Source: Anaerolineae bacterium (GTDB lineage Bacteria; Chloroflexota; Anaerolineae; B4-G1; SLSP01). From it: a DNA stretch of 64,000 nt. Each line of letters starts with the position of its first letter. Position 1 is the stretch's first letter. Positions 1-64,000 of this stretch are shown here, piece after piece. The notes under the pieces were generated by a model. The model was given only the letters and a program-made list of their open reading frames with translations, was not told the DNA's origin and made no database searches. The stretch spans positions 80,106-144,105 of the forward strand of contig DAOLUH010000003.1 in the NCBI GenBank assembly GCA_035420085.1, written 5' to 3'. Position numbers and translations under genes: made by a program.

Positions 1-1019
1 AGTGTGTAGCCGGTGTCCGGTCCGTAGACGCGCCAGTCGTAGCTGCGCACCAGCGTGCTGTATACGCCATTGGCCGGAGCCGTCCACACGATGCGCGAAG
101 TCACATCCCGTGGGTAGTTCACGTCGTCGTTCTCCGCCAACGGCGTCGCGCAGTCATTGGTGGCATACAAGGCCAGCAGGGTGTCAGCCTGTGGCCCCAA
201 GTCACCCGTTTCGAGCACGTAGGTCTGCCCGGCGACGGCCTGAAACGCAAACCAGTCGTTGTCGTTCTCGCCGTCGAAGTCATCGCGGTAGAGCGTCTCC
301 CACGCACTGTCGAGACCTGGACATATCCCTGGCGCGTCGGCGATCTGCACCACGGGCGGCGCGGGAGGATACCCACGCAACACCAACGGTAGGAAGATGC
401 GCGTCGGGCGATATACCTGCACCGTTGCTGACTTGCTGACCGGGCCATAGCTGTCGCTCTGCGCAACGGCGGTATTCGTAAGGAACAGACCTTCTGTTCC
501 CGTGTCCACCGTGGCGCGGTAGGTCAGCACCGCGATTTCCTCGTAGCTCAACGTTGCCAGGTGTAATGAGAGAGCATTGTCACCCACAGTGACACTCCCC
601 TTGTCTGCCTTGACGCTCTCCGGCAGCAAGGTCAAGCCCCTTGGCAGCGTGTCGCTGACGACGATGTTGGTCTGCGGACGCACCCCATTGTTGGTCACAG
701 CCACGATGAAGGTCAGCGTCTCGCCCACCTCGGTGCGTTCCGGGCTAACGTCGCGGTAGGTCTTTTCGAGCACCAACACCTCAGCGGCGTTGAGGCCGTA
801 CCAGATACCGCCAGTGACGGTATTGCCCGTGTTCCGCGACGTGGCGACGCTGGTCTGGCCCAGCGTGCCGTGCAGCGTGTAGCGCCCATTGGTCAGCGTT
901 CCTCCGGCGGCGGCGCTTAGCGTATCTGCCGTAATGTGATACGGACCGGGCACTTGCGCTGCCACGGGGACAGCGAGCAAGCAACTCAGAAGCAGTAGGA
1001 GTAACAGTATACGTCGCAT
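1..1019 (-). CDS. secreted repeat protein with DUF11/CARDB-like and pre-peptidase-C-terminal-like segments (3' end runs off the window)
   Basis: Absent from the ORF track because it has no stop in the window. Hand translation from ATG at 1017-1019 (AGGAGG a few nt upstream): MRRILLLLLLLSCLLAVPVAAQVPGPYHIT... (signal peptide). It continues with '...EKTYRDVSPERTEVGETLTFIVAVTNNGVRPQTNIVVSDTLPRGLTLLPESV...' and '...DWFAFQAVAGQTYVLETGDLGPQADTLLALYATNDC...'. The frame stays open to position 1. Confidence 0.6.
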   Translation of the reverse strand, partial: MRRILLLLLLLSCLLAVPVAAQVPGPYHITADTLSAAAGGTLTNGRYTLHGTLGQTSVATSRNTGNTVTGGIWYGLNAAEVLVLEKTYRDVSPERTEVGETLTFIVAVTNNGVRPQTNIVVSDTLPRGLTLLPESVKADKGSVTVGDNALSLHLATLSYEEIAVLTYRATVDTGTEGLFLTNTAVAQSDSYGPVSKSATVQVYRPTRIFLPLVLRGYPPAPPVVQIADAPGICPGLDSAWETLYRDDFDGENDNDWFAFQAVAGQTYVLETGDLGPQADTLLALYATNDCATPLAENDDVNYPRDVTSRIVWTAPANGVYSTLVRSYDWRVYGPDTGYT

Positions 1020-1031
1020 CATCGGCCTCCT

Positions 1032-4000
1032 CTACGGACATGTCGTCGCCCCGAAGGTCGCGCCACGAGTCACGGCGACACAGGTGATGGCGTTGAAGAC
1101 ACCCCCTGTGCCCACGAAGTCGCTGTGCTTGACGAGGATGCGTCCCGGCTGTCCGGCCTGAGTGTTGAGCACCACATAGGTTGGCGCTTCCAAGATACTG
1201 TGGTAGACCTCGACCCACCCGTCGCTGTCGAGGGCTTCACCGTCGGAACTGACGTGGGCGGCATTGACGCTTAGGCGGCTGTTGAGGTCTTCCACCTTGA
1301 TGCCATACGCACTCACGCCACTGGCTGTGTACTTTCCGCCGTAGAGTGTGGCTTCGGCTGGGAAAGGCGGAGTCACAGCTTGCGCCTTGAGCATCAGCGC
1401 CGCGTTGATGGCCGTGCCGCCGCTGACCGTCGCGGTGACGTTTTCCAGCGTGGCGCGTCCGGCGACCCACAGCGCAAAGCTGCTGTGCGCCGTTCCACTG
1501 CTACTCACATTGACGTTGGCGATGAGCACATTGCTCTTTCCCATTGGGGTGAGGATGCCCACGCGAGTCTGCCCGCTGCTGCCGCTGTTGGTCACGGTCA
1601 GGTCGCGTGCGCTGGTGTTGGAGTCCAGGATCAGCGTGGCCTTGTCCACGGGGCTGCCGTTGTCGTCGGTGATTGAGCCTTGCAGCACGGTCACGTCACG
1701 GCCCGCGCCTTGTAGATGCACATACGGCTTGAGCGTCACCGTCTCAGCGTAGACGCCGGGGGCAATCCAGATGAGATACGGGTTTGTGGCGCTGGCATCG
1801 GTGATGCTGCTGACGGCGGCTTGGATGGTGGTGAAGTCCCCGCCGCTCGCCGCGACGACCAGGGTACGGGCATACCCCGGTGCAACGGGGCTGCCGCAAC
1901 CCCACACACCGCTATTCCATTGCGGCATCTGGCCGTTGGCGCAGGTTTGCGGGAGCTGGTAGGGTGTGGACAGACTGAACTGCGTACCGATCAAGGCCAA
2001 ACCGGTCCCGCCGGTGTAGGTGGTATTGTCATCGGCCTCGCAGGTTACCGTGCCGTCAGCATTGATCGCGCGGATGCTACTGCCCACGGCGCACGTGCTG
2101 CTGACACGACGTTGCAGGTAAGTGGTGTCCGCTGTCAAGGTCACGCTGCCGGTTGTCCCACCACCGGTCAAGCCGGTTCCAGCGGTTACACTGGTGATGT
2201 CGCCGCCGGCATCATCATCGGTTTCACAGATCACCGTCCCATCCGCATTGATCGCACGGATGCTGCTCCCTGCCACACACGTGGCACTGACGCGCCGTTG
2301 CAGGTACGTGGTGTCGGCAGCCAGACTCACACTGCCCGCAGTGCCGCCGCCGGTCAGTCCAGTGCCCGCCGTCACAGCCGTAATGTCGCCGCCGCTGTTT
2401 TGATCGTCGGTACAGACCCACGCTGTACCGTTCCATTCGGCCAGTTGGTTAGGCGCACACGTCTGAGGAAGCTGGTAGGGCGCAGCAATGCTGAACTGTG
2501 TGCCACTCAGGGACAGGCCGGTGCTGGCGGTATAGGTAGTGTCATCATCGGCCTCGCAAGTCACTGTCCCATCGGCATTGATCGCCCGAATGCTGCTGCC
2601 CACGGCGCACGTACTGCTGACGCGGCGCTGTAAGTACGTGGTGTCCGCAGCAAGCGTCACACTGCCTGTCGTACCACCCCCGGTCAGTCCGGTGCTGGCC
2701 GTCACGCTGGTAATGTCGCCGCCCGCGTCGTCATCGGTTTCGCAGAGCACCGTGCCATCAGCGTTGATCGCGCGAATGCTGCTACCGGCCACACAACTCG
2801 CACTAACGCGGCGTTGCAGGTAGGTGGTGTCGGCGGCGAGGGTCACACTGCCCGTCGTACCGCCACCGGTTAGCCCTGTACTGGCCGTGACCGCAGTGAT
2901 GTCACCGCCGCTGTTGTCATCCGTCGCGCAGACCCAGACCGTTCCATTCCACTCGGCAGTCTGTCCATTGGTACAGGTCTGCGGAAGCTGATACGGTGCG
3001 GCCAGGCTGAACTGTGTTCCGGTCAGCGTTAGTCCCGCGCTGGCGCTGTAGGTCGTGTCGGTATCCGGTTCGCAGATCACTGTACCATCGGCGTTGACGG
3101 TGCGGATACTGCTGCCCACCGCACAGGTGTTGTTAACACGGCGCTGTAGATATGTCGTATCGGCGCTGAGCGTCACACTGCCTGTCGCCCCGCCGCCACT
3201 CAGTCCACTCCCTGCTGTGACCGCCGTGATGTCGCCGCCGCTGTCGTTGTCGGAGGCACATGTCCACGCTGTCCCGTTCCATTCGGCAACTTGTCCATTG
3301 GTGCAGGCTTGGGGCAGACGGTAGGGGACGGTCAGGTTGACCTGGTTGCCGGACAGGGTGATCCCGGTGCCTGCGGTATAGGTCGTGTCGTTGTCCACGC
3401 CATCGGCGAAGCCTGCCGGAATGCCATTCAGGCCGGACCAGGGTGCGCCAGTGACGCTAAACGTAGCATCATCCAGGCTTAACCCAAATCCAGCCTCGTA
3501 GGTGGTGTCGTTGTCTATGCCATCGGCAAACCCATCCGGCACATTGGTAAAGTTGTGCCAATCCAGGTAGTAGGCGCTGTCTTGTCCGGCGAGTGTCTCG
3601 GCGTCACCTGCGGTGTAGGCATACGTCGCGGTGTGCGTGGTCGTGCTGGTGATGATCTCTATGACTTGTTCGTTGGTGACATAGCCCGCCTGGTTGACGA
3701 TGGAAATGACCTCGCTGGATGTCACATATCCGGCAGCATTAACCGCCGCCAGCGCATCTTCATCTGTGTAGACCGTATCGTTGTCCACACCATCGGAAAA
3801 GCCTTCCGGCACATCGCTCAGCCCCGACCATGGTGCGCCGGTGACACTGAATGTCGTGTCGTCCAAGGTTAAACCAGAACCAGCAATGTAGGAGGTGTCG
3901 TTATCTACACCATCAGCAAACCCATCCGGCACATTGGTGAAGTTGTGCCAGTCGAGGTAGTATGCGCCGTCTTGCTCATTGAGAGTATGCGCATCATCGG

Positions 4001-5432
4001 CAGTAAAAGCATACGTCGCCGTGTGTGTTGTCGTATTGGTGATGATCTCTACGACTTGTTCGTTAGTAACGTAGCCTGCCTGGTTGACAACGGAGATAAC
4101 ACCAGTGGTGGTTACGTAGCCGGCGGTGCTGATCGCTGACAGCGCATCGTCGTCAGTGTAGATCGTGTCATTGTCCACGCCATCGGCAAAGCCTTCCGGC
4201 ACATCACTCAGCCCTGACCACGGTGCGCCGATGACGTTGAACATCGTGTCGTTCAAGGCTAAGCCAGCACCGGCGCTGTAGATTGTGTCGTCGTCTATCC
4301 CATCACTAAATCCGTCCGGCACGTTGGTGAAGTTGTGCCAGTCGAGGTAATACGCACTGTCCTGTCCGTCAAGTGTCGCGGCGTTGCTTGCCGTGTACGC
4401 ATACGTTGCCGTGGGCATAGTCGTGTTGGTGATGATCTCCACGATCTGCACATTGGTCACATAGCCCGCCTGGTTGACGACCGAGATCACCTGACTGGAT
4501 GTAACATATCCGGCAGCGCCGACCGCAGATAGAGCATCGTCATCTGTGTAGATGGTGTCATTGTCGATTCCATCGGCAAAGCCTTCCGGCACATCACTCA
4601 GTCCCGACCAGGGTGCGCCGGTGACACTGAACGTTCCGCCGTCCAGGCTCAAGCCCCACCCGGCAGCGTAGGTCGTGTCATTGTCCAAGCCATCGGCAAA
4701 GCCGTCCGGCACGTTGGTGAAGTTGGGCCAGTCCAGGTAGTAGGCGCTGCCCTGCCCATTGAGTGTTTCCGCATCACTTGCGGTGAGGGCATGGGCCACC
4801 GTGATGGTCAGCATGTGTGTCGTACTCAGCACATCGATAATGCCGGTGGCGGTCAGATACCCGGCAGCTTGCACAGCCGACAGCGCGTCTTCGTCAGTGT
4901 AGATGGTGTCGTTGTCGACGCCGTCAACAAAGCCGTCCGGCACGTGGGTGAGATTACGCCAGTCGTGGTAGGTATCTGGGGCAGCCCCGCCCAGCATTGT
5001 CGCGTCCTCGGCGATCGCTGCGTGCTCAGCCAGGGACGCGCCCAAGGCATACGCCACGGCCCCCAACGGCTGGCGGGGGACGAGTGTCTCGCCGCCCACG
5101 GCGATCTCCAGATAGGTGTCGCCGGTGAAGGTTGCCGGATCAAGAGGTATCTCGGTGCCCAATAACAGGGAGAAGTAACCGTCAGTGACGGTCACGGTAT
5201 GCGCTTCCGGTCCCCAGAGACGTACTCCGTCTGCCTTGCCGTTCCAGAGGCTGAAAGCCATTGGGTACGCGCCGTCGGCCACCGGCAGGCCGGTCGCGTC
5301 CAGCAGGTGGCCCTGGTAGGTCAAGAAATGGGATGGCGCAGCCGGGGCAGCAGGCGCAGCCACGGCACGCACTACATTAGAGACGATCAAGATCGCCAGT
5401 AATACGAGTGTCAAAATGCGTTTAGGTCGCAT
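1032..5432 (-). CDS. 1466-aa secreted, highly repetitive surface protein (putative adhesin) with C-terminal right-handed beta-helix-like domain
   Basis: ORF track. N-terminal signal peptide ([28 protein letters not shown]). Nine copies of a D/EGFxDGxDNDTxY motif. Five copies of '...[57 protein letters not shown]' alternating with 'YQLPQTCxxGQxAEWNGTxWxC'. C-terminus '[46 protein letters not shown]' is typical of pectin-lyase-fold proteins. Lies directly downstream of tadE in the same orientation. Confidence 0.75.
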
Positions 5433-5468
5433 TGTGTATGCTCCTTTCCTTATATAGGTGTATAGGCG

Positions 5469-5885
5469 TTATTCAAACGCGCCCGGCGTGGGTGGGCCGG
5501 GGTAGAACTGTTCCCAGCGGGTGAATGCTCCGGCAGTGACCTCCGGTGCAGCCAGGTCCCACAGCAATAAGGCCGGGGCTTCGTAGCGGGCGGTGGCCTG
5601 GACGCCGCGTTGCAGCGTCAACGGTGTAACCGCCGTCTGTCCTCCGAAGTCCACATTGGACCCTTGAATGAAGCGCGCGGCCCAGGCGCGGCCCGCGTCT
5701 ACGTCGTTGGCCTTGCCTGTCAGGGTCGTTGCATCCTGGGCGTAGGCGGCATTGTTCAGGCGTACCCAGTAGGCCCAGCCGATGCCGATGATCGCCCCGG
5801 TGAGGAACAGAAAGACCGGCAAGACCAAGAGCATCTCGATGAGGGCCTGGCCTTGTTCTTTGTTAGGGTGAGTCATCTTCGGCAT
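5469..5885 (-). CDS. TadE/TadG-like pseudopilin
   Basis: 138 aa. N-terminus 'GQALIEMLLVLPVFLFLTGAII' matches the TadE-like N-terminal hydrophobic segment. Positioned right after the flp pilin gene. Confidence 0.65.
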   Translation of the reverse strand: MPKMTHPNKEQGQALIEMLLVLPVFLFLTGAIIGIGWAYWVRLNNAAYAQDATTLTGKANDVDAGRAWAARFIQGSNVDFGGQTAVTPLTLQRGVQATARYEAPALLLWDLAAPEVTAGAFTRWEQFYPGPPTPGAFE

Positions 5886-5944
5886 TGTGAATCTCCTGGA
5901 TCAGGCCGGGGAAGGCGGCAAGGACCACCCTCCCCGGCGCACGC

Positions 5945-6229
5945 TTAGGGCGCGGTGATGGTCAGCGAGTTGACGCTGGTGGTCGCCTGGCCGTACTTGG
6001 TGCGGATGGCGCGGTACAGCGCCAACACTGCTGCCGCCACGACGAAGACCCCGGCGATGCCGATGATGTATTCCAGCAAGCCCTGCCCTTCCTCGCGGGC
6101 CAGCGCCTGCTTCACCTGCCCGCGCTGCAAGGCGTGCAGCCGTCGCGCGATGGGATGCGCCGCGATCCGTTGGCTGACCCACAGATAGGTCAGGGTGACA
6201 ATGTTTTGAGTGCGTTGCACGATGTTCAT
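5945..6229 (-). CDS. flp: Flp-family type IVb pilin with long leader peptide
   Basis: Track ORF 5945..6343, trimmed to ATG at 6229 (GGAGGA RBS at ~6241-6250 on the minus strand). 'MNIVQRTQ...ALAREEGQG/LLEYIIGIAGVFVVAAAVLAL' carries the Flp prepilin motif G/xxxEY followed by a hydrophobic helix. Confidence 0.6.
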   Translation of the reverse strand: MNIVQRTQNIVTLTYLWVSQRIAAHPIARRLHALQRGQVKQALAREEGQGLLEYIIGIAGVFVVAAAVLALYRAIRTKYGQATTSVNSLTITAP

Positions 6230-6435
6230 AGGCTTATCTCTCCTCCTTCTGCTGTAATGAATATGAAAATGGAAATGTCTTTGGGTATGTGGGGGACGCC
6301 GTGAACGGGACGGCGTCCCCGGATAGGTGTACACTGACGCCACTGCGGGTCACTCTCAGAGCGCCCTCCCAGGCGTGCGGGACAGTCAACGGCTTATAGG
6401 CATCACCTCCTTTCGTCGCGCCAGGCACAGACGAC

Positions 6436-7344
6436 TTACAGAAAGCCGCCCGTCCCCAGGCTGGCAAAGGCGCGTAACGCGCCGGGCGCGGCCAAGACCA
6501 GCAGTGTGGCGAGGATGGCGAAGAAGGCCGGGACGATCATCAAGACCGTATTGCGGTAGCCCCGCGCGGTGATGCGCTGGGTCAGTTCCGTCCGGAGTTC
6601 CGCGGCCAACCCCCGTAATGCCTCGCTTACCCCGCCGCCCAGCCGCGCCGCCGTGCGCAGCAGCGTCACAAACGGGATCAGCGGGGGCAGGTTGCCGTTG
6701 CTTTCCAGCAAGGTTTCCACCCCCGCCGCCAGATCGCCGCTGACGTTGTAGTGCGCCGCGACGTAGCGCAGTTCGGCCACGAACACCCCACCGGGGCGCT
6801 CCGCCAACTGCTGCACCGCCTGCGGCAGGGGGTACCCCGCCGCCAGGAAGTTCGCCAGCCGATCCAGCGCCGAGGCCATATCCGCGAGCATCTGGTCATC
6901 GCGCCGCGACGCCTTGCTCTTGAGGTCCATATCCGGCAAGAAGAAGCCTACCACGCCGGTCGCCGCAGCAACCCCCAAGCTGACCGTGGGACTGAAGCCG
7001 CCGAGGGACGCCAGGAGCACGCCTGCGCCCAGGCCCAGCACCGCCAACAGCGTGGCGCTGGCGATCTTGTAGGCGTAGAAGGTGCGCGTATTGGGATACA
7101 GCGCGCCGATCCGCTGCCAGAACCCCGCCTGCTTGAGCCGCGTTTCCACGTCGGTCGCGTCACGCCGACGCAACAACGTCTCGGCCCACGTCCCGAACAA
7201 GCGGTCCACCAGGGGCCGCCGCGCCTGCACTTGTTCCAGGCCCAGACGCACACTGAGGGTGCGCGGCGGACGGCGTTGCCCTGCACTGACCGCCAGGAAC
7301 GTCCCCAGACCACCCAAGAAAGCTAACCATACGCTGTAGTTCAT
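6436..7344 (-). CDS. tadC: TadC-like pilus assembly membrane protein (T2SS-F domain)
   Basis: 302 aa polytopic membrane protein. 4-nt overlap with the upstream tadB-like gene. Tad operon context. Confidence 0.8.
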   Translation of the reverse strand: MNYSVWLAFLGGLGTFLAVSAGQRRPPRTLSVRLGLEQVQARRPLVDRLFGTWAETLLRRRDATDVETRLKQAGFWQRIGALYPNTRTFYAYKIASATLLAVLGLGAGVLLASLGGFSPTVSLGVAAATGVVGFFLPDMDLKSKASRRDDQMLADMASALDRLANFLAAGYPLPQAVQQLAERPGGVFVAELRYVAAHYNVSGDLAAGVETLLESNGNLPPLIPFVTLLRTAARLGGGVSEALRGLAAELRTELTQRITARGYRNTVLMIVPAFFAILATLLVLAAPGALRAFASLGTGGFL

Positions 7345-8225
7345 CGCGTCGCTCCTTGGGCTTCCAGGTCTAGCCCCGCCTTGGCGATCTTCTGCGCGAG
7401 CAAGTAAGCCACGCCGGAGAAGACAATGGCCACCGCCAGGACGATCTGGCCTTCCAACGTGGCGTAGAAGCCACCCTCGTAGTCGCGTAACGCCAACTTG
7501 AGCAGCACCAGAAAGACGAAGGGGGCAATCGCCACAATCGTGCCTTCGAGTTTGGGCTGTGTCTGCCGGGCGCGGATCTCGTTCTGAATCTGGATCACGC
7601 CGCGCAGCAGGCTTTGCAGCCCTTCCAAGACGGTCTTGAGCTTGCCGCCCTGTTGTTCACGCACGGCGAGAGCTTCGGCCAGCATATCGAAGTAGGGGTT
7701 GTGGCGACGTTCGGCCACCTGGTAGATGGCGTCACTCAGGGTGGCACGGGTCTGCAAGGCGGTGACCACCTGCACGAAGTCATTGCGTACCGGTTCGCGC
7801 ATATAGGGCGTGGCTTCCTGCAAGGCGGCGTTCAGGTTGGGGTTGGCGCTGTAGGAACGCAGCAGCGTCTCGATGGCCTGGCTGAGGGCGTTAACGTAGT
7901 CGCGCTTGAAGCGTTCCTGTTTTGCGGCCCACACCTGCCAGTAGATGACCGGGCCGATACAGATGACGACCCCGGCCAGAATGGTTGGCCCCAAGATCAC
8001 CAACACGCCTCCCGCCAGCGCCGCGCCGATCCCCAGGCCGGTGAGTAGGAACTCCCGGGCCGACAGGGGAATATCGGCGGCCTGCAAGCGCGCGTTCAGG
8101 CGCGCCAGCATTCCCCGCTGATCGACGGGCACGAGGCGCACGTAAGCGCGCGTGGTTGCCCCAATCCAGGCCAGGAGCACCCCCGCCCCGGCTAAGGCCG
8201 CGAAAAGCCAAGTTGTTGTGTTCAT
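7341..8225 (-). CDS. tadB: TadB-like pilus assembly membrane protein (T2SS-F domain)
   Basis: Track ORF 7341..8261. The likely start is ATG at 8225 (MNTTTWLFAALAG...), preceded by GAGGAGG. Confidence 0.8.
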   Translation of the reverse strand: MNTTTWLFAALAGAGVLLAWIGATTRAYVRLVPVDQRGMLARLNARLQAADIPLSAREFLLTGLGIGAALAGGVLVILGPTILAGVVICIGPVIYWQVWAAKQERFKRDYVNALSQAIETLLRSYSANPNLNAALQEATPYMREPVRNDFVQVVTALQTRATLSDAIYQVAERRHNPYFDMLAEALAVREQQGGKLKTVLEGLQSLLRGVIQIQNEIRARQTQPKLEGTIVAIAPFVFLVLLKLALRDYEGGFYATLEGQIVLAVAIVFSGVAYLLAQKIAKAGLDLEAQGATR

Positions 8226-8247
8226 TAGATAAGTCCTCCTCGAAAGT

Positions 8248-8412
8248 AGTCCCAAGTCCAAAGTCGCAAGTCCGAAGTCTTTGCCCTTGGGAGTGAATGC
8301 TGGTTACGCGATGCTCGAAGCTGGATGCGCGTTGCTGACCGCTGACGGCTGATGGCTGACCGCTGATGCCCCCGCTCCTACTGAAAACTGAGCACTGACA
8401 ACTGACAACTAC
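8248..8412. repeat. intergenic block of degenerate short tandem words
   Basis: AGTCCCAAGTCCAAAGTCGCAAGTCCGAAGTC (8248-8279); GCTGACCGCTGACGGCTGATGGCTGACCGCTGATG (8334-8368); CTACTGAAAACTGAGCACTGACAACTGACAACTAC (8378-8412). Confidence 0.7.
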
Positions 8413-8968
8413 TCGCCAGATACAGCCCCGTCCCCACCGCCAGCCAGGGGATAGCAGGGAAGGTGCGGCGTTCGCCGGTGTGGTGACGCTGGCTGAGCAG
8501 GGTCACCGCGCCGCCTATGAGCAAGGTCGCGATCAAGGTCACGACGAGCCGTACATCGGGATACAACGCTGTTAGCACAGCGAAAACCTTGCCGTCACTC
8601 GCACCCCAGATGTTCAGGTCAACGAGCACCAACGCTGCGATCCAACTGCCCACCAGGACTTGCGCTTGCGGGCCGGAGAGTCCGGCGCAGAACGCGGCGA
8701 CCCCAGCGGGATACACCGCTGACGGCCTGTCGGACAGCAGGATCATCAGTAGGGCAAACCCCACCGCCACGCCACCGGGCACAATCGCGCCATCCGGTGG
8801 GACTACAGCGGTGCGCAACAGTCCCATCAACGCCAGCGGCAAGGTTGTTGCCCAGGCCGGGATGTTGCGAGTGCGCAGGTCGCCGTAGCTCAGCCCGGCC
8901 AGCCAGAGGCCGACCAGAACAGGCAAGATGAGCTGTGCTGTCGTCCAATCGCCATCAGCGAAGTGCAT
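8378..8968 (-). CDS. A24-family prepilin peptidase (CpaA/TadV-like)
   Basis: Track ORF 8378..9229, trimmed to ATG at 8968. 'MHFADGDWTTAQLILPVLVGLWLAGLSYGDLRTRNIPAW...GASDGKVFAVL' shows two Asp-containing motifs in a polytopic protein. The start overlaps the stop of the upstream small ORF as TAATG. The last residues (LSVLSFQ) are encoded by an intergenic-type repeat. Confidence 0.7.
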   Translation of the reverse strand: MHFADGDWTTAQLILPVLVGLWLAGLSYGDLRTRNIPAWATTLPLALMGLLRTAVVPPDGAIVPGGVAVGFALLMILLSDRPSAVYPAGVAAFCAGLSGPQAQVLVGSWIAALVLVDLNIWGASDGKVFAVLTALYPDVRLVVTLIATLLIGGAVTLLSQRHHTGERRTFPAIPWLAVGTGLYLASSCQLSVLSFQ

Positions 8969-9096
8969 TACAATCCCCCCAGCGACGTACCTGTCGCCGC
9001 ACACGCCACGAGCACCACGAGGCAGAGCAGGACCAGCCCCGCGATCAGCACTATGCCGGCATCGGCTTCCGCTTGTGTTCCACGTAAGAAGTGCAT
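8968..9096 (-). CDS. possible 42-aa single-TM protein between cpaF and the prepilin peptidase
   Basis: Inner ATG of track ORF 8968..9222: MHFLRGTQAEADAGIVLIAGLVLLCLVVLVACAATGTSLGGL. AAGGA-like RBS. Stop overlaps the next start (TAATG). No homology recognised. Confidence 0.3.
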   Translation of the reverse strand: MHFLRGTQAEADAGIVLIAGLVLLCLVVLVACAATGTSLGGL

Positions 9097-9101
9097 CGTC
9101 C

Positions 9102-10439
9102 TTATCCTCGCTTGAAGTAGTGTTGTAGGCTGACCTGCTGTCCGCTGCGCAGATAAATGCTGGCTTCCAGCGTCTGCGGGTACAGCCCCGTCCACTGCAA
9201 ACCGTGACCGGTGTCCTCCCACAGTACATTCACTGCCGGAATGTCGCCTTCCATCTGACGAGAGGGCAATAGCTCAGCGACCTGGCGCACCACGCGGCGA
9301 CGCTGTCCCGCGACGGTGATGCGCTCGATGTACAGCGCCAGGTCGAAGGCGTCCACCAGGTAGCGGGTGATGACGCCGGGGGCCATCCCGGAATCCGCCA
9401 GTTGCCACATCTGCACCACACGGTTGGCGATCTCGTGGACGCCGTTGGAGTGCAATGTGAGCAACTGCCCGTCGTGGCCGGTGTTGGCCGCCATCAGGAC
9501 GGAGCGAATCTCCGCCCCACGCGCTTCGCCGGTGACGATGCGGTCCGGGCGCATCCGCAAGGCGTTGATCACCAGGTCGTCCAGCGTAATGGGGCGTTGG
9601 CCTTCCTCGGTTTCTTCGGTGGTCACCATCGCGATCCAGTTGTCCAGTCCTAACTGGAGTTCCGGGGTATCTTCCACGGTGACCACCCGTTCTTCCGGGG
9701 GGAGCACCGCGCACAGGGCGTTGAGGGTGTTGGTCTTGCCGGAACCGGTTCCGCCAGTGACGATGAGGTTGAGGCGGCCCAGGACACATTCACGCAGGAA
9801 TCCGGCGATGTCAGCGGTGAGCGTCCCTAACCGTACCAGGTCATCCAGCGTGCGGGCGACCAGGCGATGGCGGCGAATGGTCACGGCGACGGGTACGTTG
9901 TCCACCAGCGGTTCCATTACCGCGTTGAGGCGGCTGCCGTCGTTCATCTTGGCGTTGACCCTGGGGTTGGAACGGTCGAAGCGCCGCCCGTGCCGCGCCG
10001 CCACGCGGTCCACCAGCTTCTGCACCTCACGGGCGCTGGCGAAATGCGCGCTGGCGCGGTACATCCCCCGTTCGGCATCGTCCACCCAGATTACGTCCGG
10101 GCCGTTGATCATGATCTCTTCCACGGTCGGTGTGTTGAGGTATGGGGTGATGACACCGTAGCCGAAGATGTCGTACTGCAAGCGCACCACCAGGTCTTCC
10201 AGCGCCTCGGCAAAGGGCCGCCCCTGTTGCACCGCCGCCAGCGCGTGTTCTTCGACCAGGGCGCGCAGCAGTGTCTCGGCCTCGCGTTCCACGTTAGCCG
10301 TAGGCGCGCGCAAGGCTTCCAGGCTGAACTGCCCGGTCAGGCGTTCCCGCGCGGCGGCGAGGAGGCCGGTGTAGGGATCGGGGGCATCCGCAGTCGCTTG
10401 CGCGGCGACCCGTTGGGCAAAGGTCGATGACGCAGCCAT
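9102..10439 (-). CDS. cpaF: CpaF/TadA secretion ATPase
   Basis: Track ORF 9102..10496, trimmed to ATG at 10439 (TAATG overlap with the upstream gene). Walker A 'GGTGSGKTN'. 'RPDRIVTGEARGAE' and 'TGHDG..TLHSN' are typical of the VirB11/CpaF family. Confidence 0.9.
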   Translation of the reverse strand: MAASSTFAQRVAAQATADAPDPYTGLLAAARERLTGQFSLEALRAPTANVEREAETLLRALVEEHALAAVQQGRPFAEALEDLVVRLQYDIFGYGVITPYLNTPTVEEIMINGPDVIWVDDAERGMYRASAHFASAREVQKLVDRVAARHGRRFDRSNPRVNAKMNDGSRLNAVMEPLVDNVPVAVTIRRHRLVARTLDDLVRLGTLTADIAGFLRECVLGRLNLIVTGGTGSGKTNTLNALCAVLPPEERVVTVEDTPELQLGLDNWIAMVTTEETEEGQRPITLDDLVINALRMRPDRIVTGEARGAEIRSVLMAANTGHDGQLLTLHSNGVHEIANRVVQMWQLADSGMAPGVITRYLVDAFDLALYIERITVAGQRRRVVRQVAELLPSRQMEGDIPAVNVLWEDTGHGLQWTGLYPQTLEASIYLRSGQQVSLQHYFKRG

Positions 10440-11239
10440 TACTGTAGTTCCTCCGTCAGTTCGATGTAGATCTGCCACGTTGGCCCAAACGTCCATTTCA
10501 GCGTCTGTCCGGTGACAGAAAACACCTTCAGCGTGGTTTCACCGTCGATCAGAGCCTCGTGGCGGCCCGGATACAGTATCTCTGCCCTGTGTGCGGGCTG
10601 GTGTTTGCTGCCGCGATAGACGCTGAATCCGGCGTATAACGCGGCCTGGTGTACGATGGCGTACACATAGTCCTCGTCCCAATATGACCCCTCCGGGCTG
10701 GCAATACCGCAGACATTCAGATCAGCGGCGATTTCATCTGGCGCTAGACCGGCAGTGAATTGCACGAAGATGTCAGCCACGATGGCCTCCGTGTCTGGAT
10801 CAGGGATCAGGCTATGCCCGGTCACGACCCGCCCATCGGCGGTTTTGATGCGCACTTCACAGTCGAACAGATAACCATACGGGGGTTGCTTACCCTGGTA
10901 CAGGCCGTATTGCGCCAGGAGTTGCTTCTTGCCGACGCGCGTTGGCCGCTGTTCCACATCCGCGCCAGCCTGAGGTGGCGCGGCGGGGGCGGTGAGATCC
11001 TCAGGGATATAGCGGTTGTTCTCCCAGAGCACATCCAATTCAAGTTCCAGTTCGTCTACCGTGCTCACTGCCACCGCCCAGGTGACATTGTCCGCGCCCA
11101 TTTGGACGAAGACGGACTCCGGGGGATAGCCGGCCCGTTTCAGGGTCAATGCCCGTCGCAGCATCTGGGTATGATCCTCTGGCAGGCCGATGCGCTCCGC
11201 GTGTTCGGCTGCGCTTTCCAAAAACAGATTTGTACTCAT
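10439..11239 (-). CDS. protein with only a serine-recombinase 'recombinase' (PF07508-like) DNA-binding domain; no resolvase catalytic domain and no zinc-ribbon domain
   Basis: Track ORF 10439..11497, trimmed to ATG at 11239 (AGGAGAGAGG RBS). 'GKQPPYGYLF...DPDTEAIVADIFVQFTAGLAPDEIAADLNVCGIASPEGSYWDEDYVYAIVHQAALYAGF' matches the PPYGY ... IF..y..G.s...IA..LN..GI.sP.G..W pattern of the large-serine-recombinase recombinase domain. The ~90 N-terminal residues are helical and unrelated to resolvase. Confidence 0.6.
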   Translation of the reverse strand: MSTNLFLESAAEHAERIGLPEDHTQMLRRALTLKRAGYPPESVFVQMGADNVTWAVAVSTVDELELELDVLWENNRYIPEDLTAPAAPPQAGADVEQRPTRVGKKQLLAQYGLYQGKQPPYGYLFDCEVRIKTADGRVVTGHSLIPDPDTEAIVADIFVQFTAGLAPDEIAADLNVCGIASPEGSYWDEDYVYAIVHQAALYAGFSVYRGSKHQPAHRAEILYPGRHEALIDGETTLKVFSVTGQTLKWTFGPTWQIYIELTEELQ

Positions 11240-11271
11240 TGTTCCTCTCTCCTTGTTGTGGTAGTGTTGTT

Positions 11272-12037
11272 CTAAGATTGATGTGCTTCCCGCGTGGGAC
11301 CGAACGTCCATTGCAGCGTGCGTCCGGTGACGGCCAGCACTGCCAACGTGGTTTCCCAGTCGATCAGCGCCTCGTGTTGACCGGGGTACAGCATCCCCGT
11401 CCAGCGCGCCTGCTTGTGGGCGACGTCGTGGTAGACGACGTACCCGGCATACAGCGGCGCGCGGCGCACGATGTCGCGCACGTTGGCTTCGCCCCAACGT
11501 CCGCCAGTGGGACTGGCGCTGCCGCGCTCGTTCAGGTCGGCGGCGATCTTGCGGGGCGACACCCCGTCAATGAACTGTGTGAAGATGTCTTCCACGATGG
11601 CAGCTTGATCCTGATGACGTACAAGGCTGTGCCCGGTCAAGGTTTGCGGTGATGTCTGGGCCGAAGGTGTAGCCGTATGGTGCGGCGCTCCCATTGTGCA
11701 AACCGTACTGCGCGCGGAGGTGCTTGTTGCCGCCCCGCGCCTGCTCGCGTCCGGCTTTGGCTACCGCCTGTGCTCGCGCGGCGGGAACAGGATCACTGTC
11801 GGGGACGTAGGCTTTGCCCTCCCACGCCACACCCAATTCGCGTTCCAGTTCTTCCGGCGTCCGCAGCGCCACCCGCCAGGTGACGTTAGCCGCGCCCATT
11901 TTGTGGCGGATGCGCAGCGGCGTATATCCATTGCGCTTCAGCGCCAATGCCCGGCGCAACATCCCGGTACGACGTTTCGACAAGCCAATGCGCCGCGCGT
12001 GGTCTGCTTCGCGTTCCAAAAAGATACTTGTTGTCAT
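11272..12037 (-). pseudogene. tandem paralog of the recombinase-domain protein, interrupted by a +1 frameshift near 11650
   Basis: Track ORFs 11567..12037 (MTTSIFLEREADHARRIGL...APYGYTFGPDIT) and 11272..11694 (...QTLTGHSLVRHQDQAAIVEDIFTQFIDGVSPRKIAADLNERGSASPTGGRW...) together align end to end with 10439..11239, but in two frames. Confidence 0.55.
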
Positions 12038-12206
12038 TGTTCCTCTCTCCGAAAATAGTTACAGGTTGCAAGTTAAAAGTTGAAAGTTAAAAAATCCGTT
12101 CGTTCCGTGGCCGAATTTACATTATTAGGGCTGTGTCACAGGTTCGGTCACTCGCCTTGTTAGTTGTTGTTGGTTGCTCGTGGTTGGTTGCTGGATTAAG
12201 CGGTTA

Positions 12207-12260
12207 GCTTCCTGCCTCTTGCCTCTTGCCTCTTGCCTCTTGCATCCTGCCTCTTGCCTC
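12207..12260. repeat. degenerate CTCTTGC heptamer tract
   Basis: GCTTCCTGCCTCTTGCCTCTTGCCTCTTGCCTCTTGCATCCTGCCTCTTGCCTC, immediately 3' of cpaE. The same word family recurs at 45247-45354. Confidence 0.7.
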
Positions 12261-13626
12261 ATTTCCCGACGAACACCTGTTGCACCTGCTGCCACAGCCC
12301 CGGCCCTTTGCGGCGGTCGGGCAGTTTGAAGGCCGCCGCATCGCCCTCGATCTGTCCGCCGCGCCCGACCCAGGTGTGGGCCAACAGCGGGAAGAAGCGC
12401 ACCGCCATCGACACAATTGCGTCCGACGTCGGGTTGGGCTTGTCCAGCACGAAGGGCCGTTGCTGGTTGTTGGCGTAGGTGAACAGCGGATCGTAGGGCA
12501 CTTGGGCGAACTTCTTCATCCCGATGCTGGTAATCAAGTCCTTACTGCGGATGCCCGCCTCTTCGCTCCACTGGTTGATGACCAACTCGAACTTGCCGAT
12601 GTCCTCGCCGAAGGTCTGCTTCAGGCGCGGCACGGTCTGTCCGGTGGAGTGGATGTCGGCCAGATCAGGGCGCACCACGGTGAGTACCAGGTCGGCGGCG
12701 TCCAGCGCGGCGAAATGCACGTCGTTGTTGATGTCCGGTCCCAGGTCGATGACCACGAAGTCGTATTGCTTACGCGCCGTGTCGATGATGGCGCGGATCA
12801 GTCCTAGCGTGCGCTGCGGATCGTCGCGGAACACCGGCTGGCCGGCGATGTGCATTGCCGGGATGCCGCTCAGACAATCCAACTTCGAGGCGGACTTGGT
12901 GCCCCACAGTCGCACTTTCGCCTTGAGCGCCTGGGGAGAGCAACTCGCGTTCTTGGTGCGCAGGTAGTCCGGCAGCAAGGCGTTGACCAAGGCGAAGATG
13001 TTGTGCTCCGCTGGCAGGCCCAGGCGGGGGGCGATTGCGCCGCGGGTCATATCCAGGTCCATCAGCAGCGTGTCGCGCTTGGCGACGACACCCAACGCCG
13101 CCGCGAGGTTGATCGCCAGACTGGTCTTGCCCACGCCGCCGCCTGTGCCCCACAAGGCGATCACCAGGCGTTGCCACCCGGCCTCGGCCACGGTGTAGAG
13201 CGTCGGCGTGTCCAGCGGCACGTAGCTGCTGCTGGCGCGTTCGGCGCGCGCCTGGGTGACGGCATTGGGGATCAGTTCCAGCAAGCGCCGCAACTGCGCC
13301 GCGTCGAGGGGCAGCGAGACGTAGCCTTTCATCCCCAGAGCCAGCAGTTCGTCGGTGCGCGATTCCAGCGGGGGCAGCAAGCCGATGCTGGCGATGGGGT
13401 ATGCGTCGAAGTGCAGCAGTTCGCTGACCAGTTCAGGCCGGAAGCCGGGCAAGGTGGGCGAGAGCAGCACGACGTCCGCCTCCATTTCGGTGGCGTCGCT
13501 GAACACGCCGGAAGCCGTGGTCGGCCCGGCGACGATTTGCATTTCCGGCATATCCGACAAGGCGCGTTCCAGGCTATGCGCGTCGTCCCATACCTTTGTG
13601 CCGATGACGATTTTGATGCGTTCCAT
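12259..13626 (-). CDS. cpaE: CpaE/TadZ-like protein (receiver-like N-domain + ParA/MinD ATPase)
   Basis: 455 aa. Deviant Walker A 'WGTGGGVGKTSLAINLAAAL'. N-terminal CheY-like fold pattern. Tad context. Confidence 0.8.
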   Translation of the reverse strand: MERIKIVIGTKVWDDAHSLERALSDMPEMQIVAGPTTASGVFSDATEMEADVVLLSPTLPGFRPELVSELLHFDAYPIASIGLLPPLESRTDELLALGMKGYVSLPLDAAQLRRLLELIPNAVTQARAERASSSYVPLDTPTLYTVAEAGWQRLVIALWGTGGGVGKTSLAINLAAALGVVAKRDTLLMDLDMTRGAIAPRLGLPAEHNIFALVNALLPDYLRTKNASCSPQALKAKVRLWGTKSASKLDCLSGIPAMHIAGQPVFRDDPQRTLGLIRAIIDTARKQYDFVVIDLGPDINNDVHFAALDAADLVLTVVRPDLADIHSTGQTVPRLKQTFGEDIGKFELVINQWSEEAGIRSKDLITSIGMKKFAQVPYDPLFTYANNQQRPFVLDKPNPTSDAIVSMAVRFFPLLAHTWVGRGGQIEGDAAAFKLPDRRKGPGLWQQVQQVFVGK

Positions 13627-13773
13627 GTAGTTCTCCCTTTGTTGTTTTTTTTCGAGGCGGGGGTGAGAGCGGAGGGCTGAGGACGTGATGGGGAGGAAGG
13701 TGCGCTTCCTGTCACCCTCTCACCTTGTCACCCTCTCTCCCTGTCTATCTCCCGCTCTCCCCCAATCTCTCAC

Positions 13774-14724
13774 TTACCGCGTCACTTGTTCAGTGAGTAG
13801 CGCCTCGATATCGCGTCCCGCCCAGAACGTCGCGTTGAAGTCTTCCCACGCGAAGCCCGGGGTCTCCGGCAAGGCTTGTCCGGCGTCCACGGCGGCGCGC
13901 CAGACGGCGGGCCGTACCGCGAGGGACATCTTCCCGTTGAACACCGCCCAATCCAGGCTCTCGGCAGTGGTCTCGGGGACGAGGACGTCCACGCCCACCA
14001 CCGGCCCGGCGATAAACGGTGCGGGTTGGGGTTGCCCATCGGCGGTCACCGCCCCATACTGCGGGTTGGCGATCTGTTCGTGGTTGACGCGCACCACGAT
14101 GGCCCCCGCCACCACCCGCTTGGTCACCGGCAGTTGCAGCGTGACCGTCACGGGCTGAGTCAACGCCTCGTAGTCGGGCAGCGGCTCCGGTGTGGGCGGG
14201 GGTGGCGTGACCCCGGCGGGCAAGGTCGGCACGGTGCTGGTCGCCAACTCGGTGGCGCGCACTGTGCCTAACGTGGTGTACAAGTCCACCAGGTCGCCGA
14301 CCGCGATGTACGGGGTGCTTTCGGCGTCCACCGGGATAGACTTGATGACCAACTGCGGATCGGTGAGGGCCAGCGCCAGACGGCGCACTTTCTGCGCGTT
14401 CTCACCGGTGGCGATGCGCCCTCGGTTGAGCACGTCGCCTGCGCGGACCGTCTCGACGAAGACCCCGTCGGCCAGCATCGCTTGCAGCGTCTCCGGCGTG
14501 AGGACGACTTGCAGCAACGACGCGCTGAACGACTGCTTGTCCAGCGCGATGTAGCCGTTGGCGTAGGCATCTTGTAGCGCCGTGTACGCCGGAATGTCCT
14601 GCACTGCAATGGCAACTTCGTAGGTGGGCGGGGTGGTGAGTTGCGCGAACAACAGCACCCCCACGAACGCGCCCCCGACGAGCAGCAGGCCGACCCAGAA
14701 TTGAATGGATTTCAAGATACGCAT
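13774..14724 (-). CDS. cpaB: CpaB/RcpC-like Flp pilus assembly protein
   Basis: 316 aa. N-terminal TM helix, then a SAF-like segment 'AIAVQDIPAYTALQDAY'. Tad context. Confidence 0.75.
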   Translation of the reverse strand: MRILKSIQFWVGLLLVGGAFVGVLLFAQLTTPPTYEVAIAVQDIPAYTALQDAYANGYIALDKQSFSASLLQVVLTPETLQAMLADGVFVETVRAGDVLNRGRIATGENAQKVRRLALALTDPQLVIKSIPVDAESTPYIAVGDLVDLYTTLGTVRATELATSTVPTLPAGVTPPPPTPEPLPDYEALTQPVTVTLQLPVTKRVVAGAIVVRVNHEQIANPQYGAVTADGQPQPAPFIAGPVVGVDVLVPETTAESLDWAVFNGKMSLAVRPAVWRAAVDAGQALPETPGFAWEDFNATFWAGRDIEALLTEQVTR

Positions 14725-14744
14725 TTCGTTTGTCTCCTTGTTTT

Positions 14745-14834
14745 GAGTTGTCAGTTTTCAGTTATCGGTTTTCAGTAGGTCAGTTTTTGCGCAGTGGCTT
14801 GCCGGCTGACGACTGAAAACTGACGACTGATAAC
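14745..14834. repeat. imperfect inverted repeat built from CTGAAAACTGA / CTGACNACTGA words
   Basis: GAGTTGTCAGTTTTCAGTTATCGGTTTTCAGTAGGTCAG (14745-14783) against GCTGACGACTGAAAACTGACGACTGATAAC (14805-14834). Related to 8378-8412. Confidence 0.65.
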
Positions 14835-15340
14835 TTCTTCTTTACGCCCAACGTTTCCTCCGCAATGACTTGCGCTGCGGCCTTGAGGTCGCCGAGGACG
14901 GCGTGGGCCTGCGGCCACTGTTGTTTGAGGCGGCGTTCGTGCCATTGGGCGACCGGATTATCGGCGCTGACGATGAGCACCAGGCTGGCCGCGTCCACCA
15001 ATGCTGGCGGCGGGGTCGTTCCTCCATCGGCAATGATATTTCCCAACAACGTGGCGTTCCACACGAAGGCCATCACCGGGGTACGCCACACGGCGCAAGC
15101 GGGGGTCCACAACAATGGTTGCCGCGTCTCGACGGCTTGCTCGACCGCGTACCCACGACGGCTGACTGTCCACTGCGCGGTCAGTCCCAGGTCGAGCACC
15201 GGCGCGCCGGGGCCGGTCATATCCAGCGCCAGCGTGCCATCAGCGGCATCCAGCGGGACGGCGCTGGCCTGCCGGCACAGGTATTGCGCCAAGGTCGTCG
15301 TCCCGATGCCGCCCTTCGCACCCACCACGAGGATCAGCAT
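14780..15340 (-). CDS. small ParA/MinD-like P-loop protein
   Basis: 186 aa. 'MLILVVGAKGGIGTTTLAQYL' is a deviant Walker A. Overlaps the upstream gene by 7 nt. The C-terminal residues (LSVVSFQ...) are read from an intergenic-type repeat. Confidence 0.5.
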   Translation of the reverse strand: MLILVVGAKGGIGTTTLAQYLCRQASAVPLDAADGTLALDMTGPGAPVLDLGLTAQWTVSRRGYAVEQAVETRQPLLWTPACAVWRTPVMAFVWNATLLGNIIADGGTTPPPALVDAASLVLIVSADNPVAQWHERRLKQQWPQAHAVLGDLKAAAQVIAEETLGVKKKLSVVSFQSSAGKPLRKN

Positions 15341-16065
15341 TGGGCTGCCTCCTGGGAGGGCGTTGGTAAAGTGATGCCTAACAGCCGGGCTATGTCGTTC
15401 TCAGATAACGGCCTATCCACGACGATCCAACGCGCGGGGAACGCCCGTCGCTCGCGTCCGCCGTCCACCAGGATGGCGTTGTAGCTGACACGCGCATCGT
15501 CCAAGACTAGATCCGGGTATATGGTAATCCTGCCGCTGCTTGCCGGTTGGTCGGACGGGGTAAGGTCTAGGAGCAGGTAGGGATCACCGCGTTGTGCGGC
15601 ATCGTAGAGGGCGACGCTTTTGCCTTGCGCGGCCAGCAGTTTGGCGGCGGTGACCACGGCGGTCGTTGTGCCTGTCCCGCCGCGTGTGCCATAGAAGCCG
15701 AGACGTAGTTGGCGTGGGATGGGTGCAAAGGGCAACCGTGGGGTTGTCGCGGTAGTAGCGGAGGCCGGCGTGGTCGGTTGCGCCGGTGGTTGCTGGGGCG
15801 CTTGCGCTTCCAGGTACGCGGTCAGGACCTCGGCGGCCTCCTTTTCCGGGACAGGCAATACTGGAATGCTGAGTTTTTCAACGTCGGGAATCTCTGTCCC
15901 TTCCAGGGTAACGATCAGGTTGGCATCAACGAACTTTAGCATTTGCCGCGTCTTTTGCGGGTCGCAAATACCGACGACCAGCACGTCCGGTACGGCGGTT
16001 ACAGCGTCGCTCAGGGCTGCGGCCTGGGCTTCTTTGGGGGCGACACAGAGTACGTTGGTATGCAT
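15334..16065 (-). CDS. receiver-like + degenerate P-loop protein (second CpaE-like)
   Basis: 243 aa. N-terminal CheY-like pattern, Pro/Thr/Ala-rich linker, then 'LGFYGTRGGTGTTTAVVTAAKLLA'. Start abuts the stop of the upstream gene (TAAATG). Confidence 0.45.
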   Translation of the reverse strand: MHTNVLCVAPKEAQAAALSDAVTAVPDVLVVGICDPQKTRQMLKFVDANLIVTLEGTEIPDVEKLSIPVLPVPEKEAAEVLTAYLEAQAPQQPPAQPTTPASATTATTPRLPFAPIPRQLRLGFYGTRGGTGTTTAVVTAAKLLAAQGKSVALYDAAQRGDPYLLLDLTPSDQPASSGRITIYPDLVLDDARVSYNAILVDGGRERRAFPARWIVVDRPLSENDIARLLGITLPTPSQEAAQC

Positions 16066-16668
16066 TTAGTCCTCCACGGTGAAAGCGTTGGATGTGATTG
16101 GTTGGGTGCCGGGTATCCGCGCGGTCAGGCGCAGGGGCGCGGCGTAGGCTGGGCTGACGTCGAAGACCAGGTAGCCTGTGGCTTGTGCGTTGGGCGGCAA
16201 GGTTTGATCTGAGAGCGGAGCGGTGTCCGTCAAAGCTGGCCCTTCGACTACGCTCAGGGCCGGCCCTTCGGCCACGCTGAGAGCGAGTTCTGCGGCTTGC
16301 GCGCGGGAGTAGCTGTGCCCGGCGCTGTCGGCCAGAGTGAACTCGGCCTGGGATAGATCAAGGCGCATACTGCCCGTGTTCTGCACCTCGGCCACGACGA
16401 CGATGAACACGCCGGCGGGCTGAGCAGACAGATTCAGGCCCAAGGGGTGCGTCAGGGTCACGGCGCTGCTTGCCGTGGGCGGTGCGACGTACGTGGCGGT
16501 GTACGCCCGCGTGACGCGCAGTTGCCCTGCCGAGGGTGTCGCCGTGGCAACCACCACCGGACGCACCGGCAGCGGCTCGATGGGTAACGGCAAGATCGAA
16601 AAGATGTTGCAGCCCAGGGGCAGCCCTAGCCCGACACTGATCCCTATGATTTTGACGATGTGATGCAT
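16066..16668 (-). CDS. lipoprotein with DUF4352-like Ig-fold domain; first gene of the Tad operon
   Basis: Track ORF 16066..16695. Likely start is ATG at 16668 (MHHIVKIIGISVGLGLPLGC, lipobox-like). 'VFIVVVAEVQNTGSMRLDLSQAEFTLADSAGHSY...ATGYLVFDV' fits the DUF4352 pattern. Confidence 0.5.
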   Translation of the reverse strand: MHHIVKIIGISVGLGLPLGCNIFSILPLPIEPLPVRPVVVATATPSAGQLRVTRAYTATYVAPPTASSAVTLTHPLGLNLSAQPAGVFIVVVAEVQNTGSMRLDLSQAEFTLADSAGHSYSRAQAAELALSVAEGPALSVVEGPALTDTAPLSDQTLPPNAQATGYLVFDVSPAYAAPLRLTARIPGTQPITSNAFTVED

Positions 16669-16691
16669 CTTCCTAACCCCTTTTGACGCAA

Positions 16692-16845
16692 ACAAAAAAG
16701 GGGAGGACCTGGAACCGAAGTTCCAAGTCCTCCCCTTTCATTTCCTGGCCAGGATACCTAGTCAGGACGCCGCAGGCTTGAAGGCTTCCTGCGGATCGGA
16801 GCGTTTAGCCCCAGACCTTTTCACGGTGGTTGAGCACCGTTATAT
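16692..16845 (-). ncRNA. candidate ~150-nt structured 5' leader or sRNA (copy 1), unknown class, ending in an intrinsic terminator ~25 nt before the Tad operon start codon
   Basis: Minus-strand RNA has three hairpins: ACGGTG-ctcaac-CACCGT, GGGGC-taaac-GCTCC and CCGCAGG-aagccttcaag-CCTGCGG. It ends in a terminator GGGGAGGACyTGGAAC-ttcg-GTTCCAGGTCCTCCCC followed by TTTTTT (plus-strand 16694-16735). Homologous to 31108-31265, with stems preserved and loops differing. Confidence 0.45.
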
Positions 16846-16849
16846 GGTT

Positions 16850-16877
16850 ATTATACATGGCGGACATGCAAAATCAA
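16850..16877 (-). promoter_or_regulatory. sigma70-type promoter of leader copy 1
   Basis: Minus strand reads CCCCCCTTGATT (-35 TTGATT, plus coordinates 16872-16877), a 16-nt spacer, then TATAAT (16850-16855). Confidence 0.45.
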
Positions 16878-16954
16878 GGGGGGTAACGCGATGAATTTCC
16901 GAATTTCGCATATAAAACTTAGCAGCGCAGCAGAGGTGGGTAGCGAACGTTATT

Positions 16955-16982
16955 TTGACTGTCTGTGAAAGGTATCTATACT
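16955..16982 (+). promoter_or_regulatory. candidate promoter of the STAND/TPR operon
   Basis: TTGACT (16955-16960), 16-nt spacer, TATACT (16977-16982), about 70 nt upstream of the first TPR gene. Confidence 0.35.
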
Positions 16983-17050
16983 TGGGTCAGAGTAACAGCA
17001 AAGCATTGGCGAAACAGGTAGCGCGATAGAGGTCCGTTTCCCAAGTTTCG

Positions 17051-18319
17051 ATGTTGAGTCAGATGATGACACACAAAGCATCCCCAGCACCAGCCTATAC
17101 CCAACGCAGTTTGGAACTGCGCGCGGCGGAGTATTATGCCAGTATACGCAAGCCACAGAGCGACTGGAAGTCTATTGAAGACTTAACACCACAACTGGCG
17201 GAGTTTGAACATTTGACACATGCAAAAAAATACGATTCGGCAGCGAGAGTATTAAGGAAAATTGACTTCAACTATCTCGACCTATGGGGATACCATGCCT
17301 ATTTGGCTGCGATGCGAGAAAAATTACTAGGACATATAACAGACGTTGGCGCTCAGGCATACAATTTCGGTAGTCTGGGACGTATTTATCACATTTTGGG
17401 AGAGACCGGGCAAGCTATCGATCTTTATGAGCAAGCACTAACTATTGTTCGAAGGATGAATAATCGGCGTTGGGAAAGCGCCTGGTTAGGAAATTTGGGC
17501 CATGCAAGTTATGATTTGGGACGGATTCAATGGGCCCAGGATCAACTTACTCGGGCTGTAATTCTTGCTCAAGAGGCTAGAAACCACCAAGGTGAAGCCA
17601 CCTGGCTCAATTATCTGGCAAATGTTTACCGTGCTTTGGGAGAACTACGACAAGCTGTCGCGTATTATGAGCAGGCTTTGAATATTGTGGGTGAAATAAG
17701 TGACCGTCGTAGAGAATGTCTTATCTTCAGTGACTTAGCGCGAGCTTACTACAGTTTGGGACAGGCTGAACAGATTGTTTCTTGCTGTGAGAAAGGCTTG
17801 ATTATTGCCCGAGAAATTGGTTATCACTATGGAGAAAGCTGTTGCCTTGTTGGTCTAGCAAAAGGGTCCCTCTTGCTAGGTGACTTCTACAGAGTCCAGC
17901 AATGCTGTACTGAATCTCTGGTTTTGGGTTATCCAGAAAGTAATTATCAAGCAGCATTATTGTGGGGTATTGGTCTTCTGCATCAGCAAGATCTATGTGC
18001 TCGTAATGTCTTTGTTGATGCAATCACACATTGTTTGGTTGTTCTAGATAAAACAGAAGATATGTTTGAAGTTCGTTACCTTTTGGCACTAGCTCTTGTC
18101 GGTCAAGCCGTCTGCGCCCCTTACTGGCCTGATCTTAGCCAGCGTACTGTCCTTCTTGCTCCCGCGCTGACCGAATATCGCCACGCCCTTAACATCACCG
18201 CTGCTCCTGGTGTTGTCAGCAATGCGCTACGCGACCTGGAACTCATCCGCGCGGCGGGTATCGAGGGCCTGGAGCCAGTTTTTGACCTCCTGGAAGGAGC
18301 GTTGCATGAGCAGTTCTAA
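17051..18319 (+). CDS. TPR-repeat protein, paralog 1 of 5 (STAND sensor-like module without NTPase)
   Basis: 422 aa. N-module 'YTQRSLELRAAEYYASIRKPQSDWKSIEDLTPQLAEFEHL', then TPR units (YEQAL.I.R......E...LGNLG..Y..LG). C-module 'ITAAPGVVSNALRDLELIRAAGIEGLEPVFDLLEGAL'. Confidence 0.85.
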   Translation: MLSQMMTHKASPAPAYTQRSLELRAAEYYASIRKPQSDWKSIEDLTPQLAEFEHLTHAKKYDSAARVLRKIDFNYLDLWGYHAYLAAMREKLLGHITDVGAQAYNFGSLGRIYHILGETGQAIDLYEQALTIVRRMNNRRWESAWLGNLGHASYDLGRIQWAQDQLTRAVILAQEARNHQGEATWLNYLANVYRALGELRQAVAYYEQALNIVGEISDRRRECLIFSDLARAYYSLGQAEQIVSCCEKGLIIAREIGYHYGESCCLVGLAKGSLLLGDFYRVQQCCTESLVLGYPESNYQAALLWGIGLLHQQDLCARNVFVDAITHCLVVLDKTEDMFEVRYLLALALVGQAVCAPYWPDLSQRTVLLAPALTEYRHALNITAAPGVVSNALRDLELIRAAGIEGLEPVFDLLEGALHEQF

Positions 18320-19841
18320 TTCCTACACCTGGCGCTCCTTGGAACTACGTGCAGCGGAGTATTATGCCCATATCTGCAAACCGGAGAGCGAGTGGAAAAC
18401 GCTTGGGGATTTAGCGCCTCAATTGGTAGAATTTGAACATTTGGTGAAAGCCGGTGCCTATGATGCGGCGTGCCAAGTCCTGGACAGTATAGATACCACC
18501 CACTTGTTCATATGGGGATATTATGCACTGCTTGTAGGAATGCGAAAAGCCTTGGTAGGAGAGATTCAGTTGTTGGCTTTACAGCTCAATAACTTCGAAG
18601 GGATGGCCAATGCTTTAAGAGTATTGGGAGAGTTGCAATCGGCCATTGCCCACTATGAACAAGGATTAACTCTAGCGCGTCACATCAGGGATCGGTCAAG
18701 AGAGGGAAAATTGCAAGGAAACCTGGGAAGTGCATATTGGGCATTAGGACAATATGAAAAGGGTCTAGCTTCTTATGAAAGTGCTTTAGCGATAGCAAGT
18801 GAAACAGGGGATCGGTGGGAAGAGTGCAAACAACTTAGCCGTTTGGGACGCACCTCCTATCAATTAGGATATTTTGCACAAGCCGTCATGTATCATGAAA
18901 AAGCTCTCACGATTGCTCGTGAAATCAGGAATCGTCAATGGGAAGGGTACATTTCAGGAGCACTAGGCAATATCCGGCGTGCTTTAGGGCAATTCGAAGC
19001 AGCACGTACCCTCTATGAAACAGCTTTGGCAATTGCGTACAAGACGGGGGAGCGCCGTGAAGAAGGTGTGCGTCACTGGAGTTTAGGGCGTCTCTACCAT
19101 GATCTGGGGCATCCTGAAAAAGCGTTGACCTTTTATGAGATAGCACTTCGGTTCAGTCGTGATACAGCAGCTCGAGTGGAAGAACAGAAAGTTCTCGGAA
19201 GTATAGGCGACATCTATCTTGATCTTGAAGATTATACACAAGCTCTAGATTACTACCAAAAGGCCCTGACGATCAATCAGGAAATTGGTTATCGAAGAGG
19301 TCAAGGATATCGTCTGTTGGGGCTACTAAAGGCTAAACTGGCAATTGGAGATTTCGCAGAAGTCCAACATTTGGAATCAGTGGCTATGTCATTCAAGATT
19401 CTTGAAGTTGATTATCACATCCAATTAATTCTGGGAATTGCTTATCTGTATCAGAATACCATGAAAGCATCCGAGTATATCGCCGGTGCTGTCACACAGA
19501 GTCAGGGATTGTTAGCAAAGAGTCGAGGGTTGTATGCTCCTCAATATGCTCTGGGCACTGCTCTGGTTGGTCAAGCTGCGTGCGATCCTCGCTGGCCTGA
19601 CTCCAACCAACACACTGTCTTGCTTGCTTCCGCTTTGGCAGAATACCGTCGTGCTCTTGATATCACCTCGGCTCCCGGTGTTGTCCGCGATGCGCTTCAC
19701 GATCTGAAACTGATCCGTGCTGCCGGCATCGACGGCCTGGAACCGGCATTTGCCTTGTTAGAACAAGCCATAGCTGATTGGCAATCCTTACCGGGTGACG
19801 CTTTACCGTCGCCCACGAGCTTACAGGAGGATACCGTATGA
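18306..19841 (+). CDS. TPR-repeat protein, paralog 2 of 5
   Basis: Track ORF 18210..19841, trimmed to ATG at 18306 (MSSSNSYTWRSLELRAAEYYAH...); 14-nt overlap with paralog 1. C-module 'ITSAPGVVRDALHDLKLIRAAGIDGLEPAFALLEQAI'. Confidence 0.85.
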   Translation: MSSSNSYTWRSLELRAAEYYAHICKPESEWKTLGDLAPQLVEFEHLVKAGAYDAACQVLDSIDTTHLFIWGYYALLVGMRKALVGEIQLLALQLNNFEGMANALRVLGELQSAIAHYEQGLTLARHIRDRSREGKLQGNLGSAYWALGQYEKGLASYESALAIASETGDRWEECKQLSRLGRTSYQLGYFAQAVMYHEKALTIAREIRNRQWEGYISGALGNIRRALGQFEAARTLYETALAIAYKTGERREEGVRHWSLGRLYHDLGHPEKALTFYEIALRFSRDTAARVEEQKVLGSIGDIYLDLEDYTQALDYYQKALTINQEIGYRRGQGYRLLGLLKAKLAIGDFAEVQHLESVAMSFKILEVDYHIQLILGIAYLYQNTMKASEYIAGAVTQSQGLLAKSRGLYAPQYALGTALVGQAACDPRWPDSNQHTVLLASALAEYRRALDITSAPGVVRDALHDLKLIRAAGIDGLEPAFALLEQAIADWQSLPGDALPSPTSLQEDTV

Positions 19842-21637
19842 CCACACCAAGTTTGACCCAGCATCTCAGCCCGTTGCGCCAGGTACTGGCTGCGCAGTTG
19901 ACCGCCGATGACTTGAGCACACTCTGCTTTGACTTGGGCCTGGATTATGACGCACTACCGGCTCAAGAGCAAGGCCACAAGGCACGCGAGTTGCTCAAGC
20001 GCATAGTCCAAGACGATCGTGTCTATGAATTGGTGAGTGCTGGCAAGTCTATTCGCCCTGATGTGACCTGGGATGCAGCCATTGCCGCCTGGTCGCAGGC
20101 GCAGCTAGATGCGGATATGACCTGGTGGCGCGCCAAGCGTGACTGGGATGACGCCGACCGCCGCGAGCGGCGTGAACGGCAGCGCGTGGTCAATGTCCGC
20201 CCTCTGGACGTCACACACACCTTCAAGGATCGTGTGCGCGAGGCCCTGGCATTGCGTGAACACCTAACCGATGGCACAGTGCGTCTAGTTAGTGTGGTAG
20301 GGCGCGGAGGAATGGGAAAGACGGCATTGGTCAGCCACGTGCTGGCCGACCTGGAAGAGATGATTACGCCCGTTGCTGAAGCTGTGCCGGATAAACGACC
20401 GGCGGGAATTCCACCTGCGCTTTACAGTCGCCTGCGCGCGGCCTTGCAGACGTGCGGAGCGTTCGACAGTGACGCGGCCTTGCGTGCTATCTTTGTAGAT
20501 GCGCGACTGGCTCCCTGGCAGAGCCAAATCCCTGAAGCAGATAGCGTCTTTGCCCGTATTCAGCGGACAATTGCCTTCCTGTTTGCGCACACGGCTGATG
20601 CTTCTGGACATCCAGAAAATGCGCTGGCGTTGTTACTGCACGTTCTGAGCGAACAAACGGAAACCGGGGATGCCAATCAGCGTCGTTTACTAGAACTGGC
20701 GGAGGAACTTGTGGCATTGACCAAGACGCCGACCGAAACGCTATCTGGGGCACAGGACGGGACAGCCGCGCAACCGGTGGATGGGATACTCTACCTGAGT
20801 GCGCGTAGCACGGGACTGAGCCTGGAACGCATTTACACGGATGTGGGACGGATGTTGGGCGATCCCGTAGCAAGTCGCCTGGCAGCGCGGTGGGCTGACC
20901 GCGACACACCATTGGCCGCCAAGGTGGAGTACCTGCTGGAAACGTTGCAAGAAGGTGTATATGTCATCTTGCTCGATAACCTGGAAGATGTGTTGGGTGA
21001 CGATAATGCCATTCAGGAAGAAGGACTGCGGCTCTTCGTAGAACGCTGTATGCTACAACCGGGTGGGGCGCGGTTGATTACGACCTCGCGGGAGCAGGTC
21101 TCCGTGGCGCCGGCGGCGGTGCGGAGTGCGCGGCACATCCCCCTGCGAGAAGGGCTGCCGGAAGATGATGCTGTAGCCTTGCTGCGCGACTTCGACAGCG
21201 ACGGTCGCCTGGGATTGCGTGACGCACCGGAAGCCGATTTGCGCCGGGCAGTACAGCTTACGCAAGGCATCCCGCGCGCATTGGAGATCCTGGCCGGCAT
21301 CCTGGATCGGGATCCAACGCAGACGTTGAGCGAGTTATTGGCCGATGAAACTGTCTTTGGTGAACAAGTGATGGAGAGCTTGATTGCCGCCGGATACGAA
21401 CGTTTGGGTGAAGACGAACGGCGTGTGTTGGAAGCGTTGGCTGTTTTCAATCGACCTGTGGATGCTACCGCAATTGCGTTCCTGCTGCAACCCTGGTTCC
21501 CTGCATTGGATGTGCGCACCAGTCTGCGGCGGTTGGTCAACAGCTACTTCGTGACTTTTAACCGGGCGACGGGTGAGTACAGCTTGCATCCGATGGATCG
21601 CGAGTATATGTACCGGCGGATTCCAGAGGAAGCGTGA
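19838..21637 (+). CDS. NB-ARC-type STAND NTPase with a small N-terminal helical (EAD/death-like) domain and no repeat sensor
   Basis: 599 aa. N-terminus 'LRQVLAAQLTADDLSTLCFDLGLDYDALPAQEQGHKARELLKRIVQDDRVYELV'. Walker A 'VSVVGRGGMGKTALVSHVL'. Walker B 'VYVILLDNLEDV'. 'LITTSRE' and a winged-helix-like end '...YSLHPMDREYMYRRI'. About 150 aa are inserted between Walker A and Walker B. 4-nt overlaps with both neighbours. Confidence 0.85.
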   Translation: MTTPSLTQHLSPLRQVLAAQLTADDLSTLCFDLGLDYDALPAQEQGHKARELLKRIVQDDRVYELVSAGKSIRPDVTWDAAIAAWSQAQLDADMTWWRAKRDWDDADRRERRERQRVVNVRPLDVTHTFKDRVREALALREHLTDGTVRLVSVVGRGGMGKTALVSHVLADLEEMITPVAEAVPDKRPAGIPPALYSRLRAALQTCGAFDSDAALRAIFVDARLAPWQSQIPEADSVFARIQRTIAFLFAHTADASGHPENALALLLHVLSEQTETGDANQRRLLELAEELVALTKTPTETLSGAQDGTAAQPVDGILYLSARSTGLSLERIYTDVGRMLGDPVASRLAARWADRDTPLAAKVEYLLETLQEGVYVILLDNLEDVLGDDNAIQEEGLRLFVERCMLQPGGARLITTSREQVSVAPAAVRSARHIPLREGLPEDDAVALLRDFDSDGRLGLRDAPEADLRRAVQLTQGIPRALEILAGILDRDPTQTLSELLADETVFGEQVMESLIAAGYERLGEDERRVLEALAVFNRPVDATAIAFLLQPWFPALDVRTSLRRLVNSYFVTFNRATGEYSLHPMDREYMYRRIPEEA

Positions 21638-23130
21638 AAGATAAGCAGGCTTTCAACAGTGAGCCGATGTCGTACACACGCCAGGCTCTAGAATTGCGTG
21701 CGGCGGATTACTATGCCAGTATACGTAAGCCGGAGTATGAGTGGAAATCTATCGAGGATTTGATCCCGCAACTTACACAGTTCAGACATCAGGTGTGTGC
21801 GTTAGATTACGAAGGCGCTAGTCAAACTCTCCGGGCAATCGATTATGATTACCTCTACCTTTGGGGGTATTACGCACGACTGATCGACTTACACAGCCAA
21901 TTGTTGGGGAACCTGCAAACTCCTCGTCTGGTGATGGATAACCTCGTTGGTCTGGGACGTGTTTGTCGCGCTACCGGCAAATTTACTCAGGCAGTTACAT
22001 ACTACGAAAAGGCTTTGGATGTTGGCGGCACAATCGATGACTCATATAGAAAAAGTGTGCTGTTTGGCCACTTGGGTAGCGTGTATCGTGCTTTGGGCAA
22101 GATCAAACAGGCTATTGAGTTCTACGAGCAGGCTTTAACACTGGCCCTGGAGGTCGCGGATCGCCGTTTACAATGTGATCAACTTGGACACCTGGGGATG
22201 TGTTACCGAAGTCTCGGCGCAATGCACCAAGGTATCCAGTATCATCAGCAGGCTCTCGCCATTGCGCGGGAGATCGGCAATCGTGCTCTGGAAGGTGCCA
22301 ACCTGAGTAGCCTTGGCAGCGCTATGCGCGCGATCGGTAAAATCGAGGAATCTTTGATTTACTACCGACAGGCTCTAGATATTGCGCGACAAACCCGCGA
22401 CCGGCGTGTTGAGGGCTTTGCTTTATCCAGTATGGGCGGTGCGTATCGAGCCTTGGGCGACATCAACTATGCTATTGAATGTTACAGGCAGGCGCTTGAA
22501 ATAGCGCGTGAAACCGGTTATCGCCAAGGAGAGGCGATAGACCTGGGCGACATAGCCAGTGTTTACTACACGTTAGGCAAATATGACCAGGCGCTAGAGT
22601 TGTATGAGCAAGCTCTCAAGATCAGTAGTGAGATAGGGGACTCCCGGCAAGTTGGATATCATCTCGTTGGCCTTGGCAAAACCTGGTTGGCAATGGGACC
22701 CTATTCCAGAGCCATCGACTGTTTTAGGCAATCACTCGACGTGGGCTTACCGGATTCAGCTTACCGTGCGGCATTGGGATTGGCTGTGACCTATCTGACA
22801 CTTGGAAAACCTGAAGCTGCAGCCGCGTTTGGGGACGCGATAGTCCGTAGTAGAGTGCTATTGGATAAAACCCAGGATAATTACCGGGCGTTATATGCAC
22901 TTGCTACTGCCAAGGTAGGCGTTGCCATCTGCGACCCACTTTGGAACAATGTCCGTAGACGCGCCGATCTTCTAGCCCCTGCATTGGATAAGTATCGGCG
23001 GGCTTTGGAAATCACCGCTATGCCTGGTGTTGTACGGGATGCCTTGCGCGACCTCGAACTCATCCGCGCTGTTGGCGTTGAGGGCCTGGAACCAGTGTTT
23101 GCACTCCTGGAAGGGGGATTGAATGGATAG
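21634..23130 (+). CDS. TPR-repeat protein, paralog 3 of 5
   Basis: 498 aa. 'YTRQALELRAADYYASIRKPEYEWKSIEDLIPQLTQFRHQ' ... 'ITAMPGVVRDALRDLELIRAVGVEGLEPVFALLEGGL'. Start overlaps the NTPase stop. Confidence 0.85.
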   Translation: MKDKQAFNSEPMSYTRQALELRAADYYASIRKPEYEWKSIEDLIPQLTQFRHQVCALDYEGASQTLRAIDYDYLYLWGYYARLIDLHSQLLGNLQTPRLVMDNLVGLGRVCRATGKFTQAVTYYEKALDVGGTIDDSYRKSVLFGHLGSVYRALGKIKQAIEFYEQALTLALEVADRRLQCDQLGHLGMCYRSLGAMHQGIQYHQQALAIAREIGNRALEGANLSSLGSAMRAIGKIEESLIYYRQALDIARQTRDRRVEGFALSSMGGAYRALGDINYAIECYRQALEIARETGYRQGEAIDLGDIASVYYTLGKYDQALELYEQALKISSEIGDSRQVGYHLVGLGKTWLAMGPYSRAIDCFRQSLDVGLPDSAYRAALGLAVTYLTLGKPEAAAAFGDAIVRSRVLLDKTQDNYRALYALATAKVGVAICDPLWNNVRRRADLLAPALDKYRRALEITAMPGVVRDALRDLELIRAVGVEGLEPVFALLEGGLNG

Positions 23131-24844
23131 TCCCGATCCTTACAATCGCCGTAACCTGGAACTGCGAGTAGCGGAATACTACGCCAGTATTCGCAAGCCA
23201 GAGAGCGAGTGGAAGACGATTGAGGATTTGACCGCACTATTATCGGAAGTCGAACATCGTTTCTGTGGCGGTGACTGTGATGGCATGGCCAGGTTGCTGG
23301 ATTTGATTGATGTTGATTACTTATTCTTATGGGGATATCATCATCACTTGATTAGACTGCGCGAACAACTGATCAATTGTCACATCGAACCACGTTTGCA
23401 GGTTCAGAACTTAGGTCGATTGGGACGCATAGCGCACAGCATAGGGCGATTCAATCGAGCAATCGAATATCATCAACAGGCCTTGCGTATTATCGAGGAT
23501 GCCGGTTTGGATGACAATGTGGAAAAATGCAAACATCTGGGTTATCTCGGTACCAATTATCACTTCCAGGGCCAGGCTGGAAAAGCGATTGATTACTATC
23601 AGAGGGCGTTAGCCCTTGCCCGCAGTGTACACGACCGTGGCTTTGAAAGTATCTGGTTGGGCTATTTGGGATACGCTTATCGTATTATCGGAGAGTTGGA
23701 TCAGTCGGTCACTTGCTTGGAACGTGCCTTGCAGATCGCGCGGGTGATAGGTGACCGTCGGGAGGAGCAGCGTCATCTTGGCAACCTGGGTAGCACTTAC
23801 TATGATTTAGGAGAAACGGAAAAGGCCCTAACCTACTATCGTGACGCCGTTGCCATTGCACAAGAACTTGGCTATCGGCGGTATGTTGGAATCTGGCAAG
23901 GGGCTTTGGGTGAAGTGTATCGGGACCTGAGGTATTTAGATCAAGCGATTCGGGTGTGTCAAGAGTCTCTGGCTATAGCTCGAGAGGTTGATGACAGATG
24001 GAGTGAAACCCTCTGGTTACGATCATTAGGTAATGCTTACTATAATGTGGGGCAGTTCGAAGAAGCTATCCGTGTTGCCAACCAGGGGCTTGCGATCGCG
24101 CAGCAGATTGGCGATCGGGTATCAGAAGGCGGACATCTGGGTATCTTGTGCAGAACATATCTGTCGCTTGGATTCAATGATCAAGCATTTGAGTATGGTC
24201 AAAATGCGTTAACCGTGACTCGAAGCACGCATGAACCTCGGAATATGTGTGTTCGACTTTGCGATTTCGGGGCTGTCTGTTTCAGCCTTGAGCAACTCGA
24301 ACTTGCGCTTCAGCATTATACGCAAGCTTTAATCCTCGCCCGTGAGGGAGGTGAACCCTATAAGGTGAGTTATTGCTTGTTGGGAATGGCGAGAGTTTTG
24401 CTTGGTGAAGGGCGCTACAGCGAAGCCGAACCGTACAGTCGCGAAGCTTGCACATTGGATGTGCCAGCAACTAAACATCAAGCAGCTCTAGGTTTGGCCT
24501 TTTCACATCTCTATCAATGCAGTATATCGGCTGTGGAAAGTTTCACGGATGCAATTGCAGAATGTCAGACTATCCTGAATAAAACGCCAACGTTATATAA
24601 GACCCGTTACGTCTTGGCGACTGCGATGGTGGGGCAAGCCGTATGTCACTCAAGATGGGGAAATATTGGCGAAAAGAGAACGTTGTTGGTTCCCGCTCTC
24701 GTCGAATATCGCCGCGCGCTGGACATCACATCTGCCCCTGGCGTCGTGCGTGACGCCCTCCGCGACCTGGAACTCATACGTGCTGCCGGTGTCGAGGGTT
24801 TGGAGCCGGCATTTGAACTGCTGGAAGGTGCGTTGAATGAGTAG
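23123..24844 (+). CDS. TPR-repeat protein, paralog 4 of 5
   Basis: 573 aa. 'YNRRNLELRVAEYYASIRKPESEWKTIEDL' ... 'ITSAPGVVRDALRDLELIRAAGVEGLEPAFELLEGAL'. 8-nt overlap with paralog 3. Confidence 0.85.
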   Translation: MDSPDPYNRRNLELRVAEYYASIRKPESEWKTIEDLTALLSEVEHRFCGGDCDGMARLLDLIDVDYLFLWGYHHHLIRLREQLINCHIEPRLQVQNLGRLGRIAHSIGRFNRAIEYHQQALRIIEDAGLDDNVEKCKHLGYLGTNYHFQGQAGKAIDYYQRALALARSVHDRGFESIWLGYLGYAYRIIGELDQSVTCLERALQIARVIGDRREEQRHLGNLGSTYYDLGETEKALTYYRDAVAIAQELGYRRYVGIWQGALGEVYRDLRYLDQAIRVCQESLAIAREVDDRWSETLWLRSLGNAYYNVGQFEEAIRVANQGLAIAQQIGDRVSEGGHLGILCRTYLSLGFNDQAFEYGQNALTVTRSTHEPRNMCVRLCDFGAVCFSLEQLELALQHYTQALILAREGGEPYKVSYCLLGMARVLLGEGRYSEAEPYSREACTLDVPATKHQAALGLAFSHLYQCSISAVESFTDAIAECQTILNKTPTLYKTRYVLATAMVGQAVCHSRWGNIGEKRTLLVPALVEYRRALDITSAPGVVRDALRDLELIRAAGVEGLEPAFELLEGALNE

Positions 24845-26468
24845 CACTTATCCCTACACTCGCCGCGCTATGGAGTTACGAGCAGCGGAATACTATGCCA
24901 GCATCCGCAAACCGGAACAAGAATGGCGATCTATTGAAGATTTGACTCCCCAATTGACAGAGTTTGAGCATCGCGTTCAGGGTGGAGACCATGACGCCGC
25001 GTGTATACTTCTCAATTGGATTGACTATGAGTATCTGTTTCGCTGGGGAAATTACAACTGGCTGCTGCAATTGCGGAAGCAGTTGAATGGTCGCTTACAC
25101 GATGTACTTCTTCAGGCGATGAATCAGGATGGATTAGGTTTCGTGCTCCTGGCACTGGGGCAAATCCGGGAAGCCATTGCGTTGCACGAGGACAGCTTGG
25201 CCCTTGCCGAACAAATAGGGGATCCGCAATTGGTCTGCCAGGTCTTGAATCATTTAGGAACTGCCTATCGCGATCTGGGGGAAGCAACCAGGGCGATTCG
25301 ATTGTATGAGGAAGCACTAAAGATAGCGCAAGACCTGTACTTTCGAGATCGTGAAGGGACGATTCTTGGAAACTTGGGGAACGCTTATCACAACTTGGGG
25401 GATTTTGAGCAGGCAATTGGGTTCTATGGGCAAAGTCTGTCCATTTACCGTGAGTTAGGTAATCGCCGCAGGGAAGGGGCAGAATTAAGTAACTTGGCCA
25501 ATACATACCGGGCAATGAAACAGTGTCATACAGCTTTGCGACATTACGAAACAGCGTTGGCTATCGCTCAGGAGATCAATGACGCGCTGTCTGAAAGCGA
25601 AACGTTAGGGGGCTTGGGCGTCGTATACCGTGAGTTAGGACAGTTTGAGTCGGCGCGCGATCTCTCTGAAAAGGCCCTGGCGATTGCCCGAGCTATCTCG
25701 GCTCGACGTTACGAAGGATTGAACCTGGGCCGCTTGGGTATCATCAATCAGTGCCTTGGGCAATATGCAACAGCACAAGCATACTATGCACAGGCACATT
25801 CCATCGCGTCGGAGATCGAGGATGTGCGCTATGTACGTGCTTGGTCGCATTATCTGGGAACTCTGTACCGTGCCTTGGGAGATTTTGACAAAGCAGTTGT
25901 CCATCACCGGCAAGCATTACCTGAAGGATACGAGGGTGAAGACAGGTCAGGGAAGGGTATCCATCTGCTGGGTCTAGGCAAAGCTCTGCTTGCACAGGGC
26001 CAGTTCGCGGAAGCCCGGTTGTGCTTTGAAGAAGCTTACACGCACAACACAGCCATCCGACATCAGGTACGGTTGATGCAAGGTGTGACTTGTCTGCATA
26101 TTCGGCATACGGCGTGCGCTGAATATTTTCGCACCGCTGTTGACCACTGTCGCGAAATGCTGCAAGCGGGGGACCTATATGAGACTCACTATACCCTGGC
26201 CATTTCTCTGGTTGGTCAGGCTGTCTGTGATCCACATTGGGATGACGCCACTCAACGCGCTGATCTCCTTGCCCTTGCGTTGACCGAGTATCGGCGCGCC
26301 TTGGGAATCACTGCTGCCCCTGGCGTTGTACGCGATGCTTTGCGCGACCTTGAACTCATCCGTGCTGCCGGCGTTGAGGGTGTGGAACCGGCGTTCGCGT
26401 TGTTGGAGCAGGCGCTCAAACGTGACACGCCTGCTACCAAGGGTGGTTCTGATCTCAGCACAGTGTAA
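24837..26468 (+). CDS. TPR-repeat protein, paralog 5 of 5
   Basis: 543 aa. 'YTRRAMELRAAEYYASIRKPEQEWRSIEDL' ... 'ITAAPGVVRDALRDLELIRAAGVEGVEPAFALLEQAL'. 8-nt overlap with paralog 4. Confidence 0.85.
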   Translation: MSSTYPYTRRAMELRAAEYYASIRKPEQEWRSIEDLTPQLTEFEHRVQGGDHDAACILLNWIDYEYLFRWGNYNWLLQLRKQLNGRLHDVLLQAMNQDGLGFVLLALGQIREAIALHEDSLALAEQIGDPQLVCQVLNHLGTAYRDLGEATRAIRLYEEALKIAQDLYFRDREGTILGNLGNAYHNLGDFEQAIGFYGQSLSIYRELGNRRREGAELSNLANTYRAMKQCHTALRHYETALAIAQEINDALSESETLGGLGVVYRELGQFESARDLSEKALAIARAISARRYEGLNLGRLGIINQCLGQYATAQAYYAQAHSIASEIEDVRYVRAWSHYLGTLYRALGDFDKAVVHHRQALPEGYEGEDRSGKGIHLLGLGKALLAQGQFAEARLCFEEAYTHNTAIRHQVRLMQGVTCLHIRHTACAEYFRTAVDHCREMLQAGDLYETHYTLAISLVGQAVCDPHWDDATQRADLLALALTEYRRALGITAAPGVVRDALRDLELIRAAGVEGVEPAFALLEQALKRDTPATKGGSDLSTV

Positions 26469-26473
26469 TTGTC

Positions 26474-26514
26474 GTCGCCAGTGTTGCTGACTGATGAACA
26501 GCAACACTGGCGAC
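26474..26514. terminator. perfect 16-bp inverted repeat between convergent genes (possible bidirectional terminator; no T-tract)
   Basis: GTCGCCAGTGTTGCTG (26474-26489), 9-nt loop, CAGCAACACTGGCGAC (26499-26514). Confidence 0.35.
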
Positions 26515-26522
26515 AACTCTGC

Positions 26523-29500
26523 TTATCCACCCCCCACAATCATCTCCAACTCCGTATCCGCCGGCGGCACAATCCCTGAAATGTCCACGAACTGTACCGG
26601 GAAGATTTCCATTTCACTTTCCTGGCTCAACGTCTTGCGCGTGCGGCGCACATAGCCCACCCCCGTAGGCATATTGAGCACGCTCAGCGTCCACTTGGAA
26701 TAGTCGTCGAGGCTTGTCTTTCCCGGCAAGCGCCCGGCCTTCGACACCGCGATTTCAGCATCTTTCACCGTACTCACCTTCTGGATAATCGCAATACTAC
26801 TGGAAGTCACCACGCCGGATGGCAACGGCTCCCAATGCTGCGCCGACGTCCACAGGTACAGGCCCAGCTTGCGTCCCCGGTCGGTGATGTTGTTCCACAG
26901 GCCCGCATCCTCGCCAATGGCCTGGGCGATCTCCGTTTGGGACGAGGCATCCGAGCGCATCACCACGTGGGCTTCTTCGACGAAAAGCAAGTGCTGCGGA
27001 ATGGGCCGGCCTTGACGTAAGTAATGCTCATAGCGTTCGTCCGCGTGCTGGTAGATGCCGGACACCATCAAGCCAATGATAAACTGCTTCAACGGCCCGT
27101 CATCGCCGAACTTCCCCGTAATCACCGTCGCTTTGTCCGGGGCCGTCCACTCGGTGACCGTCGTGCCGCCTGGCTGCCCGAAGGCGCGCCAGTACACCCC
27201 CTTCGGCAAGAACTCTTCCAGCTTGTCGATGATGCGCTTGACCACGCCGGCGGTGATTGTGTCGCTGCGGTCGGCGCTGAGTGCGGCGAAGCGGGAAACC
27301 AGGGCCTTGTGCAAGTCCTCCATACACAGATTCGCCGAACGGTCCAGGTACACCCTGCCGTCCTCCTCGATGACGCCCGCCGCGCGGTAAGCGTCCAGCA
27401 CTGCGCCCTTGAGCTGGTGGAAGCCGGTTGCCCCGGCGGGGTACGCCAGCAGCCAATGTTTGGCGAACGCCGCCGCCCACTTCGCCGGGTGCAAGTACGG
27501 GCTAGGGATGCGCAAGGGGTTGAATTGCAGAAGGGGCAAGGCAATGCCCGTAGCACCCGTTGGACTGTCAAAGGTCTCGACAGCACTGCCTTGCCCGTAC
27601 AGGGAATAATATTGGAGGTCCTTTGATGGAATCAGCAAGCCCAACTTACGCCATTCCCCCGTGGGATCGAAGACCGTCACCCCGATGCGCGGCGTTCCAC
27701 CTGCCGCGCCGGTCCGCACCGGCCCGGTGATGGGGGCAGAGATCGGGATGCCGTGCTCATCTTGCCGCAATGTGTTGACCACCTGCGAGACAAACCACAG
27801 CGCGGAGTTGGACTTGCCGGAGCCGGAATCCCCGACGATGACGGCGTGCATCAGTTCGTCGGCGCGGAAGCGATGGACGTTGTTGGGATCAGGCTGCAAG
27901 TTGACGTCCAACACCGTGCCCAACGCGATTTCCCCTTGGGTGCGGCGATGCGACAGGTCTTCCGGCCAGGCGTCCAGCGAGGCCGAAATCGTGCCGTCCG
28001 AGATGCGAATCGGGTGGACGAGCGCCGATAACTCGTTGGCCGTCAGGGTTTGCGCGTGGCGCAGCGTGTCGAACGGCCCGGCGTCTTCCGCACGCTCGTC
28101 GAAGTCCAGGGTAATGGCCCGTTGCCACAAGGTCTCGTCCCCCGCGCGCGCCGCGACAGGCACGACGACGTTCTCCTCGCGCATCGCCGCAATGGACGCC
28201 GCAGCCAACCGTTCCAGCCGAGATTCGTCAGGAGCCAGCAGCGTCACCTGCGTCAGGAACAGCCCAGTATCCAGCCCTGCGCTCAAGCGGCGTACCTGCT
28301 GGTCAAGCAACTGCGCCACCAGGTCACGCTGTGTGTCCACGATCTGCCGCCCGAAGGCCAGGCCCGCCACCAGCGAACCGCCGGATGGCCCCATCACGCC
28401 GCGTGTCGTCACCTGGGTACGGCCCGCGTTGGCGACCGTTGCCCCGACCTGTTCGGCGGCCTGGGCTTGCACATACTCGCGCCCTTCGCCGATCATCGCC
28501 TCTTGCCGCGCTTCGGCCCCGTCGATCTGCTCTTGTGAGTCACGGTAACCATCAAAGGTCTCGCTGCGGAAGCCGTTGACCACGCGGTTGGTCTCGCGTT
28601 GCAGCGCGCGGTCGGCGACGATCACATCTTGCTGCGAGAGATGCCCGCTACGCTGCCCGGTCTCGGCATAGCTGCCGCTAAAGGTACGGGCGAAGTGCTC
28701 GACGCCTTGATAGCCATCGCGGGTGGCCTGCTGCCAGGCAGTGTCTTGATCCACGGCACTCTCCCAGGCGCGCTGCGCTTCGCGGTCGGTGTGACTGGCA
28801 TCCTGGTAGGCTTCGCTGTAGCCATAAGCCACTTGACTGCTTCGTACCCCGCCCCCACTGCGCCATTCCGCCGTCTGCACCGTCTCATTGCCCTGCCAGG
28901 TCTGACCCAGCGCCTCCTGCTGGTTGCCGCTGCGTTCGTAGGCATTGTCCGACTGCTCGAAGCCTGCTGTGACCGTGCTTTGCTGCGTGTCGCGGGTGGT
29001 GTCCAGGTTACCCTCAGCCTGCGCGATTTCGTGGTCGCGGGATTCGTACATATTGCCACGCTCTCCGGCCTCCATTGTTTCACCCCCGCCGATGCCGAAG
29101 ATGCGCGGGGCCAGGTTGCCTTCCACGCCTTGATCAGCGTAGGTCTGCATCTGCGCTCCGTCACCCTGCACGTTACTTTCGGTGCTGCGGTCGAAGCCCT
29201 CGCTGCTGTACACGCTGCTGGCTCCGGTTTCGGACTGCTGGTAGCCGCCCTCGCTGTGTTCGTTGCCCGCCCCGCTGAACGACCGCTCGGTCTGTTCGTT
29301 GTAGCCGCCTTCCCAGGCACGGCTGCTGCCCCCGCTGTAGCGTTCCCCGACGCTGAAGTTTTCCACGGATGAACGGCTACCTGCCCCGGAGCGCACGCCG
29401 GAAACCCGCTCATTGATGCTCTCGGCGCTGTGCAGATTGCCGGTCTCATCGGTGTGCTGCTGGCGGTTGCCCTGCTGCGTGGCATCGCGCGCACCCTGGG

Positions 29501-30539
29501 TTTGCACCACACCGGCTTCGCTGCCGCTATACGAGCGGGACAAGGAATAACGGTCGGCATAGTCGCGTTCCAGGCTGACCTGCGCTTCTTCGTGCTCGTT
29601 CACCTGTTCACTCACGTGCTGCTTCTCGTAGTAGCCGGTGTTCTCCTGGCCTTGATGCGCCTCGTGGCTCGCGGTCTCACGGCGGTAGGCGCTGACGCTG
29701 TCGGACTGCCCGGCGGCCAGGCGATGGGCGTTCTGCTCGGTGCGCAAGCTTTGGTCGGCCCGCGTCACCTGGGTGGCACGATGGGTCTGTTCGCTGAACA
29801 CCGCCACCGGATTGAGGAACAGGGGCAGCACCGCACTCACATTGGCCGACTCGCTCTGCTTGACCTTGGAGGCGAAGTAGCTCAGGGCTTGGGCAGTGTC
29901 GGTCAGCATCCGCCGGATGTCCAGCGCGTGCAAGGGGTGTGCCAGGGTCAGGACGGCGAACGGCTCCCCGGCCAGCGCGGCGGCGATGACCTCGAGCTGC
30001 TCTTGCGCATCGGTGGTCACCAGTTGGTTGATGCCGTGCCCTGACCCCATCCCGGGTGCAAGGCGCGGCACCATCTGGCCGATGAGGGACGCGGTGTAGT
30101 GACAATCCCACAGATGCCGGTACAGCGCCGCGGCTTCGTCGCCGGATAGCAGCGTAAAGCGCGACTGCCGGAAGCGCCCTTGCAACGCCGCGACCAGACG
30201 TGCCGAGTTGAGCGCAGCCGCTTGCACGGCCTTTTCCTGAGTCTCTGCCGTTGCCAGCCCGCCGTAGACCTGAACGAGGCCCAATTCGGGCACATTGGCC
30301 AGGCCAAAGGCGGCGGCGGTGTTGCGCGCACCTTGTGGATCGTACAGGCTGCTCACCACGTCGTCGGTGAGTTCCAGGTGCGTCCGCGCGTGGCGATAGG
30401 GCTTGCGCAGGATGCGCAGCGCGTGCGGCGACCACGCCCGCCAGCCGTCGGGCAAGGCCCAGGCATAGGCGTGCAAGGATGCGCCGTCGGGGGTCAGGGT
30501 CATTGAGAAAGTGTTGGTGTTGGTGTTTGTGTTGTTCAT
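26523..30539 (-). CDS. 1338-aa HerA/FtsK-superfamily (DUF87-like) P-loop ATPase with a unique N-domain and a ~440-aa low-complexity disordered linker
   Basis: AAGGAGA RBS before ATG at 30539. C-terminal half: 'GEIALGTVLDVNL...ELMHAVIVGDSGSGKSNSALWF' (HAS-barrel-like segment + Walker A) and 'QHLLFVEEAHVVM' (HerA-type Walker B hhhhEEAH). Residues ~260-700 are a Q/S/E/G/Y/R-rich region with no recognisable fold. Confidence 0.7.
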   Translation of the reverse strand: MNNTNTNTNTFSMTLTPDGASLHAYAWALPDGWRAWSPHALRILRKPYRHARTHLELTDDVVSSLYDPQGARNTAAAFGLANVPELGLVQVYGGLATAETQEKAVQAAALNSARLVAALQGRFRQSRFTLLSGDEAAALYRHLWDCHYTASLIGQMVPRLAPGMGSGHGINQLVTTDAQEQLEVIAAALAGEPFAVLTLAHPLHALDIRRMLTDTAQALSYFASKVKQSESANVSAVLPLFLNPVAVFSEQTHRATQVTRADQSLRTEQNAHRLAAGQSDSVSAYRRETASHEAHQGQENTGYYEKQHVSEQVNEHEEAQVSLERDYADRYSLSRSYSGSEAGVVQTQGARDATQQGNRQQHTDETGNLHSAESINERVSGVRSGAGSRSSVENFSVGERYSGGSSRAWEGGYNEQTERSFSGAGNEHSEGGYQQSETGASSVYSSEGFDRSTESNVQGDGAQMQTYADQGVEGNLAPRIFGIGGGETMEAGERGNMYESRDHEIAQAEGNLDTTRDTQQSTVTAGFEQSDNAYERSGNQQEALGQTWQGNETVQTAEWRSGGGVRSSQVAYGYSEAYQDASHTDREAQRAWESAVDQDTAWQQATRDGYQGVEHFARTFSGSYAETGQRSGHLSQQDVIVADRALQRETNRVVNGFRSETFDGYRDSQEQIDGAEARQEAMIGEGREYVQAQAAEQVGATVANAGRTQVTTRGVMGPSGGSLVAGLAFGRQIVDTQRDLVAQLLDQQVRRLSAGLDTGLFLTQVTLLAPDESRLERLAAASIAAMREENVVVPVAARAGDETLWQRAITLDFDERAEDAGPFDTLRHAQTLTANELSALVHPIRISDGTISASLDAWPEDLSHRRTQGEIALGTVLDVNLQPDPNNVHRFRADELMHAVIVGDSGSGKSNSALWFVSQVVNTLRQDEHGIPISAPITGPVRTGAAGGTPRIGVTVFDPTGEWRKLGLLIPSKDLQYYSLYGQGSAVETFDSPTGATGIALPLLQFNPLRIPSPYLHPAKWAAAFAKHWLLAYPAGATGFHQLKGAVLDAYRAAGVIEEDGRVYLDRSANLCMEDLHKALVSRFAALSADRSDTITAGVVKRIIDKLEEFLPKGVYWRAFGQPGGTTVTEWTAPDKATVITGKFGDDGPLKQFIIGLMVSGIYQHADERYEHYLRQGRPIPQHLLFVEEAHVVMRSDASSQTEIAQAIGEDAGLWNNITDRGRKLGLYLWTSAQHWEPLPSGVVTSSSIAIIQKVSTVKDAEIAVSKAGRLPGKTSLDDYSKWTLSVLNMPTGVGYVRRTRKTLSQESEMEIFPVQFVDISGIVPPADTELEMIVGGG

Positions 30540-30556
30540 AGGGTCTCCTTTGATTT

Positions 30557-30614
30557 GGTAGACGGTAGACAGTAGACGGGTTTTCTTTCCCTGTCTACCG
30601 TATTCCGTCTACTG
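30557..30614. repeat. GTAGACNG word hairpin between the 4-TM gene and the HerA-like gene
   Basis: GGTAGACGGTAGACAGTAGACGGG ... CCCTGTCTACCGTATTCCGTCTACTG. A related GTAGATGGTAGACGGCAGACAGTAGAC lies at 34544-34570, upstream of the kinase gene. Confidence 0.6.
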
Positions 30615-31007
30615 ACGCTTAATCTGTTGAATAACATCCCGGCTTGCCATCCGCCCACCGAAGAACGGCGTACTGCGGTCCCAGAACAGGAAGCGCAAGA
30701 TGTAGGCATAGAAGCCGATGGCCGACATCACGGCGAAGCCCAGCAGCCACACTGAAATGCCGTAGAGCGTCGTCGCGCCTGGCTCCGGCGTGCCGCTGAC
30801 CAGCAATGCAGCGATGCGGTAGGCAAAGAGCAAGCCGGCGTTGCCCGCGAGGAAGAAGTAGATGTAGTTCGTGGTCGCCGCGCGGTCATCGGGCTTGAAG
30901 TAGGCCAGCGCCAGCGCCGCGCCCCACATTGGGGCCAAGACCCAGCGCAGTGCGCCAGGGGCCAGGACGAGGGCCAGGGTGTGTAAGGCCAAGATCAAAT
31001 ATGGCAT
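30609..31007 (-). CDS. small 4-TM membrane protein
   Basis: Track ORF 30609..31160, trimmed to ATG at 31007 (AGGAGG RBS): MPYLILALHTLALVLAPGALRWVLAPMWGAALALAYF... Four hydrophobic helices. No homology recognised. Confidence 0.55.
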   Translation of the reverse strand: MPYLILALHTLALVLAPGALRWVLAPMWGAALALAYFKPDDRAATTNYIYFFLAGNAGLLFAYRIAALLVSGTPEPGATTLYGISVWLLGFAVMSAIGFYAYILRFLFWDRSTPFFGGRMASRDVIQQIKRQ

Positions 31008-31107
31008 TGTGTGTTTCCTCCTATCTATAAATATGTACGTTTCGACAGAGTTTTCAGGATAGTGCATCTTTTCAACCTGTTCAACCTGTCGATCCTGTCC
31101 AAGAAAA

Positions 31108-31265
31108 CGAAAAAGGGGAGGACGCGGGATTGATCCCGTGTCCTCCCCTTTTATTCTCATCTCGGTGTTACGCGGTCAGAGCGCCGCAGGCTTGGAGGTT
31201 CCTGCGGTTTGGAGCCGAAGCCCCGGACTTTTGCGCCTGGAGGGTGATGCTGTATCCAGGTTTAT
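31108..31265 (-). ncRNA. candidate ~155-nt structured 5' leader or sRNA (copy 2), homologous to 16692-16845
   Basis: Minus-strand RNA hairpins: CCTGGA-tacagcatcaccc-TCCAGG, GGGGC-ttcg-GCTCC and CCGCAGG-aacctccaag-CCTGCGG, then CGCTCTGAC. Terminator GGGGAGGACrCGGGAT-caa-TCCCGCGTCCTCCCC followed by TTTTT (plus 31109-31148). Lies ~100 nt upstream of the 4-TM gene. Confidence 0.45.
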
Positions 31266-31269
31266 ATCT

Positions 31270-31299
31270 ATTATACCATATTCATACCTTGAATTTCAA
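31270..31299 (-). promoter_or_regulatory. sigma70-type promoter of leader copy 2
   Basis: Minus strand reads CCCCCCTTGAAA (-35, plus coordinates 31294-31299), an 18-nt spacer, then TGgTATAAT (extended -10; TATAAT = 31270-31275). Confidence 0.45.
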
Positions 31300-31372
31300 G
31301 GGGGGAATGGCTCAATTGCTCAATGTCTGATAATATACAGACTCTTGTGAGATACTCGTAGCTATTTACCCT

Positions 31373-34300
31373 TTACTTTCGCTCTTTGACGATTTGCTGT
31401 AACCATTTCCGGCGCTGTTCGAACGCTGATTTGAGATGAGAGGGCACATACTGTGCAATACTTTGCTCTACTAATGTCATAAACCCAGGGCTACGCATCA
31501 ATGGAAACTGTGCCACCGCACGTCGCATTGCCGGTAACGAGTCAGTAGCCTGAAATGCTTGGAACGCTTGTTTTGTCTCTGTTAAGGCCTCTTGCTTCTG
31601 GGATTCTATCTTTTGGAGTTCTACCATAAATTGTTCTGCCTGTTGTCGATTAGGGCTACCGATTTGCTTCCAGAGAAGCGCTGCCTTTTGCGCCAGAGGA
31701 ATTGCACGGGTTATGTCATCTTGTTGTACGTAAAGTCGTGCCATGTTGAAGGAAAAGTGTGCTACACCGTCATTATCTCCGGCTTCACGCAAGATTACCA
31801 ATGCCTGCTCATAATACTCAACAGCGCGTCGTGTGTTACCCAAATTTGCATACGCATTTCCCAGATTACCCAAAGCATTTCCCTCGTCACGCCGCTCACC
31901 AATCTTCCGGGCAACCTCATAATATTTTTCGTAAAATGCGATGGCGTTTTGTGTGTTTCCCAAGGCAGCATAGGCCACCCCCAGACTTCCCAAGGCGTTC
32001 ATTTCTTTGTACGGATCGCTGGCCTTGCGAGCAATCTCCAACTGTTGACTGTAGTAGCTAATGGCGCTGTGTGGATCATCTGAGTCAACGTGGGTAATCC
32101 CAGGATCTGCATCTTGGGCGGCTTGCGTCCTGATCTGTGCCAAAATTTCACGCACAAGGAGCGTGTGCCCATGGTCCATTTCTGCCGTAAGGATGGCCTC
32201 ATTTCGTTCTCCGGTCCAAATGCGGCGGATAGGAGCAATGATATTCCACCCGTTCTGCTCGATGTGTGGGAATGCTTCTTCCACTGCCGCACGGGCTTGG
32301 CGGTCGCCTCGTGCTGCTGCAGCTATAGCCTGAATAAGCGGTGTAAAGCTCTCGATAAGTTCCACATCTGCTCTGATCTGAGTATCAAGTTCTACAACGA
32401 GTTGTTGCGCAATCTGCGCACTTGGACTGCCGATTTGTGTCCAAATCTGAGCAGCTTCCTGCGCCAAAGGTAATGCTTGTGTCATTTTCCCTTGTTCTGT
32501 GTATAAGCGGGCAATATTGAATGACTGTCTTGCCACACCGTCAATATCGCCAATCTCACGGGCAATGGTAAGTGCTTGACTGTAGAGTTCATTAGCACGG
32601 CGAGTCTCTCCCAATCTAGCGTAGGCTGCTCCCAGGTTGCCCACGGCTCTTCCTTCTCCACGTCGGTTGCCGATCTCACGCCAGATTGTTAAAGCCTGTT
32701 CAGTAAAGCTGATGTCACGGTGCGCATCACCCAGAAGCCCATACGCTACTCCCAAATTGGTTAGGTCATTCCCTTCTCCATACCGATCGCCGATCTCGCG
32801 ACGGATGACTAGTGCTTGCTCATAATACTTAATCGCTTGACGTGTATCCCCTAAATCTTTGTAGGCAATACCTAAGTTACCTAAAGTAATTACTTCTTCA
32901 ATCCGATGACCGAGTTCACGTTGAATCGTCAATGCCTGTTCGTAATACTGGATAGCACGGTTGGCATCTCCTAGATTTTTATAAGCCACTCCCAGATTCC
33001 CCAGAACATCGCTCTCCCCTATCTTATGACCAAGTTTACGGTCAATGATCAATGCCTGCTCGTAATATTGGATCGCCTTTCTCAGATCACCCAGGTTCTT
33101 GTGCGCAACTCCCAGGTTGTTCAGTACGGTACTTTCACCAAGTGCATCATTCATGTCACGGGTTATAACCAAGGCTTGTTCATAATATCCGATGGCGCGA
33201 TGAGTGTCACCCAATTGCTGATAAGCTCCCCCCAAACCTAAAAGCGCCTGTGCTGAATACAAATTTTCTGACTGCAAAATTGCAATTGCGCGTTCAAAAT
33301 AGCTTATAGCCACTTCCACTTTACCAATATCCAAGTAAGCTATTCCAATGACACTATACGATGAGGCAATTTGTAACAGTTCTTCGCGGATCAACACAGT
33401 CGCATCGGCAGGCGGCGGCGCGGGGCGTTCGGCTATAGTGGCATACGCAGACGCCAGAGCAAATTCAAGGCTCTCCCAATCCGCGTAACGGTCGCCTGGA
33501 TTGAGCGCAAGGCAACGGCGTAGAATATAACGCACCGGCGCGGGGATGCTCTCAGGCAGCGGGCGCAAGTTGCCGGTGCGATGAGCATATTCCAACGCTT
33601 CCCAACTCTCAATAGGCGCTGCGGTATAGCCGGTGAACATCTCGTAGAGGATGCAGCCAAGCGCGTACGCATCCGTATAGACGCCCACGGGCGCGCCCTG
33701 CCATTGTTCCGGGGACATATACAGCTTCGTACCAGCGCCCTGTGTAAATTGTGCCTGTCCCACATCTACTTTGTCTATCTTGTTAGAATGTGTTATGGAT
33801 GCATTTGTTTCAACTATTTTGGCTAACCCAAAATCAGTCACGCGCAGCCGGTTGATCTGCGTATCCGGCAAATGATCCGCGCCTACCAGCACATTTTCCG
33901 GCTTGAGATCGCGGTGGACGAAGCCGGGGATGCGCGCGACAGCGTGCTGCATCCCGCGCGTGATTTGTAACGCGAAGAGCAGCGCCGTCTCCGGCGGCAG
34001 TGGACGCCCCCCGGCTTGCCCTGAGCCATATCGAAGGGGTAACCATGAACGCAGCGAGGCGTCTTCACGCTCTTGCCCTTTGGCAATCAGTTCCAGCGCC
34101 AGGTAGACTTCCAGGCCGGTGGTGTCACGGATAACCTCATAGCATCGCACGATGTGCGGATGCGCGCCCAGGTTCATCCAGGTGGTACCTTCGCGCAGGA
34201 ACCGGTCGCGGGTGGCCCGGTCGGGCAAGTATTCCGGCTTGAAGGTTTTGAGCGCCACGGGCAAGTCTTGCTGTTGATCCCGGCAGATATAGACGATGCC

Positions 34301-34525
34301 CATGCCGCCCATCAGCGGGTCGCCGACGACTTCGTAACGTCCGAGGATTGTGTCGCCGGAGCGGTAGACTTTCTGCACCGATTGGGATGCGATTCCCGGG
34401 GCCGGAGACGCAGGTGGGGGCGCAGGCGGCGCGACGGGAGGGGCAGTGCGCGGCGCAGCGGTCTGTGATGGCTTTGCCGGTTCTGGTTCGCCTTTTTGGC
34501 CTAACAGCTTTTTGAAAAAACTCAT
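31373..34525 (-). CDS. Ser/Thr protein kinase fused to a long TPR array
   Basis: 1050 aa. Pro-rich N-terminus. Hanks kinase motifs 'GGMGIVYICRD', 'VALKTFKPEY', 'HRDLKPENVLV', 'DFGLAK', 'SPEQ'. Then ~15 TPR units of the form YEQAL.I.REIGDR..EG..L.NLG.AY. A sharp G+C drop near 33400 coincides with the kinase/TPR boundary. Confidence 0.85.
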   Translation of the reverse strand: MSFFKKLLGQKGEPEPAKPSQTAAPRTAPPVAPPAPPPASPAPGIASQSVQKVYRSGDTILGRYEVVGDPLMGGMGIVYICRDQQQDLPVALKTFKPEYLPDRATRDRFLREGTTWMNLGAHPHIVRCYEVIRDTTGLEVYLALELIAKGQEREDASLRSWLPLRYGSGQAGGRPLPPETALLFALQITRGMQHAVARIPGFVHRDLKPENVLVGADHLPDTQINRLRVTDFGLAKIVETNASITHSNKIDKVDVGQAQFTQGAGTKLYMSPEQWQGAPVGVYTDAYALGCILYEMFTGYTAAPIESWEALEYAHRTGNLRPLPESIPAPVRYILRRCLALNPGDRYADWESLEFALASAYATIAERPAPPPADATVLIREELLQIASSYSVIGIAYLDIGKVEVAISYFERAIAILQSENLYSAQALLGLGGAYQQLGDTHRAIGYYEQALVITRDMNDALGESTVLNNLGVAHKNLGDLRKAIQYYEQALIIDRKLGHKIGESDVLGNLGVAYKNLGDANRAIQYYEQALTIQRELGHRIEEVITLGNLGIAYKDLGDTRQAIKYYEQALVIRREIGDRYGEGNDLTNLGVAYGLLGDAHRDISFTEQALTIWREIGNRRGEGRAVGNLGAAYARLGETRRANELYSQALTIAREIGDIDGVARQSFNIARLYTEQGKMTQALPLAQEAAQIWTQIGSPSAQIAQQLVVELDTQIRADVELIESFTPLIQAIAAAARGDRQARAAVEEAFPHIEQNGWNIIAPIRRIWTGERNEAILTAEMDHGHTLLVREILAQIRTQAAQDADPGITHVDSDDPHSAISYYSQQLEIARKASDPYKEMNALGSLGVAYAALGNTQNAIAFYEKYYEVARKIGERRDEGNALGNLGNAYANLGNTRRAVEYYEQALVILREAGDNDGVAHFSFNMARLYVQQDDITRAIPLAQKAALLWKQIGSPNRQQAEQFMVELQKIESQKQEALTETKQAFQAFQATDSLPAMRRAVAQFPLMRSPGFMTLVEQSIAQYVPSHLKSAFEQRRKWLQQIVKERK

Positions 34526-34578
34526 TGTATCCTCCTGGTAAACGTAGATGGTAGACGGCAGACAGTAGACAAGTACTT

Positions 34579-34794
34579 CGTCAACCTGTCAGGGTTGTTC
34601 ACACGCCGGGTGCACCAACAGCCACGTATCGCTGGCCTTGAGAATATCACCTTCGGTCAGGCGGAGTGTTTCAGTGGTGATGCGCTCTTCGGTGTTGAGA
34701 CGGTATGTGCCGTGCGGCGATTGGACGCCAATTAATGTCCAGCCCTCCGCATTCGGTTTGAAGCGCGCCTGCGGCGTCGCCTGACGCTTACCCC
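34579..34794 (-). pseudogene. start-less ORF remnant encoding an FHA-like C-terminal segment; inferred displaced 3' end of the nucleotidyltransferase gene at 39117-40001
   Basis: Hand translation (minus strand): FKNRGKRQATPQARFKPNAEGWTLIGVQSPHGTYRLNTEERITTETLRLTEGDILKASDTWLLVHPACEQP*. No ATG or GTG start; bounded upstream by TAG at 34795-34797. 'GxxLxxxxSxxGTxxN......L..GD.i' resembles the distal half of an FHA domain. Confidence 0.45.
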
Positions 34795-37700
34795 TATTTT
34801 TAAAACTACAAATGGGCTAGAATAAGTTGAGGTGGGGGCGTTGTGTATCTGAGCTACCTAATCTATCCGATTTTGGAGGGTGAGCTCAAGAATCACGCTA
34901 ATCTCTGCTCCAAGATATCCGCAATCCAGAATAATCGAATTCCCTCGACTCCCGGATAGATTTTTTCCAGGCGTTGAGTATATTCAACAATACCCTCTAG
35001 CTCAAGTTTAAATGTGCTACCACCCTCACTTGGCCGGACTTGGTCATAGGCCTCAAGTAAAGCTTCAACGGCTATACGTAACTTATCCCGCTTCTGTTGT
35101 TCTTCTTCTGACAATGCATTGAATTTGTTAAGCAATGCTGCAGCCGTATCAAAGAACATCTGGAGAGCCGTACTCAATGCTTTTGAAACATCGCCACTGA
35201 TATATGCCTGCAATCTCTCCCTGCCAGGTTCAGTTGGCTCCGGCATTGCTTGAAATTCACTGATTTGGGAAGTGAGTTGGCGCAGTGTGTTAACAGACTC
35301 AGAAAGCTGATTGGCTAAAGTAATATCTGCCGAATCCCATACGTCGAGTTGCAATTCTTCCCTAATGGTATCGGGCAATTCTTGAGAAAAGTAGGCCCAT
35401 GGTTTTTCCTGGATAGTGTCCCCCTGTAGAATAGTGATTGTGTACAGAGGCCAAACCAACTCGTTCAACATTTTCCCACCAACAACAGGGATAACGACGA
35501 TGTACTCACACGTATCCTGAATCAGATAATAGACCAAGCTCTCGAAATCTATAATACCCAGAGTCTCACGCAACGCTGCGGGAAACTGTTGAAGTATTTG
35601 CGTGTAGAGTTCTGTTGGATCCCGCAGGTCAAATCTGACCCATAGGGGAGGCCGACCTTGCCAACGGTGCTCAATATCAAGATAAGTGGCAGTACAAGTT
35701 GGCGATTGTACTGTTGTCAAGGCTTGCTGGATTTGTGAAATCAGTTGGTTTTGTGCCATACGCACCCAGTGAGCTACCTGTATTAGGGGATTTGCAGCCC
35801 CTTTCCAGGGTTCATAGGCATAGAAATACCACAGCATCCAAGCCGTTGTAAGTTCCTCATGTTCGCGTTGTTCCAGTGTGGTTATCAGACTTACATCAAG
35901 TAATTGGCCAAACAATGCGCGGAATTGTTGTTGATAGGTTGTGATTCTGGTCCTAGCATCGAAAAGATTGAGCACCGGCAGATGCGGATTAGTCTTTACC
36001 CCTTTGTCCTGTAGTTCTTTGAGGACAGTAGCTTTTCGTGGATCGTCAGGATGTAGTTTCCCGATATTGAAATCTGTCACCCATATATCTGGAGCTTGAC
36101 CGACAAAGTTGCGCATTGAGCCAAAGTAATCCCGCTGCGCCTCGAGATATGCCTTATACTTCTGAAGCGCAATGGCAGTCGGAACATAAGCCTTATTCTT
36201 CTGAGATGTCGTATTTGGGCCAGAACCTTGCTGGGAAAGAGTTTGTAAAAAGGAAACCGTTGCACTCTCACTGGCGAAACCCCACGGGTCAACTGATGAT
36301 TTAGGTAAATCCAATGTGCTTCCCAACATATCCCAACAGCGTTGCCATACCTGCAGGTCGATATACTTTTGACCAATGCTGAGTGCTTTGTCTCGTTGGT
36401 AGAATTTAACTAGCCCTCGATTAAGTTGCGTTATGCAATTGACAATCAATTGTCGGATTTCTATGATGGTGTCAAGATAGGCTTTCCAACTCTCAGGTCG
36501 ATAAAAGTAGCGCGCCAAGCCACTGGCGATGCTATTCAACCAAGGTGACCATTTTGGCGGCAGGTAGTTCACAGATACACCGTCTTTGCGGGTACTGTCA
36601 CCCTGGGGGAGTTCGATACCTGCGGGTTTGAAACCATATCCCTGCGCAGCATAATGTTCAAAATTGGGAAATAATCTTCGGATCAGGTCAATCTTCGTCA
36701 TTGTCTCATTGTGTAGTCGATCCGTACTGTCCCCAGATGCTTCTCCTATGGGAATAAAGTGAGTCTTGAGTGTTGTGCCTACCTTTTCCAAAGCAAGAAT
36801 ATTGGATTCATGAGCTAGGCGGCGGTGAATGGTTGGCGTATGCGTCTCCAGCCACATTTGGTGACGCTGTGGGTTATACAAATGAAGTGCCAACGACAAA
36901 TCTGCAAGCATTGTGAGGGATAATTCTTCAGAGACAACATCCAGTTCTGCAGCAGAGAGCCATTCGCCAATTGGATGTCGCGATACTAACCGGCCAGCCC
37001 AATACAAAACCTCCGCAACATCTCGCCATATCTCAGGCGTGGAAGGCATTGTTGGGCCTTGATCTAGTTTCTCAAACCAAGCAATCGCCCGCTGGAAAAC
37101 GGAGTCTTTTGACGTCTGGCTTTGACGGATTGCCCTGATTTGAGTTTGTTGCTCTGAAGAGATAAGTTCTCCTAGTTTTGTCCACCATTCACCTACTTCC
37201 GGACCTTCACCCGGTGGCGAGAAATTGAAATCTACTACCGCCCACCACGCCGGGCCAAGAACTTTGTAAGCGGCTTCCGTCGCGGCACAGTTGGTCACTA
37301 CGTAATCATTCACACCAGCCCATAATAAACATCGCAAGACACCGGCGATACATGACCAGGTGTGAGGTTTGAGCGTCATTACAAAGTTGAGAAGCCGCTC
37401 GGAGTCTGCGGGACGTTCCACCAAAGCGTGGAGGATGAATGTTTCCAGGTCTCCTTCAAACATCAACGGCAGTACCTGGGTTGCGATTTCTATCCACGGA
37501 TTTAGGTCAGGCTTGACCAATAATTCGCTAAGAAGACTTGAACGAATTGGATGCAGTCCTTCAAGATAGAATCCATCTGCACTGCGTCGCAGTAGATACT
37601 CCTTCTCAAATTGTGTTAATGTGCGATCCGGACTAGGTAATTTCAAATTGTCAATCAAATCGCGTGTACTCAAGCGTGCACCATAGGCGGAGGCTACAGA

Positions 37701-39136
37701 TACCAGGCACAACAATCGAAGTTCATCAGCAGATGCTCCCATTCGTATATCTTCTTGGATACGTTGGATCTGTCCTTGCAAACGTTGGCGTAACGTCTGG
37801 GTTTGCGTCAGCAGATAGACAAACTCCATCAGTGGTCCTGGAGCTTCGAACTGATCCCAAGCGGCATCAAAATCCAAGAAATCCCAGTGCTCAACCGCGC
37901 TCCTGGCACGTTCGTAGATCAGTTGAGCTTCCTGTTCATTAAAATCCAATTCCACATCGGCAAAATTCAGTCCGGCACCGGCGATATTGGCCCGACGATA
38001 ATCTTCTTCACGCACCGTCACCAATATCTCAAGGTATGGTTGTTGCGTCAGGCGTTTGACCAATTCTGTCCATTCATAATCCTGGGGATGGACATCCACA
38101 TACACTGCCATAGGGACCTGGACAGCACTGGCAAAGCCAGAGAGTGCCAACGCAATACTCAGTGCGTGTTCCACATCCTGCACCCGTTTGACAACAAAAC
38201 GCCACTTTTCGGGATAAGTGTCATGCAGATAGCGATATGCCAGGGTACTCTTACCCTGCCCCGACGCAGCATGAACGATAACCACATTGTTCTGCTGGAA
38301 CGCGCGTGTGATTTCCGCCATTTTATGCTCGCGACGGAAATCGAGTCCCGCGACGATGTGTTCATATCGAGCCTGGACGCCAGCGTAAAACTCATCGTGG
38401 AGCTTTGCGAAGTGTTCATCGGTAATGTGGGCGGTCTCAAGTGGCTCAATCGTAGTATACCATTGCTGATGGTAGTTATACTGTTCAGCGAGAAAATGGC
38501 CCACAGTATTAATCTTATCAATTAGCTCCACGCAAGTGACAGTCTGGCGCTGCTCCGCCAACCGGTAATACCAGGCAACAAATAGGTCAAAGGCGTTTTG
38601 CGGATCAATACCAGTGGACAGACTCTGAATTTGAGAAAGAACTGCTTCCCTTTCTTGGTTTGCGTCTAGCGATACAAGCTGCACGTGGTCAAAGAACTCC
38701 TCAACGTCGGTTTTCTGAAAGCCTTTTTCTGTCAGTTTAGTGATGATATGCTTTCTCTGCTTCTCACTTCCTTCCCAAGCCTGCCAAAGTTCAGGACCAA
38801 TTGCGCCAAAATTCACCAACTTGATGATCGGGGGGATCACTGCACGCAGTAAGTTACTCACACGATGAAAAAAAGAATCTGCCTTTTCTGGTTCGAGGTC
38901 TGATAACGCCAAACTGGAATACGACTTAACTTGTACGACCTCTACCAATTGTCCTGTCTGATCCTGGATATCTAAGTCTTCCTTGCCCTCTGGACAGAAA
39001 ATTTGGGTTCCATCTGCAGCAGACGCAAAGATGCGCCTGAGAGCGTAGAGTGCTTGGAGTCTATAGCCTTGTAGGGCTGCTGGTGCGCCGGGTTGTGTCA
39101 TTTATGATACCTCCACCTATCCTATGAGCTTACCCC
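34776..39136. mobile_element. putative inserted low-G+C single-gene cassette bounded by the 9-bp direct repeat GCTTACCCC
   Basis: GCTTACCCC occurs at 34776-34784 and 39128-39136. G+C is visibly lower between the copies than in both flanks. The two copies sit in the same codon phase (..R G K..) of the NTase gene and of the downstream remnant. No integrase, transposase or terminal inverted repeats were seen. Confidence 0.45.
34893..39101 (-). CDS. 1402-aa Avs-like defence protein: N-terminal Cap4/DUF4297-type PD-(D/E)xK nuclease + P-loop NTPase + ~1000-aa helical C-terminal region
   Basis: 'LQGYRLQALYALRRIF....IFCPEGKEDLDIQDQTGQLVEVVQVKSY' fits the DUF4297 / Cap4 nuclease pattern (GF.YQ..., E..EDhdh, QVK). 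Walker A 'VVIVHAASGQGKSTLAYRYL' lies near residue 285. The rest is a long helical region with no repeats recognised. GGAGGT RBS. Low G+C. Confidence 0.65.
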   Translation of the reverse strand: MTQPGAPAALQGYRLQALYALRRIFASAADGTQIFCPEGKEDLDIQDQTGQLVEVVQVKSYSSLALSDLEPEKADSFFHRVSNLLRAVIPPIIKLVNFGAIGPELWQAWEGSEKQRKHIITKLTEKGFQKTDVEEFFDHVQLVSLDANQEREAVLSQIQSLSTGIDPQNAFDLFVAWYYRLAEQRQTVTCVELIDKINTVGHFLAEQYNYHQQWYTTIEPLETAHITDEHFAKLHDEFYAGVQARYEHIVAGLDFRREHKMAEITRAFQQNNVVIVHAASGQGKSTLAYRYLHDTYPEKWRFVVKRVQDVEHALSIALALSGFASAVQVPMAVYVDVHPQDYEWTELVKRLTQQPYLEILVTVREEDYRRANIAGAGLNFADVELDFNEQEAQLIYERARSAVEHWDFLDFDAAWDQFEAPGPLMEFVYLLTQTQTLRQRLQGQIQRIQEDIRMGASADELRLLCLVSVASAYGARLSTRDLIDNLKLPSPDRTLTQFEKEYLLRRSADGFYLEGLHPIRSSLLSELLVKPDLNPWIEIATQVLPLMFEGDLETFILHALVERPADSERLLNFVMTLKPHTWSCIAGVLRCLLWAGVNDYVVTNCAATEAAYKVLGPAWWAVVDFNFSPPGEGPEVGEWWTKLGELISSEQQTQIRAIRQSQTSKDSVFQRAIAWFEKLDQGPTMPSTPEIWRDVAEVLYWAGRLVSRHPIGEWLSAAELDVVSEELSLTMLADLSLALHLYNPQRHQMWLETHTPTIHRRLAHESNILALEKVGTTLKTHFIPIGEASGDSTDRLHNETMTKIDLIRRLFPNFEHYAAQGYGFKPAGIELPQGDSTRKDGVSVNYLPPKWSPWLNSIASGLARYFYRPESWKAYLDTIIEIRQLIVNCITQLNRGLVKFYQRDKALSIGQKYIDLQVWQRCWDMLGSTLDLPKSSVDPWGFASESATVSFLQTLSQQGSGPNTTSQKNKAYVPTAIALQKYKAYLEAQRDYFGSMRNFVGQAPDIWVTDFNIGKLHPDDPRKATVLKELQDKGVKTNPHLPVLNLFDARTRITTYQQQFRALFGQLLDVSLITTLEQREHEELTTAWMLWYFYAYEPWKGAANPLIQVAHWVRMAQNQLISQIQQALTTVQSPTCTATYLDIEHRWQGRPPLWVRFDLRDPTELYTQILQQFPAALRETLGIIDFESLVYYLIQDTCEYIVVIPVVGGKMLNELVWPLYTITILQGDTIQEKPWAYFSQELPDTIREELQLDVWDSADITLANQLSESVNTLRQLTSQISEFQAMPEPTEPGRERLQAYISGDVSKALSTALQMFFDTAAALLNKFNALSEEEQQKRDKLRIAVEALLEAYDQVRPSEGGSTFKLELEGIVEYTQRLEKIYPGVEGIRLFWIADILEQRLA

Positions 39137-40001
39137 GTTCACTCAACCACTCCGCTTGCAGTGTCACCACTAACTCCTCAACCATCGCCACATCCGGCGC
39201 TTCCGGCAGCCTCGACGCTGCCTCCAACATCGCCAACCGCGCCTCATACTCCGCCGCCAATGCCAACAGTTCCTCGTACTGCAACAGCCCATTCCGCACC
39301 GCTAACAGCCACTCGCAGTCAGGGCGATAGACGTGGACTTCCCCCGTTTCCAGAATCTCCATCCCCATTCGTAGCAGCCGCAGCAAGTGCATCGCGTGCT
39401 TCGTGTCATAGCCATAGCGCGCTTCCAGTGCGGCCCGCGCCGGGTTGCGTTCCCGCCGCCACGCCTGGTAGTGATTCCAGTGCTTGAGCGCGCTGCGATA
39501 CGCCTTTTCCGCATCGTGATCCGGGAACTTGTAGCGCCCTTCAATGTTGCGTCCGCCGTATTCTTCCTGGGTGGGCTGATGATCCGGCGGGTTCTCCAGC
39601 CAACGATGATGCCGTTCCAGGCGGCGCAACTGGCTGATGGCATAGCCGGAAAAGGTCTGCCCGGCTTGACGGGTGAGGAACAGATGACGCTGCGTGCGCA
39701 AGCGTTCGCCATAGCTATCACAGTGCAAGATATGGCGCGGCTCGACGTACAGCGCCTCGATGATGTTCGGATTACATTCCAATGCCAGCCGTGCGAACTT
39801 GACTAGGGCATATACCACGGTGTCGCGCTCCGCGCCGTGGGCGACGTGTTGCTCAAACGGCGTCAGACCCAGGAGATACCGGCGCGGTGGGATACACACC
39901 CCGCACGTATCCAGGTCACTGGCGCTGTTCGCCAAGCCATACGCCTGACTGCCGATAACCACACGGTAGATCAAGTTGGTTTCCCAAAACGGCTCAGCCA
40001 C
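39117..40001 (-). CDS. PF10127-like (RlaP / pol-beta superfamily) nucleotidyltransferase, apparently C-terminally truncated by the cassette insertion
   Basis: Track ORF 39117..40085. The probable start is GTG at 40001, overlapping the upstream stop. 'VVIGSQAYGLANSASDLDTCGVCIPP' (GS..xG...SDxD) and 'KHAMHLLRLLRMGMEILETGEVHVYRPD'. Confidence 0.65.
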   Translation of the reverse strand: MAEPFWETNLIYRVVIGSQAYGLANSASDLDTCGVCIPPRRYLLGLTPFEQHVAHGAERDTVVYALVKFARLALECNPNIIEALYVEPRHILHCDSYGERLRTQRHLFLTRQAGQTFSGYAISQLRRLERHHRWLENPPDHQPTQEEYGGRNIEGRYKFPDHDAEKAYRSALKHWNHYQAWRRERNPARAALEARYGYDTKHAMHLLRLLRMGMEILETGEVHVYRPDCEWLLAVRNGLLQYEELLALAAEYEARLAMLEAASRLPEAPDVAMVEELVVTLQAEWLSERGKLIG

Positions 40002-41142
40002 GCTTGTCTCCCAGGCGCAAGCGCAACAGAAAATCGTCGAGTGCCGGGCGATTCGTCGGCGCTTCCGGCAACGTCGTCGTTGCAAACGCTTCGTCTAGCT
40101 CCGCCTGCAAACGTTCGATGGCTTGCTGGTAGTGTGGCAACGTGGTCTCGTCCAATGCCGCTTGCTCGGCGGCCTTCTGCGCGATCAAGTCGGGGATGAA
40201 GGGCAAATCAAAGGCCGGATACAGGTGCAGCAGGTTGGCCTCGACCTCGCCGGTGCGCAACAGGTGAATGCCGGTGAGCAGCACCCGGTACACGTAGAGC
40301 AACGTCTTCACGCGCCGTGGCGACTCACCCTCGAACTCACGCAGCTTGTTCCGCGCAAAGCCGGCATAGTGATGATAGACGTGGCGTGTAATCGCCCCGC
40401 GCGCCAGGTCACGCAATTCCTCAAACGCTGCGCCGCCCCACACAACCAATGGCGAGTAGAGTTGTTCCAGGACATAACCGTTCTTGCGCAGCAGCAAGTC
40501 CAGGAATTTCTTGACCTCGTGAGTGACCAGGTCAACCTCGTAGCCGCCGTACCGCATAGTGTGACTGAAGGTCTCCTCCGGCGCATCCAGGCCCAGTAGC
40601 GCACGTTGAGGCAAGACAAAGACACCGCGCAAGTCAACGTCGCTGTCTGGCGAGGGAAAGCCATACAGGTGTGCGCCGCTGACGGTGAAAAACAATTTTG
40701 AGTTGGGCAATGCTGCGACAAGGAACCTGAAGGATGACAAATCGAGGGGCGGAATCGTAGTGGCCTTGGTGGGTTGGTTTGGCGCGTCATCACCGGATCG
40801 CTCAAGGGGTACTTCCGATGGCGAGACCGATGACTCCTTACGCGCTGCCAATTCTCGTTCTTCTTGTTCCCTTATCAGCCGTCCTCGCCGCGCCAGGATT
40901 CTGAGGACTTCTACCATCGGATTCGGTTGCACAATGCCGCTGTGGACTAGCATATCCAGCGTTAGCAGCGCGTTGCAGGCCGGACAATGCGTCACCGGCG
41001 CTTCCAATTTATTCTGATCATAGAACGCTGGTGGATCACAATCCCTATCTATTCCAATCATTCGACCACACGGGCACATCATGCCAGTCCTTATACAGCA
41101 TACTGTAATCTCGATTTTCGGTTCAGTCTTTGATTTCGCCAA
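39994..41142 (-). CDS. PF10127-like nucleotidyltransferase with N-terminal Cys-rich (zinc-ribbon-like) extension
   Basis: 382 aa. 'CCIRTGMMCPCGRM...HCPACNALL' at the N-terminus. 'FFTVSGAHLYGFPSPDSDVDLRGVFVLP' and 'TLLYVYRVLLTGIHLLRTGEVEANL'. Confidence 0.65.
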   Translation of the reverse strand: MAKSKTEPKIEITVCCIRTGMMCPCGRMIGIDRDCDPPAFYDQNKLEAPVTHCPACNALLTLDMLVHSGIVQPNPMVEVLRILARRGRLIREQEERELAARKESSVSPSEVPLERSGDDAPNQPTKATTIPPLDLSSFRFLVAALPNSKLFFTVSGAHLYGFPSPDSDVDLRGVFVLPQRALLGLDAPEETFSHTMRYGGYEVDLVTHEVKKFLDLLLRKNGYVLEQLYSPLVVWGGAAFEELRDLARGAITRHVYHHYAGFARNKLREFEGESPRRVKTLLYVYRVLLTGIHLLRTGEVEANLLHLYPAFDLPFIPDLIAQKAAEQAALDETTLPHYQQAIERLQAELDEAFATTTLPEAPTNRPALDDFLLRLRLGDKRG

Positions 41143-41389
41143 GTCTATCCTCTCTGTTCAGTTAAAGCTGATCGCATACGACGATTATACCCTTACCCTG
41201 CTTCCCAGCGACTCCCCTTGCTCTAATACGTGTACGCATCCACCGCTTCCCCTGCCGCATCCCGCAGATACGCCGTGTCTCCGCCATTGTCCCAATTCGC
41301 CGTTCCATCGATCTCCGTACTCGTCCCACTGCCGGTGTCCAATAACAGTCTGCGCTTTGGTGCGTGCAGAGGTAGAGCGCGCGCGTTGG

Positions 41390-41812
41390 TCAATTGAAAT
41401 CCTGGCTCAGGATGCGCGCCGGCGCGACTATAAGTAGCACATTGGGCTGATCGCGGGTGGATTCGGCGTAACGCCGCGCGGCGGCTTCATCTGTGTAGTA
41501 GCGGCGGATAATGCGCCAGCGTATATCGGCCAGGCTGGACGCATCGACTGGCAGGAATTCGGCCACGCCGTAGATTATCACGGTGCGATAATCGGGATGT
41601 CCGCCATCGATGCACAGACTGAGGCGTGGGTCGCGGCGTAGATTGCGGTATTTGGCCGTTCCGGTCGTGATGCTGATGTAGAACTTGCCATCTGCAAACA
41701 GATACCACACCGGGCTGAGCTGCGGTGGACCATTGCGGGTATTCGTGCCCAGCACCGCGTGTCGGGGTGCGGCCAGGAAATCAGCAATTTCTGCGGATGT
41801 CATTGTCAACAT
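41390..41812 (-). CDS. pyridoxamine-5'-phosphate-oxidase-family (PPOX-class, possibly F420-dependent) protein
   Basis: 140 aa. 'AEIADFLAAPRHAVLGTNTRNGPPQLSPVWYLFADGKFYISITTGTAKYRNLRRDPRLSLCID' is the typical split-barrel PPOX pattern. Confidence 0.7.
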   Translation of the reverse strand: MLTMTSAEIADFLAAPRHAVLGTNTRNGPPQLSPVWYLFADGKFYISITTGTAKYRNLRRDPRLSLCIDGGHPDYRTVIIYGVAEFLPVDASSLADIRWRIIRRYYTDEAAARRYAESTRDQPNVLLIVAPARILSQDFN

Positions 41813-41852
41813 AGGCTTGCTCCACTTTGAGTTACATCACAGACGATCATCT

Positions 41853-44800
41853 TCACAGGTCCGTCACCACGCGCACCGCCCCGCCCACATTGAGGAAGCA
41901 CAGCGCCGGGCGCGGGCGTACGCCAAGCAGTCGCTCGGCTGCATCCAGGTAGCGCGTCACCTGCGCCCGGTAATCTGTGGTGGCGAGTAACGCGGTCAAA
42001 GCCACTGGATCGGTGACGTGATCTGTTTTGAATTCCACGAGCGTCCATTGCCCATCGGCACGGAACAGTGCGTCGAGCATACCTCGCTCTAGCGCACCGT
42101 CCGGCGTGACCAGCGTGTACGGGACTTCGTGGAAGCGTTGTGCGGCGCTGTCCATTGCTGTGTACAGGTCGGTGGCTCGAAAGCGTGTCAGCATCCGCGC
42201 CGCGCGCTGGACGGCGTTGCGCAGTTCGGCAGCGTCGGTGATGCCACGGCCACGCGCCTCGGCCTCGGCCCACCGCGCGAAGAGCGCGCCGTCGGGAAAC
42301 AGCCACTGCTCTAGTGCGCCGTGCACCAGTGTTCCCACCACCCACGCCGGAGCCGTGGGCCGGGCTTTCTCTGGAACCACGCGCCATACTCGGCGTGGCG
42401 GATCGCGGTGTGCGACCTCGGTGTCATCATCGGTCGTGGCTGATGGCGGGATCAAGGAATCGAGCAACGACAAGGTCTCCGGCAGGATGGGCGGCACTGA
42501 CGGCTCGGTGGACACACCCGGTGCGGCGATCTCCGCGTTGCCTTCGTAGAGGAAGCAGCTCACCGGCTGTGCTTCGGCAGACAATGCCATGTGTTGTATT
42601 GCCTCCCCCTCAGGATCACACGCTGGCGCAGACGTGCTGAGGTGCAGCGCCGTGTCCAGCCGTTCCAACCAGCCGCCGAGGCCAAGACCGTCCTTGCGCG
42701 CGCTCACCGTCCCACTGAGGATGAGCAGATCCTGCGCCCGTGTCGCGGCGACGTACAACAGCCGGTCGGATTCCGCCGCTTCTTGATCCGCCGCGGCTTG
42801 CTGCGCCAGGCGATAGGCCAGCGAGGTGGCGGCAGGGGCTTCGTCTTCACTGGTACTTTTCAATGGCGGCACGACGCCCAGAAGCGGGTCTACCACTGCC
42901 CCACGCCCACCACGCGCGGCCTTCCCGGCATCGCCAATGACGATGACGGGGAATTCCAGTCCCTTGGCGGCGTGGACGGTCATCAATTGTACTGCGCCCA
43001 CGCTCAGGGTGTGCGCCTCGCCTTCGCGGGTGCCCGCGTCGCGCAGTTGCGTCACGTAGTCCAGGAATGCACTGACGCTGACGATGCCGCTGGTGTGCGC
43101 GTCCGCCAGCAGTTTGGCGAGGTTGCCCGCACCCCGCGCTTGCCCCGCGCGCAGCAATGCCGCACGATAGTGCGTCGCGTCCAGGAAATCCTTGAGGATC
43201 GCGGCCACCGTCACCCGGCCCGCCTGCGCGTGTAGACGTTGGATGAGGGCGACGGCCTCCGCTGCGCAGGGGGCTTCGTCAGCCAGGAAACCCAGCGAGG
43301 CATTGTTGAGCACCGCCCACAGCGAGGGAGCCTTTTGCGCCTTGCGTTCCTCGGTCAGACGGTACAGCGCCAGGTCGGAAAGGTTGCACGCCGGAGAGCG
43401 CAGCAGACCGGCCAGAGCCAGGTCGTCGGTGGGGTCGGCCAGGACGGTGAGCGCGTTGAGGACATCGCGCACTTCCGGGCGCTCGTAGAAGCCGCGCCCG
43501 GCCACGGTGAGGAAGGGGATGCCGGCGCGTTCCAGCGCGTTCTCGTAGTGGGCGAAGGAGGTCGAGGCACGGCAGAGGATAGCGATGTCACCGTAGTCCA
43601 GGGGGCGGGTCTGTGCCTGTCCAGTGTCGGGATTGCGGGACTCAAGTTGTACGTACCCGCCTTCCACCAACGCCGCCAGCCGTGTGACCAGCGCTTCCGC
43701 CGCCTTGTCCAACGCGCCGCCGGTCTTGCTGCCCACACCCAGGTGCAGTTCGACGTAAGGCGGCGTCAGTCCGGCGGGAGGCATGGCACGGTGATGGGTG
43801 AGTGCGGCGAACGGTTCGACGTAGGTGTGCGCCGGGTCCTCGTCCACGCCGAGCACCGGTTGCAGCAGGGCGTTGAGGGCGGCCACGAGGTCGCCATGCG
43901 CGCGGTACGAGGTTTCCAGGGTGAACGCCTTGCCCTGGTCAGCGATCTCCCGGCGGGCAGTGCGGAACACGGTGACGTCTGCGCCGCGGAAGCGGTAGAT
44001 GGACTGCTTGCCGTCGCCGACGATGAAGCACTTGCCCGCATCGCCGTTGAGCAGGGCCAGCAGATCGCGTTGGCGGGCGTTGGTGTCCTGGAATTCGTCC
44101 ACCAGCAGCGCGCGCACTTCGGCCTGCCAGCGCGCGCGGACGGCGGAATGATCGCGCAGGAGCGCCAGCGCCCCGGTTTCCAGGTCGTCGAAGTCGAGTG
44201 CGCGGCGGTCTTCCTTGAGGCGCGTGTAGGCGGCCAGCGTGTAGTCGTACAGGCGCAACAATTCGGGCAGAATCGCCTGCGCCAGGGTTTGATCCAGCGC
44301 CAGGTCAATGCCTTTTCCTACCAATGCGGCAAGGCTTTCGTCGTAACGGTTTTGCAACTCCTTGATGATAGCCTTGGGGTTGGCGGGTTCCCAGTTGGCC
44401 TGCCGCCCGACTTGTTTCATCGCTGCCCGCAAGGGCGCGAGTTGCGCGGACACCGTCGCCCAATCGTCCACCGCGCACGCCGTCGTGATGTCATCCCAGA
44501 GACGCAGTAGCTCCCGCAAAGGCGCGGCCAGGTTGTCCCCAGCGGCTTCGGCGCGTGCCAGTGTTCCGTCAGCACGCAGGGCCAGCAAGTCGGCGAAGTC
44601 CGCCTGCACCACGGCGTCTTCCACGAAAGCGCGGAGCGGGGACGCCAGGTGTGGTTCCCACACGGCCCACCAATCGTCCGGACGGGGGAGCGCGGCGATG
44701 TCTAGCCGTTGCTTGAGCAATTGGGTCAGGAGTCGCGGTAGTTCCCATTCCCCGAAATCGGCGAACAGGCGCGTGGCTTGCGGATCGTCGGCAGCCCAGG

Positions 44801-45230
44801 CCAACGCCGCTTCGACCGTCTGCGCCAGGAGCAGCGCGGCCTGGCCTTCATCCAGCGTCTCGAAGCGCGGATCGATGGCGGCCTCGGCGGGATGGTTGCG
44901 CAGCAGTTCCCCGCACAGGCTGTGGATGGTGCCGATGCGCGCGGCGTCGAGGGCTTCGTAGAGCCGTTGCCAGCGGGTGCGTTCCTCGTCAGTAAGTTGC
45001 CCAGCATCCAGATACCGGCGTACTTCCTGGCGCACGCGGTTACGCATCTCTCGCGCGGCCTTTTTGGTGAAGGTGATAGCGACGACAGAGCGTAGCGGTA
45101 GGTCGTCCAATAGCAGTGAAAGATAGCGCGCCACGAGCGTGCGTGTCTTGCCCGCGCCGGCCCCCGCGGTCACGGCCACGTCCGCGCCCCGCGCCAGGAT
45201 CGGCGGCGTCTGCTCGTCGCTGGGGGACAT
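41853..45230 (-). CDS. addA: AddA-like UvrD-family helicase with C-terminal PD-(D/E)xK nuclease
   Basis: Track ORF 41853..45359, trimmed to ATG at 45230 (MSPSDEQTPPILARGADVAVTAGAGAGKTRTL); the longer N-terminus is translated intergenic repeat. C-terminus 'DALFRADGQWTLVEFKTD' is the nuclease motif. Confidence 0.85.
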   Translation of the reverse strand: MSPSDEQTPPILARGADVAVTAGAGAGKTRTLVARYLSLLLDDLPLRSVVAITFTKKAAREMRNRVRQEVRRYLDAGQLTDEERTRWQRLYEALDAARIGTIHSLCGELLRNHPAEAAIDPRFETLDEGQAALLLAQTVEAALAWAADDPQATRLFADFGEWELPRLLTQLLKQRLDIAALPRPDDWWAVWEPHLASPLRAFVEDAVVQADFADLLALRADGTLARAEAAGDNLAAPLRELLRLWDDITTACAVDDWATVSAQLAPLRAAMKQVGRQANWEPANPKAIIKELQNRYDESLAALVGKGIDLALDQTLAQAILPELLRLYDYTLAAYTRLKEDRRALDFDDLETGALALLRDHSAVRARWQAEVRALLVDEFQDTNARQRDLLALLNGDAGKCFIVGDGKQSIYRFRGADVTVFRTARREIADQGKAFTLETSYRAHGDLVAALNALLQPVLGVDEDPAHTYVEPFAALTHHRAMPPAGLTPPYVELHLGVGSKTGGALDKAAEALVTRLAALVEGGYVQLESRNPDTGQAQTRPLDYGDIAILCRASTSFAHYENALERAGIPFLTVAGRGFYERPEVRDVLNALTVLADPTDDLALAGLLRSPACNLSDLALYRLTEERKAQKAPSLWAVLNNASLGFLADEAPCAAEAVALIQRLHAQAGRVTVAAILKDFLDATHYRAALLRAGQARGAGNLAKLLADAHTSGIVSVSAFLDYVTQLRDAGTREGEAHTLSVGAVQLMTVHAAKGLEFPVIVIGDAGKAARGGRGAVVDPLLGVVPPLKSTSEDEAPAATSLAYRLAQQAAADQEAAESDRLLYVAATRAQDLLILSGTVSARKDGLGLGGWLERLDTALHLSTSAPACDPEGEAIQHMALSAEAQPVSCFLYEGNAEIAAPGVSTEPSVPPILPETLSLLDSLIPPSATTDDDTEVAHRDPPRRVWRVVPEKARPTAPAWVVGTLVHGALEQWLFPDGALFARWAEAEARGRGITDAAELRNAVQRAARMLTRFRATDLYTAMDSAAQRFHEVPYTLVTPDGALERGMLDALFRADGQWTLVEFKTDHVTDPVALTALLATTDYRAQVTRYLDAAERLLGVRPRPALCFLNVGGAVRVVTDL

Positions 45231-45246
45231 TTGAGCCAACAAAGGA

Positions 45247-45354
45247 TGCAAGAGGCAAGATGCAGGAGAGTCGTTACTCGTTACTGGATGCTGGATACTG
45301 GATGCTGGATGCACGTTTTCCATTTCTTGCCTCTTGCTTCCTGCTTCTTGCCTC
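45247..45354. repeat. nested low-complexity inverted repeat between addB and addA
   Basis: TGCAAGAGGCAAGATGCAGGAGAG (45247-45270) against TTCTTGCCTCTTGCTTCCTGCTTCTTGCCTC (45324-45354). These arms flank GTTACTCGTTACTGGATGCTGGATACTGGATGCTGGATG. Confidence 0.65.
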
Positions 45355-48300
45355 ACCATTGTTTGGGCTGATAGTGCCAGCAGAAGGACGCCGCCGGGCA
45401 GTAGGCGGGGCAGCCGTTGTCGGGTGGGGTGGGGACGAAGTGACCTTGACGCGCGCTGCGCACAGCTTCCCAGGCGTGAGTGACGGCGGTGTGCATCGCG
45501 CCTGCCGGGCCGAACAGTCCCGTCTCTTTGTCCGCGAACTTCGCCAGAGTAAAGCTGCTGGCCTCGGCGGCCTGGATGTGCCAGTAGAAGCCGTCGCTGA
45601 CGTTTCCCAGGTCTAGCGCCTCCTGCGCAGCCAGGGCATAGAGCGGGAGTTGCAGCTTCTTGCCCTTTTTGACGTTGGTGGTCGTGAACGCACTCGCCCC
45701 ACCGGTCTTGTAATCGATGATGCGCACGCGCCCGTCCGGCGCGCGGTCTACGCGGTCGATCAAGCCGCGCAGTCGGAAGCTGTCCGCGCCGTCACGGATA
45801 ACCAGTGGTGGATGGTTATCATCCAGTCCAAACGTGGCTTCATACGCGAACGGGACAAAGTCGCCTCGCAGGGCATCCAAGGCAGTCAGCGAGCGGCGAA
45901 CGTTCTCGATGATCTCATCGCGGGTTCGCGCCCACCACGCTGTCGGGCGGAATTGCTGCTCGATGGGAGCGGCGTCCAATATGGGCGCTGCGACGTCAGG
46001 CAAAGCCGCCAGTAGTTGTTCAAGGGCGGTGGGATCGGCGACGGCCTGGTAAAGTTGCTCAAAGATGTGATGGTAGAGGCTGCCCAATTGCGCCGCGTCC
46101 AAGCCTTCGACGGGGCGGGCGCGTGGTTCCAACGCCAGGACGCTGCCCACAAAGAAGCGGAAGGGGCACTCGCGGCAGCTTTCCAGGCGGCTGGCGCTCC
46201 AGGCTCGCGCCGGGTTGAAGCGTTGGGTGAAGATGTCGCTGACCGGGGTCAGATCGCCGTCGAAAAACCCTGTTGCATTTGCGCCCAGGCGCTGCGCCAG
46301 CACGCGCGTTGCCCGTTCCAGTGCAGTGTGATATATCGGCTGGCGGCGCGCCAACGCTTGCCAGAACGGTGTGTCACCTTGCGTACTGAGACCCAGCAGT
46401 AGTTCCTCCCACGAAGCGGCCTCGTCCGGCGCGGGGTAGCTGTGACTGGTCAGGTGGAGCGGTGTCACGGCCACGCGGCGGCGCACTTCGTCCCAATACG
46501 GCGAGGCCTGCCACGGCGCGCCGTTGTCGGCGATGCGCGGGCGGGTGAGCAGCAGCGCCGCGCGTGGGCGCGCAATGGCTTCGTAGAAGTACTCGGCTTC
46601 GGAGCTATCCGGCGACGGCGACAAGGCCAGGCCAAAGTCATCACGCAGACGTTGCCGGTCGGCGTCGCGCAGGAAGGGGTCTTCGGCCAGCGCCGCCGGG
46701 AATTCGCCCTCGGCCAGTCCCAGCACGGCGACGGTGTGGAAGGGGACGCCGCGCGTCTGCGTCACGTCGGCCACCAGCAGCGCCTCGCGGTCGGTGGGCA
46801 GCGGCAGGCGATACGTCGCGGCGTCCACCGCGCCTTCGAGGTCGGTCCAGAACGTAGCAAATGTTACGGGATCGCAGGCCACGGCTTCATCGGCCCACAC
46901 CAGACCGCGCAGAATGTCTTTGAGCGCGTCAAGCGCAGCCCGGTCGCGCTCCACTAATTCTGGCGGGCCGGCGTCTACACGGCGCACCACGCCCAGGTCA
47001 GTGGGCAGTGTGGTCTCGTCCTCGGGTGGGGTGTCGTCGCCGATAAGAGACTCGATCCACGCCACGAAGTCCCGGCAAGGGTGTTCTCCTTCCGGCGGGG
47101 TGACGCGCTGCACAAAGCAGTGAAATATCGCGGCCAGCGCCTCCGCCGCTGCCCCGGTGGGGACGGTCAGGGGGATACCGATGTCAGCAGTGTCCTCGTC
47201 CAGAACGTCGCGCGGTCCGGCGTTGCTCGCCAGGGCAAAGGCTTCTTCCCACTGCGCCAGTCCCGCGACCACACGCCCCCACCGCGCCAGGCGATCCAAA
47301 CTCTCGGTGGTTTCTGGGGTGATGCCGCAGGCCGTCCACTCGAAGTAGGGCGAACGCCAGGCTTCCACCGTCAAACGCCAGGGGAAAGCGCTGTCGGTCT
47401 CGTCGGGCAGCGTGAGGCGCAGCAGGTCGAGCAATGCCGCGACTGCAGGGTTGGCGCGTAGCGGCAGACCGTCGAGGATGTGAACCGGCACGCCGAACTC
47501 GTCCGCTGTCTGCTGGACGAAGGGGCGGTACGGCTCGATGTCGCGGGCCAACAATGCTGCATCGCTCAGGCGCAGATGCTCACGGACGACGCGCGTCTTG
47601 AGCCACCGCAGCGCCGCACGCACTTCGGCCTCGCGGTCGGGCGCGGCAATGAGTACAACGGTATCCTCTGCGGGGCATTGTGCGGCATCGGCGGTGAACA
47701 ACGCCGCTTCCAGGTGTGCCAACGCAGGCGCGCGCGGATCGGGCGTCACGCGGGTGGGCAAGGGTTCTGCCATGATACCCAGGGCGGTTTCCAGGTGACG
47801 GCGCGTGCGGTCGAAGCGGTGATGGATCAGCGCGCGCGCATCGTCGCCAGGGCTGCCGGTGAGGGTGATGACCAATTCGCCCACACGCCCGGCCAACTGC
47901 CGCAATACATCCACCTGTACCGAGGTGAGGTCGTCGAAGCCGTCAACAAAGAGGTGCGACCAATCGAGGCCCACATCGGGATGACGGGCAAGGGCTTCCG
48001 CCGTAAGCCAGCCCAGTCCGGCGAAGTCGGCCCAGCCTTCCTGTTGCAGGCGCTCCTGGTAGGCAGTGTAAAGGTGCGCCAGTTCCAGCAGGCGCGGTTC
48101 GCCGCCCAGTGCTTCGACGGCATCGGTGAAGGTATCGGGTGGGACGCCGCCGGCCTTGAGTTCGCGCACGAAGCCTTGAACAACCTGCGCAAAACCAGGC
48201 CGGTTGCGGAGTGGGGCATAGTGCTGCAACGAGGCATCGGTGATGAGCGCGCGCAGCAGCCGGTACTGGATCGGTTCGGTGAGCAGGACGTAGACTTCCT

Positions 48301-48526
48301 CGGCAGCGCGGAGGATCTCGCGGTAGAGCGTGTCGAACGTCCCCACGCGCACGCCGAGCGCGCCCCCCGTCTCGCCCAGCCGGCGCTGCCACGCGCGCAC
48401 CTGGAGTTGCGTGGGTACGACGACGCGCGGCGTGGCCGTCAGCCTGGCGCTCAGGGCACGGGCCTGGGCGACCAGGTAGGTGGTCTTCCCGCTGGCGGCG
48501 GGGGCGAGGTAGAGGTGGGTGGACAC
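45353..48526 (-). CDS. addB: AddB-like nuclease subunit (inactive-helicase fold, RecB-type nuclease with Fe-S cysteines)
   Basis: Track ORF 45353..48550 uses a TTG start. GTG at 48526 (VSTHLYLAPAASGKTTYL) has AAGGTGA upstream; the start is uncertain. C-terminus 'GLIDRVDRAPDGRVRIIDYKTGG' plus Cys cluster 'CRECPF ... CPAYCPAASFC'. Confidence 0.8.
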   Translation of the reverse strand: MSTHLYLAPAASGKTTYLVAQARALSARLTATPRVVVPTQLQVRAWQRRLGETGGALGVRVGTFDTLYREILRAAEEVYVLLTEPIQYRLLRALITDASLQHYAPLRNRPGFAQVVQGFVRELKAGGVPPDTFTDAVEALGGEPRLLELAHLYTAYQERLQQEGWADFAGLGWLTAEALARHPDVGLDWSHLFVDGFDDLTSVQVDVLRQLAGRVGELVITLTGSPGDDARALIHHRFDRTRRHLETALGIMAEPLPTRVTPDPRAPALAHLEAALFTADAAQCPAEDTVVLIAAPDREAEVRAALRWLKTRVVREHLRLSDAALLARDIEPYRPFVQQTADEFGVPVHILDGLPLRANPAVAALLDLLRLTLPDETDSAFPWRLTVEAWRSPYFEWTACGITPETTESLDRLARWGRVVAGLAQWEEAFALASNAGPRDVLDEDTADIGIPLTVPTGAAAEALAAIFHCFVQRVTPPEGEHPCRDFVAWIESLIGDDTPPEDETTLPTDLGVVRRVDAGPPELVERDRAALDALKDILRGLVWADEAVACDPVTFATFWTDLEGAVDAATYRLPLPTDREALLVADVTQTRGVPFHTVAVLGLAEGEFPAALAEDPFLRDADRQRLRDDFGLALSPSPDSSEAEYFYEAIARPRAALLLTRPRIADNGAPWQASPYWDEVRRRVAVTPLHLTSHSYPAPDEAASWEELLLGLSTQGDTPFWQALARRQPIYHTALERATRVLAQRLGANATGFFDGDLTPVSDIFTQRFNPARAWSASRLESCRECPFRFFVGSVLALEPRARPVEGLDAAQLGSLYHHIFEQLYQAVADPTALEQLLAALPDVAAPILDAAPIEQQFRPTAWWARTRDEIIENVRRSLTALDALRGDFVPFAYEATFGLDDNHPPLVIRDGADSFRLRGLIDRVDRAPDGRVRIIDYKTGGASAFTTTNVKKGKKLQLPLYALAAQEALDLGNVSDGFYWHIQAAEASSFTLAKFADKETGLFGPAGAMHTAVTHAWEAVRSARQGHFVPTPPDNGCPAYCPAASFCWHYQPKQW

Positions 48527-48558
48527 GTTTGTCTTTCTCACCTTACACAAATACAGAG

Positions 48559-49797
48559 TTAAACTCCAGCAATCTTCTTGAGTGCCGCAACAAATTGCGT
48601 TCCTTCTAGATTTACAATGTGATGCCCGTGCAACTCGGGGTCGAACATCTCCGGCGGGCGCGTGAAGATATTTAGAAGCGCTTCATCTTGGTCGACAAAG
48701 TCATCAAGAACTGCTTGCAAACGCTCGCCATCGTTGTAAAAATACTCTTGAAGCAGCGGGACAATCCTGTGATACCAGACAAACTGAAGCCGTTTACGAT
48801 CTTTAATCCCCATAAAGTAGCTATGTCCAAGACGATGGTCACGGTCAAGGAGCATCTCCACGCGAGCGTTAATCCGCCCAAGCAAAGCATCGAGAGGAAT
48901 ACCCTCAATGACCTTCCCCGCTAACAGTGATAAATCAGGGATGGTTTCAATGAAAGTGAAACGACGCCGAAGTGCAATATCCAATAGTGCAATGCTGCGA
49001 TCGGTAGTGTTCATCGTGCCCAGCAAATATAGGTTATCCGGGACACCAAAATGCTGTCCCGATCCTGGCAGAGTGACAATCATCTTGTTGGGTTGTCCCA
49101 AGCGTTTGTCGTCCTCAATCAGTGTGATCAACTCACCGAAGATTTTGGCAATATTGCCACGGTTAATCTCATCAATGATGAGGACAAAGTCATTGTCTGG
49201 ATCGGCGGCAGCCTCATCACACATTTGTTTAAATATGCCAGGCCGCCATTCATAACGGATATTACCCTGTTTGTCGTGAATAGGGCGCAATCCCTCAATG
49301 AAGTCTTCGTAACCATATGCTTGATGAAAAGTTACAACTCGCACGTACTCGGCCGTTGTCTCTGCCCAATACTTCTCGAAAATATCTACTAAACCCGGTT
49401 CGTCACCTTCCATAAGCTCACGCAAATAAGCAGCCTCATTATGTTCAAAGCGGAACAAGGTGCCCTGCATACGGAAACGCACAGGTTCTGAGTTTTGTAG
49501 AAGCGCGTCATCTCGCAACACCTGCCAGGGGATTGGCTTGGAAAGTTTGCGAATACCTTTGACGTAGAAACCTGCATCCTCTGACTGCTGAGGGGGTTCC
49601 ACAACTTCTGCCAGGCAATAGAGTTCTTTATGCGGGTGAGCCAAATAGCCAAAGACAAGATCGCCAGGTTGGATCTCTGCATAGTTGCGCGTGAGACGAC
49701 CACGCCTGAAATCCTCTACATCTTTATCGCCAAATAATGTATCCCAATGCCACTCTTTAGGGTTGGCAACAACGCACCAATAGCCTTGGTATAGCAT
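48559..49797 (-). CDS. mcrB: McrB-like AAA+ GTPase, distal part: EVE/PUA-like domain followed by the AAA+ core from the sensor strand onward (no Walker A in this frame)
   Basis: Track ORF 48559..50028; first start with limited overlap is ATG at 49797 (MLYQGYWCVVANPKEW...). 'VRVVTFHQAYGYEDFIEGLRP', 'FVLIIDEINRGNIAKIFGELITLIEDDKR' and 'LYLLGTMNTTDRSIALLDIALRRRFTFIE' are McrB signatures. Low G+C. Confidence 0.7.
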   Translation of the reverse strand: MLYQGYWCVVANPKEWHWDTLFGDKDVEDFRRGRLTRNYAEIQPGDLVFGYLAHPHKELYCLAEVVEPPQQSEDAGFYVKGIRKLSKPIPWQVLRDDALLQNSEPVRFRMQGTLFRFEHNEAAYLRELMEGDEPGLVDIFEKYWAETTAEYVRVVTFHQAYGYEDFIEGLRPIHDKQGNIRYEWRPGIFKQMCDEAAADPDNDFVLIIDEINRGNIAKIFGELITLIEDDKRLGQPNKMIVTLPGSGQHFGVPDNLYLLGTMNTTDRSIALLDIALRRRFTFIETIPDLSLLAGKVIEGIPLDALLGRINARVEMLLDRDHRLGHSYFMGIKDRKRLQFVWYHRIVPLLQEYFYNDGERLQAVLDDFVDQDEALLNIFTRPPEMFDPELHGHHIVNLEGTQFVAALKKIAGV

Positions 49798-50998
49798 CAG
49801 TCTCACTGATCTGTCCCTGGGTCCAGGCTTCTGCAAAGCGACGGGCGCGAAAGGTCTTGCCGGTACCTGGCGGCCCATACAGAATGACATTTCTCGTTTC
49901 TTTAACGATTTCTTCCAATATAGTGTCAGGCGACCCTGGAACTGGTTTACGCTCCATCGCTTCAAATACGGCAAGCAGGTCCTGATTTTGAGCAAGGTAA
50001 GCGTTCTTGATTTGTCGCCATTGATCACGATTAACTGGCATCACTGTAGGAATGGAAAAGCTAAACTTGGTATCTACCTTGTCGGTTATCTTCCATTCCA
50101 CAGACCGGGCGTTGCGCATTGATAGGTTAGGATTTTGAGGATCATCTGGCGGTACATAAGCACCGGTCACAACACCTATGCCGACAACAGTTGATCTGCC
50201 CTTATTTGCTACCACAATATCCCCAGGTGAGACTTCGTGTGTAAAGAGCCAAATTGACCTTGCGTCCCAACTGAATTTCTCGGCCTCAACCTTCAAAGCT
50301 TGCTTAATCTCCTCCTCGGTTTTATAGTATCGGAAATCGCCGATTTCCTCCCAACCAACCACAATACTGCTATGATCCCGACATTCAGACCATACATTGG
50401 CATTCTCACCCGGGGCAATCTTCCAGATTGCCCGACCACTCTCCGTTTTATCTAAGCGCGCGAGAAGAATCTCTAATCCTCTAGCGTATTCAGAGTCTCC
50501 TTTGTGAAGTGCAATAGCATCCTCCAAGATCGCGCGAGCCGCGTCGTCGTCAATGTAAGTAAATCCTATTTGCCCCACGCGTTTTTTGCCACCCAGGTGA
50601 CGGGCGTGATCGACTGGCAGAAGTTTGATATCTTGAAAGCGCCAGACCTGATCCACAAGGGCTCGAACGTTAGCGCGTCCGGAAGCACCTGACGGGCTTT
50701 CCGGCGTCTCAAAGTCGCCCAACTCGGCACCCCCATAGACACCAACAATGTAACCTTTGGAGTAAAAGAAAACATTGCCGACCTTATTCGAGAACCGTGT
50801 GGGTTGGCGCGTGGCCTGAAAAAAGCCAAGCTTATATCCATCCCGTACATTGCGCTCAAGATCAAAGTTTAGATACTCATGTCCGACATTGCCGGCGCTT
50901 ACGTATTGGTGCCCAGCTTGTTTTACATCAGCTTCGCTGGGGACTCCCGTCCAGTAGTTTTCCTGCCAGGTAATGTTTACTACAACATGTTGCGGCAT
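49757..50998 (-). CDS. mcrB: McrB-like protein, proximal part: two or three N-terminal PUA-like reader domains ending with the Walker A motif
   Basis: 413 aa. 'RAIWKIAPGENANVWSECRDHSSIVVGWEEIGD...SPGDIVVANKG..VVGIGVVTGAY' (PUA/EVE-like). C-terminus 'RNVILYGPPGTGKTFRARRFAEAW', then the frame closes after 24 more codons. Confidence 0.7.
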   Translation of the reverse strand: MPQHVVVNITWQENYWTGVPSEADVKQAGHQYVSAGNVGHEYLNFDLERNVRDGYKLGFFQATRQPTRFSNKVGNVFFYSKGYIVGVYGGAELGDFETPESPSGASGRANVRALVDQVWRFQDIKLLPVDHARHLGGKKRVGQIGFTYIDDDAARAILEDAIALHKGDSEYARGLEILLARLDKTESGRAIWKIAPGENANVWSECRDHSSIVVGWEEIGDFRYYKTEEEIKQALKVEAEKFSWDARSIWLFTHEVSPGDIVVANKGRSTVVGIGVVTGAYVPPDDPQNPNLSMRNARSVEWKITDKVDTKFSFSIPTVMPVNRDQWRQIKNAYLAQNQDLLAVFEAMERKPVPGSPDTILEEIVKETRNVILYGPPGTGKTFRARRFAEAWTQGQISETDAIPRLLVRCCQP

Positions 50999-51000
50999 TT

Positions 51001-52293
51001 CTATCCTCCTGCTAGAGTTTGAGCAAGTTCTTCAGCTAAGGCCTTGCGGCCCTCCCTACTACGCAGATCATGCCGAAGGTTAATCGTTTGTGCACGCAAC
51101 TGAGTTGGGGTGTGTTGCGGCAAACCCTCAATGTAAAGCGTTTGCGGCTCCAACTGCGCTTCTGGATACAAGAGCAGCACATCCTGGCAGTCGTAGCGCG
51201 TAGCATAGGCGTGCATCTGATAGGCATCTGCTTCCTTGATCTCACGATTCGTTTTATATTTCGTGTCGATGATCAGTGCTATGCTTTGATCCGTACGCCT
51301 TAACACTATGTCTGGCTTCAAACGGAATTTCTGCCGTCCGCCATCACGCAGCGTGCGTGCCAGCCAGCGTGGTGATCCTTTGCCCTGTGCCAGGATTTCA
51401 CATCCTTGAAGGCGCTCGGGTAAAGCATAATGGTGACGTAAGAATCCAAGTATAAATCGTTCAAATAGAACATTCATGTCAAAGAGAAACGTGAAGACCT
51501 GGGTTTGACCGGGCCACAATTGCAGTGATTCTTGAGCCAAGAACATGCAGGCCAGGTTGTAAGCTGGGCGGTAGCCAGCATTGAGACGGGTGAAAGTGAC
51601 CTGTGTAAGGTTATGGGATATGGAAGGTAACAATGTAACAGCGTCAAACCACATGCGCAGCAAATCCAGGCGTCGACGATTATCAACATCACGGGCTAAG
51701 TGCGAGAGGTAATGTATCGTGTAGCAAAAGACGCGATTGAGTGGATTATCCTCGACAAATTCGTCGTAGGTGACCAGAAACTTATCTTGTAGCAGCGGTT
51801 GCTCGCGCAATTGACGTCCTAGCAACCAACGTCCTTTCAGTACAGCAAGCACTTCTACCTGGTGACGATAGGTACGATAGGGTCCACGTTCCAATTGTTC
51901 CAGCAGCCGTTCACAAAAGATGCGCACCAAAATCTCAAACAAGTCCCCTCGGTGTTTGAGTAAGGAGGCGAGTTCGGTTTCGTGTACAGGTAATTCGCCA
52001 GCATAAACCAACATCCACAGCAAGTTGGCCACAGCACTATCTACACTGGCAGCACTATGATTATCATCTTTTCCAGTCGCATCAACCTTGGGCAAAACTT
52101 GTAGAACTACATCTCCCAACTGGATCACGCCAACATAGGAAGTGGCATGTAGTTGATGATATCCGAATCGAATCAAATCTACACCGGCCTGTTGATTTAG
52201 TCGTTCCAGACGGCGTAGATGTATATCTCTCAATGGGATATCATCATCAATGAGAGAAATAGGTTGATGTTCAAATACTGAAATTGTTTGCAT
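51001..52293 (-). CDS. mcrC: McrC-like PD-(D/E)xK nuclease subunit
   Basis: Track ORF 51001..52353, trimmed to ATG at 52293 (MQTISVFEHQPISL). 'LKPDIVLRR..QSIALIIDTKYK......ADAYQMHAYATRY' is the McrC catalytic pattern. It lies upstream of mcrB here. Confidence 0.8.
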   Translation of the reverse strand: MQTISVFEHQPISLIDDDIPLRDIHLRRLERLNQQAGVDLIRFGYHQLHATSYVGVIQLGDVVLQVLPKVDATGKDDNHSAASVDSAVANLLWMLVYAGELPVHETELASLLKHRGDLFEILVRIFCERLLEQLERGPYRTYRHQVEVLAVLKGRWLLGRQLREQPLLQDKFLVTYDEFVEDNPLNRVFCYTIHYLSHLARDVDNRRRLDLLRMWFDAVTLLPSISHNLTQVTFTRLNAGYRPAYNLACMFLAQESLQLWPGQTQVFTFLFDMNVLFERFILGFLRHHYALPERLQGCEILAQGKGSPRWLARTLRDGGRQKFRLKPDIVLRRTDQSIALIIDTKYKTNREIKEADAYQMHAYATRYDCQDVLLLYPEAQLEPQTLYIEGLPQHTPTQLRAQTINLRHDLRSREGRKALAEELAQTLAGG

Positions 52294-52697
52294 AAACTGC
52301 TCACACCATATACGGGCTAAACAATTTGCCAATATTTGCCCCAGGCATTCCAATGTTGCCGGTACATCGAGAAAATCGAGACTTAATCAAGTAGAGAGCG
52401 CATCGGCGAACGTAGCTTCCAGGCGTTGGAGTTCAGCAACCACGTCCTGTAGCGCGGTGTTGTACGAGTTGAGGTTGGCATAAGGTTGCGTGTTCAACAT
52501 CGGAGTGTTCTTCTCAAACACTATTCACACCTACACACATAAGGATGCTTTGTTTTCAACGTCTGCCCATAGTCTAGTGCAAAACGCCCAAACGCCAAAT
52601 CCAACCGCGCTTTATCCCCTACATCACACCCTCCTGACATCTCCCCATCACATCTACACCCAAAATATGTGCCCCTTACCCCAAAAAGTGAAAACAC

Positions 52698-52726
52698 TTG
52701 ACCGTCACCATTCGGCTCGTTATAAT
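52698..52726 (+). promoter_or_regulatory. near-consensus sigma70 promoter of imuB-dnaE2
   Basis: TTGACC (52698-52703), 17-nt spacer, TATAAT (52721-52726). Confidence 0.6.
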
Positions 52727-52730
52727 GAAA

Positions 52731-52746
52731 TAGAACCTATGTTCTA
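52731..52746. promoter_or_regulatory. LexA (SOS) operator of the GAAC-N4-GTTC type
   Basis: Perfect palindrome TAGAAC-CTAT-GTTCTA, 4 nt downstream of the -10 box and upstream of an SOS mutagenesis cassette. Confidence 0.7.
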
Positions 52747-52769
52747 TATCATTGGAGCCAAATCTTTCA

Positions 52770-54176
52770 ATGAGAATCATCTGCCTGCTCGCTGTCCATC
52801 TACCGGTCCAGGTCGAACAGCAGGGTGGAGCACTGGACACCGTGCCGCTCATCGTCGGTGGACGCCCCTGGGACCCCGGCGCGGTGCTGGACTGCTCGCC
52901 GACTGCGATGTCTGCCGGGGTGCGCCTGGGAATGCGCCTGGCGCGCGCAGCGCAGGTATGCCCCGGCGCAATCTTCGTCCCGGCGCGGGAAGCCGTCTAC
53001 CGCGAAGCCCACGCCGCCCTGGAATCCACGCTACTTCAGCACACCGACCGCGTCGAGACGGCGGGATTGGGCTACCTGTTCGCCGACGTGTCCGATCTGC
53101 GTGTCCCTGCCGGGCGTGACCCTGCGCAGCCAGACGTCGAACTGGCCCGGTCGCTGGCGCGCGAGGTACAACAAGTCAGCCCTCTGGACGTCCGCATCGG
53201 CCTGGCTCCTCAACGTTTCACCGCCGAACAAGCCGCGCGCGCGGCCCGGCCTCACGGCTGGTGCCCGGTGCAGCCAGGACAGGAACGCACCTTTCTTTCC
53301 CCACTGCCCATCGAGACCCTGCCCCTCGACCCCGAAATGCACCGCCGCCTGCACCTGCTCGGCATTACGACGCTGGGCACACTGGCGGCGTTGCCTCGCG
53401 CAGCCATCGTGCGGCAGTTCGGCGCAGACGCCGGGCTGTTCCACGACCTGGCTGCCGGGCGCGATCCACGCGGCGTCTACCCCGATGCCCCGCCCCTGGT
53501 GGTGGAACGCAGCACGCTCTGCGAGCCACCGTTACGCGATGTCGCCCCCCTGATCGCGCGCGTGGCACGCCTGGGTGAAAGCGTGGCCACCGACCTGGCG
53601 CGGCGCAAGCATCAGGCGCAGGGGATGACGCTGACGCTCGAAGACGAGGCCGGAAAAACGCACATCGTTAGCACGGCCATCGAACCACCCACGGCAGACA
53701 TCGATCAACTCAAACGCCAGGCCGTGGGGCTGGCAATGCGTGTCACCCTCACACACGCCGTGATCCGCGTGACCCTGACACTGTACCCCCTGCGTCCGGC
53801 CTATCTGGCGGCAACGCAACTGGCTCTGTTCACTGCGCCTACCGACGCACGCGGGCGCGCTCTGCAGGAGACCTTGCGACGGCTGCGCCAACGCTTCGGT
53901 GAACTGATCGTCATCGTGGCGTCACTGCTGGCCCCGCCCGGCCCACGCGCGATCCAGACCACGCTCGACGCTGCCGGCCAACCCCTGGCCCTGGTGTGGG
54001 ACCAACGCTTTCACCCCGTCGCCCGCGTCTACGAGCACTGGCGCGAGCGACGGCGCTGGTGGACACAGCCCGTATTGCGCGACTACTACCGCGTCGAACT
54101 ACGTGATCATCAAGTCAAGATCGTGTTTCGCGACCTGGCCAGCGACTGTTGGTTCCTGGAACGGCGGTGGCGATGA
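52770..54176 (+). CDS. imuB: ImuB-like Y-family polymerase homolog (catalytic acidic residues not evident)
   Basis: Track ORF 52752..54176 uses a TTG start; ATG at 52770 (MRIICLLAVHLPVQVEQ) follows GGAG. Y-family layout, but 'AVHLP' replaces the usual DxD. Stop overlaps the dnaE2 start (ATGA). Confidence 0.7.
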   Translation: MRIICLLAVHLPVQVEQQGGALDTVPLIVGGRPWDPGAVLDCSPTAMSAGVRLGMRLARAAQVCPGAIFVPAREAVYREAHAALESTLLQHTDRVETAGLGYLFADVSDLRVPAGRDPAQPDVELARSLAREVQQVSPLDVRIGLAPQRFTAEQAARAARPHGWCPVQPGQERTFLSPLPIETLPLDPEMHRRLHLLGITTLGTLAALPRAAIVRQFGADAGLFHDLAAGRDPRGVYPDAPPLVVERSTLCEPPLRDVAPLIARVARLGESVATDLARRKHQAQGMTLTLEDEAGKTHIVSTAIEPPTADIDQLKRQAVGLAMRVTLTHAVIRVTLTLYPLRPAYLAATQLALFTAPTDARGRALQETLRRLRQRFGELIVIVASLLAPPGPRAIQTTLDAAGQPLALVWDQRFHPVARVYEHWRERRRWWTQPVLRDYYRVELRDHQVKIVFRDLASDCWFLERRWR

Positions 54177-57100
54177 TGTGCGCGCACTACATCGAACTAC
54201 ACGCCCATTCCAGCCACAGCTTGCTGGACGGCGTCGTCTCCCCGCAAAGTCTGGTCGCACACGCAGCGTCTCTTGGTATGCCCGCGCTGGCGCTCACCGA
54301 TCACGACGGGCTGTACGGGGCCGTGCCCTTCATCCGTGCGGCGGAAGCAGCGGGGGTCAAACCGCTGCTGGGCGCGGAGGTCACACTGGCCGACGGCGAC
54401 AGCACGGCGCACCTCACACTGCTGGCCGAGACTCCGCGCGGCTACGCCAACCTCTGCCAGCTCATTACCTTCGCGCATCGTGGACAGTCCAAAGGCACGG
54501 CGCGGCTGGCATTGTCCGACCTGGCCGAGCACACGGTGGGCCTCATTGCGCTGTCGGGATGCCGGCAAGGGGCTATCGTCAAACGGATCATCGCCGGAGC
54601 CTACGATGCAGCGTTGGAGATTGCGCAAGGCTACGCGCGCATCTTCGGGCCGGAGAGCTTCTTCATCGAAATCCAGCGCCACTACCATCCTGGCGAGATG
54701 CGCCTGCTCGGTCACCTGGTGGGCCTGGCCGACCGCCTGCGCCTGCCGGTGGTTGCTACGGGGGACGTCCACTACCTGTACCCCGAACAGCGCGAAGTCC
54801 ACGACATCCTCACCTGCATCCGTCATCACGTCACCCTGGAGGACGCGGGCGACCTGCTGCGGCCCAACGACGAATACCGTTTTCGTACCCCCGACGAAAT
54901 GGCAGCCTTGTTTGCCAACGTGCCGGCAGCGATCACGAACACGCGCGTCATCGCCGACCGCTGTGCTTCTGCGGCGACCTTCTTGCCAGGCGGTGCGCAA
55001 GTGTTGCCGGCGTTCCCCACACCGGACGGCAGCCCGGCGGCCACGTACTTGCGCCACCTGTGCCAGTCCGCACTACGCGCCTGTTACTTTAACTTCATAA
55101 AGCCACAGACGCAACTGGAACACGAGTTGAGCGTCATCCACGCGATGCACTTGGACGACTACTTCCTCACCGTGTGGGACATCGTGCGCTTTGCCCGCGA
55201 GCACGGCATCCGCTGCCAGGGCCGGGGCAGCGCGGCCAACTCGCTGGTGGCCTACCTGCTGGACATCACACCGATTGATCCATTGGCCGCCGACCTGGTG
55301 TTCGAGCGCTTCCTGTCGCCGGAACGCCGCAGCCCGCCCGACATTGACCTGGACATCGCCGCCGACCGCCGTGAGGAGGTCATCCAATACGTGATGCAGC
55401 GCTACGGCTCCGATCATGCGGCGATGGCTTGCACCTTGGTCACCTTCCACGCGCGTTCCGCTGTGCGCGACGTGGGCCGGGCGTTGGGCTTCCCTCCGGC
55501 ACTGCTGGAACGCCTGGTCGGCGCGCTGGACGTCAACGACCCGCAGAGTGTGACGGCGTCGCCCGCGCTGCAAACGGCAGTGGGCGCAGACCTGGACAGC
55601 CCTTTGTTCCAACACCTGCTGCGCCTCGTCCCGCAACTGGACGGCCTGCCGCGTCACCTGGGGATTCACAACGGCGGGATGGTGCTCTCCGGGCCGGCCT
55701 TGGATACGCTGATCCCCTTGGAACCGGCCACACTGCCGGGCCGGATCGTGACGCAGTGGGACAAGGAAGGCTTGGAAGACGCGGGCTACGTCAAGGTGGA
55801 TTTGCTGGGCCTGCGGATGCTCTCGGCCATCGAAGACGCGGTGTGCATCGTGGAAGCGTTGACCGGCGAGCGCCCTGAACTGGAACGGCTGACCTTCGAC
55901 GATCCCGCGGTCTACGAGATGTTGTGCCGCGGGGAGACCATCGGCGTATTCCAGTTGGAGAGCCGCGCGCAAGCAGAGTTGGTACGCAACTTCCGTCCCC
56001 AATGCTTCGCCGATCTGACGGTGGAGATCGCGCTGATCCGCCCCGGGCCACTGCAAGCCAACGTCGTGCGTCCCTATCTGCGGCGGCGTTATGGGCAAGA
56101 GCCGGTGCGCTACGTCCACCCCTTGCTCAAGCCGGCGTTGGCAGAAACCTTGGGGGTGATGATCTTCCAGGAACAGGCGTTGAAAGTCGCCCACGACCTG
56201 GCCGGGTTCACGCCTGGTGAAGCCGAGCAGTTGCGCCGCTGCCTGGGCCGCAAGCGCGCCGAGGAGACCTTGCAGCAGTTCAAGGCACAGTTCTTCGCCG
56301 GGGCGCAGGCCAACGGTGTGTCGTCAAAGATCATCGAGACGGTGTTCACCCAGATGCAGGCGTTTGGCAGCTATGCCTTTCCCAAGAGCCACGCAGCGGC
56401 CTTCGCCGTCCTCACCTATCACTCGGCGTGGCTGCGCTGTTATCACCCAGCAGCGTTCTTCGCCGGGCTGCTGCGCCACCAACCGATGGGCTTTTACTCG
56501 CCGCGGGTCATTGTGGACGAGGCGCGGCGCTGTGGAATACAGATTTTCGGCGCGGACGTGCAGGCATCGGACGTGTCCGCGACGGCGGACGGCAGCGGCA
56601 TCCGCCTGGGGCTGGCAACGGTCTCAGGCGTGGGCGAGAGCGGTGGGGCGCAGATCGTCGCCGCGCGGGAATACGGGCCGTTTACGTCGCTCATCGATTT
56701 CTGCCAGCGCACGCGCCTGGGGCGGCGCGCGGTCGAGGCGCTGATTCTGGGCGGGGCCTTCGACGGGTGGCGTATCCCACGGCGACAATTGGTGTGGGAC
56801 CTGGGAGCGGCAATGGAGACCATTGGTGGCCCACCGCAGTTGGACGTGGTTGAACCCGGGGTACGCCCGGCGTTCCCACGGGCGACCGATACCGAACGCC
56901 TGTGGATGGAAGTGACGACGACGGGGGTGACGGCGCAAGGCCACCTGGTACAGACCGTGGCGCAGACCTTGCGCGCGATGGGGGTAACGCCGGTGCAGGA
57001 GTTGACGCAGTGGCCGGACGGGACGAAGCTGCGGGTGGGCGGGGTGATCATTGCCCGGCAGCGTCCGCCGACAGCGCGAGGCACGGCGTTTATCGCGTTG

Positions 57101-57262
57101 GAAGACGAGGGTGGCGTGGTCAATGTGGTTCTACGTCCGGAGGTGTTTGCGGCGTATCGCGAGGTGTTACGGAGCCGGTTCGCGGTCGTCGAAGGAGTAT
57201 TGCAGTGGCAGGGCCGGGCGTGCAGTGTGGTGGGGGAAAGGGTGTTGGCGGTGGAGGGGTGA
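54173..57262 (+). CDS. dnaE2: error-prone DNA polymerase III alpha homolog DnaE2 (ImuC)
   Basis: Track ORF 54149..57262, trimmed to ATG at 54173 (MMCAHYIELHAHSSHSLLDG, PHP domain). 'DIDLDIA', 'FPKSHAAAFA'. C-terminal OB-fold region. Coupled to imuB. Confidence 0.9.
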   Translation: MMCAHYIELHAHSSHSLLDGVVSPQSLVAHAASLGMPALALTDHDGLYGAVPFIRAAEAAGVKPLLGAEVTLADGDSTAHLTLLAETPRGYANLCQLITFAHRGQSKGTARLALSDLAEHTVGLIALSGCRQGAIVKRIIAGAYDAALEIAQGYARIFGPESFFIEIQRHYHPGEMRLLGHLVGLADRLRLPVVATGDVHYLYPEQREVHDILTCIRHHVTLEDAGDLLRPNDEYRFRTPDEMAALFANVPAAITNTRVIADRCASAATFLPGGAQVLPAFPTPDGSPAATYLRHLCQSALRACYFNFIKPQTQLEHELSVIHAMHLDDYFLTVWDIVRFAREHGIRCQGRGSAANSLVAYLLDITPIDPLAADLVFERFLSPERRSPPDIDLDIAADRREEVIQYVMQRYGSDHAAMACTLVTFHARSAVRDVGRALGFPPALLERLVGALDVNDPQSVTASPALQTAVGADLDSPLFQHLLRLVPQLDGLPRHLGIHNGGMVLSGPALDTLIPLEPATLPGRIVTQWDKEGLEDAGYVKVDLLGLRMLSAIEDAVCIVEALTGERPELERLTFDDPAVYEMLCRGETIGVFQLESRAQAELVRNFRPQCFADLTVEIALIRPGPLQANVVRPYLRRRYGQEPVRYVHPLLKPALAETLGVMIFQEQALKVAHDLAGFTPGEAEQLRRCLGRKRAEETLQQFKAQFFAGAQANGVSSKIIETVFTQMQAFGSYAFPKSHAAAFAVLTYHSAWLRCYHPAAFFAGLLRHQPMGFYSPRVIVDEARRCGIQIFGADVQASDVSATADGSGIRLGLATVSGVGESGGAQIVAAREYGPFTSLIDFCQRTRLGRRAVEALILGGAFDGWRIPRRQLVWDLGAAMETIGGPPQLDVVEPGVRPAFPRATDTERLWMEVTTTGVTAQGHLVQTVAQTLRAMGVTPVQELTQWPDGTKLRVGGVIIARQRPPTARGTAFIALEDEGGVVNVVLRPEVFAAYREVLRSRFAVVEGVLQWQGRACSVVGERVLAVEG

Positions 57263-57297
57263 GGAGAAGACAGCAGATGTACGGCAGTAGATAACAA

Positions 57298-57344
57298 AGG
57301 GCGGACACGGAATTGTTCCCGTATCCACCCTTTTGTTTCTTTTT
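57298..57344. terminator. bidirectional intrinsic terminator between dnaE2 and the convergent GH13 gene
   Basis: AGGGCGGACACGG-aattgtt-CCCGTATCCACCCT, followed by TTTTGTTTCTTTTT on the plus strand and a T-rich run on the minus strand. Confidence 0.6.
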
Positions 57345-57362
57345 GGCCGCGCCGTCAGAGTG

Positions 57363-60146
57363 TCACCAGCAAGGGGAGGTTCGCCACAATCCTTTCCGCC
57401 GGACAAGGATGGCTATCCCCACCAGCGCCAGCAGCGCGCCGAATGGCCAGAGCTGCGGGTCTGGATGCGCGCCGATGACCGTGACGGCGGTAGGATCCGA
57501 CACGCCGCACGAAGATCGTCCAGCAGCGTTGTAGGCGCAGACCTGGTAATACGTCCCGCTGGCGGGGTTGGTCGTGGTGAAGGTCAACACGCCGTTGGGC
57601 GCGCCGAAATCGGGCAGCGTCACCGCGCCGATCTGGTTGCTGGTGTCTGGAGGAAAGTCGGAAGTGTTGCCGCTGTGAATCGTGTAGGCGAGCGCCAGTT
57701 CGCGCGTGCCGGTGGTATCGGTGATCACCGCCGGCCAACTCAGCAGGTCGGGACCGCTGTTCTCTGTGTAGGTGACGATCGGCATGGCCGGAATGTCGAT
57801 TTTGTTCTGCTCCAACAGCACCACACCCCACGTCGCATTGACCGGCACGCTTACCATGCCACCAGAGACTGTGTATGTGTTGCCCTCAATCGCATCGTAC
57901 AGCACTGTGCCATTGGCGAGATTGTAGGGCGCGGCATCCAGGTCGGTGAGATTGACCGTATGTTGGGCACTATCACGGTTGAGGATGATGAGCGCAGTCT
58001 GGCTGCCGGTGGTGCGCGCGAAGCCGTAGAGTTTATTGGCGTCGTCAATCACCAGGCCGTGCTGCACGTCGCCGGATTGCAGCGCAGGGTAGCTCCAGCG
58101 GATGCTCGCCATCTTGCGGGCGAAGGCCAGTGTGTCGGCGGCGGGGCTGTAGGCGCTGCCGGTCGCATCGGGCCAGGGGTAGGGTGCGCGGTTGTAGGGG
58201 GCGTCCTCCCACTTGTTGTTGGCCCACACCCCATCGTGGCTCAGTGCGACTTCGTCGCCGTAGTAAAGCGTCGGTGATCCGGGGTAGGTGAAGGAGAACA
58301 ACCACCATTCCTTCATCCGCTGAAGGGCCGCTCCGTCGTTATCGTTGTTGATCTTCTTGAGCAGGAAGCGCACGCGGTTGGTGTCGTGCGAGCCGGCCAG
58401 GTTCATCATCGCGTTGAAGGCCATCGGCGGATAGTCCTCTGCGATGGAGCGCAAGCGGGCGTTGAATTGCGAGGGGTTGAGGTAACTGATCGCGCCGCTG
58501 GAACTGCCGCTGTTGCTGTCATTGTCTTCAAACAGGGCGCCGCCGGTGCAACCGTTGCCGGAGCAGCCAGTGAATAGCCAGCCGAGTACCGCCGAGCGGA
58601 AGCGATAATTCATCACACTGTCCCATTCGTCGCCCAGCAGCAACCCGGAGGCGTCGCCCCACACTTCGCCGAGCAGCAATGTGTCGGTCTTGCCGGTCAC
58701 CCCTCCATCACGCACGGCGGCGCGGAAGCCTTCCCAGTAATCGTTGGTTGGGTCGGCGGTCACGCCGGGGTCCACGTCGTCGCCCACGTCGAAGCGCCAC
58801 CCGTCCGCGCCGTGGTAGGTCCAGTAGGGGCCGACGGAATTGAGGCCGTCATCCCAGATGAGAGCGCGCACCGCCGCGGAATTCGCCTGCAACTTGGGCA
58901 GCGAGCCGTAGCCCCACCAGGCGGAGTACGTTTGATTCCACGCGCCGCCGGGGTCGTCGCCGTCGTTGCCGTCACAACGATCGGTGAGGCCGGTAGCCGG
59001 CGAACCGCTGTCGGGGATGTAGAACCAACTGCGATAGGCGGAATTCGGGCTTTCGCACGCACCGGAGTTGTCGTCTGCACCTTCACTCAGGTTCACCAGC
59101 GCACCGCTGGCGTCGAACCGCTTGTAGCGGTCAAAGTATCGGCTATCCGACGAGGTGTGATTGAAAACGCCATCGAGGATCACCTTCATCCCGTGCGCGT
59201 GGGCCGCTGCCGTCAGCGCCTGGAAATCGGCGAACGTGCCGAAATCAGGATCGATCAGCAGAAAATCCGCCGTGTCGTATTTGTGATTCGATGGCGAGAA
59301 GAAGATGGGATTGAGATAAAGCACGCTCACGCCGAGCGCGTCGAAGTAGCCGGCGTTGATCTTCTCGGTAATCCCGGCCAGGTCGCCTCCGTAGAAATTG
59401 TCGCCGTACTTATCGGCGCAGGATGGCGTGTAGGTGCTGCGTGGATCGCAAACGACGCTATTCCAGTCGCCTTCGGCATCGTTGGAGCGTACAATCGTGC
59501 CGCTGGTGTTATACGAGAAGCGTCCGGCGGGAGGATTGTTGACCGGGTTGCCGTCGCGGAAGCGGTCGGGGAAGACCTGGTAGACGATACTCCCCTGCAC
59601 CCAATCGGGCACGGTAAAGGCGGAATCGTAAACGGTGATCTGGAAGCTTTTGTTGTCATTGTAGCCGTCACTCATCGCGCCATAACCGCCGCCGTAAAAT
59701 TGAGGATTGTCGTCGGTGTAGAAATCCTGATCGTTGCCATCGTTGATCTCGAAGAAATAGTACAGCACGGTCGTCTGCGCCCCAGCCGGAATGTCCACAA
59801 ACCACCAATCATAGGTTGTGGGATCGGTGTCGAAGCTGCCGTCCCAGGCCATGTTGTGATAGGTTTCCGTGTTGCTTCGATCATCCCACACCCGCACGCG
59901 CGCGCTGTCAATGTCACTCTGCTTGACACGTAAGCGTAATCTGACGGTCGTGGCGGGCGTCACCGGACCGCCGGGCGAACGATAGGCGTTATCGAAGGTA
60001 TCGTGCAGCACTTCGCCCCACTGGATGTTGTTATCTCCCGCCTGCGCGGGCGCTGGGCTTATCCAATCGACCGCAAAACCGATCAACAAGGCTGCCACCA
60101 ACCCCAAACGCGATAAAAACTGCCATAGCATCTCATAACGTTTCAT
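57363..60146 (-). CDS. secreted GH13 alpha-amylase-family glycoside hydrolase with C-terminal Ig/FN3-like domain and TM anchor
   Basis: Track ORF 57363..60173; likely start is ATG at 60146 (MKRYEMLWQFLSRLGLVAALLIG) after GAGGAG. GH13 regions 'VLYLNPIFFSPSNHKYDTADF', 'GWRFDVGDDV', 'LLGEVWGD', 'NLAGSHDTNR'. C-terminal 'LWPFGALLALVGIAILVRRKG'. Confidence 0.85.
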   Translation of the reverse strand: MKRYEMLWQFLSRLGLVAALLIGFAVDWISPAPAQAGDNNIQWGEVLHDTFDNAYRSPGGPVTPATTVRLRLRVKQSDIDSARVRVWDDRSNTETYHNMAWDGSFDTDPTTYDWWFVDIPAGAQTTVLYYFFEINDGNDQDFYTDDNPQFYGGGYGAMSDGYNDNKSFQITVYDSAFTVPDWVQGSIVYQVFPDRFRDGNPVNNPPAGRFSYNTSGTIVRSNDAEGDWNSVVCDPRSTYTPSCADKYGDNFYGGDLAGITEKINAGYFDALGVSVLYLNPIFFSPSNHKYDTADFLLIDPDFGTFADFQALTAAAHAHGMKVILDGVFNHTSSDSRYFDRYKRFDASGALVNLSEGADDNSGACESPNSAYRSWFYIPDSGSPATGLTDRCDGNDGDDPGGAWNQTYSAWWGYGSLPKLQANSAAVRALIWDDGLNSVGPYWTYHGADGWRFDVGDDVDPGVTADPTNDYWEGFRAAVRDGGVTGKTDTLLLGEVWGDASGLLLGDEWDSVMNYRFRSAVLGWLFTGCSGNGCTGGALFEDNDSNSGSSSGAISYLNPSQFNARLRSIAEDYPPMAFNAMMNLAGSHDTNRVRFLLKKINNDNDGAALQRMKEWWLFSFTYPGSPTLYYGDEVALSHDGVWANNKWEDAPYNRAPYPWPDATGSAYSPAADTLAFARKMASIRWSYPALQSGDVQHGLVIDDANKLYGFARTTGSQTALIILNRDSAQHTVNLTDLDAAPYNLANGTVLYDAIEGNTYTVSGGMVSVPVNATWGVVLLEQNKIDIPAMPIVTYTENSGPDLLSWPAVITDTTGTRELALAYTIHSGNTSDFPPDTSNQIGAVTLPDFGAPNGVLTFTTTNPASGTYYQVCAYNAAGRSSCGVSDPTAVTVIGAHPDPQLWPFGALLALVGIAILVRRKGLWRTSPCW

Positions 60147-60331
60147 CGTTGATCTCCTCGTTTGTCTCGCCAATTCTCGGGGGCGTATCGGATGCCCTTC
60201 TATGTCGTTGGCAAGATCATAGTATAATGTTTTGGCAGCCTGTCAAAACGAAACAGCGACATCTTAGCCGATCCAGACACCCGCCGCGACCAACAACCTG
60301 CGTAACACGGTCTGAGCTTGAGGAGGCTACA

Positions 60332-61576
60332 ATGGAAATCATAGATGCTCTCTACAAAAGGATGAAGTTCACGGCGCGAGATAAACGCCTGATTCAACGA
60401 CAACCCTTCACCGCAATCACACCTGGACCCATCGTGCATGACTTCAACGCGCTGCTGGATTACGTTGACGCGCATCCATTGGCCGTCACCGCGATGCAAC
60501 AACTGTCTCTGCGCGCCCTCCCAGAGATCAATGCCCGGCTGCACCGGCCCATCCAAATGGGCTTGCAGCGCCCGCAGCAGAAATCATACCCGGCCATCCA
60601 TGGCCTGTATCTCGTGCTGCGCGCCTCGGGCCTCACTTACCTCGATCAAACGCGCGCCAAACCGCATCTCTGTGTGGACGAAATGTTGTATGCTGCCTGG
60701 AAGGCGCTGAGCCCCACGGAACAATATTGCGCCCTCCTGGAAGCCTGGTTGTTGCGCGGCCATCCAGAAATCGTCGGTGAACGTGAACTTCCGTTCGCGT
60801 TGCCCGAAAACTACGCGAAGTGGTTCTACTTTTTCCAGCGATTGCCGCGCGAAGGCCGCGCCTACACATCCACAGAGGCCCAGACCGAACTCTCCTACAC
60901 TCCCGGTTGGCACAATCTGGGCCTGTTGGACCTGTTCGGTTGCATCGAGATCCAGGTGGGGTCGCCCGTCGCCGGGCAGGGGTGGCAGATAGCCCACCTC
61001 GACCGCACGCCCTTCGGCGAGGCCTTGTTGGCGCTGCTCGCCGCGACCTTTTTCGTTGCCGATGACCGGCGGTCGGATTTGTATAAAGTCACGCCACTTC
61101 CACCGGGAACGTTACAGCCGGCCCTGCGACCTTACATCCCCCAATGGGAACGGCTTCTGCCGTTGCCTGCCGAAGCGACCGTGCGAGACGGCGTTCACAT
61201 TTTTAAAGTCGCGTTGGGGAAAGACTGCTGGCGGCGACTGGCGTTGCCGGCGACATCCACGTTGGATGAACTCGCGCAGCTTATCCTGCACGCCTACGCG
61301 TTTGATAGCGACCATCTGTACCGGTTTTCCTATCAAAACCGGTATGGCAGGCTGTGCCACATCAACCATACTTACTTGGAAGAAGCCCCCTGGACGAGTG
61401 CAGTGCGTGTAGGCGAACTGCCGTTGGCGGTCGGGCAAACGATGACGTTTCTGTTCGATTTGAGCGATCAATGGGAATTCGAGGTCACGTTAGAAGCCGT
61501 GGACACCGATCCTACGGCTGCACAAGCGCCGCGCGTATTGGAACGTCGCGGTAAAGCGCCGCAACAATACACCTAG
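60332..61576 (+). CDS. plasmid pRiA4b ORF-3-like (MM3350/PF07929-like) domain protein
   Basis: Track ORF 60149..61576, trimmed to ATG at 60332 (AGGAGG at 60321-60326). C-terminal 'VHIFKVALGKDCWRRLALPATSTLDELAQLILHAYAFDSDHLYRFSY...MTFLFDLSDQWEFEVTLE' fits that family. Confidence 0.6.
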   Translation: MEIIDALYKRMKFTARDKRLIQRQPFTAITPGPIVHDFNALLDYVDAHPLAVTAMQQLSLRALPEINARLHRPIQMGLQRPQQKSYPAIHGLYLVLRASGLTYLDQTRAKPHLCVDEMLYAAWKALSPTEQYCALLEAWLLRGHPEIVGERELPFALPENYAKWFYFFQRLPREGRAYTSTEAQTELSYTPGWHNLGLLDLFGCIEIQVGSPVAGQGWQIAHLDRTPFGEALLALLAATFFVADDRRSDLYKVTPLPPGTLQPALRPYIPQWERLLPLPAEATVRDGVHIFKVALGKDCWRRLALPATSTLDELAQLILHAYAFDSDHLYRFSYQNRYGRLCHINHTYLEEAPWTSAVRVGELPLAVGQTMTFLFDLSDQWEFEVTLEAVDTDPTAAQAPRVLERRGKAPQQYT

Positions 61577-61597
61577 AAGGATAGCTGTCAGCGCGAA

Positions 61598-61629
61598 CAG
61601 CCCCTCAAACTTGAGGGGCTGTTTTTTTT
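61598..61629 (+). terminator. intrinsic terminator
   Basis: CAGCCCCTCAA-ac-TTGAGGGGCTG followed by TTTTTTTT. Confidence 0.8.
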
Positions 61630-61657
61630 GTTGCCTTGATCCGCACACGAGTGGCCC

Positions 61658-61703
61658 TCACCCGACTATGGGTGGCCCACATCACCCGACTATGGGTGGC
61701 CCA
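61658..61703. repeat. 22-nt unit TCACCCGACTATGGGTGGCCCA duplicated in tandem (24-nt period) next to the degenerate end of the CRISPR array
   Basis: Copies at 61658-61679 and 61682-61703. GTGGCCCA resembles the CGTGGCCCAG part of the CRISPR repeat. Confidence 0.6.
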
Positions 61704-61717
61704 TCACGGGCGGCATT

Positions 61718-64000
61718 TGACACATCCCTCAAAGGGTTCAACCGTGGCCCAGACAAGTTCTGCCGGAGTGCACCGATGGCTTGTGTGACATTGGTTTCCA
61801 TCCCTCAAAGGGTTCAACCGTGGCCCAGACATGCTCTGAAGGCTGCCGCAAAGGCGTCTGGAATCCGTTGTTTCCATCCCTCAAAGGGTTCAACCGTGGC
61901 CCAGACTGTTGGGGTATTCAACTGGTACTCGAAGGAATTACAAGTTTCCATCCCTCAAAGGGTTCAACCGTGGCCCAGACCGCTATTCCCCCGATGTAGA
62001 AACGGTGGAAATAGAGAGTTTCCATCCCTCAAAGGGTTCAACCGTGGCCCAGACTCTTAGCTATCCATTGCGGATAGTAGAGGATCAAAAAGTTTCCATC
62101 CCTCAAAGGGTTCAACCGTGGCCCAGACTTTTATCGCGTACGACCCATACGATCCCGCTAATTCGTTTCCATCCCTCAAAGGGTTCAACCGTGGCCCAGA
62201 CTAGGTGATCTAGGTTTGACTCGTAGGTGCTACTGGAATTGTTTCCATCCCTCAAAGGGTTCAACCGTGGCCCAGACTGAACGGCAGCGTCATCTCCGCG
62301 ACTGGCTCCATTGAGTTTCCATCCCTCAAAGGGTTCAACCGTGGCCCAGACATGACGCTCGATCAAATCCTGGACGACGCCAAAATAGGTTTCCATCCCT
62401 CAAAGGGTTCAACCGTGGCCCAGACTGGATTGGCTCACGCGCGATTCTATGCGGTTGTCGCATCGTTTCCATCCCTCAAAGGGTTCAACCGTGGCCCAGT
62501 GGTTCACTGAAGTGGACCGAAAGGAGACAAACATAAGAGTTTCCATCCCTCAAAGGGTTCAACCGTGGCCCAGACTGCGGTGGTGCGTGCCCGACCGGTG
62601 TCATCAGCGAGACGTTTCCATCCCTCAAAGGGTTCAACCGTGGCCCAGAAGATCGTGGGGAGCTATGCTATGCTCCTCGTGGTTTTGTTTCCATCCCTCA
62701 AAGGGTTCAACCGTGGCCCAGGTGTCGAATTCGGTACTTGCGATGGTTGCGAGGGAAAATTGTTTCCATCCCTCAAAGGGTTCAACCGTGGCCCAGCCAG
62801 CACCAACGCGGCAGTGCAACGCGCTAAATTTGTTGTTTCCATCCCTCAAAGGGTTCAACCGTGGCCCAGTAGCCGCATTCTTCCTGAGCAAGCCGATCTT
62901 CACAGGATGTTTCCATCCCTCAAAGGGTTCAACCGTGGCCCAGTGTAACGCTGTCCGGATACTTCCTGATGGTGTTTTCGGATGTTTCCATCCCTCAAAG
63001 GGTTCAACCGTGGCCCAGGTGGGTGCGTCATTTTGGGTCACAACGGCAGAAGATACTGTTTCCATCCCTCAAAGGGTTCAACCGTGGCCCAGTCACGGGA
63101 ACTTCCCAAACCGACGGACCGGAAATTGTTGTTTCCATCCCTCAAAGGGTTCAACCGTGGCCCAGCTTCGGCTATGGTGGCGGTTTGAATGACCCTGGCG
63201 ATTGTTTCCATCCCTCAAAGGGTTCAACCGTGGCCCAGTACGGCCTGTCCCGAGCAGTAGCATGGGTGACTATGATGTTTCCATCCCTCAAAGGGTTCAA
63301 CCGTGGCCCAGTCTTCAGCCTGACCGCCCTTTCGGGGTCGGGCATAAATGTTTCCATCCCTCAAAGGGTTCAACCGTGGCCCAGCCGCAGACTGTTCAGG
63401 TGTTCAATCCGTACTGGATGTTGATGTTTCCATCCCTCAAAGGGTTCAACCGTGGCCCAGACGGGATGTTTTTGGGGTTGGCCGGTGCACAACCGGTGAG
63501 TTTCCATCCCTCAAAGGGTTCAACCGTGGCCCAGACAGGATGTCACAGCAACGCGCCCTGGCAATGGATGACGGGTTTCCATCCCTCAAAGGGTTCAACC
63601 GTGGCCCAGACATGGAGGATAGACATGGATACGCGAAAGACTCGTTTTGTTTCCATCCCTCAAAGGGTTCAACCGTGGCCCAGACTTTAGTATTGGCAAT
63701 CGTGCTCTTGGGTGGTTGCAAAAGTTTCCATCCCTCAAAGGGTTCAACCGTGGCCCAGACGAAACAGCAAGGACTATTGTGGCTATTAACGAACTTTAGT
63801 TTCCATCCCTCAAAGGGTTCAACCGTGGCCCAGACTTCTCATCGTCTTCTTTCATTTTTCGAGCTTGGCCAAGTTTCCATCCCTCAAAGGGTTCAACCGT
63901 GGCCCAGACCAACAGGCACGGTATTACGTCAACACTGTGTATAACTACGTTTCCATCCCTCAAAGGGTTCAACCGTGGCCCAGACTCAACGATAAGCACA
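61718..64000 (-). CRISPR. CRISPR array: 31 repeats seen (one degenerate), 35-39-nt spacers, continues beyond the window
   Basis: Repeat on the plus strand: GTTTCCATCCCTCAAAGGGTTCAACCGTGGCCCAGAC (37 nt). First perfect copy at 61794-61830, last complete copy at 63949-63985. The copy at 61718-61754 is degenerate at one end. Reverse complement GTCTGGGCCACGGTTGAACCCTTTGAGGGATGGAAAC ends in ...GAAAC, and the degenerate repeat is at the left end, so transcription is inferred on the minus strand from a leader beyond 64000. Confidence 0.95.

Follow-up and report, generated by a model that had tools for sequence, protein, structure and literature searches.

What connects a Tad-type pilus operon with an operon for a large, uncharacterised ATPase, when both are preceded by the same stretch of non-coding DNA? 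The case arises in an Anaerolineae bacterium (GCA_035420085.1), where we analysed 64,000 nt of contig DAOLUH010000003.1 (80,106-144,105 of the forward strand; hereafter the window). An initial annotation had placed one promoter/leader/terminator unit directly 5' of both operons and read it as the mark of a shared regulon. We asked whether the unit is real, how widely it occurs, which genes it precedes and how it might act.

Anatomy of the two leader copies

The unit is present twice on the minus strand, at 31110-31299 (copy 2) and 16694-16877 (copy 1), and lies directly 5' of the two operons as proposed. Each copy has a near-consensus sigma-70 promoter, followed by four hairpins in series (P1-P4) and a 19-20-bp GC-rich intrinsic terminator with 5-6 U residues, so laid out as to specify a leader RNA of ~155 nt.

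31270-31299 (-): copy 2 promoter; -35 TTGAAA at 31294-31299, 18-nt spacer, extended -10 TGGTATAAT at 31270-31278
31110-31263 (-): copy 2 leader RNA, type A; transcription start inferred near 31263
31236-31260 (-): copy 2 hairpin P1
31225-31235 (-): copy 2 J1/2
31211-31224 (-): copy 2 hairpin P2
31184-31207 (-): copy 2 hairpin P3, loop AACCUCCAAG
31153-31183 (-): copy 2 P4 region, weak
31110-31152 (-): copy 2 terminator and U-tract, AAAAGGGGAGGAC..GUCCUCCCCUUUUU
31043-31100 (-): spacer between the copy 2 terminator and the Shine-Dalgarno sequence, with three GACAGG(A/U)U direct repeats ~10 nt apart
31007 (-): ATG of the '4-TM' gene, after copy 2
16850-16877 (-): copy 1 promoter; -35 TTGATT at 16872-16877, 16-nt spacer, -10 TATAAT at 16850-16857
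16694-16843 (-): copy 1 leader RNA, type B, from fold and covariance model
16823-16840 (-): copy 1 hairpin P1
16798-16812 (-): copy 1 hairpin P2
16770-16794 (-): copy 1 hairpin P3, loop AAGCCUUCAAG
16743-16767 (-): copy 1 hairpin P4
16696-16739 (-): copy 1 terminator, 20 bp, with the U-tract reaching 16694
16668 (-): first ATG after copy 1

The copy 2 promoter matches the consensus at 11/12 positions, carries a C-tract immediately 5' of its -35 element and is the top promoter-like site in 17.5 kb; its type is kept in all type-A copies. That of copy 1 matches at 10/12 positions and is the top promoter-like site of its region. The distance from the end of the U-tract to the first start codon is 102 nt for copy 2 and 25 nt for copy 1. 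An alignment of the two copies (365 columns) shows 73% identity and long invariant blocks, and a covariance model from their relatives scores copy 2 at 152.9 bits (E ~1e-41) and copy 1 at 158.6 bits (E ~1e-43). A 20-nt core pattern, searched with up to 3 mismatches, has two matches in the window, both exact, against 0.11 expected by chance, and the fold z-scores against shuffled sequence are -6.9 (copy 2) and -6.4 (copy 1). A third covariance-model match, at 57294-57333, is a similar terminator only, at a gene end, and the window thus holds two copies. The palindromic leader terminator lies between an upstream A-tract and a downstream U-tract and is therefore bidirectional. The GGAGG and CCTCC motifs in its arms and the segments GTCCTGAC/GCTCTGAC upstream of it are present as first described.

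The spacer that follows the copy 2 terminator also holds inverted AUCCUG(U)/CUGUC copies and the conserved GCACTATCC / GCNCTATCC. Its GACAGG(A/U)U repeats, which we take to resemble the CsrA binding consensus, are present in all 4-TM/ATPase-type and lipoprotein-DnaB-type leaders examined (including L001, L011, L018 and L027); alternatively, the motif could be an operator or a further hairpin.

Judging from its genes, the context is chromosomal and not obviously a mobile element. Genes around the leaders (34893-39101, 31373-34525 and 41853-48550) encode a STAND NTPase, a Ser/Thr kinase with TPR repeats and an AddAB-type helicase-nuclease pair. A CRISPR array occupies 61718-63928 and beyond; its 37-nt repeat GTTTCCATCCCTCAAAGGGTTCAACCGTGGCCCAGAC is present at least 31 times, with spacers of ~37 nt. 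A short repeat, TCTTGCCTC(T), stands in tandem at 12196-12261 and again 33 kb away at 45325-45355 (94% identical), both times at a gene junction.

Distribution and conservation of the leader

Pattern scans of genome and metagenome collections, together with a covariance model built from 23 copies, recovered ~135 further copies outside the window (~137 instances in all); every one stems from an Anaerolineae/Chloroflexota MAG or from a metagenome of bioreactor, sludge or sediment origin. Three MAGs (S1bins155, H66_674 and H67_697) carry at least six copies each, H67_697 having 7-8 when L008 and the truncated L017 are included. In every full copy the next start codon lies 25-170 nt downstream in the same orientation, and this placement just 5' of co-oriented genes speaks more for a leader acting in cis than for a random repeat or an independent sRNA gene. 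Rfam 15 gave no match at the gathering score in the window or in seven related loci, and at a relaxed threshold (E up to 10) it returned chance-level hairpin matches only. No copy was found on IMG/VR viral contigs, and a phage origin was rejected for that reason. Our literature search found no description of the motif. The leader thus has a clear consensus and is apparently an undescribed cis-regulatory RNA family.

Several MAGs hold many near-identical copies, and subtype chimeras (L003, L079 and L055) indicate exchange between copies. Both would fit a dispersed, MITE-like mobile repeat carrying promoter and terminator incidentally. We consider such a repeat extremely unlikely, because orientation and distance to the start codon are constant, the ends of the unit coincide with the promoter and the U-tract, and the synteny of copies is retained between MAGs and at protein identities of 40-52%; an unsystematic look noticed neither terminal inverted repeats nor target duplications.

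Within the close set, no variation is seen in J1/2 (GAAAAGGUCYG), P2, P3 or the 12 outer base pairs of the terminator stem (AAAGGGGAGGAC/GUCCUCCCCUUU), although for P2 and P3 this partly reflects the patterns used in the search. P1, P4 and the inner part of the terminator vary, with compensatory changes. Divergent leaders, reached through protein homologues, have 13-21-bp terminators and lie 5' of the '4-TM' gene (L152, L150, L151, L154 and L147). P3 covaries among them (CCGCAGG/CCUGCGG, CUGCGGG/CCUGCAG, CUGCGGG/CCCGCAG) and P2 is not kept. The P3 loop of distant leaders is AGUUUCGCCG, its sequence not being conserved at that distance. Both P3 and P4 persist down to 40% protein identity.

The two copies in the window belong to different subtypes, A (copy 2) and B (copy 1), distinguished by the promoter spacer, P1, P4 and the inner terminator. 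Copy 1 hardly differs from mobile-element leaders and is closer to them than to copy 2. Subtype follows operon class: type A precedes ATPase operons, and type B precedes Tad and integrase/FtsK operons. The promoter spacer is conserved within each subtype, with an inverted repeat in several type-B promoters (for example ACCATGTCCAGCATGGT or CCATGTCAGGTATGG), and in most close copies a second TATA-like hexamer sits 3-5 nt after the -10 element, around +1 to +6. Together with a predicted short terminated transcript preceding long operons, of which some belong to mobile-element modules, these features would suit a DNA-level unit of the lambda Q kind. Following the logic of PR'-6S RNA-tR', a factor would load at the promoter spacer while the polymerase makes a sigma-dependent pause at the -10-like TATA(G/A/C) element, and the polymerase would then ignore the terminator ~150 nt downstream. 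This reading is quite unlikely in our judgement: a Q-like gene was not found, the distant leaders L147 and L152 lack the second TATA element, and the conservation of P3 with compensatory changes is left unexplained. It also overlaps the explanation favoured below, which likewise involves factor-dependent read-through.

Operons headed by the leader

The genes that follow the two copies in the window are these:

30609-31007 (-): gene labelled '4-TM' in the initial annotation, 132-aa membrane protein, first gene after copy 2; Shine-Dalgarno AGGAGG at ~31017-31022
26523-30539 (-): P-loop ATPase, 1338 aa; Walker A VIVGDSGSGKSN, Walker B LLFVEEAH
5469-16668 (-): Tad-type pilus operon after copy 1
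16066-16668 (-): DUF4352 lipoprotein, first gene of the Tad operon
15334-16065 and 14780-15340 (-): ParA-like genes of the Tad operon
12259-13626 (-): TadZ-like (AAA_31/CbiA)
9102-10496 (-): CpaF/TadA (T2SSE, 6.4e-40)
7341-8261 and 6436-7344 (-): TadB/C (T2SSF in both)
5469-5885 (-): TadE-like pseudopilin (TadE, 1.4e-7)

With a CpaF/TadA, two TadB/C, a TadZ-type ParA and a TadE-like protein, the gene content of 5469-16668 gives the Tad assignment a solid basis. Recombinase-domain ORFs of the serine-recombinase type lie within this operon between TadZ and CpaF (10439-12037, minus strand). Pfam did not detect a catalytic Resolvase domain in them, and part of their sequence is duplicated internally (11001-11252 against 11799-12050, 72% identical); these ORFs may be what is left of an integrase. 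At the distal end, a 1466-aa ORF (1032-5432, minus strand) with 390-nt and 516-nt tandem repeats and no Pfam match is possibly a repetitive surface or adhesin protein.

The name 'HerA-like' given earlier to the ATPase has behind it the Walker A and B motifs, which are invariant in nine homologues, and otherwise only sub-threshold DUF87 matches. Against PF01935 the protein scores 15.8 bits (cutoff 23.2), a DUF87 chain in the PDB matches at E 0.02-0.23, marginal also with a profile, and a match to DptH is likewise sub-threshold. Its homologues form a narrow family, of which P0018 and P0019 (40% identical) have precomputed weak or faint PF01935 matches. The AlphaFold model of the C-terminal domain, at pLDDT 49.6, is too poor for use. 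The 1338-aa protein probably belongs to the HerA/FtsK superfamily.

A functional link between the ATPase and the Tad pilus, suggested at first from the shared leader, was strengthened by other genomes. The leader heads the operon of the '4-TM' gene and the ~1300-aa ATPase in 36 copies including that of the window (35 elsewhere), and the Tad operon starting with the DUF4352 lipoprotein in 30 (29 elsewhere). The two operons are adjacent in L104, with a second leader between them. In L147-L149, L150 and L151, whose ATPases are 40-52% identical to that of the window, the ATPase and Tad genes are contiguous and co-directional, in the order 4-TM, ATPase, DUF4352, ParA-like, (SSB in L147), TadZ, CpaF, TadB/C. 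Orthology in this contiguous cluster was confirmed for three genes; the '4-TM' protein has a 36% identical orthologue in L150 (E 3e-30). One divergent leader with a long terminator stands 5' of the whole cluster in L147, L150 and L151, and in L154 a divergent leader with a terminator stem of ~13 bp likewise precedes the '4-TM' gene. The SSB gene of L147 (11730-12188) lies inside the contiguous cluster, and its presence hints that the cluster handles single-stranded DNA.

In the window, ~9.4 kb of opposite-strand TPR genes separates the two operons. This block of six paralogous TPR-repeat genes (17051-26468, plus strand) is missing in L104, where the operons are adjacent, and it therefore looks like an insertion that split an ancestral cluster. 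Gene order thus indicates that the ATPase and Tad operons are halves of one ancestral cluster, each half now with its own leader, and that the ancestral leader site is the head of a single 4-TM-ATPase-Tad cluster.

The proposal that the leader defines a regulon dedicated to these two operons stood in part when the family was compared: the leader does head both, but it also heads at least six other operon classes, namely those of an FtsK translocase, a serine recombinase, DnaB/AAA_25, a primase-like ORF, Replic_Relax and a type IIG methylase. About 28 copies lie 5' of modules with a small ORF, RHH, DeoR-HTH and large serine recombinase genes or of an FtsK/SpoIIIE translocase module, and ~8 copies precede a lipoprotein-DnaB-AAA_25 module. 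Nine precede a Replic_Relax module, whose Pfam match is at the cut-off (25.8 vs 25.3 bits). The primase-like ORF (two copies) was so called from its N-terminus by eye, and two pairs of copies precede unannotated ORFs. Domain matches in these other operons include FtsK_SpoIIIE (1.2e-31), DnaB (7e-62), Resolvase plus Recombinase in a serine integrase, and AAA_25. Genes for transfer, replication and integration are all present among them, and the set resembles the corresponding modules of FtsK-type integrative elements. Two copies (L020, 4356-4480; L115, 3185-3309) stand directly 5' of the gene for a 1094-aa type IIG MmeI/Eco57I-like methylase; these keep the promoter and P1-P4 and are without the terminator.

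c-di-GMP riboswitches typically sit upstream of Tad operons. The position of copy 1, and a conserved core followed by a terminator, would accordingly suit a metabolite riboswitch with a terminator platform, responding for instance to a second messenger that controls pili. This is very unlikely to be the explanation, since the leader also precedes integrase, replication and methylase operons, has no Rfam match at gathering or relaxed thresholds, and consists of hairpins in series with neither a closed multi-helix junction nor a pairing mutually exclusive with the terminator; furthermore, P2 is dispensable in distant leaders.

The same placement bears on whether the 155-nt terminated RNA is itself the product, that is, whether the copies form a family of trans-acting sRNA genes, acting for example through pairing of the P3 loop (CCUCC/CCUUC) with Shine-Dalgarno sequences. 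The downstream operons would then be expressed from other promoters or by incidental read-through. Each copy combines a strong promoter with a very strong terminator, whose long stem should terminate efficiently, single genomes hold several copies, and P3 exposes an anti-SD-like loop. Nevertheless, the position of the copies is not gene-independent, each being co-oriented and 25-170 nt 5' of a start codon, the subtype follows the downstream operon class, and distant leaders do not keep the sequence of the P3 loop. No space for a separate promoter remains where the leader precedes Tad-type or FtsK/integrase-type operons, since there the U-tract and the start codon are ~25-30 nt apart. We therefore regard an sRNA family as a fairly unlikely reading, although a dual role, with the terminated leader also acting in trans, is conceivable.

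Proposed attenuation at the leader terminator and comparison with known systems

How might the leader be overcome? The segments GTCCTGAC/GCTCTGAC had been proposed to pair with AGGAC of the terminator arm as an antiterminator, and this idea failed. The segment forms the 5' arm of P4, a hairpin in which compensatory changes are seen, and the GUCCU-AGGAC pairing would comprise only 4-5 bp. Truncated and constrained folds gave no conserved antiterminator, and folds that forbid the terminator were 24-29 kcal/mol worse than the terminator. An SD/anti-SD role of the stem, also raised at first, gained no support beyond the sequence itself. A leader peptide was rejected, as an AUG before the terminator is missing in about half of the copies.

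Two other pairings were noted. Across lineages, the P3 loop (CCUCC/CCUUC; GUUUC in L150/L151) could pair with the terminator 5' arm (GGAGG; GAGAC). The match is suggestive; independent cases are too few, and the close set shows no covariation. In 50 type-B leaders, 89% of cells would allow J1/2 GGUCUGG to pair with the 5' arm of P4, as an alternative to P4 (alignment A4 columns 34-40 with 85-91; in copy 1 ~16810-16816 with 16759-16765). This helix shows one-sided, wobble-compatible changes only and is not conserved at distance, and no link to termination was found for it.

A terminator scan of window positions 1-35000 found a long stem only at the copy 1 leader terminator (the copy 2 stem was seen by folding and is not listed in the scan); other terminator-like sites were at or below the shuffle expectation. 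With no strong internal terminator in either operon, the leader terminator would be the single barrier to transcription. Such a barrier might need no regulator: a strong promoter followed by a leaky, bidirectional terminator could simply keep long or costly operons at a low, constant level and block read-in and antisense transcription, with neither factor nor signal. This would fit the palindromic, bidirectional terminator and the failure to find an alternative structure, and mobile elements use insulating terminators according to PMC11658703. An unregulated device of this type is still unlikely, because it leaves unexplained the invariance of ~60 nt (J1/2, P2, P3 and outer terminator) across operon classes while neighbouring helices drift, as well as the persistence of P3 and P4 at 40% protein identity. 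Since no competing fold was found and an invariant core lies beside covarying P1, P4 and inner terminator, a trans-acting factor is the most likely means of control.

We therefore favour a cis-acting attenuation module that keeps the operon off by default, with factor-dependent read-through of the terminator and a DNA-transfer-related regulon, a reading to which we give about an even chance. The strong, near-consensus promoter would fire into the ~155-nt leader, which is predicted to fold into P1-P4 and to end in the unusually long 19-20-bp GC-rich terminator, 25-170 nt before the start codon. By default most transcripts would end there as a short RNA, and the operon would be expressed only when RNA polymerase reads through. 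The putative trans-acting factor would recognise the invariant core, the outer terminator stem or both, either as an RNA-binding antiterminator or as a polymerase-modifying factor. Among the partly annotated neighbour genes, no PRD, ANTAR or similar gene was seen beside any copy. In the lineage of the window the ancestral cluster would have been split, each half having a leader, and the module would have spread to FtsK-type transfer, replication and integration operons; together, the leader-headed operons would form one attenuation-level regulon, apparently related to DNA transfer.

In B. subtilis, conAn processive antitermination is resisted by stems >14 bp (PMC10325885), and if that limit generalises a 19-20-bp terminator would be hard to override. 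The long stem may also be nothing special, as the organism has a long-stem terminator at the ordinary gene end at 57294-57333. Given the terminator-less L020 and L115, the leader may act apart from termination as well.

More speculatively, the leader could be the recognition element of a dedicated antitermination factor that co-activates the chromosomal cluster of Tad-like pilus and HerA-like ATPase (with an SSB in one relative) and the FtsK, DnaB, primase, Replic_Relax and serine recombinase modules of integrative elements. The Tad/ATPase cluster would then be part of an unrecognised, conjugation-like DNA-transfer apparatus of filamentous Chloroflexota under a new attenuation mechanism. To this extended version we attach little weight.

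The family is restricted to a class that has been little studied, is largely uncultured and dominates anaerobic digesters. For the ~1300-aa orphan ATPase, which belongs with Tad pilus genes, it provides a functional lead, and a leader common to the ATPase and to FtsK-, integrase- and replication-type operons points to DNA transfer. A very long terminator that would keep the operon off by default, its invariant outer stem and the lack of an internal antiterminator together predict that an antitermination factor acts in trans; the RNA could be used as bait for it.

Four known systems invite comparison. In lambda PR'-6S RNA-tR', a strong promoter yields a short transcript that is terminated by default, and Q makes the polymerase ignore the terminator. 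The present unit is similar in its strong promoter, its 150-200 nt terminated RNA ahead of a long operon, its early -10-like element and, as we infer here, its dependence on a factor that makes the polymerase ignore the terminator. It differs in lacking an identified Q homologue, in its RNA hairpins P3 and P4, which are conserved with compensatory changes, and in occurring as many copies per genome, on chromosomal and mobile-element operons, with none in IMG/VR.

RAT/terminator leaders are bound by antiterminator proteins of the BglG/LicT type. As in those leaders, conservation here reaches the terminator 5' arm, as expected if a protein blocks the hairpin, but no RAT-like alternative hairpin was found.

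EAR is a cis-acting antiterminator RNA, as is the put RNA of HK022 (PMC9378689). The likeness lies in promoter-proximal hairpins repeated at several operon heads, which could act on the polymerase in cis. Unlike put and EAR, the present leader has no Rfam match, loses P2 at distance and includes the terminator itself in the conserved unit; unlike these and conAn2, it precedes operons with no further internal terminators that would require processivity. A processivity protein (ConAn1 or a LoaP/NusG paralogue) was not seen among the partly annotated neighbour genes.

The leader of the pLS20 conjugation operon combines a zipper-type attenuator, cATT, with conAn antitermination (PMC13401043, PMC8191782). 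Both systems place an intrinsic terminator at the head of long mobile-element DNA-transfer operons and suggest control at the level of attenuation. In the pLS20 zipper, however, an upstream segment complements the terminator and no such stable alternative exists here; conAn fails on stems >14 bp (PMC10325885) and the stem here has 19-20 bp; and the two leaders, from Bacillota and Chloroflexota, share no sequence similarity. With no model match, no zipper or RAT fold, no associated protein seen and no internal terminators, the leader does not qualify as a member of the lambda Q, pLS20, put or RAT systems, and it is best filed as a new family of promoter-proximal terminator leaders with a probably factor-dependent mechanism.
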